64,000 nucleotides of DNA from Catajapyx aquilonaris (Eukaryota). A model generated the notes under the pieces. The model saw only the letters and a list, made by a program, of their open reading frames with translations, made no database searches and was not told the origin of the DNA. The stretch covers positions 1 to 64,000 of the forward strand of contig KZ538348.1 of the NCBI GenBank assembly GCA_000934665.2, read 5' to 3'. This document shows, piece after piece, positions 1 through 64,000 of the stretch (its first letter is position 1; every line of letters starts with the position of its first letter). The position numbers and the translations under genes are program-made.

Positions 1-837
1 GCGGCCTTTAGCGTAAAACTAGGTGCATAGATTATACACTACAAGATGCGCAAGATGGTTGCCGTTTAGGTAGCGGGTCTACTTGAACAGGTCCTTTCTC
101 CCTTCTACATTTCAGACTTTTCTTGGGACAAGTGCATTATAAGTTGAATGGCCCACAAGCAAGAAACACCATGTATAGCCTACTGTATTCCAGTTGACAC
201 CTGCATTTCAAATAACGACTTACTTGCCTCTTTTATTTTAGCTTCTAGACTCGTATATAGTGGCGAAGGGGGCAGAAGTGCGCCAAAATGTAATAGGCAT
301 GTGGAACAGAGAAGAAAGAAATTTGTTTATGGAGTCACGCTTAGCATCAGTGTGGGAACGCCGACGTGATTTCGGAGGGTATCCTATCAACGTAGTAATT
401 TCAGTATGGCATTAGTATACTATAATAACGATTGTGTTAAATAGCAAGTAAGACTGATTTAACATGTGTTAAGTTTGTACTTGTATGAAGCTATGTATAT
501 AAATTGCTAACCAGTAGGTTTGAAAAAAAAAACAAACAGATCCTGCAAAGTGTATATGCAAAGTGTATATGCTCGTATAATTATCATGGAACAACACTGA
601 TAGTCTGCTTTGTCAAAAAAAGAAGTCCTCCACAACCTTCCAAATATGTAGACAAAAAATATGACATGTGTGGTAGGCCTATAGCCTTATACTGTACGAC
701 TTAAAACGAAAGTCTTCTTATGTTCACGATATAGTTTGCTGTTACCGTACTTGTAACATCCAGGCATATCAATTGCGCTTTATATGATTTACCTGAATTA
801 TGCTTGATAAATTGCATTTGTTTATTTCGCCTTGCAG

Positions 838-3800
838 AAAGATGATGCAAAAGCTAATGAAACTAACCTCGAAAGGTTATTTCTGAGCAAATTTGACTAC
901 GAAGTTCTGAATAACTTGGCGTCGATACTGAACTTCACGTACGTTTTTAAGGAGTATTATTCGTTGTATTCCATTTTGATGAATGGTATCCACAAATATG
1001 TACATTTAACTCTCGCCTTTTCATTGTCCAGGATTAATATCACAATTAGCAACGTAAGTTCAGAAGAAGACATCGCCCTGGAAGTAGTAAAAAGCAACAA
1101 ACTGGAAGATATTATCATACCTACATCATTATCATATTCATCCAAGAGATTGAGATACATGGATTTCACGTATCCCTTATATCATGACAAGTTAGTTTTT
1201 CTGATACTGGTTTCAAGGTGCCCTTTTAACCTTGAGCTATATGTTTCTTATGAAGTTATTTAGCACACTACATAATGGTTCACTCCTTCTATGAAGTATA
1301 GTATAAGCCAATATATTATGTCGTAATTAATAGGGGTGTTTATGTAGGCTCCTCTCATAAATGTTTCTTACAACAATGTGAGGGGTTTGAGGTGAGATCA
1401 AAAACCGCCAAGTCCACTTTTGGGGGTGTAACACAAATACGTGCAGCAATTACACATTTTAATGTCATTGGGTATTAATTGCACATTTGCGTATGTAGCT
1501 GAACTGCGACAACACATGGAGGTAAAAAATTTCACTGAGATTGTACACCAGTCAGTGAAATGTAAGTAATAATTAGTTTTTGCTCATTTTACGACCAGTT
1601 TATCCAAGTATAGACTTGGCCGTTTTTGATCTCAAACCCCTCTACTTATAATGAAACCTTCGACAAAGTATTTTTAAAAATCTACTGTAATTTACTGTAG
1701 ATAATAAAATCAATTTGCAATATACAATACAGTATATATTACACACCCCTCGTTACGCTAAAAAGTACCACTGCAACTTTGCATACAGCGCAACAATTAC
1801 TGTGGTAAATCTTCATAGAGAAGATACATTGCCGATAGACTAGCCTACACTTCTCTAAACTCAAACCACAGCACTGTTCAAACTATAAGGGGTGGTTCAC
1901 TGCCTATAGGACAACATCAGAAGTTCAATAAGAGAAGGAAGTATGGATAGGTCATCCCAACAACTACGTAGTTTGAAAATCAACAAAAAACACAATAAGT
2001 GAAATGTACTACCATCGGGTTCAAATAGTTTTGGCCACTTTATCCTGGCCTTGAAGGAACCCGTCACACACCCTCATCTACTTAACGCGGGGTCTAAGCG
2101 AAGGGTTGCTTCAAGACCAGGATAAAGTGGCCAAAACTATTTGAATCCGTTAGATACCTAATGGTTGTTTTCAATAGGTGCATCTCTTTAAAAGTCGAGG
2201 TAAGAATATTAAACTTTTTCCCTTGGACTGGAGACTAGGTATAAGTCCACCATGCTTTACACAGTGCACAGTGCACTATACGGCATATCACTTATCATGG
2301 GTATTTCTCTTTGCAGAGTACTTTTCTACGTAATATCTTCAGCAGAAAGTTCATGGGAGGACTTCATATATGCATTTGAGTGGGATACTTGGCTTGCGTC
2401 GACAACAATGGTTCCTCTACTGGCTTTATTTTTGCACGTGACTATAATGATATATAATTCTACTACGAAAAGTAATGAGAGGAGGGATCTATCAGAGGAG
2501 ACATGGGCATTCTTTTCCGCTTTATGCCAACAAGGTACCGGTATTGGATTCTTCCTTTGTGTAGAGAGATTTTTTGCTTTGTGTTCCTAGCAGCGAAAAA
2601 CTCTTGTCAAAGTGAATGACGCGTTTAATGATACAGTGTCCCTGAAGTTGTATCCAGAAAGATTAATTATTATCTAAGATGCTGTGTTATACAGAATTTA
2701 TTATACAGGGTGAAGACGTTTATAGTACCGTCTCGTCGCTTTGAGAAATGATAGAGGGGTTCTAGGCGATCATTTTAAGTAGTATAGGCATCATGGGTGT
2801 CCACAGCATACGAGTAGTTACCGACATAATGTTCTTCAAATGCAAGATATAAAATATCCTGGCAATTATGCATCCCTTCACGCAACTTTACCTTTTTCAT
2901 TTACAGTTGAGGTGTTACCATGTAATATAATTCAATTTGCTGTCCTATTAGATGTAACAGGGAATGGCTTAGGCGATGGACCTGTCGTAAGCAGTATCTG
3001 AAACATAATATATAAGCTGGTATAATGCACTATTATTTAATGCTAATTATCTCGGTAACTATATGGCGGAGACCCATGATGTCGCTACTTAAAATGATCG
3101 CCTAGAGCCCCTCTATAATTTTCCAAATCAACAGTACAATAAAATCCTTCACCCTGTATATAATCTAATGACTATTTTGCAGATTTAATACTCGTATTAC
3201 AAAATAATCAGAGCCTATTTATAGAAGTAGGCACTAGGCTGATTTTGCAAAAGGTGGAGCACTGGAGTTTATGAAATGCACAGGACATGGTTGGAAGATG
3301 GCTATAAACATGCAAATTAAAAATTGAATAAATAAAGCTAGTCTATACACCATTTTGTCCATTTAATCACGCTAGACCGAAAAATCCTTGAATGACTCTA
3401 TATGGATAAATCAGCATGCTCCTTGAATTACAAGGGAGTAATCACTCGACTGAAAAGTGTACACTGGAGTACCAAATTCAAGCAGTACCACGGAGTAATA
3501 AAGAGTGAGGTGCCTGAGGAGTACCAGGGAGTACCACTCCCAGGTGTACACCGGAGTACCGAAGTGATTACCCCCTTGTTGAATTATGTCTCATAAATAA
3601 TGATGAATTATTCTACAGGTAATGAATTGAAACCAACGAGAAACTCTTTACAAATTATATTCTGGTCTGGATATTTTGCGTTCATGATAATCTACACATA
3701 TTACGGGTCTGTGCTAGTATCTCTCCTGACAGTGCAGAGTAACAGAGCACCAATAGACAGTATTGATACTGTACTCAACTCAGAATATTGGACTATGAAG

Positions 3801-4768
3801 ATGTATGCATGGATTGAAGGGGTGCTCTTAAGCGTAAGGAAAAGTTTGACATCCTTATGAAATGCTGTGGTATTAACAATGAGAAGTGTCCAATAATAAC
3901 AATAACATTTCAGGATGTGAAACCAGGCTCACTCTTTGAGGATGTAAAGCAAAAGGCTGACAAACAGGACTCTGCCATTCCACTAAACTACAGCTTGGAT
4001 TTTCTCTATAACAATCGCCACTTCTTACTTGGAAGTGAAAGGGATGTACTGGAAAACTTTATTACTGATGCCAAAATGGCCTGTCGAGTGACAACACTAG
4101 GAGAAGTGTTTCATACCGATAGCGTGGGATTTGCCCTACAGAAACATTCACCGTATACCAAAATAATAAATTACTTGTAAGTACGCTATCCTATAAGTAT
4201 TACACAGTAATGTGTATCACTAGATTGTTTTGCACTTAAATAGTGTTGATAATAATCATGCATTAATCCCAAAAAAAGGCAACACAAGGATGTTTTAACT
4301 CCATCTGCGAAAGGATAAAACGTGCTAAGCAATAAAATGTTTTCTTGTTTCAGTGTGCTTCGCATGCAAGTAATGGGTCCTATGTCGGGATTACGAAGGC
4401 GGCATATGGAGATGTCAGATTTTTCATGTGAAGCTGAGCCGTACCAGGCCATGGACATTAGAACATCTCTTCCCCTTGTTTTTGTATTATGCCTGGGCGT
4501 GGGGATAGCCATCATAATTTTTTTTATCGAATGGAAGAAAGGGCGAAAAAAGCCAACTGTCCCTCATTTCATAGCTACTGTATCGTCAGTCTCTCTGATG
4601 CACAAGCTATTTACCAAAGGATGGCCAGCAAAGGCAAATATTCAACAGAAACCAATAGGTTCACCCACTTCCAGCAATTTCCGACCCCAGAAATCCATCC
4701 TCCATGAGAGTTGGATGGGTCGTTTGACACAGACATTTGGCACTCAGATGAGAAATGTTAAAGATTAA
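838..4768 (+). CDS. Divergent ionotropic receptor (variant iGluR chemoreceptor), paralog A; 3' six exons only, 5' exons upstream of the window
   Basis: GT-AG exons 838-938, 1032-1190, 2317-2534, 3619-3833, 3914-4176, 4354-4768 splice in frame. Motifs: S1 SKRLRYMDFTYP, M1 FEWDTWL, pore FFSALCQQG, M3 YYGSVLVSLLTVQ, S2 GFALQKHSPYTKIINY, M4 LPLVFVLCLGVGIAIIIFFIE. Confidence 0.9.
1380..1642. mobile_element. MITE with GAGGGG..GAGATCAAAAA terminal inverted repeats (family 1, copy 1)
   Basis: Left gaggggtttgaggtgagatcaaaaacc, right cgtttttgatctcaaacccctc; a related copy lies in opposite orientation at 8187-8432. Confidence 0.7.
2016..2149. repeat. Fold-back hairpin element
   Basis: cgggttcaaatagttttggccactttatcctggccttgaag pairs near-perfectly with cttcaagaccaggataaagtggccaaaactatttgaatccg. 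Confidence 0.8.
2706..3156. mobile_element. Tc1/mariner-type MITE (TA|CAGGGTG...CACCCTG|TA)
   Basis: TA TSD, CAGGGTGAAG TIRs and extended subterminal inverted arms (atagaggggttctaggcgatcattttaagtag / ctacttaaaatgatcgcctagagcccctctat). Confidence 0.8.
3430..3579. mobile_element. Short TIR element with internal GGAGTACC repeats
   Basis: acaagggagtaatcactcg / cgaagtgattacccccttgt inverted ends; diverged relative at 61116-61240. Confidence 0.6.
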
Positions 4769-6595
4769 TAGTTGAGTGCATTCTTAATATTAAAGTTTAA
4801 ATTACTTTAATGATGTGTAAGGTAGGTTCTATATCGGAAGTGCAGCACGGATTCTATATTTGATTTTTTTGACAGTCGTGCGCGTATGCTCCTGCTGCTA
4901 TCAATATTGATATTTTGATTATTTGGCACTATAGCGTAGCGGAGGACTTCAATTCAGCTACCCGACTGCGAAGTCATTTTGTGAGAACCATCTATAGAGA
5001 AAAATTTAACAAAGATGTTTTAAGTGCTTTTAAGGATCGAGCTCATTCAACTCACTTAGACGTACGGTACTGTACAAAGCACGTTAACGTGGTAATTTCA
5101 ATAAGGTACAGTACCTGGCACAAAGAAGGCCACTCTAAGGAACGTGATTTTTGTATGCCTACCTATTAGCTAAATACTGGATTACTTTATGGATGGAAAT
5201 ATTAAACCTTCCTCTATACAAAAGTTTAAAAATATAATTTCAACAGTGGAACTGCAGGTGCGCCATAGGTGGAATATCATTGTTGTTATACTGTACCTTT
5301 TCTGAAATAAACATACATTCGGATGAAAGCATGTGTGCATTTTCCCTCAACACATAATGACAATTACTTTGTAAGGCAGCAGAATTCTTGTGCATTACGA
5401 CTGGTATATGGGAAGAAAATTGATAATGTGTTTTATTGTATTTCATAACATACTGTCGTTTCCACCAAACGGCTATACTTCAACCAAAATCATATATTAC
5501 AGTGGTGTACATTACTGAGACAGTTTCAGACACAAACGCGACCAAACATTCACTTGTAACATTATTTTAAAAAGATTCACTTGTGTAAATTGACAAGTGC
5601 CAAACTTCAGGAAATAAGTTACATTTAGCTTTAAAAAATAATCTCTCGTACAATATATCACTCTCAATGACAAAAGATTAAAATAAATATCTTGTTTTGG
5701 ACCATTTCAGATTCCCAGAAACTTGTAAGTCACAATAGGAGGTCTGACTAGTTGTTCTACTAAAAATACCCTCAACTGTAATGTTCGATAAAGTCAAGTG
5801 CTACTGGTCCGGCTATTTCGTATCAGTCTAATGAAGCAGGACCAGAGACAATCGATCTTAACGCCCATTTAAGTTGCCCTTTTTTAGTAGGACGGCAGAA
5901 GTTGGAAGCACAAAAAGGAAAACCGTGTAACTATAGATCTAATACAGTAGTGTATATACACCACTGTATTAGGTCTAGTTACCGGTTGTATATACACAAC
6001 CGGCCTTTTACATATAAGGCAGACACACCCATCTATAGGCATATAATATAGAAAAAGAAAAGCAATAAAATTTCAGACATTTGCCATGGGAAGAAAGGCG
6101 GGAGCATTCTTGAATGATATATGTTACCTTTACCATCCCATAAAAATACTGTATCCCTTTCAACATTACCGATAAACAAAAACAGCAGCACTTTAAGATT
6201 ATTCGAAGACTTCTCAAATATCTCTAAATATTACTAAAATGAACAGCAATAAAACACGAAAGAGAACTTCACCAATTTCACAAAGATTCTAGAACGTACA
6301 GTACACATGCAACGTGAAGTGATTCAATACTGCCAAGCATATTGTAAGAACTGAAGTTACATATTATAACGGACCTTATATTTATCGGCAAACCCCCTAA
6401 AGTATAAAAATAATGCACTGCAAGACGGAAATGATAGGCATTCCCACCAACCGCATTAGCATGGGATTTTTATAATATTGTAAAACATGATCCTTATATC
6501 GTTATTATGTTGCAGATTTCTCCTCGTGAAAGTGAAAAAGTCTAATCTTGTTAAACAAATTTCTGGAGAGTTTGTGGATGTTTGACTAGTGAATT

Positions 6596-9500
6596 CTAAT
6601 TATATTGGCCTTCTTTCTTGTCTTCCGAACGGTCGTCATCTATAACATTAGTGGCCACATGCTTATGATCAATATTCCACACCTGTTCTTTGGACGTTCC
6701 AAATACCAAATAAAATGAGTTTGTCACAAAATAAAGACCAGCTGCCACAAAGAATACAATTCTCCACTGTCCCAGAGTTTGCTGAAGTATAGAGATAGGT
6801 AATTGGTTAGGTGTATGTCATGTTAAGCGACATGATCCTACTTACTTCTCCTGTGGTGAGATATCCTACTAGAATTGGGGCCAAAATGCTGGTGAAATTT
6901 GCGGCACCATTGGTAATTCCCATAGTAATCCCGGCGTAATTGGGAGCAATATCCAAATGGGTGCTCTGGTTTCCTGACCGACAGAAGCCGTTGAACCCGA
7001 CGGCCAAGGTGAGAAGAGCAACAGTCGACACCTTATCGCATCCAGTGTAGGAAGCACTCACTAGAGCCACAGCCGGTAACCAGTGAGCTTGCAAAAATAG
7101 AAACATCGGAATCAGTGGCAGGACATGATTCATACCGAATAATCGACAAGAATGTTCAGCGAGAAAACAATCTAACCATGATGTTAAACGTGTTTTAAAA
7201 TTCATACTAGGGTCATTCTGTACGTTGTTTAAACATGACTCAAGTACTTACAGAAGGTGTTCATGAGTTTTCTAGTGTTGGTGGTCGAAAGGTAACCTTT
7301 CCTCAAAATCCAGTCGGCCATGTACCCTGAGATGGGAGCCAATAAGGCCATAGCAAGATGGGGTAAAGCTGACAAGATAGAATTCTGCAAGAGAGGGATG
7401 TGTTACTAGGAAATTAACAGTGTTCAATGTTCATTTTCTAGTTATACCTCCTTGATGTCAAAATGCAGTATATTTTTCATATAAATTGGCAATTCAGTGA
7501 GAAGCGTATTGAACCCCCAGTTCTGGCCAATATGAGCCACCATAATTGCCCATACAGGAAGTGATGTCCAAATACTCTTCCATGGGATGGGCATTGCCTG
7601 TAAAGTAACACATGTATAGAGATCAGCATTTTCATTTTTGCTCTGTACTCATGTTTTCTGGAGGAGAAGTCACAGATTCGGAAACAGTACGGTTGCCAAT
7701 TAAGTACGGTATCCCACCAGAGAGGATATACAGTAGAACCCTGATTAACCGTCACCCACGGGACCGGGGCATTGTCGGATAACAGAAAAGGTCGAATAAT
7801 CCGAGGAGCGAAGGAAACAACAAAAAGCATAAAAATCATGAAATCATGTACAATATTACGCTTTTCTAAGAAATAGTGTTAAGTATTTATCTTTTACGTA
7901 CACACTCTGCTGTTTAAAATTTGACTAAGGCAATACAAAACAAATGATTAGTAAGCCTGCATTACAGTATTGGATGAGAAAACATGCATTTATTGCTGGA
8001 GCGGGACGGTCGGATAAACGGGGTTCTACTGTAATTATCACTCTCTGCAACCACTAGTGCACAAACACGCATTTTACTGAAAATATAATGAATGAAAATA
8101 AATGCTGTTGCAAAAATTTGAGGTCATCATACCGTCGAAGGAAGAATTACCAACATTTCATTTGGAATAATTAGGCTATTATTATTGAGGGGGTGAGAGA
8201 TTAAAAACGGCTAAGTAACACAAAAACTGGTCGTAAAATGAGCAAAAACTGATGATTACTTAACTTTCACTGGTACAATCTTGCAACATTTTGCATCCAT
8301 ATGTTGGTTCGGCTCAGCTATACAGACTCAAAAGTGCAATTGATACCCAATGACATTAAAATACATTATTGTTGGACGTATGTGTGTTACACCCTCCGAA
8401 AATGGACAGCCTTTTTTGATCTCACACCCCTTATATTGCGAAATCACAATAATTTTTCTGAACTCGCTTGATTAAAAAATAGGCCAGGACACAGAATCAC
8501 ATGTCACTATGGAATCAATATATTTTTAGGAATATAACACTGACATTTAAGAATGCAGTTCTTGACAATTAAAATTAGTTAATTTTTATTGGATATTATC
8601 ATCTGCAAATCCCATTAAAATCACTAAATCCACAAGTGTCTTTTTGGTAAACAAATATACCAGGTATTACATTATGAAAATATTTTGCAATTCCGTCACT
8701 GATAGACTAAGTGATCAATTCATAGTAAAGAGGAGGTACCGTACGTATACTCATGCTATTTGATTTTGAATATTTGACCCAAAATATTTGACCACATTAT
8801 CAAAGCCCAGTAGAATATTATTGCGGATCAGCCCGCCTAAAAGTAAGGATGGAATAAATTATTGTCAGTCAGGCCATACCGATTGATTTAAAGACACAGA
8901 GGTTTCACCGCCACTTATGTAATTCTTTTCCATCTCCGATATGGCTGGATGATCAGCAGGGCTCTCATGTACCACTGCCATCCAAACGCAAAACCATATT
9001 ATTCCGACGACTCCAAACACGTAAAAAATGGCCGGCCAACCTCCTAAGAATGTCGTATCTGCCAGCCAGCCACTCAGGGGCATGGCAATAACAGTGCCAA
9101 CCTGGCCACCTGCGAAAGTACACTATTAGTATCATTCAAGTACTGTATATGTGAAAACAATACACTACCTGATTTGATCATTTGTGCTTACCTGAATATA
9201 CGATACTGACAAAGCGACTTCGTTCCACTGGGGACGACCATTTGGAGAGAAAACAATGAACTGCAGGAAACAACATGCCCTGGAAATAAAATAACGTTAC
9301 CGGTATTCTTTTTATAATGATTTCATGACAGTAATGGTGTTGTCACCTCCTGTCAACTTAACATTACTGTATAGGACTGTGCAAAGTTAGGCCCTTCCCA
9401 GCAGTTATGACGCTGCAGACTCTTAGCTTGCTGGCTACTGTCTAATAATGATTTGACATCAATTGTCATTTTAAAACACTATACATCTGACAGAAAATAC

Positions 9501-10717
9501 TTCACGAGTCATACAGATTGCCTGTTTGACTGGACACAGTTTCACCATGGACAAACCTGGCCCAATCCTTGGCAGACTCGGGTTGCTATGAAGAATCCTG
9601 GTCCTGCCCAAGCGGCTAGTGGTGAAAGGAGGGTAAAAAAGGATGTGAGCAGTACGCTGTATCCAAGCAGTGGTTTTCCTCCATATTTTTTGGCCAAAAC
9701 TCCACCAGGAATCTGAGTGACGGAATAGCCCCAAAAAAACGCCGATAGCATGACTCCTTCCAATTCGCTGTCCCAGTTGAATTTTCCCTACATACAGAAT
9801 ACAGAAAATTACTTTTGGTTAAATCGAACGGGATACTATTCAGAAGCCTATACGTGCGAAACTTGTTCCATTAATGTAGGGCTTTCGTATCATTTAAATG
9901 CTTTCAGCAAGCCCCCGATTTACGTACAGGTGAATAGTTCAGCAACATTATACGTAAGTCGAATTTATCGTAACTATGTAGTAACATTTATATGCTTATA
10001 CAGTATACTATACTGTATTAGAATTTACAGAATATTTTGTTCCGTAGATTTTTTGCTCGCATCTGAAATTTTTTACGCAAATCCGAACCTACGTATGTCA
10101 CAGCTGCATAAGTAGGGGAGGTCGGGGACTGGCTGTATTACCACGCTCGTGAGAATAGGTCGTAGCAAGCCAATTCTCGAAGTCCATTTGTCCGATGACT
10201 TCTCGTTCACACTAAAAAGTCTCGAATTCGACTCTCATTATCGCGAGCTTTGGAACATTCCTTTAGTCTTATGGTACTGTACAATACATATAGCATGCAG
10301 AAAACCGAAGCAGTGGTAGCGGAGGGGATTTGGTATCCGACTGCTAATCGGGAGGTCCTGGGTTCGAACCCCGGAGGCCGGCGATCCTGACCTTGGTTTT
10401 CTGTGGTTTTCCAGGGTCGCTCCAGGAATAATTTCCGGGATCGTACCATAATATAGGCCACAGCCGCTTCCCTCCTTTCCCTGTCCTGGAGGAGATGCGG
10501 GTCAGTCGGGGGTTTCTGACCCGCATCTAGGGGGTCATCTATGGCGAACGGACCCCTTGAGGGACTGCACACGACCCCCAACTTGAGACATTGCACATGC
10601 ACCAGTGTCCCTCCCTCCTATCCCTACCCTGTCCCTGCACCAGCTACTGTACAATAATAAAAATAAAAATAAAGGTATGTGTGATATACCCCCAGTTGGG
10701 GGTGAAAGCACTACCCA

Positions 10718-10753
<36 letters not shown>

Positions 10754-12558
10754 GCATGCAGAAACATCTTGCGTATTAAATTTTTTCCCCATTTTCCTTT
10801 CTTTCGCTTGCTAAAATCCCAACATTATGGAGTAACATGTAGTCGAAATCATAAATACCATAGTTGTCTGAAGAGGTGTCGTGAGATTTGTATTCGTTCG
10901 AGGACAAATTTCGCCTTGAACTTCAGGAGATGCTGGACCAGATTGGACAGTGGAATTAACCATGGCAACCAGTGCAATGGACAGATTGACGCGCATTGTG
11001 TATGCCACTGCGGAGCCCATAAAGCATAACGCTACGATTTGATGGCGTAATCCAAAAAATCCTGGAAAATACATAAAAACCTAAAACACAGAAATATAGT
11101 TTGAAGCAAAAAAAACAACAAACAAACATGATGTTGGGAACCACAAAGTCATCGTTATTCACTTATTCTATTTGTGGAGCAGGCCTGTTTACCAATTGAT
11201 CTATTTTCAAAAGTTACACAATGCAATATTTATGTCGCTGTATAGAGCGAATAACAGCTATAATGAACTGTAATTACTTCAGGCATTCCTATTTAATTGT
11301 GTAGTGTGGCAGTGCACAACTCTGGTGTATAATGAAAATGGATAAATTAACTTAGTTGTAATGCAGGTCATTGAAGTTGGGATTATAGAGTGTCAATTTT
11401 AGTGAAGAAAAATTGGCACTAAGCTGAATTTTCGCATAATTATACTGTTGTATAGTTACGTTTAGGGCCGGTTTCACCGAGCTCAGTATATGATAAAACC
11501 AGGGTATTTCTCAAAATCCCTATCTATTTGTATGGATTTTCCTAAAGAAACCTGGTTTTATCATATACCAAGCTCGGTGAAACCGGCCCTTAGTGGTTAT
11601 CAAAGTTTTATTTTGTGATGTTGCGTAGGTCCATCTATTTTAACCCCTGAAAAAATAGGTCATGTCACTGACGTTCGATACCATTTGTTCCAATGGGCCA
11701 TTCCAAATAATTGGGAATTCATTTGAATTAATAGCCGGCCGGGATAATAGATTCAATTCATCCTACTTTTATCATATAACACTTTGGATAACCCTGAAAT
11801 AACTGTTAAATAATAAGCAGCTTAGGAGCAAAAAAATTGCAACACGAACATTTAAACTGGAACCTTAGGAATATTTTGATCAACACATTTCATGAGCCTT
11901 TGAAATTTTTATAGCCATATTTTGACATAATCTTAGTTGTTTGAATTAAGGGTAATATTATGGCTGTCGATGACAGAATAATATTTTAATATTTAATTAT
12001 GCGTGATTGGTCGGGTTTTGAGTTTAATTCCCGAATGTTGCGCGTCATAAAATGAGCCAACACTCACCATATACCATTAATACTAATAATTACTGTGCGA
12101 TACATGCGACATATTCTCGACAATATCGTACAAATGTAGAGATAACGGGACTTGGTATATTTTCGGGACGAACACTTTCTATACGTGTACCATGTAAAAT
12201 TACATTCCACCACAAGTGTATTTTTTAAAATTTATCTTGCGTCTGACCGTTTGTCCTACAAATATCCAAGGTGCAATGATAAATTGTGCAACGCACATAT
12301 AGATTTTTCTTGTACGAATACATAATGTCGACAACCCTCTTTTCACACACACAAAAAACATGTTACTATAGTAAGCAAGTAAAAATGGCTAATAATATTT
12401 ATGTAAGGTATTAATTATGTACTAACATTCTCACCTGGACTAGTTCGGCGAGGTAGCAACGGTGTACCTTCGTAACATTGGCTTTTTAGATCCGACTTGT
12501 ATGAGTCATCCACATCTATCGACGGGGCTAAGATACCATTCCGATTGTTCTTAGCCAT
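6596..12558 (-). CDS. SLC17/sialin-like MFS anion transporter (putative inorganic phosphate cotransporter), 9 coding exons, ~528 aa
   Basis: Exons 12558-12435, 11061-10859, 9787-9557, 9279-9192, 9109-8880, 7597-7448, 7384-7252, 7087-6846, 6781-6596 are all GT-AG and total 1587 nt. SLC17 motifs: [19 protein letters not shown]...[63 protein letters not shown]. Confidence 0.93.
7731..8031. mobile_element. Tc1/pogo-type MITE (TA|CAGTAGAACCC...GGGTTCTACTG|TA)
   Basis: TA TSD and 11-bp perfect TIR, inside an SLC17 intron. Confidence 0.8.
8187..8432. mobile_element. MITE family 1, copy 2 (inverted relative to 1380-1642)
   Basis: Same TIRs; internal gtgttacaccctccgaaaatggac is the reverse-complement homolog of gtccacttttgggggtgtaacac in copy 1. 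Confidence 0.7.
10304..10749 (+). mobile_element. tRNA-derived SINE (head type 1, tail type 1, (TTA)n end)
   Basis: B-box ggttcgaaccc at ~10341, tRNA-like ctgctaat loop; 15-bp TSD tatagcatgcagaaa at 10289-10303 and 10750-10764. Confidence 0.85.
11465..11589. mobile_element. PIF/Harbinger (Tourist-like) MITE
   Basis: TTA TSD; TIR gggccggtttcaccgagct / agctcggtgaaaccggccc. Confidence 0.8.
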
Positions 12559-13286
12559 AGTGAAAATTTTAAAAGTCAAATCCTTCACTCCAGATGAACG
12601 TCCTGCAGCACCGTGCACTTTAAAGATTGTCTTGACTCTGGTCACGAGTTAGTACAATGAGGCAAGAGCACTTTCATACCTTACGACCTTATCTGCTTGC
12701 GTAGCCAATCAGATCTGATAACGGATCTATGCGTTATTATGCCGCATTCTCCTCGTGGATTTCGTACCCATCTCTGTAGTGTCTAGTCTTTGCTTATCAC
12801 TGGGGTCACACAGCAGGGGCCTCAAAATATTGGCTTACTGAATTTACATGACGTTATCATCTGTTTTAATCTGGATGGTAGCGATATGTGGTCTGATGAT
12901 ATACCCGAAGATTTGACAATATCAAATAGGAGTCATCGCCCCCTATTGCAAGAAATAAATATCAGTTGGCCAACTAATTCAAGGAGGATATTGTATAAGT
13001 AGGCTTATATTAATTTAGATAAAACTTTAGGGTATTTTCTGCACAACAGTTATAATGAGCAAAATTCGCTTGCTATAGTGTAATAATATTTAATGAAACA
13101 TACCACAACTTCTTGTGAACAGTTTCATGTCGCAGATGAAAGGTTATTTGCATGTAAGTAAGCATATTTTTTGCCACACACAATCATGCATTGAATTATT
13201 TAGTTCATAACAAGAAGTTAGTATTAACGTCTTGCAGTGCCAATTTTTGGCCCATGGGCTACCTCCAGCACTGACCCCTATAATTC

Positions 13287-13407
13287 TAAATTTTGCAGTT
13301 ATAAACGGATTGTTTTAGAATACAAAAGAAGTGGTGGTATGCCATGGTATGGCATACCACCACTTCTTTTGTATTCTAAAACAATCTGTTTATAACTGCA
13401 AAATTTA
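13287..13407. repeat. Near-perfect 120-bp palindrome (fold-back)
   Basis: Arms of ~59 bp (aaattttgcagttataaac...gaagtggtggtatgcca / tggcataccaccacttc...gtttataactgcaaaattt) with one mismatch and a tiny loop. Confidence 0.9.
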
Positions 13408-13698
13408 ACAATTATTGTTCAAAAATTTTCTTGACATTGCTTTATTTTTTTTAAGTAATTTTTTAAGGGCCTGTTATTCTCCAGCAGAGAACTGAGAGAA
13501 CTGACTTGACCATCAACAAGAACGAGTCAAAACAAAGAGTTCTTAGTAGTTCTTAGGCCTAATGGATTCCTCGTGAACAAGAGTTATTCGGGTCGTTCCG
13601 TGCATTTTAGGTTTTCATATGGGAAATGGCGTTACATGTCACACAATGTGCATATTCAGTCAGCTGTCTTGCATTTTTCTTGGTTAGTGACGCATATA

Positions 13699-13924
13699 CA
13701 GGGTGTTCCAAGTTCTTGGGTCGTCTGTTATAACTAATATAGGCCGAAGTAATTATTTTTGTGTAGCTTGTTGTGCCCCGATCCAGGGTGCTCCTATAGC
13801 CACGGCTACATTTGACCACCTGATAACACTGAGGCACATGGATCGGGGCACAACAAGCTACACAAAAATGACTACTTTGGGCGATTTAGTTATAACAAAC
13901 GACCCACGAACTTGGAACACCCTG
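13699..13924. mobile_element. Tc1/mariner-type hairpin MITE (CAGGGTGTTCCAAG TIR)
   Basis: TA TSD and long inverted arms; partial relatives at ~23190-23281 and ~60036-60604. Confidence 0.85.
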
Positions 13925-13996
13925 TATACCTCTGTATACTGTAGTATACAAGGTAGTGTATATTAGTCTAGAAATGGGAGCAAACTAATGCCCTTA

Positions 13997-14152
13997 GGGC
14001 TGATTTCTCGAACAGTGCAGTGGTTCAAATGATTGTAAACCCGGTTCAAAGCCGGTTTAAACCCTTGACAACAGCCTAACAACAATCAAATCAGGGATTG
14101 AACTGGCTTTGAACCCGGTTTACATTTGAACCACTGTTCGAGAAAACGGCCC
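13997..14152. mobile_element. PIF/Harbinger-type MITE
   Basis: TTA TSD; gggctgatttctcgaacagt / actgttcgagaaaacggccc TIR and internal inverted arms. Confidence 0.75.
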
Positions 14153-14405
14153 TTAGTTGTAACGGCATCCCCGTAGTAACATGTTACGAGGGCATAAAAA
14201 TAATAACAAACATGGTGTCGTGATTAAAATATAGCCACACATGCAATATTCTTATTACCTTTCAGCAGTAGGTCTACAGTATACCACCTTGTGATCCGGG
14301 TGAAGGTCAACAAAAGCCAATCAATGTTGTTACCTTAGATGACACTGAAAAACACAAGCGACATCATTTCACAGGCAGTTAGTTACTGATATATTAGAGT
14401 GCAAG

Positions 14406-17400
14406 ATGAACAGTTTACACTCGGCTAATTTTTGGATAATGGGCCCAATTTGCGTGGCGATAGTGTTAGCTGGAGTAGGTGGAATTACACAAACGCAGTT
14501 GGAAGAAGATGGGAATTTCTTAGAATTCTTTGCTGCATTTTGCAAATTTTATGTAGTGAATGATATCCAAATAATATGGCTCAATCCAATGTGTAAGTAT
14601 AACAATAATAGTGCGTCGCATTATATCTTTCAGTAGCCTATAATTAAAAGAGTCACGACGTTTCTATTATTCAGATAATGAGTCACACATATTCAATCCC
14701 ATGGACGTAATTCAAGATTGGATTCATCAGTCTTCAACTAGACGTGTGCAGATTTTACCTGCTATATCTAATCGTTACGTGAACAACATATTCAACCCAT
14801 ATGGGCTCTCTTTTGTATACGTAGACAATGACACAGTGATTGAGAATTTGTGGAAACAGGTACGAAAATATTATCTTATAAATGTTTTAAAGACATATGA
14901 GTCATAGTGGGAAAAAAAATAATATATGCCTTACGTTTTAAATGAATCCTTCATCTTAAAGGGCAATACCGAAGGAGCTTTTCTTGAAGGACGTAATTGG
15001 CTGCTGTTTATTAAGAAGTCGGCCCAAGGAAAAGTGCAAGATATTTTGCCATATTTGTGGATATTTACTAACAGTAACGTCATGTTAGCCCAGGAAGAAG
15101 ACAATGGTGATATTTTGGTAAATAATTGCGTAATTATTTTATTGTCAAATGCAAAGTTGCACCGTATTATTCAACATTTTATTAATTTATAGATTTTAGA
15201 AGCTTATAAAGTTAATAGGGTGGCACCTGTTCGACAAAACAAAATAGGAATGTGGGAAAAAGAAGGAAGAAATTTAACTATGGACAAGTTGGTGTCTGTC
15301 TGGGAGAGACGGCGAGACTTTGGGAATCATTCCATTAATGTCGTCATTGCAGTGAGTAATCATTTCTTGCAACGTATTACAGACTTACTATGATATTTAC
15401 AGTAATTGTTTTGATGACCTTTTTATAATTCCAAATGGACTAAAATATAAGTAGTGTCCTGCTAGATCCTCTAGGTACTGTACCTTGTAGGACTAGAAAT
15501 GAACAGAATATCAATTTATTCCTTATTTATTATTGCACGCATGATAATTTTATAATACCCTTAAGTGGATTAGAGCCCACTTGGGCCACTGAATCTTCTC
15601 TCTCTTAGTAAGTGACAGCGGTCAAATAATAGTTTTGAGAAACATTAATCTGCATGATTCTGTTGTTTTGGGAGCCATACATCTGCAGTATGTAATTCCA
15701 CCCCATATATCCTCCTGAGACCCGAGAAGAATTGAGTAACGCAATATCAGTTCCTATTGCATTTTCTGAACATTTTCCCAATAAGAAACGAGAAAAAAAT
15801 TTTAGTTTTAAAATATCGACAAAAATGGCGACAAACAACCAATGAGAACATTAGGACCCAATTGGTGCTACAAAAGCAGAACGGATGAAAGCTGAAAATT
15901 GAAATACCACTTAATGGATCACTCACATAGTGCTCTATCCTCCAAACAATGTTTTCAAAATTTATTTGTGGTATTCGTGGTAGCAATTCCTCTCAGAAGA
16001 CAATTAAAGATAAATGAAATTATTTTTTAACGCCACCACTCCAGGGATGGGGCTTGCTCCTTCCCTTCTTACCCGCTAAAGTGGTACCTTGCTATTCTAG
16101 ATTTTAAAACTGAAGTGCACAGTGAAAAGCCCACTTCCTTATGGGTGTATAGGTACAGGCACGCAAAGAAAAGTCACACCCATTCAGCTAAAAATGCCAT
16201 TTTTCGGATGTCCATTTAAATGGACATTTGGTCTCAGGAAGAAAAGAAAATTACCAGTTCTCTACAGCAACAAAGATTGTCACAGAATCATCTTTTAGCA
16301 GTTCCTAAGACACATTCCTTGCGAATCTCAGGACATTCACTGCATTGCGAAAATCGCATTCTAAATATGAGTAAAAAAATAAAACTGATCAGATGAGCGC
16401 CTAGCTTCAGCAGCGGAATCCGCCATTTTGTCCGTGATTTAATTTTCGCGGCCCAAGCCAGATATTTGACGCTAGGTGGCTACAGCTATTGAGGCCAGAT
16501 TGTAATCATGGGATTCCACCAGATTACAGTTTTGTTGGCATCACTAGTTGGCGCCAAAAAAACTTTTCCAGATGTCCATTTAAATGGACATTTGGTCTCA
16601 GGAGGATATAAAATATTGTATTATAATCCAAACCTACCGGTATATAATAAAGCAACGCATAAAACAATAATTATTGTTAAAAATAATTGTTTATTTAGCT
16701 ACTTTTCATTTTCCAACTCTAAGTCAGGTCAGGTGTCACTTTGGGTATTTTGAATTAGCATTACTCTTGTTGTAAACAAAATAATCCCACTTGGTATTAC
16801 TTGGTCCACACTGAATGTCCATTCAATGCATAGGCATATGCGATACCGTAATATTACGAAAGCCGGGTTGAACCAGTTTAAGCTACCACCATAACATACC
16901 CGGGCAACGCCGGCTAACCTGCTAGTAAGCAATAAATAACTTACATTAAATTCTAGGCAGATAATAAACCTCGATTATATTGGCATATTATGAAAAAAGA
17001 CCCATGTGCACATTGCACCAAGGTCATGTTTTTTATTGCGAGTTGTCTGGCCTAAACGACCCAATGTGCAAATGTGAATTTTTCGGTACGACCAACGGAT
17101 AATGCAACCAAGCCTAAATTAGTAATGCAGCATAATCTCATCGGTATCTGATTTGTTGCCCGCATATTTTAATACTTAGATTATGAGTACGAAACGTCTG
17201 ACTCAAGCGACATCTCCAGTGGACTATAAGGGCATTTCACTGCAAAGTATGAGTTGAGACAGCATGATTTTTGCATGTTGGTACCTGGTTTTGCTTTATC
17301 CAAGGAACTGGTTGTGGGCACATAGTATATTAGTCTACCATTATAATTGCATGTATCAACGCTACTATTTGTCATTGTTGACGACAGCAAAAGTGCAAAA

Positions 17401-20400
17401 TGATAGCTCCCATGCCGAGCGACCACCTGTGACAGAAAATTGACTGTCGTTTCCCCAGGGGTCATTTATGGCAGGTGTGTTAGCTAAAGCTCGTCACGCA
17501 CTGCGTACCTTATAGTCCTTAGACAATGTCTAGGCTGCGTACCCAGGAATTTGGCCCCCTCTACCCCCTCGGGGTGGAAGGTGGTATTCCGCAACCACAA
17601 CGCTTTTGCTGCTTCTCGAGGGTTCCCGATCCTGGCGCCAAGATAAGATACAGATTGTCCAATAACTTTCCTTCACCTGCGGCGCACATGACGGACAGTA
17701 TAATGGTGCAGATATAAACCCACAATAGGGGCCCAGCTCTCTACGCTCGAATCCAGCTAAAGTCATGGGGAAATGCTTTACGTTTAGCATTTTTACACTG
17801 GCTGAAAGAATCATAGCGTGACTGGTGATCAGATATGTAGGATATTGAGGGGAAAGGTTGGATTAGCGTGAAATACATTATTTTATCTTTCTCGCCTGTA
17901 AATTTGAGCAACTTTCAGGACTTGGACACTTTTCCTTCTTGCCAACTGAATTGTGTAACCTGACCTAAGACATGATTATTTAATTTTACTGTTTTTCACT
18001 CTGTAAGGTATGTTAAGATGACCTCGTCTAGGGTCCTTCAAATAATGTGTAGATTTATTAATCGATGTTTAGCAATGTGGCTCGTTGAATTTTTTTTTTC
18101 CAGGACGCATACGCAAACAGAAATGCAACGTCAGATGATGATATATTTACTAGCGAATTTGACAAAGCGGTGATTAAAAATTTGGCCTGGACACTTAATT
18201 TTACGTAAGTTGCAGACGACAGTAATAATGCAATTAAAAGAGCTGTTGACAATATCGAAGTTTCTTCATACAGGGCTAATATCAGCATCAGTAATGAGAA
18301 GTCAGAATTCGATATGGCGATTGATTTAATGAAAAACAACACTATTGATGACATTATAGTAGCCACTGCTCTGTCATACTCATCAAGAAGAATGGAAGTC
18401 ATGGATTTTACTATTCCTCTCATGTTCAACAGGTAGGTTATTTCCTATGCTGGCATTTTTGTAGCCCCCTCAATGTCAAAAGACATGAAGATAACGTACA
18501 TTGTCGTTGTCATTTTTGCATATAAAACTTTGATTGTTGGGGTTTCAGAGATTTTAAGGGTTTTTAAATAGTAAATAGAAGATTGTAAAAGAACCTCACG
18601 GTGTATAATATTATACTCCCTAATATTATTGATATACGGTGTTCTACTTGTGACTCATGTAACTCGAGTGGTGTGTTTGTTAATTTTCTCATCGCATGGG
18701 CGTCAAATATCTGTTAGCACTTAACAAAGTGGTGTCTAATGAAGGTCCTTTTAAGAATTTATTTAGGCCGTGTTGCATCAGGGGGCGCAATTTGGTTCTT
18801 TGTCACCCGGGGCAAACTAAGATTCTGCTCCCCCCCCCCNCCCCCCACCCACACAGACTTGTCTTCACTAAGGCGTGGGGACGTGACGTGGAAACTGAAC
18901 TTTTCGTAGCGAGTGTAAACTAACCTAACCTAACCTAACCTTAACATAACCTAACCTACCCTAACTAACCTAGGCTGAGAGAAATGGACTTTTGCATAAC
19001 CCTGCAAAACGAAATACATGTCCCCACTGTAACGGTGATATTCTCGTGGGTCAAGCTGTGGGGACCGAAAATGTCCCCACAATTGGGTCAACGTCCCCAG
19101 AGTTACAGTAACACACCTGTTTCCGTCCCCAGACCTTATTGAAGACAAGACCATATAATATACCCACACACACCCGGGGAATTCAAAGTTTTCAATGAAT
19201 AATTCGATTAATTCCGTACTTCATTTTTAACATTGAAGTCTAAAGGATGATTTTAAGGGCATATTTCCTTCAATGCAACATTTATTTAAATTGTAGTTCA
19301 AAGTATTAATCTTACTTTTAATTTTTCCGATTTTGGTACGATATCAAATGTAATTTATTTTACACACCTTACTATTTTAATTCCGATCAAATAAATACCG
19401 AAGAGAACCATCAGTCTCAACACCACAGCTTATAGTCATTTTGAAGGTATTTCAAGCGTATTCTCACAAATTTCTGTCATAACCAGGGGAGCTAGGAAAA
19501 AATTTAAAATAACAAAACATTCTAAACATGAACAGAGGAGCTTGCCAGCAAATCCAGATAAATCCACTCCGGGTCGAAAATAATCTGGATACGCTGGAGA
19601 CATGCTCCACCCAATGCCTTTCTATTGACATGAAGTTGCAAGTGAAACCAGACATTTACACCGAATGCGAGCCGTGGGAAAATTGCCCTTTCAAGCAGAC
19701 TCGGATATATCCGAAAGTGGTTTCCAAGCAAAAGCATAATATAAATCAAGTGCACATAAAGCTAATGCCATCATTTTAATGCAAAATCAGTCCATTTTTG
19801 GCGGTGCCATGCCTCAACAATCACCATACCTATGTATGGTGATTGTTGAGGTGGGCATTGTTAAAAGATGGATATATATACAACCGTTTCTGCAATCATA
19901 ATGGCAACCCCGATAGCATACTGCACATCTAGTTTCCAAGCAAAAGCGGATAAGTCTTAATTCACATAAATAGCTTATTTGTATGCAAAATCAGATGTAT
20001 CCATTTTTAACAATGCCCTACCTCCACAATCACCATACATTGAAGTAAAACAATTGTGTATACATAATGGCAACTCCTATAGCATGCTGCACATGACAAC
20101 TTCACTCTCACTTTTGCCACCAGCATTGATGAATCACTTATTGGCTCCTCCTGAAAAATTGCAAACTGTGGATTTATCTGGATTTGCTGACAAGCTCTAT
20201 TTTTATACATCATTGCAACACTCTGAGTCCAAACACACTACACTCTTCTTTTGTATTATTTTAGTGATTAATTGTGACAGAGGACATTGTGTAGATATTA
20301 TGAAAATATTGTAATTTTTGGAACCTATCACATTCACAGATATAATAATATTACGTCTTGTTTGACGCCAAATCACTTTATGCCTCTACCAAAGGTGACA

Positions 20401-21901
20401 AATGATAATATTTTAATATTTGGGACATGTGTTAAGTGTTCTAACCTGTAAGAAAAAACCCGTCTCTTACAGTCTTCTCGTTTAGTGAAAAATTATTATT
20501 TCTCGGAAGCGGTGCCGGAAGCGGGGCCGTGAGCCCCCTGACCCACGGCTCCCGGGGCACGCCCCCCCCCCCCCCCCCTCCGCCCCGCCACGTCCATGTG
20601 GGCTCNTGGTTGCATCAACGATGTTAGACCCCGAACAAGCAATTAATCCTATGATATGAATTACATAGGATCAACCCTCAACCACTTGTCAGTTGTCATG
20701 CGGGTTTACCTCGTTTATGCATACAGAGGTCCCGGGTTCAATCCCCACCCGGGGGGTTCCAGAGTTGGGCCATCTCTGGCTTCGTTTCGGGTGGCAATTT
20801 CCGATAGGCTAAGCCACCCGGGGGAGTTCACAAAATGACCACTACTCGCCCGCGCACACGCACTTTGCACATCCCCTCCTAACTACCTTGGAGTATACTA
20901 ATAAGATTATTCTTAACTCGCTCCCAAAAAAAACCCCAATGGTGGTAATCCGCCCCCCATATATATAAATAGATATGGGGCAATGAAAAAAAAACATTAT
21001 ACAGTAGGCCTACATATCGAATAATTTTTTTCTGTCCAGAGTTCTTTTCTACGTAGCGTCTACATCAGAAAGTTCATGGGAAGACTTCATATACGTTTTT
21101 GAGTGGGACACATGGATCACATTAGCAGCAATGGTGCCCGCTCTTGCATTAGCATTCCATGGCACTGTTGTGCTTTATAATAGTACTACAAACGGCAGTG
21201 AGTCATGGAATCTTCAGGAGGAAATGTGGGCATTCTTTGGTGCATTTTGTCAACAAGGTACAGCAATAATTTTTACTGTTTCTAATGCACTAATCACCAG
21301 GATAATACAGTATACTGAACCCCCCCCCCCCCNATCAAAGACAAAGGAGGCACATACCTCAAAAACAGAAAACTACTCAAACATGGAGTTGGTAGGAAAT
21401 GTCTTTTTTGAGTGCTTATGGCTACTTCCCCATATTGAGTATAACAGTATACCGGTATACCGGTCCAGTAGGGAGACGGAGTGGCGCTGCGGTAACGCGT
21501 ATGCGCCCACGGATGTTAAGGTCCCGGGTTCGATCCCAACCCGGGGACACCCCCTTCATCTCGTGCAGAGTTCGGGGTCATCTCTGGCTTCGGCTCGGGT
21601 GGTATTTCCAATAGACTAAACCACCCGGGGAGTTCACAAAATGACCACAGCTACGACATTGCACTGCACCTTGCACATCCCCTCCTGTCACCCTGCCCGT
21701 GGGCCCGGGCTTTCATTAAATAGGCACCATGTACAGTACTTAACAACTTTAAAAAATACAATAAAGGTCCATGCTATATACCCCGGAAAGGGGTGAAAGC
21801 ATTACCCACAAATTATTATCATTATTATTGTTGTTGTTGTTATTGTCGTTGTTGTCGTTGTTGTTGTTGTTATTATTATTCTTATTATTCTTATTCTTCT
21901 T

Positions 21902-21988
<87 letters not shown>

Positions 21989-22336
21989 CCGGTCCAGTAT
22001 TGTGCCACTCATTTTGAGCTATTCTGAAATAACTCAAATATTGTAAGTTTCATAACATCCTGTTCATCAGTTAGAATTTTGGTTATGAGACCAAAGGTGT
22101 CAATATATTATTGCTCTCCTCCGAGTAAAAGTGCCGTTTGACTTTTTGTTCACTGGAACCAAAAAATAATGAGTAATCCATAACTCTTTTGTCAAGGCCA
22201 GTGGGATTAGCTGTACTTTGTTTTTACCCGACATTGGACTAATATTTTATCACATAACTTAATTATGTGACTTCTGTGTATGCAGTCAATGAGGTTTTAA
22301 AATTCTGCAATGAGGCCCTAAAAACTTGGCATTAAT

Positions 22337-22429
<93 letters not shown>

Positions 22430-24039
22430 TGTTGTTGTTGTTGTTGTTGTTGGTGTTGTTGTTGTTGTTGTTCGTTTTGTTGACGTTAGGCCTACTTAAT
22501 AATTATTCTATTTTACAGGTTCTGAAGTCAAGCCGGTTAGGCATTCGGGACGCATTATATTTTGGGTGGGATACTTCATGTTCCTTATTACATATGCATG
22601 CTACGGTTCTGTCTTGATATCGTCCTTGACCGTTCAGGGAAAACTCTCGCCGATGGACAATGTTACCAAAGTTCTTCACTCTAAAGATTGGACTCTGAAA
22701 ATGTATGAGTGGATTGCAGGAGTTTTATTAACAGTGAGTATTTTGTCTCCTTTTTGGTGATTTCATAAAGTATGGAAATAAGTCATGATTGCCCTGGGTT
22801 CAAAGGCAAGCCATTGGCGCTAAGTCTAATTACCACAAAATTTGCGAGTGTCTGTCTATAGAAGTAAAGCTCTGCGAGTCTATACGTCTTTGCTTGCTTC
22901 GCCATATCTCATGGGGCCACCAATATAATTATGTCACGTATCCGCCTGCACCTCTCCTTCTCTGTTAAAACATGTAACAGAGAAGGAGAGGTGCAGGCGG
23001 TTAAAACGAATGAAGAAGGACATTTTGACTTCTAAGGCCTTATCTGTAGTAAACCCCTAACAACTTGTTGACCAAAACATCTATTCGGTCTACTACACAA
23101 GTGTTACAAAAAATTCTCTATTAGATTTGGTCGTGACAAATTAATCCTATATGTGGTCGCATGTAGGAGTTGCTATATGTAATATGGCACCTGGATCGGG
23201 GCGCAACAAGCTAGAAAGTAACAGCTTCGGGCAAAATGTCCTATAACTAAAATGACCCAATATTACTTGGAACACCCTATGTATATAAAAGTTGTAGGAC
23301 CTATCCGCATAGCGTGCTAGCATGCCATGCGTGCGAATGGTGCGATATGTAGCCTATACTATATGTGAGGCAGGTTATCATACTTATATTTCCCTTCGAA
23401 TCCTCACAATTCATGAGAGCCAAGTAAGACACAGATCCCTATTTAGCGCATCGCATAAAGTCAGCAGTACAATGATTGTCCCATTCCNCATTCCCCCCCC
23501 CCCCCCCCTTTTTACGTTACCCCGTGATAAGCCCCGGGAACCACATACTGCAGCACTTCTGAGCCCAAACACACTACTAATACATTATACGATGTACCGG
23601 TATTTGCCGGGAAGTATAATATTTAAGCTCTTCTGATATTCATCACAATAATATATTTTTCTGGTTAGAAACTTTTGAGTATATTCGTACCTTTGTTACA
23701 TAGTAATACAGTACTATAATTACAAAAAAATGTCTCTTTCATATAGGGTGCAGAACCAGGCAGTATGTATCACACCGTGCACCAGAAGGTTTTGCAACAG
23801 AAAGGGTTTATTCAACTTGATGATAGCTTGGACTTTTTGACGGAAAATCGTCATATGCTGCTTGGTAGTGAGACCGATGTACTGTGGTACTTTGCGAGTC
23901 GCCCCAGCATGGCTTGCCTTGTCACAATGTTAGATGAACTGTTTTATGGGGACAATCTTGGATTTATTCTTCAGAAACATTCACCATATACGAAGATAAT
24001 AAATTACTTGTAAGTATCAATGTGAGTTGCTTATATTAC

Positions 24040-24104
<65 letters not shown>

Positions 24105-25609
24105 TTGATATTTTGGTTTGTCGGTATTTGGTTGGTATATAGGTTGGCCTATTATGACCCAGGTGTAAATGATCACTTCTTGCTCTTTTGATGTGATTAA
24201 GATTTGATTAAGACTGCCTTACCGCTGCCATAAACCATTTTCCCACTGGAAAACGACTATGAAGGTGGAACGTCCATTGTCGTTTAATATCGTCAGTCGT
24301 CACCATTTAAAGAAATTATTCTGTTTCTGTAACTTCAATGCGAAAAATTGACAAAAATGCAACCTTTAGGAACTACAAGTAGCAAACAAAGGATCCGCTA
24401 AAATTAAGGTGAATGACACTGATCTATGTTGTTAGCAATATCTTAAAATATACCGAAGCAGGTTGGTGTAGGGGATAAGGAGCCCGCCTGCTAATCGGGA
24501 GGTCCTGGGTTCGAATCCCGGGGCCAGCGACCCTGACCATGGTTTTCCATGGTCCCCCCAGGACAATTCCGGGGTCGTTTCCGTAAAAATAGGCCACAGC
24601 CGCTTCCTTTCTTCCCTATCCCTGATCCCATCCAATGGTGGTAATCCACCCCCCTAAGGGAGCCGAAGGCTCTAGCACGGGGTATGAAATAAAAAATAAA
24701 TATCCTAAAATATAGGTTGCTCAAAAATAAAGGACTAACTTAGTGCTTTCAGAAATTCTGATCATTTAGCTGTTGTGAAATATGCATAAAAATGAAAGTA
24801 TTAAGTTATTTGTGTATATAGAAATTGAAATAACTAAGCAGCTACATTCTTCTCACCTGACGCACTTGGCGGCCAAAAAAAAATAGAAAAGAAATGGTGA
24901 CAGTTTCAAATAACCTTGGATATTCCAAAATACAGCAGGTTTAGAGCACATAATTATTTTCTGTGGAGAGGTATAGGCCTAGAGTATTTTTGGATGCCAT
25001 GTTCTATCATCTCGGGAAACTCGGGCGCGAAGAGTGTACCGGTAGCAGTAATTTACAAGTAACTTTCTGAAGTGCCCTACTTTCTGCCTACTGGAAATAG
25101 TTCAATGAGCAGAATTTCTCTAATTAGTGTTCCTTCTGTGTTCCGCGTTAGACCACTCTCCATAAATCATTTTAAAAATGTGACAAATAATGATTTTCTC
25201 TTGTAGCCTACTCAGAATGCAGGAAATGGGCACGCTATCTGCTGTGAGGAAACGGCATGTGGAGCTGGCAGATTATTCATGCGAATCTCCTCCTTACAAA
25301 CCTATGGAGCAAAGGGCAGCTGTTCCACTTGCCATTTTATTATGCATTGGTATGGGTGTATCCGTGATGATCATGGTTGTTGAACGTAAAATAGCACAAA
25401 AACAATATAGCAAAAGAATTTTGGATGTTATTCCCACTGACAGTAATAAAATACTGGCATATTATTGGCTTGCAAAAGTCAGAGGACATTCAAAGCAAAG
25501 CCTGAACATCGGCCCCTATGAATCTATGTCAAAAGTAGTCCATCAGCAAAATTGGATTACACGTTTGTCTCAGTCATTCCAGAGAAAAGTTGGAAAAATT
25601 AATTCTTAA
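14406..25609 (+). CDS. Divergent ionotropic receptor, paralog B, 10 coding exons, ~681 aa
   Basis: Exons 14406-14592, 14675-14859, 14962-15117, 15193-15351, 18104-18204, 18274-18432, 21040-21257, 22519-22733, 23747-24009, 25207-25609 total 2046 nt in frame. Hydrophobic signal-like N-terminus; WERRRDFG, RRMEVMDFTIP, GAFCQQG, CYGSVLISSLTVQ, LQKHSPYTKIINY. Confidence 0.9.
15706..16610. mobile_element. Non-autonomous TIR element with duplicated right end
   Basis: 17-bp perfect inverted ends tatatcctcctgagacc / ggtctcaggaggatata; right-end block with a 20-bp palindrome also present at ~16207-16240. Confidence 0.65.
16899..16925 (+). mobile_element. Helitron-like 3' terminus (GC hairpin + CTAG|T)
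   Basis: cccgggcaacgccgg hairpin followed by ...gctag|t, the canonical Helitron 3' end arrangement. Confidence 0.55.
18780..20608. mobile_element. hAT-like non-autonomous element containing nested insertions
   Basis: 8-bp direct repeat gttgcatc at 18772-18779 and 20609-20616; GC-rich (C)AGGGG.. and ..CTCNTG ends with poly-C tracts. Confidence 0.55.
18858..19149. mobile_element. TIR element carrying a (TAACC)n tract
   Basis: cttgtcttcactaaggcgtggggacg / cgtccccagaccttattgaagacaag inverted ends; (TAACC)n at 18921-18970. Confidence 0.7.
20685..20995 (+). mobile_element. tRNA-derived SINE (body type 2, tail type 2)
   Basis: gaggtcccgggttcaatccc B-box region; body shared with the 21471 and 60129 copies; tail aatggtggtaatcc.cccccc shared with the 24453 copy. 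Boundaries approximate. Confidence 0.7.
21471..21984 (+). mobile_element. tRNA-derived SINE (head/body type 2, tail type 1, compound microsatellite end)
   Basis: A-box-like gtggcgctgcgg, B-box ggttcgatccc; 15-bp TSD tataccggtccagta at 21456-21470 and 21985-21999. Confidence 0.88.
22334..22470. repeat. Compound microsatellite (AAC)n(AAT)n(GTT)n
   Basis: Read directly; the outer tracts are complementary to each other. Confidence 0.95.
22942..23000. repeat. Short hairpin with ~25-bp stem
   Basis: ccgcctgcacctctccttctctgtta / taacagagaaggagaggtgcaggcgg. Confidence 0.85.
24040..24103. repeat. (TAA)n microsatellite
   Basis: Read directly. Confidence 0.95.
24453..24698 (+). mobile_element. tRNA-derived SINE (head type 1, tail type 2)
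   Basis: ccgaagcag...ctgctaatcgggaggtcctgggttcgaatccc matches the 10304 copy; TSD aatatc(t/c)taaaatata at 24437-24452 and 24699-24714. Confidence 0.85.
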
Positions 25610-26783
25610 ATGTTCACTTAAAAATTAACGTGGCTCGTCTGGGCCAGTCGTTCTTGTCAATACTAAACGAGTTGATGGTCCCGATGTTTCATTGAGACAT
25701 ACAAGCAGTGCAGTGTCAATACCTCTTAGCACCCAATAGTTTTTCCCCATATATTATCTACAGTACGCATGTATTATATTAGCCTATAATATTGTAACGC
25801 CCTCCCATCTCACCACTGTCAAACTCCTACATATACCTATATAGTATAGATACCGGTACTATAGTAGATGTATACTGTACTACTGTAGTACTGTACAGAT
25901 GCACATATATCTTGACAAATGAAGATGTAAGTTATACCATCGTCATGAAATAAAAATATTACCACTGACAAGTCAGCTCTAGTTAGCAAGAGGTGCTATT
26001 TTATATTAATGTTTAGAGTCATCGAAATTTCCTGAGTAAAAATGTTTTAGTATAGGTTCTAGCTGTAACATCAAGAGAAATGTGCATTATGTTTTGGCTA
26101 TAAAACTTTGAACATTCCAATAATTATTACATGCGAATTACCAAGTATGCCGGCGTATTATTGCTTATTGTTTCAATTAGCTAGCACAGTGTAAATAATT
26201 TTTCGACAACATGAAAGTAGGTAAGATCATGCGACTATACAAGTGGAAGCTGTCGTAATATCTTTTCAGTAATTAGAATGTAGGCTACAGCGTAGTAGAC
26301 GCTTAGATTATATATCCGACATTGTTCAAGGTCCGGTTGCATGTGCGATAGTAAATTCAGAACAAGATTAGTGGTTAATCCTGTGCGTATAATATGTATC
26401 AATAGCTTGTTCATTCTGGATTTGCCATTGATCATGCAACCGCGACCATATAAATAAATAGGCGAACCCTACAGTGAAAGTTCATTGGGATTTGAGTGCC
26501 AACCAACTCCGCTGTGCATGCACGTGTTAGAGCGTATTTATTGAAAATACAATAAAATCCTTATGGTAGAGTGGATTCGCTTGGGGCGGTATGAAACCTT
26601 GTGCTGTAGGCTTTGCGTGCTATGTCAAACTAGTTGTCAGTGTTCTGGAAAATACGTCGTGTTTTCTTGTGAATTTTTTATCAGTGGTCAATAGCGATCC
26701 GTCAATTTTTATGATATGTAGCCTAGGACGTTGCGATGCGCTGGTCGCCTAAGCAGGTTGGTAAGGACTCGGCGTCGCACGAG

Positions 26784-29700
26784 ATGAAAAACATTCTTCT
26801 CCCTAAAGGCACATGGGCGTGTCTCATTTCTCACTTACTAGTCACGGAATGTTTAGGCAACGGTGATTTTATGAAGGACCCTGAACATGTGGAAAATCTT
26901 AATCAATTTTTGAAAGAATATTGCAGATTTTACAGAGTACAAGACTTGCAGATAATCTGGCTGAACCCATTACGTAAGTATATCCTATTTTCTTCAGCAT
27001 TATAAAAGGGTCAATCAACTAAGTCCCTACATAATTATGTGGCATTATACACAATACCCACTCAGAAAATACATCCCAAGCACTACATTCGCTTTACGTA
27101 ATAAGAGACATGATCAAATCTCCGAGTCTACGAGTGCAAATATTACTGGAAATCAAGCCACGTCACTTGAACAACTACTTCAGTCCTCATGCGTTGTCGT
27201 TTGTGTATGTGGACGACGATACGAAACTCCAAGAAAATATTTGGAATAAGGTACAGTGTTTTATTTTACATACATGTCTACAATTAGGGTTTATTCTCTC
27301 TTAATAAAACTTTGAAAATGACAAGTTCATTGTAACCGACACTTTCCGTTTGCAGGAAGGCTTTAGAGAAGCATTTAGAGAAGGTTGTAGATGGCTATTT
27401 TTTGTAACCCAGTCATCGATACAAAAAATGACCGCGACATTTGAACAGATGCGAATATTTACAGATAGCAATGTAACATTCGGCGTCGAAAAAGCTAATG
27501 GAGATATTGAGGTATGCTCTCGTAATGGCATAATTATGTAATAATGATAACTGGCACTACTTATGATGCACTGATATTTCAGCTGCATGAAGCTTACAAA
27601 ATCGCAAATGGAGCACCTGTGAAACTGGAAGAAGTTGGTTTCTGGAAGAAAGAAATGAAGCACTTGGAAATAAAGCCTCTGATGTCTTTGTGGCAGAGGC
27701 GGCGAAATTTTGAAGGACTTCGCATCAATGTCGTTCTTCCTGTCCTCAAGGAATATCCAATTGTAAGCCGCCTTTTAAAAATACAATTTCTGACTGATGC
27801 GAGAAGCAAGCATTTTATATCAAAATATTAACCCTTATAATACCTGAGATTATAATCTAATTCATACACAACCTCCCTCCCCAATCGTATGCATTCTATA
27901 TGGTTCATTCATGTCACAAAAACGTGAGTGATATGCACCATTCAGTATTTATGTTAAGACTACAAAAGATTTTTTAGCTCAGCAAAAATAGTCCAATGGA
28001 ATGAATATTTTTGCTGAACTATTTTTTGTAGTCCTAACATAAATACCGAATAGTGCATATCACTCAAGTTTTTGTGCTTTTAACAAAGCATATTCCAATC
28101 TTCTTCTGTATATCCTTTTAAAATTGAAAAAAAATTGCACAAAGAACCATTTAGAGGCTGTCATTCACAGTTTCCAAATTGTTGCCAACATTTGTTTACT
28201 ATGTACTTCACAATTTATCTGATCAGTTACTGACCCCTAAATCGAAAATATCAGTAGCAAGAAGTCAGTAGAATGCCCTTCATATTTTCCTTTCGCATGT
28301 CAGGCTATATATTGGCAGAAACTCTGCATTGATTCCTACATTGATTAAGGTCACCGTCATCGCATGAACACTTGCTCCGTCGTTAATAATTCCTGACTCG
28401 AATATGAACAAAAGAACAGATTGAGTGATAGATCGACATTTTGCCTTAGAAAGAAATAATAAGGGTTATCATGTAGAGCCTTTCACTCTGTATTTGTTCT
28501 CCTGCCATACCTCTCTCGTTCATCCTGCATACCTGTTGACATGTAAGGAAAGAAAAAAAAAAGCATAACGATTCGGCGGTATTGTAAATGATACGAGTTG
28601 ACTTGGGTAGAAAGCCTGGCACGTTGGGGAATTAGTGGACCACAGCACGCAAGGTAGTCGAGCAGCCATCTGTTGTCAGTTTTTGGTGCTGCACAGCAAA
28701 GTGCGGCAGAAAATCAGAAGACTGCACTGTATTCTACGTATTTGAGTAAAAGCAGTGCAGCATAATGACATGCACCATATGCTAAGGTTTTATCGGGGAA
28801 AACCTGAATGAAAACACTTCACTCATGCAATGACAGTTAGTGTTGGATGCAAAATAATGCCCACGTTTCAAACAAGCATTTACATGAGTGTTTCACGACC
28901 AATTTACAGACGTCACTATCATTTTTTTTGTTTTCGAAACTTTCAATACTCCAGTGCGGCATGAAGTAAGACTTTAACCCCTTCGTTACCAGATAGGCCC
29001 GAACCACATAGATTTTTGGCTTACCCGTACTCGAAGATACGCACAATATTGATTCAAAATGATATTCCTTTGGACCTGTGAATACTACGTACATGAAATA
29101 TTATTTTAAACTCAAAGTAGAACTGACTAAATCTAGTTTTACGTGACTGTAAGATATATATTTTTACAACTTGGAATGCGCAGTGCGTTTCCATTTTCAC
29201 ATTCATTTTATGCCCATTATATTAATAGTCATTTGTTTTGTTACTAAGATATTAAATACTCGTAGTTACAAATGTTACAAAAAAGCCAAATCAATATTAT
29301 TATTATTTTTTTACCTAGAAATGGGGTCAGGGGAGACAAAAGGGCGTGAGTGATGAAGTAGTGAAGGGAAGGTAGGTGGGAATCCGCAAGTTATTTGAAT
29401 TGTGGAAGCATATGGTGGCATCCGGAGATAGATTTTTTTGGAGTTTTCGGTTGTCCTGATTTGCTACAGTTCCTGGCTTTTTCTTTCTTTGGAACAAGAC
29501 AACCGCGCTCTGATATTTGTCAAGGATTTCTTGTGTGTAGAGAGTAAAGAGGTCCCACATTTTGTTGGCCAGGCAAAACTATTTATTATTAATAATAGAC
29601 TGTAGTAAAATACTATACAACTATAGCATTATAATAATGGCAACTGTCGTTTTCATAATAGCATTTTAAAAGTTGACGGCAATATTTTCCGATACTTCAA

Positions 29701-32700
29701 TAGGCGTTGTTATAGAAAAGTTTGTCACTATCAGAAGTGCAAAATGACCTACTTTGGCACAAAAGCTACAATAAAATCACATGAAAAGTACTGTAAGATT
29801 TATTATTAATTGTTGCTTGAAGATCGCAATAAAACCTTTTTCTTCTCGGGTGTGACATATTTTGAACGCCGTAGGGCCTACATGACGCCAGTAATATTTT
29901 CCTTATTTTTTAATTATCAAGTGTCTCAATAACTCATATCTGCATAAATGGAAATACCGTTTACCGTACCTTTTTGCAAGTTGACCCTGCGCAACAGCCC
30001 ACGCTCACATGGCTACCAACAAGTCATTAATTCAGGGTCCTCGGGATTTCCATGAATATACAGCCAGGAAGTGACATTTAAGATACTGAGTACTTAAACT
30101 TTGCAGTGCACAAAATATCCACCACTAGATAACTCACCATAATTATACTATCCGTAATGTGGATGATCCCTTTTTATCAATGTCTTACTTGTATAATATG
30201 TTATTTTCTGTGAAGCTCCATACCATAATGATGAGATCTCATCACAGAATGCTTATTTGATGGACTCCAAATTTTAATATTAACCAGCATCTGTATTGTA
30301 TCCTCTCATTCGTATTATAAAGCAAGGAACCCCAGAACGATAATTCGGTCCTGTTACAAACTTTATGGGGCATGAGTGTTTTTTTTCCCGAATTAGTTTT
30401 TAACGAGTCTTCTAATTTTAGTGTCATTATTGCTATCCTTGATATTGGAAAGCTACAGTATATGTTGGTTGTTGTTGTTGGAGAGGGTACAAGTAGGCCA
30501 TCATGACCCAGGTGAAGAGCTACAGTAATGTTGGTTATAAAATTCAAGTGACATTATTTCAACATGATTGTAAAGACAGTATTGCGGCGACATTCATATT
30601 TAAAAAATGAAAGCAGGGATATAATACTTTCTATGAACATTTTCCTCAATGTTCACTCAACGTAATTTTTTATCCTTTTACTATGAATTTATTACAATAA
30701 TGTCAAGTGATATTCAACTCACTATGGGTTTTACTTTGATGCATTTCTCTTTAAACGGAGTTACTTTTCTTAACATATTGAAAAGCATATTTTTATTTAA
30801 TACGTATGTAAGCCATACATCGAATCATAATTATAATGATTATAATCTGTTGTGTGTTATACACCTGCTATTGTCTAGTATCAAACAAGGTGACAAGTTT
30901 TCATGATGATGTAATTTACTAGTTTTGCAAGTTGTGAAACTATCGTCTGTATTGACAACTTGTTACTATACTGCATTGCACTTTCTGTTACAGACTCTAG
31001 ATACAAATTCTCATTCGGTTGTGCCAGATTCCGCATTTCAACATCAGTTTGACAAGCAACTGCTCATCCATTTGGGAAATTTGCTCAACTTTACGTAAGT
31101 ATTGAGGCAGATGCTAAGGAAGCTTTTCCTATTTGTTTGGCCGGCTCTGGCAGCAGGAAAAGTGATTAATATTGCATCCAGAGAATTAGGAAAAGTTCCA
31201 ACAGCTATACAAGAATAATAAAGATAATGTCTGTTTCAATTCACAGAATCCCAAGCATGATTCATTATGGTACATTTTTGTAGATTTTTTTCTGTCGTTT
31301 CACTATAAATTTCACATTGATATAAATGCCGGAGGGCAGAAGAAATTAATATCTAAATACGGGTCCAAGCTAGCACGTTATTCTCGTTAATAATAGAAGT
31401 CGCGTGGTACGGCAGAAACACCTAAATGCCAAGACCTCTTGGCACTTAGGTGTTTCTGCCGTACAATGCGACAATATACGCGTATTTGTGGCAATATTTT
31501 TTGTACTCTTAAATGAAGAAAACATTATAGCAGTCATATGTACAGCACATGAGATGGTGTAACTATATTTCTGGGAATTTTTGTTCAAAATTACATTATG
31601 AGATTTTCCCATATTATAGTAATAATTTGGGTTTTCTAGCAACTGAAATAAGCTCGGAAATAAGTTTCCTTGAAATATGATCATAGGTCTGCAAAAATAC
31701 ATCATTATGCACTCTGACTTCCAAGTGCTATAATATAAATTAATTATTAGCCCAAAGTGATACACATTCACATGTATGTGCACTAAATTGAGTTATGAAT
31801 ATTATAAAATGTACGAGTAATAACTGAAGACATTGAATCCAGAACGACAGAATCACATTTTGCTCAAAAATTGAGATAGTCATAGTTTACGATTGTTCTG
31901 GAATGATACCGTACGTTCTGATGGCAAGTCAGATTTCTCAGATAAAATTCAACCACGTAGAGAGAAATTTTATAATAAAAAAGATGGTATCATTCCGTAC
32001 GGTATAATGCAATCCTCAAACGTCAAACTCTCTTAATTATCTCACAATCAGTCAAATGGGACTCTGATGGTTCTGCATTTATCAGGGCTTTAGGTAATGT
32101 ATACTGTATGTTACCGGCAATGTGTGAAATCCAGGCATCATATAAAATGTCTAGGCATTACACATATAATGCCGGATTTCATGCATTGCTAGTAGCATAT
32201 ACGATACAGTAGCCTATACTTATACATTTTATCACTCTGGATTTTATACAGTAACATCAAATGTTTTTAAAATTTGGAATATATTACAATTGCTAATTTC
32301 ATCCCATGTAGTAAGGTAGCCTGCTGTTCATACATGTTGGTAATGGCCATTTCCAGATTTGAATATTGCATAATCTTGTAGGGGTTTTATCACAGGAGGT
32401 GGAATTAATAATTATTAAATCCTTTTTAGAGGTAATGTAGTAGGCCTATCTAGTCAGGCAAACGCTTCATAAGGTATTGTGAACTTTGTTAGTTGAGGTC
32501 GGTTGAGGTCATCTTCCTACCAATGGAGGTAGATATTCTTCTAGACTCTAGCCTAGATTCTTGGTTAATACGGTACCTACTACCTAACTCTACGCCTGTC
32601 GGTTATGCTTTGGGTACGACAGGGGTGTTGTTGCATATAGGGCAGGATGTTGCGAACCTGCTAGATCTAGTTTTTCCAAACATTCTCTATGCTGCACTGC

Positions 32701-32739
32701 ACTGATGTGTAATGAGTGCGAAGGCTTATAATAATAGTA

Positions 32740-32825
<86 letters not shown>

Positions 32826-35800
32826 TTCAATTCAGGTGGAAAGTTTCCGTTTTCCATGACCCAGGAGCACCGGATAAACCTCGGGCTCTTATAGAGCAGA
32901 ACACACTGGAGGATATTGTGATTGCCAGTACTCTTTCATTATCACCCAAAAGACTGGGCTTTATGGATTTCACCATTCCCATCATATCAGAGCGGTTTGT
33001 TTGGTTGAGTTTCTCATTGCATATTATCACGTTCTCTCCTAGGCATTCACGCGCACGTATAAATCTTTCAATTAGAATTTTTAAATATATAACGTAGTGT
33101 ACCTACAGGGCGCATTTTTTTCTGCATATTTAACAATATATGCAGGAGACTGGAATTCTGACATGATATTAACGAGAAGTGCCAGAAAAAAAAACAATAT
33201 TTTTAATTGAAAATTTGATGCAAAAATGCAATAAGACTTTCTCGTTAATTCATGCTGAATGATTGAAGTAGCACAATTATGGCCTCGACTATATCAATTG
33301 TAAGATTGTAATTTTATTTTATTCTGGTTTTAGCATTGCATTCTACATCAGAACGCCTTCATCACGGGGCTCGTGGAATGCTTTTTTAACTGTATTTGAG
33401 TGGGACACGTGGATTACGTTGATTGCAATGGTGCCATTGCTTGCGATGACTTTGAATATATCCACAGCTGTCTATAATTCTGCAACTAACAGCACCGAAG
33501 AGAGAAATTTATTGGATGATTTGTGGGGGCTATTTGCTGCCTTTTGCCAAAAAGGTATGACCTGTAATTTCTATTGATTTTCTACTTTTAGAGTAGGATT
33601 ATACATTAAGAACCATTGGGTGGAATTTTCGTCCCACTGCTAGTTATTACTAGCAGGAACTATCGTCAAAGATACATGTATAGTACTTTACCTGGTATCC
33701 CTCCCTCTTCCGACTAATCTGCACAATTTTTTGAGGGTGATACTGTATAGTCCATTTGCAAGGAATGGCTAGGTATTTTCCCAAATATGACATACCGTCT
33801 TCTGTTGCCCCAGTCCTTCATTCCCTTAGCGCATAATATCGATAAAAAAGAGAGAAAGGAGTTACGACCTGAGTTTATTTGTAAATTAATGCAGGGAGAG
33901 TTGCCAAGTTTTCTCAAATAATGTATATGCCTCTTTTTGGGAAGTGTCTCAAGAATCCATTGCTATACACCTAACCTGATAATTTTAGAAAGTGGTTTGC
34001 GGAATTTCCCAACTGAAATTCTCATTTCCATTTCTGGCCCCCTATACATTTTGAAACGTGATTTGTTCTGCAGACTCAGTTATGGAACAGATAGGTGACA
34101 TTTTACAGCCATGCAATCTGTACGTAATGGTAAATAATACAATTGAAATACAGCCACTACCAGACTGACGTTGCTCTGACATATACGTAAATTCGGACTT
34201 ACGCAAACATTTGACGCGAAAAAATCTACGGAACAAACGTAAGAAGCACCAATTGGAGAAAGCTTTCAGCCTTCATCGACTTTTCTCTAATACTCAGAGT
34301 GCAGATTTGCATGCAAAATGTAGAGTAGGCTATATGAGGATCCGGTGGCGGACATTTTCAACATCTTTTCTCATGAAGATTCCTTTTCATGATGTAAGGC
34401 AAAATATCCATTGAGTAAGGATCATGAATAGTCACACTCTTCAGAGATATTTGAACAAAAAAACAGGGTTGCGCAGCGAATGAATCACACCTATATCCAT
34501 ACAGGGTTTGCCCAATTTGAAGGTCCGAATAAGAGATGAATAGGGGACTTGATGGATTAGTCACACCTGAGCACTGGACCCCATTCGAATCTTTTCCCAT
34601 TCCGATCCAGGCTTGGGACAAGATTCAGGTTTACTTTTTGCATACGCCACCGACTTTGTTTACATTGCCAGGGGAGAAAAATCCATCAACTCTCCACCAT
34701 CCCGCTGTTGGAAGTCAACTTGGGCAGAGAATCACCTTCTACTCTATACTTATGTAATGCCTTTTTTATATTTCAGGTTCTGAAACCAGACCTGCTCGCA
34801 ATTCGGGTCGCCTTATATTTTGGTCCGGATGCTTCATGTTTCTTATATCATACATATATTACGGTTCAGTTCTTATATCGTTTCTGGCAGTTGAAAACAA
34901 ACGTGCACCCTTAGAGGATGTGTTTATTGGTCTGCGCTCTGACGAATGGACACTAAAAGTATGCAGCTGGATTCAAGAATTATTTTTAAAGGTAGGTTAC
35001 TGTGAGAACATAGCACATTAGTATCAAAAAATCGGGTAAAATATCTTGATTCCGGAGATGCAGTCGGTTTTTATGAGAACTAATATGTAAAAAAAAGTCA
35101 AAACGTGCTGCATGTGGTGGATGTTTTTAGCCCAAGAAATATACGGTAATTATGTTAGCGTTGTTTTCATACATGAGGCTTGGGCTAGTTCCTCGAAAAT
35201 GTTTTTGGATGGGGTACACGATAATCTGCCTCGCAGCACTGCAGATGACAAAATCCAATCAGTAAAACATGACACATGTTTACAGTTCACAATGGCACAT
35301 GCCTTTGTAATGTCAACTAGATCGAGACAGGCATATTGGTGCTGGTAACATGGCAGGACAAGAAAATGCCGGTATCTGTGCTTTGTGAACGCCGTGATAA
35401 CAGTGACCAGAGAGAGAGAGAATGATATGCGAAGACGGTAGATGGTTGATTCTCTGCCTGGAGTTGGGGGTGGCCAGGTGGAGAAAACGGAATATTTTAT
35501 TATCCCCTTTCCCCCATTTCCCGTCTGGCGGTGCACACATCAACCAGATGACGAAATTTGCAAGAATTCGATCTCTCGCCATGGTTACCTTTCAGCTCTC
35601 AGAAAAACGGGATTGCACTCTCGGAATCAAGATTCTATGCCCTCTTTTAAATGTCCAACTCAACTAAGTAAGTGCAGTGTCCTTAAGTAAACACCAGTCA
35701 CAAAATATTGGACACCACGGGTTTTCGCAAGATTATATGAAAAATCATATTTGAAAATATTGTACTATGATGGAGACACATGGTGTTCCATAATAATACG

Positions 35801-37063
35801 GCAAATGATAATGAATCCTTCCTCTGGACCAGACTAACTTTATTGTTAGGTGTATAAACTTTATCTTCAGGTTCACAGGAATAGGCCTACAACATTATAA
35901 TGTGTCGGTATTATTGCGGAACATCATGTAGAGAACTACAATGTTTATATTTTATTCTTAATGCATTCATTTCCATTTTAAATGATGTAGGAACCGAAAC
36001 CTGACACCTTGTTTTCTGATGTGGAAAGAAAGGCTTCCTATGTGGATTGTCAGACAGAGTTCAAGTTTTTTGAGGATGATAGCCAATGTATGCTGCTTGG
36101 AGTAGGAAGTGATGTGAAGGACTACTTGAAACGCAGGCCGGATGTAGCTTGCAAAGTTTCGACTTTGGAAGAAGCACTTTATACGGATAACTTGGCATTT
36201 GCCCTTGAAAAACATTCACCATACACCAAGATATTCAATTTCTAGTAAGTTTTCCAAAAGTGATAAGTAATTATTGCATGCAACGCAGCAATCCAAAAGC
36301 TTACTCATCCTACAAAAAAGCAGCGACAGTCTGCTATTATTTTCATCCATTATTGGCTAGTGTGTCAAAATACCTCCTTTGAGCGCACATTCCAGTAGTA
36401 AATTGATGTTTGGCCATCCCTCTGTCCTTACACGGGTTGTGTAATACGGTCTATTTTTCGTCCAAAATTTGGCTACTAAAACTATATGAGAGGGCCCTAT
36501 TCGAATGGATAAAAAATACCGTATTATTACTAAGGAAATGTTATCCAAACCAGTATTTTGATGTTATTTTGATATAGTGTGTGACTGGTTTTTAATAAAC
36601 GTCCATCGGCTTGGATTTTTAGTCCCACAAGAGGGTAAGCTGTTACTTTCACACACCAGAAAGATCATACACCTTTTTATTACGAAAAAGCACCTAAAGA
36701 AGCGGAATTTCTGTTATAGAAATGTTCTTTCCTGGTTGAACCACCATCACGCATTATTATACCTTCACATCAGTTGTATTAATTGCACACTAATATCTTT
36801 ATTCCAGCCTTTTGAAAATGCAGACACTGGGAACGATGTCAGTGTTACGGAGCCGGTACTTAGACAATCCGCGTCAATTATGTCCAACAGACCCTTTCAA
36901 AGAAGTGGACTCTCTAACAGCTTTGCCGCTTGCTACTTTACTTAGCTTGGGTATTGTACTTGCTGCTATATTCTTTCTTATGGAGATCACTCTCAATCTG
37001 ACTCATAAATCCAAGTATCCACAAGAAAACACCATTGATAAAATGAAGCTACATAGCAAATGA
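26784..37063 (+). CDS. Divergent ionotropic receptor, paralog C, 10 coding exons, ~638 aa
   Basis: Exons 26784-26973, 27066-27250, 27356-27511, 27583-27762, 30994-31094, 32836-32994, 33334-33554, 34777-34991, 35991-36244, 36808-37063 total 1917 nt in frame. WQRRRNFEG, KRLGFMDFTIP, AAFCQKG, YYGSVLISFLAV, ALEKHSPYTKIFN. An in-frame upstream ATG at 26736 is also possible. Confidence 0.88.
27915..28076. repeat. Fold-back hairpin element
   Basis: cacaaaaacgtgagtgatatgcaccattcagtatttatgttaagactacaaaa / ttttgtagtcctaacataaataccgaatagtgcatatcactcaagtttttgtg. Confidence 0.8.
32102..32210. repeat. Imperfect fold-back hairpin
   Basis: tactgtatgttaccggcaatgtgtgaaatcc / ggatttcatgcattgctagtagcatatacgatacagta. 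Confidence 0.6.
32745..32825. repeat. (AAT)n microsatellite abutting a splice acceptor
   Basis: Read directly; ends 10 nt before the IR-C exon starting at 32836. Confidence 0.95.
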
Positions 37064-37536
37064 ATCCTGAATGTGTACTTTTTAAAGATGTTATAGACAA
37101 TAAGCAGTTTTCCCATTCACATTATAACATTGTGCAAGCATATTTCAGACTAATGTTTTACAAAAGAAAATTTTGTTTGTTCACAAGTACTTTTTTGAAT
37201 TATTACTATGCAAGAATTATGATACCTACTGTATATAGTGATTCGATAGAGGATTCGATAAACTTTTCAATGCAATTTTAACTAAAACTGCTCGCTGAAT
37301 AGGTAGGCTATACAGCAGGCAGGAACTGATGGGATGTAAATGTCGTGGGTTGTATCCACGATAGGGTACGGTATAAAATTAAATATTTGATGGATGTTGA
37401 TAACCACAGTGCAGAGACTGCAGATGCAAATGACACCTCTATTTAATGTGATCCTTTAATGTCCCTAAATTCACTCTAGAGTTTGTTCTGAATTATTACA
37501 CCTTGTAGAGCCCTAACACGTATTTTTATAAAACTA

Positions 37537-38110
37537 ACAAGGGAAGGTCACGGGGTGATAATGACGGATCTTGATGAAATTTAACATGCTAATACAGGAC
37601 AATATATGATACCCAAAAATGAAATATTTCATGCGGAGGCCCATATTTTCAAAAGTTATGACGTCTTAAAGTTCCAAAAATAATACATTTTCATTCATAA
37701 TGGGATTACATTAGCGACCACATAATTATAATGACATGAAAGTGTGTAATCAGTTTCTACACTTTTTCTCATGAGAAAAAAGTCCTACAGAACGGCTTTG
37801 TCCGTCCGTCCGTCTGTGGACAGGTATCAAGGCCTAAACCGTAAGAGATACAGAGCCGTTCTGTAGGACTTTTTTCCGATGAGACAAAGTGTAGAAACTG
37901 ATTACACACTTCAATGTGGTCTTATATGTGGTCGCTAATGTAATCCCATTAGGAACTCAATGATTATTTTTTTAACTTTAAGACGTCTTAACTTTTGCAA
38001 ATATGGGCCTCCGCATGAAATATTTCATTTTTGGGTATCATCTATTGTCCTGTATTAGCATGTTAAATTTCATCAAGATCCGTCATTATCACCCCGTGAC
38101 CTTCCCTTGT
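37537..38110. mobile_element. 574-bp fold-back element with (GTCC)n core; DINE-1/Helentron-like sequence
   Basis: Arms of ~260 bp beginning acaagggaaggtcacggggtgataatgacggatcttgatgaaattt; spacer contains gtccgtccgtccgtctgt. Confidence 0.8.
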
Positions 38111-38309
38111 AAGTTAGTTTGATTATCCAAATACCCTGCTGTATTAGCAGAAAATATAATCAGATAGTTGATTCACATGGTGAATACAGTATATTTGGCC
38201 ACACCGCTATTTTGATTCCAACCCAGTGTGCTGTACATAAAGCTTACATTAAAGAGCGATCAAGCCACAGCGCCATAAGTCTTCCATGATATACAGTATT
38301 TACATCTTT

Positions 38310-38500
38310 CCGAGACAGCCTGGAATGGTAATGTAGTGGATATTGCAAAGTCTGAGGTCCCAAGTTATATCTCCGGATCGAACAGAGGAAAATATATTAA
38401 CATTCTCATGTGGAAAGATTTTCGTGTGTTCTCTCCGTGCTCGCGAGGGCTTTTTCGGGGTTCTTCTGTTTTCTCCCACATTTCAAAAACCATCACAGCG
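38310..38500 (+). mobile_element. Degenerate tRNA-derived SINE with V/Meta-domain-like core
   Basis: Eroded B-box, then gtgttctctccgtgctcgcgagggctttttcggggttcttctgttttctcccacatttcaaaaac; relative at ~63120-63290 shares ttctcatgtg.aaaga. Confidence 0.5.
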
Positions 38501-40013
38501 CAGCAGTTGAATAAAGCTGTCATTTAAAAGTATGATCTCCTAAAAGGTCCCAGTTGGGCTGTCACAAAATACCGGTGTCCTAATACTTTAAAATATACCT
38601 TACGGTATATCTTTCAAAATGGGCTGGTCCATATGTGGCATGGTCTGGTGGGGGAAAAGTTATGTTAACATATTTAACACTGGTTCTTAAGACTGCATAT
38701 TGCATGAACATGTTTTTTATCATATCCCTCATATACCTAAACAATGCAAGATTCTATTACTGAGGAAAAAACAGCCAAAAAATTGAAGTAAATGTACACA
38801 CTAGCTTTTATAACATGAAGAGAGCAAGGGAGGAAGAGGGAAGTCGCTCTGCCATTGCCTATATAGTGTTAGAAAGGTTGATTGCCTCCCAATCACATCA
38901 TAGCTGCCAGCACTAATCTAGTGCAGTGGGTCCAAGAGTGGGTCTCAAAGCGCGGTGGGCCGCGGGATCTGGGTAACAGTCAATGACGTTCAAAAAGCAC
39001 TGAACGGTAGCCTATGGTAGGTGTGAGGTGAGAATGATTACATTATAAGAGGCTTTTCATACAGTATTCTAAATTATGGTGGCCCAAAGGCGGCCCAGAG
39101 CATTTGTAAATTGAATGATTCTGAGTTTCTATACAGTATGTACAGTAGCCTACATCCCGCCATGTTTGGATCAAAAAGGGTGAAGGTGACCAAAATAATA
39201 GTCATAATTATATGCATAAGGCGTCATTTCCATAAATGATGTAATCCATTTCTTCTTTAAAAAACTAATCCGACAAACATTTAGAATGAAATCTTGGTGA
39301 CTAAATGATGACATTAGATTTTTTGCATAGGTGGTCGGAGCCGCCTTGTTACTGAGATAAGTAGTTTTAATCATAACTGACAGCAAAACCTGTTCCTTTC
39401 TCGGTTCATGTATGCCTTGGACACTTTGAATCATGCCGAGTTCGCCGTTTAAATTTAATATCTCCGTAACGTCTACTGATCATATATTCAACCTAGAGGT
39501 TTTCTCCTCTGGTTTTAAATAAAACGATTATTGTGTGACAGCATGGAGGGTCAACATTGTAACATTACTCCACAACATTAATCTCACATGCACGAGAGGC
39601 ACGCAAGTATGTTATATAACTTATATCCATTTTTCTGAATAGCATAATAATAATAATAATGACGACGACGGCGGCGATGGACCCTTGTTATTCTAATGCG
39701 CGGCTTAGCACAATATTTGTAATAGAGTGTGCTGCAGTTGTGAAGAGAAGAGGACTAATAAGATGTAACAAAAGAGATGTTCAGGTCCGGAAATTAATAT
39801 AACTTATTTCAGTTATTTGTCTGAATATTATAATAATGATTCTGTTATTAACATAACGACAGGGAACTATCGACGTTATAATCAACAAAATATTAAGTTA
39901 ATACTTGCACAATCATAAGCAAACTGTGATATTACTTTTATGTACAATGCTTCTTTAGCAAATGTACATACATATAAACAGACATGAGCTCTATTTAGCC
40001 CACAGATTTTTAA

Positions 40014-40276
40014 TGAAGACCTCGGGGGAAGAACAATTCAACGTCCACCTCATGTGAAACTGAGATATTGCAATTTCAAATTTCGAAGGTCCATAAGGTT
40101 CCATTGTACGTCCTACTTTCGGGGCCTTCTACATAGTGCACTATGATTAATTACTCCACAATCAGGGCTAAACCATCATATTCTACACTAGTGAAACTAT
40201 CTTCTGATGAGATATGTAGGCCTAACTCATTTTTGACAAAACGTGGACCTTGATCGTTCTTCCCCCGAGGTCTTCA
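40014..40276. mobile_element. MITE-like TIR element
   Basis: tgaagacctcgggggaagaac / gttcttcccccgaggtcttca 21-bp inverted ends. Confidence 0.75.
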
Positions 40277-43200
40277 AATGTTAAATTCACAGGTAAGGGA
40301 CGTATTGCAATATTTGTTGAGCAGTGTGCTATACAAATAAAATTTTAAGTCGCACCTGAGGCTGCTGATAGAAAATAATGTTCAGTCTTAGATGCATGAT
40401 GCTCTACTGTATAATTATCTGCCCAAAGAGAAATGTACAGTAATATTATGAAGTCATAATTTGAAGGCTAATTGAATCCAGCTTGATATTGTATCTGGCT
40501 TGAACAGTGTGTAATATAACCTGTGCCCAATTCCTTGCGTAGGCCTATCGTGGATGTATCTAATGATAAGTAACTTTGATGTTGATGCAATGTGAAGCTG
40601 GAAATGGATTTGCACATATTGTTAACATTTATGTAGTGCATGATTTTATAATGTCATATTGGCGTAGAAGTGTAATTTTTAATGTAACAGTGACCTCAAC
40701 ACAGCATATTTTTAATTCATAAAGTGGATGGATCGAAATAGGAGTGGCAAATGGCATGTTATGTCAACATGTGCATGAAACTGTGGCAATCATACAAGCA
40801 GAAACTTGACTACCGCCTTCATGTCGCATTTGGCATCTCTTGCAAATAATACATTATAGCATGTTGATCACCCGAAATGTCAATTTCTGAACGGTTATGG
40901 TATAGTGATGATCACAAAGATACATTGTCAATAAATTCTCCATAAACTGCGCATTTCTTTATCCAAAAGGTGTCCCTGGAGTTTTTTTTTCAGCACAATA
41001 AAATATTGTAGTACATTTCCATATCTGCCAGGAGAAGTTTCAGGAACTTCTATTTTTACTGGCTAATAAGAATCACAACATCTAATTAGTCAAGTTACAA
41101 AGTTGAGAGGAATATACTGTACCTTGAACATGCTCTATTCTACATAATTATGTAAAAAACCTACTTGAAAATCTACCTGCACGTTATAAGAAACAATAGT
41201 CAAAGTACCCAGTATTGTACCCACCTGAATCAATCGTATAGGTAAGATTCATTTTGCAGCCTTAGAAACCACCACATTTACATGTTAAACTTCATACAAT
41301 TAACCTATGAGCAAAGGCTGTTGCAAAATGTAACATATTTACTTTGATCCATGTAGGCTCAGGGGTTATCTCATCTTCAAGTTTCAAAAAGCAAGGCCCT
41401 TAGCAATGGTAGTCTTCTACAAGTAGGACCTTTGTTTACGACTCAAGAGATTCACTGGTAAAAGGAGAGCTTCTTGATTCCAAAGTGTTTGTTTTTCCGT
41501 TGTCAAGCTAGAAGTGAACATGAGAGGCTGAAAAGTTCCCGTCGATTCAACACGAAACCTTCTGCTTTATTGATGCTCCAGCACTTCTTTTAGGTCCAAA
41601 AAAAATGATGTAGATTAAAATCAAACATTGAACGTTTATAACCGGAAGCATTTATTTCCGACGAAGAACAGAATAAGCAGGTGAAAGGCAGCTGGAGGCA
41701 TGCTCCAAGTAGCCAGAGGACACGCATTGTACACAAATCCACCGATATCGTATTATTATTATTTTATTTGTCGGATGATCGTTGTTTTGTTTTGGCCAGA
41801 AAGAGTAGAGAGACTAAGGAAGTTGAGGGGGCCATCCGGAGCGTGCCCAAAGGGCTCCATAGGCTGGGTAGCGAAGCGACCTTCGAACTCGCACCGGCTC
41901 GGGGACAGGGTTGCCGCTCTCGAAAACACTAGTGCATGTCATTATTATACAGTGGGTAGGTAGGTGGGTGGGTAGATGGGGCTGTTGCAAACTTCCCAAA
42001 CTCCTCTCTTCTGGACCACTGTCCCCAGATATTTGTCAGGCGAAAAAAAGAAATATCAGTCATTCACACTGTAAATAACAAGGCGGAGGCGTACCCCAAG
42101 GTTTGAACCTATAATAATTAATTAGTGATCTAATAAACATGAGGGTAGTGAAGTAACGGGATGCTTGAAGAAGGTGGGATAAAAGGTCGCCCTCCAGCCA
42201 CTTTTGTCATCTGCAGAGTGAGGATGGGATCGTATAGAGTGGGCAAAGAGAAGGAGCGGCAACCCGATCCCCGCCCCGGGGCAGCTTCAAGGCCGGACTC
42301 GGTGAGCTGACATCACACCGTTTCCTTGGCCCAGGTGCCCTCCGTCTACCACCAGGTTGGTGGCAGGTGCACTGAAATGACCAAGCATGAAATATCGTAG
42401 TTAATATACTGAGTAGGCATTTAAGTAGTGTTTACATGGTAACATTATCATTATCAAGAACTAAGGTGAAATAATAAGGCCTGAGCAAAGTATAGTCGGT
42501 TGACTGCGCGAGTGGCAGAGGGCACCACTTCCCCTCTAAAAGCAATTAGCAACAAACGTTGCTAGGAATATACAGAACTGTCTCCGGCAGTATATTTACA
42601 AACGTATCCACCTGGTATGCCTACAAGATGCATTTTGTGTTTCTTGCTACCTTCATCCAGATGAATCACTAATCAATGCACAATAAGTTAGTGGACAAAA
42701 GGAAATCTGTTGCGATAGTGGGTTACAAGGCTATGGAAAAAAGTGCGAGTTCGATCATCCACTGTCGGCTACTAAAGCTTACATGACATTATTAAATAAA
42801 ATTGAGAGTTACGCAAATGTAGAAGTGCATTATTTTAGGTTACATTTTTAGAATATATTAGGCACAGGAAAGTTATTTGGATATTTACAAATAATCCTTC
42901 AATTCACCAAATACATAAGAGTCACCAAACTGTTTAAAATATACTCCAGAACAATTAAATAAATGTGTTGTTGAAAACATACAAGTAGTATCCACTGGTT
43001 CATTGTACTACGTACAATACGAGCTGTTAAAATATACAACGATTCATCAATCAGTGGGAGGGGGATCTGAAAATGAGTTCAAATACATCAGCGTCTCTTA
43101 AATCCGATTTTCACTTTCACTTCGCCAAGTTCTTCAAAATAATGATTCTACAACCTACAATTCATTTACTGAAGTCCCACTATTAAAAACTATTACAATA

Positions 43201-43971
43201 TATGCTCCACTAAATGGTCTAGCATAAAACAGCTCAAAAATGATATACTGATAAACTAATATTTTAAAATTCTGAATATGCTCAAAAAATGAAGGATATT
43301 TTGCAGGGCATACAGTATGGGTCAATAACTCAATTACATAATAACAGTGATTTAAAATTAGAATTATTTCTTTGAGTGTAAAATTGCCTCTCCTGTCCAG
43401 TGAGTTTTTATTCGGAAAGAGTGAAATTCCGTTAGAGATCGAAGAAAGCGATAACTCCTTTGACGATCAAACGTAAATATATATAACCATTATTGTCATT
43501 TAGAGCAAGTTATGTTACAAAAATGTCTTATTACTGCAAAAGTACTCTATTGCATCACTTCAAAGAAAGCTACTTTTTGCATCCATATTAGGGGCGAACA
43601 TTTTATTCGGCTCATTTTCTACCTTAAATGCACGTTAAGAGGTATTACAATACTACAGCATTACATTATGATTATATTAATAAAAATAATAGCAGATTAA
43701 ATAAATATATTCAGAGTAATAGTAAAGTTACAAGAAGTATTATTGTTATTATTATAACGAGATACGTATTTGGATAATATCCAATGAACCAACTTTACAA
43801 CTTATATTATGAATCTGCAAGTAACATGCATTACAAAAGCTGATCTACTTTATCCGTTATCCGTTATTAAATGGTATTTTGACGCAAATATAAATGCTTC
43901 ATTCAATATTACACGTATTCGGTAATCTTGCTACCTTGAGATACATTTTCTAAAAAATTGAATCCCTAAGA

Positions 43972-44111
43972 GTACAAGGGTTGGGTTTTCGTTATCTTGC
44001 TGAGTCTCTCTAGCAGCCTAGTTTTGCTAATCCGGATTCTCCCATAAGTTTACTAGTAAGTTATTAACAGCGGTACTGCTAGCTAGCAGCGGGACGAAAA
44101 ACCGACCCTGT
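43972..44111. mobile_element. Degenerate TIR element
   Basis: acaagggttgggttttcgt / acgaaaaaccgaccctgt imperfect inverted ends. Confidence 0.45.
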
Positions 44112-44378
44112 TTAAAACGTTTAATGCGCTGTCGTTCATAACAAAGCCCGTACAACCGTGATTGATTTCAGACGTGTTGATGCCAAAATCGTGTTAATAC
44201 AGTCTCCAACGTCTTTGTTAGTGCAAATGAGTAGACTACAGTCACTAAGAACACCTTCGACGAGCTTTTTCTGCGATGCCATGTAGTCCTTTGGCCGTTA
44301 CTACGATAGTAGTGGTAGTAGAAGACAGTATAATGGTAGTAGAGTAGCTGCCGTGCGATGTTGCCTTGGCTGTAAGCG

Positions 44379-47300
44379 TTAGTCAACCAGAAGATGCGTG
44401 ATGGGGCGGGCCTCTTGCAATCTGGCTGCCATGTTAGACTGTCCGATCATTTCCCATCCACCCTCCCACCCACCATTGGGACGCAGAGGATGCTGCTCCC
44501 AGAGGTAGGTGTTCTTGACGGGCGAGAGGTAGCTTTCCCTGTAGGCTGATGGGCTCCTCCAGACGGGCTGCATGTAAGGGATGAAGGGGGCCAGCTGGGG
44601 GACCTCCCACCACCAGGGCTTCCGGACGGCCAGGGCTGCAGGGGTGGCCAGGGAGTCCAGGAAGTGACGTAGGGGCTTCCGGAATTCAGCAGGGCTCGGA
44701 CTGCGCGAACGCTCGATTGGCAGCCCTACAGGGGCGTATAGTACGGTAGATATGCAAAGTATAGTTGTGTTTTGTAGTAGAGGATGTGGCTTTGGATTGG
44801 GCTTACAGTTAGCAAGAGGGCGTTGCTGACCATTTGGTTACGTTTGTGCAAGGATGACCAGTAATAGCTTGGCGGAGCGTTTTCATTTCACTTATTGAGG
44901 TCTTCAATAAATGGAGGGCCTTTTCTAAGGCTAGGGTACAATGGTAGTGTGTAACTTCTTTTGATGGATCTATTTCCTTCTGCTGTATCACTTTAACCAG
45001 TGGCGGATTTCCTTAGCTCCCACAGAGGGAAAATAAAGCGTGTAAAACGGGGGGGGGGAAAGAAAAAACGGGGGGGGGGGGGGNNNNNNNNNNNNNNNNN
45101 NNNNNNNNNNNNNNNNNNNNNNNNNNNNNNNNNNNNNNNNNNNNNNNNNNNNNNNNNNNNNNNNNNNNNNNNNNNNNNNNNNNNNNNNNNNNNNNNNNNN
45201 NNNNNNNNNNNNNNNNNNNNNNNNCCCCCCCCCCCCCCCCAGAAAAAATTCCTGGATCCGCCACTGACTTTAGTACTTTACTTTAGTACACGCTTTTAGT
45301 ACTGCGACGTACGTATACGTACATAAGGAATTTCGTTCGGTTAGTGTGCATAGAACTTGTTTGCGCGATGTCCAGCTATGTTTAGAATGATTACATCATC
45401 GAATTTCATATGTCTGTCCTTACCAGACGCCAAATGACTACGATGTATATGAACCCATGAATTTCCACTTGCTCCCAAGTCCTAGAGGACTTGGGCCCTA
45501 CGGAAATTCATTGGTTAATATTATTATAACAAGTTGCACTAAATTTTGATTGATGTTAACATCACCATAAAATTGACGTGTTAATTTAGGATATGCATAG
45601 CAATAATAGTGTTCTAGGCTATCATTTTAATGGTCATCCTTGTCCAGCGCCATGGGAAAGTTGTTTTTCTTTCTGGTATTGGGAAAGTGGTATGACTATG
45701 TTATTGGAGTGGAATGAAGTTGCCCTAAATAAAACTAAACATATGTGCAAGTCTCCTTCCTATCCATACATGTCTGTACTTGGCACATAGTTTAGCTTTC
45801 CGAAGGACAGTTGTAGATGAAATGAAGTAATAAGGCATCACTCACACGGTCACACAGGAAAATAAAACGTCTACTTCCCTAGCTGTTGCAATGTAAGGAA
45901 TTTCTAACCCTCTCGCATCTAATTCAGGAGCGAGACACTTGAGTCTAGCAGTGGCTTAGAAAAGTTTTTCGGCCTTGGACAACCCCAACTATCTCCCCGA
46001 TGTCGATGGTTCAATATTGCCAGTAGAAAATGCTGATGGAATATTCAGAATAGGTTGCAGTACTTTAAATCTTTAGTGACCCGAAAGCTAACTTCTGAAT
46101 TTGTAATTTTACGTGAAATTGTTCCAGAATTACTAGGTTTTTATAGTCAGGAAACTGACAAATAAGCCTTAAAGAGGAATATACCGTAATTCAGAATATC
46201 TTTGATGTAAAATCGGGATGTCAGTTTAATAATGGAAATTAAAATTGAAGTTAACCCCCCCCCCCCCCCCGTTTCTGATTTGATAGTGAGTACTTGATGA
46301 CAATACTGTACTTTTGTCAAATAAAATTATTTGAGAATATAAAAATCACCGTTATCTTAACTGTAACATGATAAAAGGTAAATTCATTGGTTATTGCACA
46401 ATACACAAACGAGAATGTTGAGATAGCAGCAGTACATTTTTTGAACTTCAAGACATCAGATTCTGTACATGTAGGCTTACTTAATAACTGATATACCGGT
46501 AATTACTTCTTAGAAGTTATCGCGTAATGATACTCTATCATACCAATATAAACTGTTCAACTTATTTCGCATAAGCTTAGAGCTATTATCAACAGAGACA
46601 AATCAGTAAAAAGTTCATAAACCTCCAAAATTGAGGCCATCAAGTTTCTTTTAATACATTTTCTACTAGCCTGTTTATCACTTTATTTTCTGGGAGAAAA
46701 AACAAAGATAACCGATAGGTGCTTTTCTAAACCAGTATTCGCAGCCTTAGTGGGCTATGATCCCAAGTTCCGAAACACCATCTCCAATCTATTTTTATTC
46801 GCTGGTAACCCAGGCGTGTTCTTGATAGAGGCCATGGGTACATGGTTATGCCATCGCCTATGAATAGCCTCTTACAAGCCAAGCTATCTACGTGAATACA
46901 TCTTCGTCCAATACAAAAGATCGTCTGCATTAGTAGGTCAAGAATGTTTTCTTCCGAGATTAATGAGCACAAAAAATTGCAAAACTTCCGCGGTCAACAA
47001 AATCTTAAATTAAAGTCTGGAAATAGATTTGGAATCAAGTGCGGCCTGATTTCGGTGCCAGAATTTTTGCAAGCGTATAGTTAGACTTTGAAGGAAATGG
47101 GTCGCTTCCTCATAGTTAAGATATTCTTGACCTTCGCGGAAACAACATTCATTCCATGAAAAGGGGCATTATGGGTACATAGGATGAGGGGTCGACAAAA
47201 CATAAGGAAGTGTGTTTCATGAGCCTCTTCCTTTTAAAACCATCGTCTAACTGTGTATATTGGTTTCTAAAAGGGAGAGTATGAGAGGAAATGAAAAAGG

Positions 47301-50300
47301 CAGTCCGAACCACAAACAAAATTGCAGAAGGTTACCACTACGGTCTCCACACTCGCACGGGATCTATAAAAACAGAATGGAAATGGACGTGAGTATATGC
47401 ACAGGGTAACAAACGTCACTATAGCGGGAGAGCAATACAGTGCGGGTACAAAAGGATCTTACCATGCATGTGATGACATCAAAATACTGTATATGCCCTA
47501 GAGAAACAATTATGCATATTACGGTCATATTATTTTGTTGTGGGTGGGAATCAATCATCTAAACAACATGGGAATCACGCCATTGCCTCGCTGAATTTAT
47601 ACCTAATGCGATTTGGAACGTGGGCCTAATGAACACGAGTGTCATTTAGATCAGTTTTTGTTGAAAGTATGTTGTGCTTTATCTCAGGCAGAATTTTATT
47701 TTCGGTAGGTACCTGAGGAGGGTATTTCTAGGACGTTGCAAGTGCATGCAACATATTATTGCCCAAAATATGCCAGGTCAAAATGATATTATTTTTGAAA
47801 TACCCTACTCACGCATTAACCGAACTAGGATTTTTAAAATTGCATTTGTCTTATTTTTAATAAGAAATGAAATGTTTGCAGACTTGACTGTAATATCACG
47901 AATCATCCACATATAGACGAATTTGGGACTCGCAGGGCAAATATTGCACCGGAGCAGTAACTGTTCCGGTACAATATTTGCTCCGCGAACCTCAAATTCG
48001 TCGATATGTGAATACGTCTTTAAACTTACCATTAGAATCCATATACAGTCGTAGCCTACTTGATAAAAATGAACGCACCTGTGACCTGAATGAGGTGGTG
48101 TGACACACGGAGGGTTGTAGCAAAATCTAAAATGGGGTCATCCACTTCTCTCATTTCATGCATGCTTCAGAACAGAGACGGAAGTTTGCATCGGCACATG
48201 ATGAGGGCTGGCAAATGGGTTTCTGGAGCAAATGGGGGTAAGGCGCCAAGGAGGAAAGAGAAACAAGCTCCGTTTTGGAAATTGTCCAGCAGCATGCCTG
48301 CTGGTTGGAAATGGCACTAGGCCCTCTGCGTAACACTTATCACCTTACGTAACCGACCCTGCTAGGTATGTACCGGTGCTACAGTACCAGCGTTTTCATG
48401 GCCAGACAGTACGCCTCTCTTGCCACTTCCCAAGGCTAAAGGAATGATGAGTGATGAGACTACTGTACCAGCATAGTTGTAGGCAGCTGGAGAGTCGAAT
48501 GGGAGAGCATAAGAGGGGCGGAGAGGGATGGGACCAGCCAGGTCCAAGGGAGCCAAACGGTCCAACGGAGTGTCTCGATTGATAGCTCGGCGAGGAGGCA
48601 AAGAGCCTGATGGAAAAAAAGTAAAGAATGGTAGGAACATGTCTCCAAGGATGCGGCTATCTGATTTCTGGTTCAGTCTTGGTATGTCTTCATGAGCCTC
48701 CGCTTCATGGTGTCTTCAGCTGTCCTTCACTTGTCTCTCCTCCGTAATTCCATGGTGTTAGGTGCGCCAATTCAGATTGTGCATCGCAGCTTCCTTTCTT
48801 TTGCAATGTAAAATGTAATTTTGGCCATAGTTGTGTAGCACTTGATGTGCGTACATACAAGGCCTGGATTGATAGCTTCCGCTGCCATATTTAGAAATGC
48901 GCTTACGAACATTTTCTTGGCTGACATTCATCTACCCTCTTCTTTATATAGGCTGTTCTCTGAACTAAACATGGGAGAATTGTTCGCAGGTCCGAAAGAA
49001 AACATGACTGAATGCAGGAGAGGCAATTTCAACCACTGACGTAAAGGTGAACGAAGCAATATATTGCTATTTTTGTACCTTTAATGTTTATAGCCTCACT
49101 GTGTTGGGAAATAAGCAACAGGCAATCATTTTTACAAGTTCAAAAATTTAACCAGTCTCAGTGTCTTGAAAATCATAATGATGCTACAAATATTGTGAGT
49201 ATTTTAATGGGAGCATTTTCGGCCATTATTTATTACTATTATACTGTATAAAACTTGTCCTGTCATTATTATGCTGGATTAATATATTTCAAGTAGTGTA
49301 ACTACAGTGTAAAATCACAATCTGTAAAAGTCCCATCTAGTAAATTATTAGCATAATAATATATTACCGGCACGTTTTATACAGTATAATAGTAATAAAT
49401 AATGGCCGAAAATGCTCCCATTAAAATACTCGCAATATTTGTAGCATCATTATTATTTTCAAGACACTGAGACTGGTTAAATGTAATGATAACTTCACTA
49501 ACTTGAGATTCACCAGAAAAAGCAAGTAAAAAACAATCTACTGGGTATTATACCTATGTGATGGACATGCTACTAACATTGTAACGCTAAGATTGTTACT
49601 AAAATTATATTTCCGATTGAAAAATTATTATCGGTGTAATAACATTTACATGTTTCACGTTGCAATACGGATTTTTCAATACGCAATGAGAATCAATATG
49701 CCTATTCGGATGCTACGTTTTATTTTATACTGTTTTGTAACATGCTAGAATGCACTAAAAACAGGATCGCTTTCTAATATCACCCTTTTGAAAATTATAT
49801 TTTACATTCAAAATTATGTTGCAATGTTTAAGATTTGGAATATTTGAGAATATTTACGAAAGCGAATTCAAGCCAGTACAATGGTTCACAGACTTTTAAA
49901 GCTTTTAAAGATTTTGTTACTGTTTTCATGGTAGTTTCAAAGTAGGCCTATTTTATGGAGCATTTTTGAACCAATTAAAAATAAACAAAATGGAGTGAAA
50001 AGTTTACAACCCAAATTATTTATATCCTGTCCTCTTCCGAAGAGAAGGTTCGAATTTTCATTGGATGTCATCCTAGACGGTTCCGAGGATTAAACAAAGC
50101 ACTTATGTGACGAATTGTGGATATTTTTCCAAGAGGTTCAGTAGGTAGTCTACGACACAATGACTTCGTGCTGTTTGAAGTAGTGTCTATTACTCTCCTA
50201 TGCTGTAGCACACGACTCAAGGGAACATGGACATGTTTTGGAAGACAATGGTGCTACTCTGTCCTGGACGCCCATAAAAATGTGACAGCGTTACAGAAGG

Positions 50301-52627
50301 ACCACTACGCAGTAACACATGACCATCGAACTGGTCGAATCCGACTATTATAGGTGCTTTGAGGACCTCCTAAAGTTCTGGTAACACAGTATAATATGCC
50401 TAAAGTCACTACTCTGAGGAGGTTGTACTAAGACTGAAACTATTGTGCTTCATTAGGAATATTTTGAAAATGTACAACTTACAGAATTTTTTGTTCCTGG
50501 TTCATATGGCGGCGTTCATCTCAGACCTCTTTCTTCGTTTATACGAAATACAACACATTGCAAATGTCTCCATGTAGCCTTATCTGTCTGAACTCTCTCT
50601 ACCATGCTAATAATAATCGGCTATGTATGGGTATTTATAAAAATTTGGGCTGCAAACTGTTGATATCACCTGGTATGTAGTCTACTCGTACTGTACAATA
50701 CTGGCATAATAGACTGTAATTGATACTTAAAAAGTACCGGTACACTAATGACAGCCTAATGTATTGGAAGCGAAAAATGAAAAATATTACTTTCATCTCA
50801 TCCTACCACATAATTATAATGCACGTATATTATAAAATGTAGCATTTCACATTGAAATATGTTGCACATTTTGGCACCTTGACAAATTGCTGAAGTTAAA
50901 TTACTGCCGGAACGCCCCTATATTTACTGAAAAACCGCAGTGCAATATCACATAGCTGAAAATCATTTTGTAAATTTATTCGGGCCGCTGTTTTGAGCTT
51001 TAAATGATTGGTGGGTACTTTTCTGTTGCTGCGTGATAGCTCCACCTTCATTATCAGAAAAACAGGTGGAAAATCAATATTGATTTATTGAAGCACCAAC
51101 GAAGAATGCAACGAATTTTGCAGGGCAGTGCATTGAAAAGCACGAATATGCATCCTGTAGTAGATGGCGGACATATGTGATATCCTAATTTTTAAATTTC
51201 GAGGGAAAAATCAAATAATATTGCACCAAAAGCCGAATGTTTTAACCTTATCTCTCAATGAATATGCCTGTATCAAATATTGCAGAAATGCAAGACAATG
51301 TCAACTTTGCCACAACTGACAAATATTTTTTTCTCATTATTTCCTTCTTTTGTCACTACACAATGTTAGCATTGAACTGGAGCAGATCCTAAGTTTGTTT
51401 TAAAATCACCACCTCCTCCGCAGACTCTAAATGCATATGAGACACTGACCTGATCTTGGGGGCCTCTCAGGCATGCTGGGGATGTATCGAGGAGAGTATC
51501 CGTAGATGTCCCTGGAGACTGGGTCGTAGTGGTAGCCGGGTGCGTGGATGCGGCTGTATGGGTCTTCGGCGTACGGCCTGTCCTCCAGCAGGGGTTTGTA
51601 GAAGGGATCAACCTTGGAGGGCAGCATGTCGAAAAGGAAGGGACGGGGACGAGTCCGGCTGGTTTCAGGGGCACGCATGTCCTCGGAACCTACACCAACC
51701 AACACAAGTTTTCGTTTACAACTTCATATCAAATGCACTTATTGCGTCATATAGTCTAAAAGAACTTGATGTGCATTTCTTTGACATCAAGCAAATTATT
51801 CAGTAGGTTACATTCGGTAGCCAGTGTTTAATTTTTAAACAATGGCAGCAGAGACAAAATATTGGTTTTGATTTTTTGATTTGATTTGTCTGATACAATA
51901 ACAGCTTAACGCAAGAGAGTATAGTTTCAACTCCATGCCTTGCACTGAATTTAACATTTGATCATGTACAGAAGCAAGCCATTGGGACTGTGAGAGAGCA
52001 AACCTAGTGAATTAATAATTAAGGAAAATAGTCTAATTAATGCATCATGTTAATACTTGCTGAATCAGAAACATCGCACAGTATACCAAAATCACGCATG
52101 GAAAGGTTTAAGCCGTATCACAGTAAATGGAAAGCTCCGCAATATCTGGCCACTTGTTTGCTCTAGCGCTATCCTCTGGCGAAGGCCTGTCCAGACACAT
52201 TATACGAACATTTTTGGATCAGATATTGTAATTTTCTAATATGCTTCCAAACTCTGGCATAATAAACGTTAAATTGATAACGGTTACACTACGAGATATT
52301 TTTGCAAATCATTGTTTAACTTTCATGTTATCGGAAGCAATAAGGGGTTGTGGTTGACTCATCTATCCTCCAATTTCCCCCCTTGATATTAGGTGGCGCC
52401 TAACCAACCTAACTGTGCGTATGGTAGGGAAGCACAAGAGGCGCGATCATCCATTCTAAATATTGCTTCTACTGGATTTTGCTAAAATATTTGTAATGCC
52501 CGTTAATGAAATGTAGTACTTAAAATGACTCACCCTTGAGTGCCCTGATGTAAGACTGCCAGAATTTGGCTTTGCGTTGAACGGGATCGTTCATCTGCAT
52601 GATGATCAGGTGATTCTTCAGATACAT
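44379..52627 (-). CDS. Mf: Myofilin-like muscle thick-filament protein (one isoform ~272 aa; 3' end uncertain or alternative)
   Basis: Exons 52627-52534 (MYLKNHLIIMQMNDPVQRKAKFWQSYIRALKG), 51689-51450 (SEDMRAPE...RIHAPGYHYDPVSRDIYGYSPR), 48606-48469 (...AYNYAG), 44725-44379 (...KPWWW...SYLSPVKNTYLWEQHPLRP). KAKFWQSY.RALKGS.D.RAP and PGY.Y.PV.R..YGYSPR are recalled myofilin-family motifs. A donor at 44473 may lead to other terminal exons. Confidence 0.82.
44998..45266. mobile_element. hAT-type MITE (CAGTGGCGGA TIR) spanning the assembly gap
   Basis: cagtggcggat / atccgccactg; imperfect 8-bp TSD actttaac / actttagt; G and C tracts flank the N run 45084-45224. Confidence 0.75.
49152..49476. mobile_element. 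Fold-back MITE flanked by TTAA (piggyBac-like)
   Basis: TTAA|ccagtctcagtgtcttgaaaat... arms of ~100 bp ...attttcaagacactgagactgg|TTAA. Confidence 0.75.
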
Positions 52628-55600
52628 CTTGGATTTAGAAAGTAGTCTTCACCCTTGGTCTCAAACTGCAAAAATCTGCAAACTGCAAAAAATCATCGAG
52701 TTGTAATAATTACCTATAATAACAACCACATGTATTATATTTCTATGCAAATAATTACTAAACTGGCCCAATATTTTGGTTTACGCTTTGTATTCATTGA
52801 AGCGTTTGAATGAAGTCATTAGTCAATGACAGATGCCTACGGTAGGGGAAAAAGTTCCAACGTAAATAGACTACTGAAGGACTGCACGTCTTCATTTGGA
52901 TCACAGCTTTAGCCCGAGTAGTTAATTATAGCTGGAGTATTTTTAGATTCTGGTTGTTTATTCCTGGCAATAATGGTACGGCAGCTCTACTGCAATTCCT
53001 CACTGCTGCACTCACTACTGACCTTGCATTAACACCCACGTATTACACCTTCAGTGTCACTATTTTTGACAAGCCTGTGCAAAAACATGGCAGAAAAATA
53101 ATCTTCATCGGGAATGGTCATTTAGATTATATAGCATTGTGCTATTGAAATAATAATATATGATAATATTACACTTATGGGCGTAACTTATGAATATAGC
53201 CTACTACTACATTATACTGGCCGACAAGATTAGGACATCAACTTGTGCACTGCGCGCGGATGAATTCTATGAGATCCATATTATACGTAGTATATTGCCT
53301 ACGCAAAATATTGACATTTCGGTACCTAAGGGTATGCACTATCTTGATCATAAAGTTCAAGACGATTAGTGTTGCAAGGAATATTATTGCGATCTCAATG
53401 GAATGTTGATGTCTCTCTACTCTAGCGTCAAATATACAGTAAGTTAGTCGACTTTAAGAGCTGCTGTATATTCACGTATACGGACAGTGCTGGTATGCCG
53501 GTGATGCGTTGGAGTTTTGAAACAAAAGTGGCCCAAGTCCATTTTTTCCCGCTTTCGAGATACGACCGCCATCACGCTCAGAAGGCTACTCCAAGTTGGT
53601 GCAAAATTGGTGTAAATCCTAAGTCGGACATTAAGACAATAGTTGGCATAATCTTATATGCTCCAAGGAGAATAATATTGCCTACACCATGGAGCCTTTC
53701 AGGTCAATTTTCGTAGCTTTATTTCTTTTTGGACTTGGGGCCACTTTTGTTCTCAGCGCCTTAATAATTGTCTGCGTCATTTTAGAGTCGATGATACATA
53801 CCGTTAGATACCAAAGTATTACAATGTATTTTTCGTAAACAGAGGATTCAACTATGCAGAGTTTTCCCGTATTGCAAGTAACCGTCCATATCATTATTAG
53901 TAAAGGTACTCCATGTCAAAGAGTTTACCGCCAAATGTGTCTTGGCTCTATACTACATCCATCAGCATCCCAGAAAGTTGAAGGTTTGTCCCCCTTAACC
54001 TTCACCTTGAGAGCATGTTGATGGTTGTGTAGTGCCAGAATACGGTGGGATGAAATATGTTTAAACATCTAGCCATACTCAGTATTTATCTGTGCATGAT
54101 CTGCTGTATACAACCACTCCAAACTTTGTCTGCTTTTATATTGGCTAAGGTATAGGTGATGAATATTGTCACCGCGACATTAGTGACATGAGAAAATATT
54201 TGATGAAAAATACTATAATTACATGATGCTCGTTAAGCTCTAATCTTTTGTTAAAAAATTTGGAAACATCTAATATTAAACCATTTCAACCTATGAGACA
54301 GCGTCAGCAGGGGCTCTACTGTAGGCTACTGTGGGCCTAGGTGTCGACGCAAGTATTGATTATCTTCTCAAGCCCGAGTTTAGTTACTTGGCACAATATA
54401 AATTCTTAATTTATAAGAGTTGCAATAGTACATATGACAAGGATCCGATGATGTATTCGTCAGTGCATTGCAATAACATCCTTCACTAGTGCAATAAATC
54501 AGCGATCATTGTCACTCATATAGGCAATAATCTCAGTGTTTCACAAGGAAACAAGCGAAGCTCTAGTTATAAAACAAAGGGTATAACAATTATTATACCG
54601 TAGAGCTCACATGTCAACGACTTAATATATCTTATCTAAGTGAAATATGTGACAGAAGAAATTGCTAAATAATGTCATTCGATTACTTAGTGTTTCTAAT
54701 ATTCATCTAAGTTACAACCACTAGACCAAGTAATTTATGCGTCTACTAAAAGACTATGACAGTCAGGCTCACCCAGTATAGAGCTGTAGGAGGATCGCTT
54801 GTGCTGTCAGCTTCCAATAACGAACTACTAGTTTTCGTTTCACAACTTGCTCGACGTTAAGCTTTAGACCTTGAAGATTTTGGGCAGACTCCAAAAAGAA
54901 GGTAAATTGCTATTTCTGGCTCTGTAAACGCAAGAGTTACTGTAGTTGCCATGGCCTTGGCTGATGTTTAGGTCGAACTGAAAACGTTGACAAACAGTGA
55001 AGTAAAATTACGTGAGTGGGCCCCACACACGTAATTAATGAAGAGGTGTAGAGCGTGATTTAAAAACAAAAAACAAAAACTACTGAAGTAAAATTTTACT
55101 TCGGTAGTTTTTGTTTTTTGTACTAAAAGAAACCTACAGCTTGGGTTATACACTTCAGGTACTAGGATTAAACTTGTCCATCCGAAATGGTCAGTAATAC
55201 CCACATAATGGGCAGGTAGGGCTGTTCCTTAAACATTTCCTGGTACAAGACATTTCACGACACTTTTTGACTAGAAAAATTCTTTAAGGTTTTCGCCCGG
55301 AATTAAAATTCGCCGTGTCCACGTGTGAATTTGAGGGAAATGTCGGTTTGACAGCTCCACTACTACAAACGGTTGTGGGGTCGCCTGACGTGCATGTTAT
55401 TTCCTATAGATCCCATTAGGACGTCAGGAAAACTCAATTTCCGTCGCAAGCCTGAGTGACTTTTTTTGCAGACAAAAATGATGTATTTTCGTTATAGATT
55501 TTGTCTAGGAGAGTATTAATTTGCTATTATGCCGGAGTACTGATCATCCTGTGAATTTAAAACACACGGATGCCGCATTATTATTAGTCATGCATATTAC

Positions 55601-56175
55601 ATGTAAAAATAGAGGTGAACTGAATATGAAACAAGACCTGTCGTCAGGGTCAGAAACAGGATGGCTTTTTATGGTCCTAAATTACAAAATAATATATTTG
55701 TAATCTTGTTACATTGCACATGCTGTTTTAACTCAAATTGATTTATTTTCTAGGTGTAAAATAATAACATAATACCATGCCCTTAACTCGACATAACTAT
55801 TATTTTGAAGAAACCACGACAAAATTGCTCTGTGCTGAACTTTTAACGTCCTAAACATGAAACACGTTTTGTGTATTAGAAAAAAAGATTTTAATGCTAT
55901 TTATGATGCATTTGGTTTTGAGAGGTATTACAACAGCTCACTTGGGATATAACATACTTAAATCACAAGAACTTCCACCAAGAAAACTAGGGCATCTCAC
56001 GTTTGAACAATCTGTGATCTACATTACATACCGTAATTTTACAACAGAGAAAAATATTTCTGTGACAAATTGAGGTGTGGGAAGGCTTCTGGCGAGCAGT
56101 GACGCAATGAGTGGAAGCTGAAGAGGGGCCTACCCCGGGATGGTAGCTCCAGGAAAAGAGCGGAAAACGCAGCCT

Positions 56176-56185
56176 CTATTTTTAG
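56176..56185. promoter_or_regulatory. MEF2 consensus site upstream of myofilin
   Basis: ctatttttag matches YTA(W)4TAR exactly and sits in a GC-enriched island 5' of a muscle gene. A 10-bp motif could occur by chance. Confidence 0.45.
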
Positions 56186-59100
56186 CTTAGAAATGCTTGC
56201 TATGTCACTGCTAATTTCCAGAAATAACCGAAGCAATTTATTCTATCATGACCATGGACTTCGCACATTTTTATAATACTGCAGTCTTGGGTCTTGGTCT
56301 TGAATATAGGCGATTTATTTAATGCTTAATGCATACATTTAATAAATGTTGCCTACTGTGTTTAACACCCATTAATACTCATACACCTTACATACTACTT
56401 GTACTTCTGTGAAGTAGGTACGGTGAGTATAGTGACATTCAGCTACCTATATAATTTAAAAGTGTTTCCCGAATAATGCTTTAATGTCCCGTACCTGAGA
56501 GAAATGTTCCATATAGCGTCAAAATAGTTACACGATGGAACGAAGACTGTGACATTTTCTGACAAAACCATTGAAAGCAATGAACATTATCTAGTATACA
56601 TGCACACGCATCTTGTGTACATGTTGTTTCCTTTGACAAGCAATATTACTATAGGAATGAAATTCTAGACATCGCGTCCAATATGCACTCCTGTATTAGT
56701 GGGGTGGCATCTACCACACTTGTAGATCTCAGTGATACCAAGGTCATTTTCGAAATCCCGTATACCGGTAATGAAGGTACCGACCACCGAGAGAAACACC
56801 AGGATATTGGGCACAGTACACAACCAACATCACTGACACTGGAAGAGTGGGTCACTAGAACACTATAGTAGTTACAGACCTTCCGGATTCAACCTCGAGC
56901 CTAGAGAGCACAGGTGTGGCTGAGAGCTTGGTTCGTGGCGTACTGTCCCAAGATCAGACGAAACAGCTAGCTCTACTTCCCTCCTGCCTGCTTGCTTCAC
57001 TTGGCACCCGGGCCAACGTCCAAAATAGCCAACCGACATCAGAGCAGCCATTTTCCCCATTCCTGCACTCCTCGTATATTTATCTGACATTAGGATGTCC
57101 TCCAGTGATGTCGTTTACTGACCCAAGTTTTGATGTGCATGTTTTACGCTTCTGGGATGTTGTCATAAAGAGTGTAGCTGTAAGTGACGGTTGGTCAAGG
57201 ATGAGGAGCAGGAGTTGTCGACGACAAGAGGGAACATGACCCTCGCGCCTTATTTGGAACGGGCTTTAGGGCGCTCGGCCAGGGCTTTGGGTGGGGCTCT
57301 CTCTCCCTCCTTCTACTTCCATCTGTCCCTCTACAGCCACTTACATACTGCCTGCCCTACATTTGCCACAACCCTGATGGAACGTTCCGAAAAGACTCCT
57401 GTATCACCAACGGTGTCTCTTGCTCTCTGCGCCTAGGCACGTCATCCCGAGGTGCGCACCGGAAGCTGACAGGGCACCTGTATAATGTCAGCCTGCTCCC
57501 ACGGATACTCACATAGGTGAACGATGACTTCATCAAATATGCTATGCAGGGGTCCGATTTCGACGACTTCATTATAACGGGGGTCTCGAATTACGTTCAG
57601 CGCCTGATTTGACCACGCACATTTTTGCAGGGGTTAAATTTAGGTGACCTGAGAAATTTTGGAAGGACGATATGCTTCAGGAAGAATCAGGGTTGTTGAT
57701 CGCATTGTCCGCTTTGTCCTTTCAAGTATTCACCACGTGTGAAGTTACGGACACCTCGACAAGGTTGCGTCATACCGGATGCCGTTCTATAGTTCAAGGT
57801 CTCTAAAAATGGTACAACTCTGCAGCGTATTGGATTCATGGTCGTTGTTTTTAAGTACTGTAGGTTAATCGGTCTAATATATTCTCAACTCTAATTCCAG
57901 AAAGTAACTAAAATAGCTAAAATCCGGAAAGAATTCATATATCATTAAAATTAAGTACTGTACGTGTCTCACAGTGTTGCACAATTTCGGTTTTTAACTT
58001 TATGCTATTTCCCTGTGACAAACAGATATTCCAAACCTGAATATTATCGGTATCATTAATAGGCCCTATACGTACAGTATTAGCACCGGCATAATAATAA
58101 TAATATCCTCTGTACTTTCAATATTATTTAGTCTACCCAATGGATGTACACTGTACAGTACTGCACAAATGGATGTAAGGCATGCTGCTCTATATGGATT
58201 ATGCAATGTTCATACGTCTTAATACTTATCAGATAAAGAAATGTTGATGGTCTGGGGGTGGTGGAGGCGGACAGAGGGAAATTTCGCAAAAGATTTTAAA
58301 TAAATCTTTGACGTCACGTTGGACACAATCCCAAATATGCCGCGTTTTACGCAGGCCTACATGTTCTTTTAGATGGTGATGTAGAGATCTATTTTAGTGC
58401 GTTATGGCGAAATCATTGAATATTTTGGAATCGATGCAGCACAGTAGGCCTAGACACAATATGTTGCCTACTGTACGTAGTAAGGCACCGTTTATGAGTA
58501 GTCTACCACACTGCATGTTGTGTTCTCGTGCTCAATATTAATTTTTCAACTCTTATGTTCATCTTGTTACAGATGATCTACTCGAAATTATATTTAATGT
58601 TTTACTTTTGTAAGGAGAAAGTGTTTTTAACAGGACAAAACGGACCCAGATCGTCATCCTCAGTGTCATTACGTAAATCTTATTCCCAAACAGACGTCGG
58701 AAATAGCCAAAACTACAAACAAAAGTGGCATGATGCTTTCGGATGGGGAAATCATGTTATAACACATTGTGGCTGACGTACACTGCGTCATGTTATCACG
58801 CCAGTTGCAATTTTCTGCATTGGTTCTTTACATCATGGGTAGGCTATTCATACTAGTCATACAGTATAGATGTAGGCTACCACGTAGAGTAGGCTATGTG
58901 CTTGTGCTATTATGCCCATTCCGCAAAAGCTATAATATGACTGTAACGACTTGCACATGACAGATGCGATGTTATGATAATGACAATAATGTAGTCTACT
59001 AAGAGGATTGACGACACTGCCTTCGGGCTAAGTATTCCATACTTATGTGCAAATGGTACAATTTAATCTTTACTAATGAAAAACTTTCAGGTCAGCCTTT

Positions 59101-60128
59101 GTCATATAGTCTACCATATTCAAATATCTGTTTTCTGTGTCGGAAAATGCAGTCGTTTTGTTAAAATATGATTCCTAATCATGTATCATTTAAGCTTAAT
59201 CTTTAATGAGCAAAAACCGGCCTGCATTATTTATTATTATTGTGCATTTATAACATTCTTGTGTTTTCCTACAAAATGTCAGGAAAACTAGGCTTGTGTC
59301 ATTCTAAAAGGGTATATAATTATGACCTAAAGACAGACCTACTTGACATCTAGAACGGCACCTGTATTACTGCTTTGCATTGCGCAATTTTGGCGTAGTA
59401 TCAAGCAAAACATGGAATTAGTAGGTCATTGCTTCATGCATTTTGCGCTCTTTATTTATAGCTAGTGTGGTTTCGGTATAGCATACATAGAGCGCTATAA
59501 ATTGCGGATATCCTAATTCTATTTTGAAATACTGCTGCCTGAGTAAATGGATAAAATCTACGATCAACCTAAAAGTAGATGGTCCATATAAGGGCACGAG
59601 CACTCTAGGAGGGGAGTTTGCAATAAGTGACGCACGGTAACATCCTATAGTGCGTCAGAAGTGACGCAATAAAAGAACAATAAGAATTGCAGCTGCAAGC
59701 CGTGCGCAGTTTCCTTTATTACGTGAATGGCATCTGCAATATCGATAGAGTGAAGATAATTTAGACGCTGTACTGCATGAGCAGCAGAGTATGTTATATA
59801 CCCTTTCATGTCGAGGAGTCTCCAGCATGATTGGCTCGAATTCCTTCCTAGTACGATATTAAAGGCTGCAAAACGGATCCTTTCCGCAGAGTTAGAGATC
59901 TGTGAAATAATTATTGCGTTACCATAGGTACCACCTATACGGTAACGTCATAATTTCGAGCTCTGAAATCCTGTGGAAGGGCTTCTGCATAGCCCTCGGC
60001 ACATTTCACATGGATCGGTGATAGTACAATTTATATGTGCCCCTAACCAGGTGCTCCATTCTATATCAACTGCTATATTTGACCCCCGGAGAGTCGAATA
60101 TAGCAGTATGTTGCTATATAGACCTGGT

Positions 60129-60508
60129 GGTAATGGGGAGGCGAAGTGGCGCTGCGGTAACGTAAGCGCCCACGGATGTAAGGGTCCCGGGTTCGATACC
60201 AAGCCCGGGCATCCCCCCCTTCATCTCGTGCAGAGTTGGGTCGTCTCTGGCTTCGTCTCGGGTGAGATTCCTTGAGACTAACCACCCGGGGGAGTTCACA
60301 GAATGTACCAAGTTTAGACATTGCACTGCACATTGCACATCCCCTCCTACTCATCCCCCCTTCGCTCGCGGTACCCGGGCGTTACGGAAAAGGACCACTT
60401 GTAAAAGCTTGTACATCTGAAGCATAATAAAGGTACCATGCCAGATGCCCAAGAAGGGCGGGCGGTGCACTAACCCAATTATTATTTTTTTATTTTTTTA
60501 TTTTTTAT
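60129..60508 (+). mobile_element. tRNA-derived SINE (head/body type 2, tail type 1) inserted into a mariner-type MITE
   Basis: gtggcgctgcggtaacg...ggttcgatacc; 14-bp TSD tatatagacctggt at 60115-60128 and 60509-60522. Confidence 0.88.
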
Positions 60509-61346
60509 TATATAGACCTGGTTAGGGGCACAACATGCTACAAAAATAACTGCTATCGGACGATATCAGTTATAAGAAAACAACCCACGAATTTGGAACA
60601 CCCTGTATATTATCTCTGCATTAATATACTGCTAGTCATAGTAATTGCCGCCGCACCCAAACAGTAACTTATAGGCCTACTTGTATGTATAGACTACATA
60701 GTATTTTGATATTAGAAAAGATCAAGGTATCGCCCTACATAAAGAAAGTGACCGCCATGATTGTGTGCATAGGCAAATACACATGCATGAGCACACTCTT
60801 CACTCCATGTATTTCTAAACTGGATAACAGCTGCCATTAGTAGGCTAATATTAAATAAATTAACTGCGGAAATCTGGCAATTGCGTAACTTTTATTTTGC
60901 ACCGTTTTAAGGCATCTTATATTCCTACGCCTAAAATGATCAAGAATATCTGCTCATTACAGAATGTTTTTTCGGTGTGGAGAGACGCCCGGCACAATTC
61001 TGATCTAGTTTCTTTCAGAATAGCTATTTCGCTTCTCTGTAGCCTTCTCCCAGCATGACATGTGTCGTATGCTAAGGGCTACAGGCCTTCAATTCCTGCT
61101 GTCCGAGTGTGAGGAACAAGGGGTTAACCACTCGACTGTAAACTGGAGTACCAAATTCAAAGAGTACCAAGCAGCACCAAATAGTAAATACCTAAGGAGT
61201 ATACCTGGGAGTAGCACTGCAAGTGTATACCTACACCGAGGAAGTTGTTGAGCTGCGCTTGTGTGATGGTTCTGTGATGTACTTTTTGTCCATAACATTT
61301 AGTGGCCTGAAATACAAAAAAATCAGAGTCACACTGGAACTATATA

Positions 61347-61772
61347 CAGGGTGTTCACCAATTTGTCTGCCAAAAAGATATGGGTGGTAGGGGGTGCATA
61401 TGGAAGAAGCATGGCATGCTATGGGCCCGAAAGGCCGCGACGATGTTGTCGTCGGCGATGTCTATATCCTGACAAGTATGGATACCTCCGCACATGCCTG
61501 TATTGCTGGTTGCCGGAGTCAGGCGGTTGAGCAACGATCTGGCAGTTCCAGCGCCTGACCGCAGCAACCAGCAATGCAGATGTGCACGGGGGTATCCTTA
61601 CTTCTCAGGATAGACATTGTCGATGATGTCAAAGGTCGGCATCTCCAAAACCGATCGTCGCCATCTCCAAAAGGGATCGTCGCCGACCTTTCTGACCCAT
61701 GCCCAGCCTCTTCCATATTCACCCCACTAACACCTGTATCATATATTAGCAGAAGAATTCGTTAACACCCTG
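61347..61772. mobile_element. Tc1/mariner-type MITE with internal GC-rich inverted repeat
   Basis: TA|cagggtgtt ... aacaccctg; inner arms ~61450-61525 and ~61552-61625. Confidence 0.7.
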
Positions 61773-61875
61773 TGTATGAGAGTTTGATATTTGAAGCTTG
61801 TTTTTTTTCAAGCATTTGTCTATGGAGCTCTATCTTTTTGCAAGAAGACTGATTCAATCATCATAAGTGCGTATA

Positions 61876-62205
61876 CAGTGTGTCTCATCTTTTTTGTCCG
61901 AACAGTTATCGGGAAATTGCGCGTAGCTGCTACTTTTTAAGCAGTGACTTGCAAACGGTGATTTTTCGGAGGAACGGGGAATATTCTCTGCGAATCGTAG
62001 GTTGAAGTGGCATACTTGCCGCCCGCCGAAAATTGAGGATCAAGCCTGGAAAAAAGAGGGTCACACATGCCATGGGATGTGTGACCCTCTTTTTCCCCAT
62101 TCCCCATTCCTCCGACAAATCACCGGTTGCAGGTCACTGCTTAAAAAGTAGCAGCTACGCGCAATTTTCCGATAACTGTTCGGACAAAAAAGATGAGACA
62201 CCCTG
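61876..62205. mobile_element. Tc1/mariner-type hairpin MITE
   Basis: TA TSD; cagtgtgtctcatcttttttgtccgaacagttatcgg / ccgataactgttcggacaaaaaagatgagacaccctg; inner hairpin aaaaagagggtcacac / gtgtgaccctcttttt. Confidence 0.85.
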
Positions 62206-63119
62206 TATGAATCAATAAGGCTTGCATCACACTATTTCTAACTCAAATTCGAAAAAACGAGACTATTTGATAGTTCTGAATTTCAAAAATTCATTTTCGA
62301 AAAAGGTTTGTCTTGATGTACCCTATCTTCCATTAAAATTGGTATACACATAGTTTTAAACACACTGTAGTGTTTGTGCAGTAGTTCGATATCCTCTCCT
62401 AAAGTTTTAGTCAAAAATCGCAGAGATTTGACCAATAATTACACTGACGGGTATTTCTGGATATTTTGGCTTTATGTTTGAGAGCATGGTACTTTATTTG
62501 TCAATATCTAAATCAGAGTAACTTGCAAATATAAATGCAGCATTTTAAAATGTGTATTTATTGCAGATGATACAGCATTATTGAGAAGTATTTCTCCTCT
62601 TTCACTCATTCTCTGTCCCTTCATGTACCCTCATTCTTTTGAAGTTTTTTTTTGTTCCTGTTGATTGGACACAATAAATATCGACCCCATATTCTAAACC
62701 CCTATGATGAGGCTAGCTGTTTGTCATTGCTCATCGGATTTATTTTGTGCCGAAGTCGTCTTTTATGCATTTTTTTTACCACACTTTGATCTTCCTAAAT
62801 TGCATAAAATAATATGCATGTTATGTTTACTTGGCCTATAGTGATATGGATTTTTCTTATCTACAGTATCCAGACCCATTTAAATGCAATTCTCATATGC
62901 ACCCTATCAAAATGTTGTACATGAGAGTACTACTGATAACACATACTGTATTTATAGAGTAGACTACAGTATGCTATATTGAATACATCCTATATAAACT
63001 TTTGATGCAGCATTATTTTGATAAACGGTGAAGAAGATTGTTTTACTCGAATAATTTCACATTTGCAGGTAAATAGGTTGGGAACACGGCCCAGTAACAA
63101 TGTTTAGAAACATTATCAG

Positions 63120-63290
63120 GCGCCTAAGGTGTAGTTGGTATAGTGCGGCAGCCTTCTGACCTCTGACTTGCCAAGTTCAATCCTGGATCGGATCGAGGAT
63201 TTTCTCATGTGAAAAGAGTTTCACTAACAATAAGTTCTCTCTGATTCCGTGGGTTTGACAATATTCTCCCATTTCCTTGTACTACCAAAA
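63120..63290 (+). mobile_element. Degenerate tRNA-derived SINE
   Basis: ggtgtagttggt A-box-like and agttcaatcc B-box-like segments; related to the 38310 copy. Confidence 0.5.
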
Positions 63291-64000
63291 TCCATCAAAT
63301 GCAATCAATGAATGAAGTCGAATCATTTAACATAAGATATCTTGAAAGGCCACAAGCCTACCACGCGATAATATTGTTTATTACTATTATCACCATTAAT
63401 CATCATTCCTTGGCGACCACTCCTGATGGGTGGAAGCGTGGGTGGAAGCAAGTCTGGTTGATCCGGAGCTATTGACATCTTGACTCAATACCATCGCCTG
63501 GGAGACGGTCGTCAAGGAGCACCCCAGGGTGGGATGACGTCTTCTTGGGTTACTGGTTGTTTACACCGTCGAGTGAACACCCCATTCAGTGGCGATCAGT
63601 CATCACCAGCTATTTACACTCCCTATTTATTTATAAATGTTCACTCTTGATGTATCATTGTATGTGGGTAATGTGTGTTGGATTTTTCATATCATCGAAT
63701 TCATCATCGCCAAACTCATCCTAATATTATCATCATAATCTCTCATCATAATATTATTTTCTTCTGTGACAGAAAATATGCTGCGCTGAAAGCAATATGA
63801 TCATTCTCTGCAAATAATATGCGGTAGGCTTATCTGGTCACGTCAAAAAAGAGTGTGGTATCCATTGAAGTGTCTTCTTTCTTTTACAAGATACCGGTAC
63901 TACAAAAATATGCACAACTACTTTATGCACATGAAAATTATGCGAAATGGTAATACAAAGTTTTATCAACTTAGGCATAACAAATATTTTAGAAATCAAA

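Follow-up and report, generated by a model that had tools for sequence, protein, structure and literature searches.

Long-range RNA duplexes and the myofilin locus

Pairing between distant segments of one transcript has been described in several contexts that differ in where the arms lie and in what the duplex does. In Dscam, and likewise in 14-3-3ξ and Mhc, the arms are intronic and adjoin the alternative exons, a single docking site being contested by several selectors. Another kind is the inverted Alu pair of human 3′ UTRs, made of multi-copy transposons, which forms stems of ~300 bp and is bound by ADAR or Staufen. The Staufen-recognised Type I structures of Drosophila 3′ UTRs, in the passages of the source that define them, are balanced [19,15,0] structures, i.e., at least 15 of 19 positions are paired and there is no unpaired base (PMC3814352). 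The definition is a computational one, and a balanced [19,15] structure is also present in 12% of non-targets, while the human ARF1 transcript is described there as having a 19-bp Staufen1-binding stem (PMC3814352).

The locus considered here is a long-range inverted repeat in the myofilin gene of Catajapyx aquilonaris, located in a window of 64 kb (the whole stretch of DNA that was analysed). As in Dscam, 14-3-3ξ and Mhc, the host is an arthropod muscle or neural gene that is alternatively spliced, with complementary segments separated by hundreds of bases, and a sequence-only reading had likened the repeat to these systems. However, both arms of the myofilin stem lie in the 3′ UTR of one constitutive last exon rather than in introns, and there are just two copies: the 12-mer of its core occurs twice in the 64 kb, leaving no third arm and no competing partner for a docking-site/selector arrangement. 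As in inverted Alu pairs, two inverted homologous segments would form an intramolecular 3′ UTR duplex, but the myofilin stem is single-copy and 35 bp long. The foldback or MITE-type elements of the same genome (e.g., 49146–49482) likewise have inverted arms a few hundred bases apart, though those near the myofilin stem have far longer arms, with scores of 74–237 as against 56. The likeness to the Staufen-recognised structures and ARF1, so far as the source sets these out, extends to the 3′ UTR location, ~19–20 imperfectly paired positions, mismatches without unpaired bases and arms that may be distant from each other. The myofilin stem has both the location and, in its predicted shape, the pairing of the Type I class (19 canonical pairs in 20 positions, no bulge), while its host is not Drosophila.

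The host gene and its terminal exon

The host gene is an arthropod myofilin encoded on the minus strand. The Pfam Myofilin model (PF15929) matches 51427–51723 on this strand (E of 1.8e-13; 51.7 bits vs a cut-off of 27), and the exons align to a 305-aa myofilin (P0001), with exon 44474–44725 showing 40% identity. A HMMER search of representative proteins recovered 14 relatives with E up to 0.001, among them short forms of 115–125 aa and long forms of 275–314 aa; a comparison of exon 51450–51693 with proteins of similar length returned no candidates. Among the matches listed, the papers on myofilin isoforms and thick filaments all concern filament structure or muscle transcriptomes. The mapped exons span 52621 down to 41642, all inside the window, and those needed here, together with the signals of the terminal exon, are as follows:

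51450..51693, minus strand: myofilin-domain exon (PF15929); donor AGATCAG/GTCAGT, joins 42371 in the abundant form
44474..44725, minus strand: cassette exon of the long isoform; donor GT at 44473–44472, X6 contig joint to 42372
42372..42373, minus strand: acceptor AG in use (catttcag/TGCACC), from contig junctions
41642..42371, minus strand: terminal exon common to both isoforms, short and long; 8 codons, stop and ~700 nt of 3′ UTR
42346..42371, minus strand: coding part that opens the terminal exon, (G)TG CAC CTG CCA CCA ACC TGG TGG TAG
41651..41656, minus strand: AATAAA in keeping with a relative's contig having its 3′ end at 41642, from sequence

Two of the sequencing runs compared with the window, X5 and X6, are of unrecorded kind, and we treat them as RNA on the strength of the depth and junctions that they show. 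In X5 the depth is 8068 and 6276 in the bins covering 41860–42399 as compared to 9.67 in 42400–43479, and a contig on 42120–42374 has a depth of 5327.6 vs 9.67 in the adjoining intron. The loose end of this contig corresponds to 51454–51479 with 0 mismatches, which indicates a splice from 51450 to 42371. An X6 contig joins exon 44474–44725 to 42372, and the joint and loose ends of the contigs fall at 42372–42375; the tttcag proposed earlier as an acceptor before the structure (AG at 42373–42372, minus strand) is therefore both present and used. A 729-nt X6 contig from a relative is colinear over 41642–42372 and stops shortly after the AATAAA at 41656–41651, and we place the poly(A) site near 41642. 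From the stretches for which X5 has no contig (41590–41859 and 43633–43935) no inference is drawn. Both AATAAA motifs noted from the letters (41566–41571 and 41651–41656) are confirmed on the minus strand, along with a third at 41763–41768, all of them downstream of the 3′ arm.

The donors at 51450 (abundant short isoform) and 44474 (long isoform, which runs via exons ending at 48469 and 44474) both join 42371 in phase 1, and the two products have the same ending, VHLPPTWW, followed by the TAG stop at 42348–42346. Both arms of the stem sit between this stop and the contig end at 41642. Given the exon start at 42371, the position of the stop and the unbroken run of the relative's contig to 41642, the whole structure lies, we are confident, within the 3′ UTR of the terminal exon that the isoforms share. 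Thus, the earlier placement of the structure downstream of myofilin does not hold, and neither does the concern that it might lie beyond the transcript end: the segment is part of the transcript, in the sense orientation of myofilin.

This gene model bears directly on the proposal that the pairing works as an RNA switch for myofilin C-termini, or more broadly as a splice or poly(A) switch that loops out an internal acceptor or shifts which terminal exon or 3′ end is used. The idea draws on the acceptor-like AGs inside and after the structure, on the three minus-strand AATAAA downstream of the 3′ arm and on the alternative splicing of the gene. Against this, a single exon holds both arms, with the one acceptor for which there is evidence lying upstream of them, and the two observed donors yield a single C-terminus. 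Neither the inner caacag, which is preceded by purine-rich sequence, nor the downstream ctccag has a junction among the joints listed, of which one falls in this region, and the contig of the relative stays colinear with the window across the loop and both of these candidate acceptors, although contigs drop rare forms. Moreover, no competing copy of either arm is present in the window, which holds every mapped myofilin exon. A switch of this kind is accordingly the least credible of the explanations considered here.

Architecture and predicted stability of the stem

The stem and the region that it encloses comprise three features:

42254..42294, minus strand: 5′ arm of the long-range stem, core 42254–42273; predicted pairing
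41878..41919, minus strand: 3′ arm of the long-range stem, core 41900–41919; predicted pairing
41920..42253, minus strand: enclosed region of 334 nt, with a C-rich 12-nt tandem repeat at 41952–41980

The inverted repeat is confirmed, its arms (41891–41919 and 42254–42282) being 29 nt long and 83% complementary with 334 nt between them. On the minus (sense) strand the core arms, 42254–42273 and 41919–41900, pair at 19 of 20 positions through 18 Watson–Crick pairs and one U–G pair (42267/41906), with one C·U mismatch (42266/41907) and no bulge, exactly as had been read from the letters. The imperfect outward extension claimed alongside it is also borne out: the stem runs to 42294 on one side and 41878 on the other, giving 35 pairs in arms of 41 and 42 nt, where one base is bulged. 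Of a further outer helix proposed between ctaaggaa (41814–41821) and ttccttgg (42322–42329), the complementarity stands (7 of 8 positions), but the helix is missing from the predicted fold, where 42329–42333 pairs elsewhere with a probability of ~0.17. Similarity between the arms decays outward across ~57 nt, and the best match is at their inner ends.

The pairing goes well beyond what shuffled sequence produces. With one mismatch or fewer allowed, the 12-mer core has only two sites in the 64 kb, namely the arms themselves, where 0.08 are expected, and two matches occurred in none of 100 shuffles. The best ungapped helix scores 56, a value reached in none of 500 dinucleotide shuffles of the exon (mean 29.4, sd 3.3, maximum 42). 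Measured against the real sequence of the window, the strength of the stem is not exceptional: inverted repeats scoring at least 56 are present on the minus strand in 26 of 173 overlapping 732-nt stretches, and the myofilin stem has the lowest score among those 26.

When the whole exon is folded, pair probabilities are 0.90–1.00 in the core and 0.51–0.89 in the outer part of the stem. The predicted energies are −39.6 kcal/mol for the core duplex and −71.0 kcal/mol for the extended arms, and forcing the 5′ core arm to be unpaired costs 26 kcal/mol in the predicted fold. On these models the RNA should contain a very stable stem, and the duplex probably does form. The fold also has a 9-bp hairpin at 42346–42366, which takes in the stop codon (probabilities of 0.66–1.0). 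Searches with the Rfam 15 covariance models over 41400–42600 on both strands gave no match at E up to 1, and ARAGORN recovered no tRNA-like gene in 41000–43000.

Copy number and the case for a functionless repeat

The DNA data speak to whether the segment is a mobile element. In the two DNA runs, X1 and X4, one contig each crosses 40252–45082 at depths of 26.9 and 19.3, respectively, the same as the flanks, and no extra DNA contig falls on the bins 41860–42399 even at 80% likeness. By comparison, true repeats in the same contig comparison reach depths of 36717 and 8497, two such repeats elsewhere in the compared stretch standing at thousands in the DNA run as against 26.9 for the myofilin segment. 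Within the 64-kb window, blastn of 41780–42360 found no further copy longer than 17 nt. The segment is single-copy and not a multi-copy transposon, the outcome that had been named in advance as fatal to the proposal. A MITE or foldback transposon identity is also at odds with the place of the best pairing, which is at the inner ends of the arms rather than at element ends, and, as first noted, no target-site duplication is visible.

A single-copy segment may still be a relic, either of an old inverted duplication or of a decayed foldback or MITE-like insertion into the 3′ UTR, whose RNA may pair without anything depending on the pairing. Several observations fit such an origin: stems at least as strong recur in the window, as counted above, clear foldbacks lie nearby (that at 49146–49482 is 85% self-complementary over 350 nt), the outward fading of arm similarity over ~57 nt is as expected of an old inverted duplication, the relative's contig provides no covariation, and there is no Rfam family match. 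The absence of a second copy at 80% likeness in the DNA contigs or elsewhere in the window argues against it, as do the placement of the best match at the inner arm ends instead of at element termini, the lack of a visible target-site duplication and the unchanged state of both arms in the relative's contig, itself a weak test confined to the listed differences. We consider a functionless inverted duplication a serious possibility, somewhat short of an even chance and almost as likely as a Staufen-type stem.

Sequence conservation and variation

The 729-nt contig of the relative appears to represent a close form, ~3–4% diverged. Among the 23 listed of its 29 differences (10 gaps are unplaced), none changes an arm and none is compensatory. 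With so little divergence the conservation of the arms is weak evidence, as zero changes in their 83 positions are expected about 1 time in 12. The listed differences cluster in 41679–41782 (13) and 42042–42092 (8), each of which has an A/T-rich low-complexity run. Paired positions are not depleted of variation, the mean pairing probability being 0.48 at variable sites vs 0.56 overall, and in the inner predicted helices of the enclosed region, where 7 variable sites have a best partner with a probability of at least 0.5, 5 of them lose the pair in the relative. A more diverged form in X6 matches just 42269–42309, with 3–4 differences in 41 nt, and 42343–42375.

Searches farther afield added no orthologue. 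A protein scan of metagenome contigs with exon 51450–51693 gave 78 pattern stretches, none of them confirmed, and the exact 26-mer of the exon start had no match in prokaryote genome contigs. The plus-strand 96-aa frame at 41642–41932 had two candidates in contigs of relatives, neither significant. The two-arm DNA pattern occurred at two loci in metagenome contigs, which are unrelated long palindromes with only 12-mers in common with the stem, and a 19-mer of the left arm hit two bacterial MAG contigs over 22–26 nt only, a match attributable to chance. The literature search, a thin basis for claiming absence, turned up no account of a structured 3′ UTR in myofilin.

The stem as a potential editing substrate

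Duplexes of about the length of the 35-bp stem can be edited by ADAR, and the duplex might recruit the editing enzyme, with A-to-I editing of the UTR then changing what becomes of the mRNA. The 20-position core within the 35-bp stem and the very abundant transcript are compatible with this. The stem, however, offers only four adenosines (42268, 41918, 41912 and 41911), preceded on the 5′ side by G, G, C and A, respectively, all of them poor contexts by the neighbour preferences of ADAR. Furthermore, the X5 contig on 42120–42374, the one that covers the right arm, has 0 differences from the DNA, although contigs drop minority variants and partial editing could hide in them. We rate editing as very unlikely, if slightly less so than the switch discussed above.

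A candidate Staufen-type stem in the myofilin 3′ UTR

Taken with the likeness to Type I structures, these considerations make a stem of the kind that Staufen recognises, placed in the 3′ UTR, the best reading of the locus, which we put forward tentatively and at a little under even chances. In the mature mRNA the arms would form a 35-bp imperfect stem closing a 334-nt domain, and this stem would gather ~415 nt of UTR sequence in a single compact fold. Any action would come after splicing, in the cytoplasm, and would involve no exon choice. The stem may serve as a platform for a Staufen-type double-stranded-RNA-binding protein, and it may bring the stop codon effectively closer to the poly(A) tail. 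Through the one or the other it could influence how stable a very abundant muscle mRNA is, how it is translated or where it is placed. That the stem has a selected function of this kind, as a Staufen platform or in UTR compaction, is conceivable but somewhat doubtful.

A further elaboration, which we think improbable, is that a conserved, selected element combines with the hairpin at the stop codon and the C-rich repeat beside the 3′ arm in recruiting a Staufen-type protein, which would stabilise or locally translate myofilin mRNA at growing sarcomeres. If true, arthropods would have a structured zip-code in a sarcomeric mRNA, that of myofilin being among the most abundant thick-filament mRNAs.

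If the stem is functionless, the gain is the gene model itself, in which what had seemed a downstream structure is the 3′ UTR of a last exon common to the short and long isoforms, and the splice-switch reading, already disfavoured, can be dropped. If it is functional, it would be a natural long-range 3′ UTR duplex beyond the few model cases, and would offer an easily mutated handle on the post-splicing control of a very abundant sarcomeric mRNA in arthropod muscle.

Gene Structure of Myofilin and Its Terminal Exon

Contigs from four public sequencing runs were compared with the window at 80% likeness: X1 and X4, two runs of one sample that are probably DNA and from which the assembly may have been built; X5, from the same organism; and X6, from a second organism (hereinafter the relative), the kind of the latter two not being on record. 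While no run is recorded as RNA, X5 reads as such from its depth pattern, with depths of 8068 and 6276 in 41860-42399, 9.67 in 42400-43479 and 113 on 43936-44726. The minus-strand features used below are:

51427-51723, minus strand: exon matching the Pfam Myofilin domain (E 1.8e-13, 51.7 bits, cut-off 27), ending ...AGATCAG/GTCAGT at donor 51450
52621-52532, 51690-51481 and 44720-44478, minus strand: exons mapped by tblastn with the 305-aa library relative P0001
44474-44725, minus strand: cassette exon of the long isoform (exon 44)
42254-42294 and 41878-41919, minus strand: 5′ and 3′ arms of the GC-rich stem (core 42254-42273 and 41900-41919)

An X5 contig on 42120-42374 (depth 5327.6, 0 differences) carries a 26-letter loose end identical to 51454-51479. 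Its alignment runs to 42374 because TCAG is common to the end of the Myofilin exon and the acceptor; the loose end and the shared TCAG thus identify a splice from 51450 to 42371 across catttcag/TGCACC. An X6 contig joins exon 44 to 42372, skipping 2115 nt, with 13 diverged letters at the end of the exon, and a second ties exon 44 upstream to an exon ending at 48469. A further X6 contig of 729 nt is colinear over 41642-42372 (29 other letters, 10 gaps), and it terminates at 41642, 9 nt beyond the minus-strand AATAAA at 41656-41651. As both donors are phase 1, both isoforms end ...VHLPPTWW, with the TAG at 42348-42346. The span 41810-42335 is wholly 3′ UTR of the terminal exon common to the short and long isoforms; the sequence-only reading had set the structure downstream of myofilin, and that position has to be corrected, the segment lying inside the terminal exon and not beyond the transcript end. 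We regard the corrected gene model as a firm result.

The protein-library relatives likewise comprise short (115-125 aa) and long (275-314 aa) forms, and insect myofilins are described as varying in length and C-terminus (PMC9820631). In the group of P0005 and P0010 the C-termini differ (short form ...DRYRPGKSKY, long form ...HPIRPFAAVY), whereas the isoforms in the window share theirs. The X5 contig on 43936-44726 extends from the exon 44 acceptor through donor 44473 for another 540 nt, followed by the intron piece of depth 9.67. This read-through represents either intron retention or an alternative 3′ end: its frame ends ...LLVD with a stop at 44381-44379, and no minus-strand AATAAA occurs between 43700 and 44473. 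The intron preceding exon 44 contains an assembly gap, a 141-base N run between G and C homopolymers (45084-45224).

A Predicted Long-Range Stem in the Shared 3′ UTR

A repeat finder recovers arms at 41891-41919 and 42254-42282 (29 nt, 83% complementary, 334 nt apart). On the minus strand, 42254-42273 pairs with 41919-41900 through 18 Watson-Crick pairs, one U-G pair and one C.U mismatch, exactly as had been counted from the sequence. With the whole 732-nt terminal exon as input, the arms are computed to form its dominant long-range helix: core pair probabilities are 0.90-1.00, and the predicted stem reaches outward to 42294 and 41878, with 35 pairs over 41 and 42 nt and one bulged base. The computed energies are −39.6 kcal/mol for the isolated core duplex and −71.0 kcal/mol for the extended arms, and with the 5′ core arm barred from pairing the minimum free energy is 26 kcal/mol higher. 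The outer helix proposed earlier (41814-41821 with 42322-42329) is complementary at 7/8 positions but absent from the predicted fold.

Two smaller elements lie in the same exon. The last myofilin codons and the stop (42346-42366, minus strand; CUGCCACCA ACC UGGUGGUAG) form a predicted 9-bp hairpin with a 3-nt loop that takes in the UAG, with pair probabilities of 0.66-1.0 in the whole-exon fold. Within the loop, roughly 30 nt 5′ to the 3′ arm, a 12-nt unit repeated 2.4 times in tandem (41952-41980) gives a C-rich CUACCUACCCAC tract on the mRNA; none of the differences listed for the contig of the relative falls in it, and at 41947-41981 the reads are flagged as apparently cut.

The main idea of the sequence-only reading was a splice or poly(A) switch with an alternative acceptor inside or after the structure. 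Docking-site/selector switches have arms in introns beside alternative exons, usually with competing partners. Here, both arms lie in one exon downstream of the sole acceptor with evidence, that at 42371, and both observed splices share acceptor and frame. Neither arm recurs elsewhere in the window, and all mapped myofilin exons (52621 to 41642) fall inside it. Acceptor-like sites do occur within and downstream of the structure, but no joint into an inner or downstream AG is found among the joints listed, and the 729-nt contig passes straight through these sites. The stem lacks the intronic arms and the competing partners of this family, and we consider such a switch very improbable.

Copy Number and Genomic Background

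One contig each in X1 and X4 covers 40252-45082 (depth 26.9 and 19.3), with no further contig of these runs on the bins 41860-42399 at 80% likeness, while true repeats reach 36717 (37540-37809) and 8497 (39970-40239) in the same comparison; the segment is therefore single-copy. Moreover, blastn finds no second copy in the window. A multi-copy transposon, whose tested defining features the stem fails, is accordingly not what the segment represents.

With up to one mismatch allowed, the 12-mer core is found at the two arms only in the 64 kb (0.08 matches expected; two in 0/100 shuffles). The best ungapped helix scores 56, a value reached in 0/500 dinucleotide shuffles of the exon (mean 29.4, sd 3.3, maximum 42), and the 546-nt stretch around the stem folds with z = −2.15, 2/100 shuffles folding equally well or better. 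Across the window, inverted repeats scoring at least 56 occur in 26 of 173 overlapping 732-nt stretches, with the stem the weakest of the 26. The stem is thus beyond chance against shuffled sequence, yet not exceptional against the real sequence of this genome. Most of the other 25 stretches have far longer arms and the look of foldback elements. It is quite possible, if short of an even chance, that the stem has no function and is the remnant of an inverted duplication or a decayed foldback.

Several other elements populate the window. Large foldbacks, each of some 336 nt, occupy 49146-49482 and 61873-62208. The former, 85% self-complementary over 350 nt, falls in the intron that separates the myofilin exons ending at 51450 and 48469; blastn matched it only to itself, and it is hence dissimilar to the latter. 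High-copy repeats at 37540-38349 and 39970-40509 (summed DNA-run contig depth to 36717 and 8497 versus about 27 for unique sequence) show many opposite-strand joints, which identifies them as inverted-repeat transposon-like elements just downstream of myofilin. The plus strand carries repeated open frames that encode similar peptides (e.g., SESSWEDFIYVFEWDTW...) at 811-5169, 21008-21619, 25184-25609 and 33272-33577; they resemble ligand-gated-channel or ionotropic-receptor-like genes arranged in tandem, their sole Pfam support being a below-cut-off match to Lig_chan (E 0.0056).

Variation in the Relative

Among the 23 differences listed of the 29 in the 729-nt contig, 13 fall in 41679-41782, two at 41921 and 41937, and eight in 42042-42092; none lies in the stem arms and none has a co-changing partner. 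They cluster in two segments, each with an A/T-rich low-complexity run. With this contig about 3-4% diverged, unchanged arms are expected fairly often. Mean pairing probability is 0.48 at variable sites versus 0.56 overall, showing no depletion at paired positions, and at 5/7 variable sites with a best partner of p at least 0.5 the pair is lost, indicating that the predicted inner loop structure is not conserved. No evidence of selection on the pairing emerged, and searches for orthologous UTRs recovered none.

Two versions of the gene are present in X6, with exon 44 at 7 differences/253 nt (depth 10.2) in one and 30/218 nt (depth 662) in the other. The diverged form has its own version of the Myofilin exon end at the 42371 junction, a pattern suggestive of either two taxa or two copies of the gene. 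Judged by depth ratio, the long UTR contig (depth 173.6) seems to go with the closer form. Alignments of the diverged form were confined to 42269-42309 (3-4 differences over 41 nt, positions not given) and 42343-42375.

Potential Role of the Stem

Both arms are transcribed together from a single-copy segment and belong to the 3′ UTR of an abundant mature mRNA. A role as an ADAR substrate, also raised earlier, is improbable: adenosines in the stem number only four, their contexts are unfavourable by ADAR preferences, and the X5 contig over the right arm has 0 differences, though contigs hide partial editing.

Spatial shortening between stop codon and poly(A) tail may protect mRNAs. The stem would act after splicing, folding about 415 nt of the roughly 700-nt UTR into one domain and drawing the stop codon and the poly(A) tail together. 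Its core (19 canonical pairs in 20 positions, one mismatch, no bulge) falls within the balanced [19,15,0] definition of Staufen-recognised structures and is similar in length to the 19-bp ARF1 stem (PMC3814352). No Rfam family matches it. By its geometry, we liken it to a putative Staufen-type 3′ UTR stem and tentatively posit, with a probability just under even, that it may be functional as such. Its interest lies in the combination of an abundant transcript with a clean, testable geometry.
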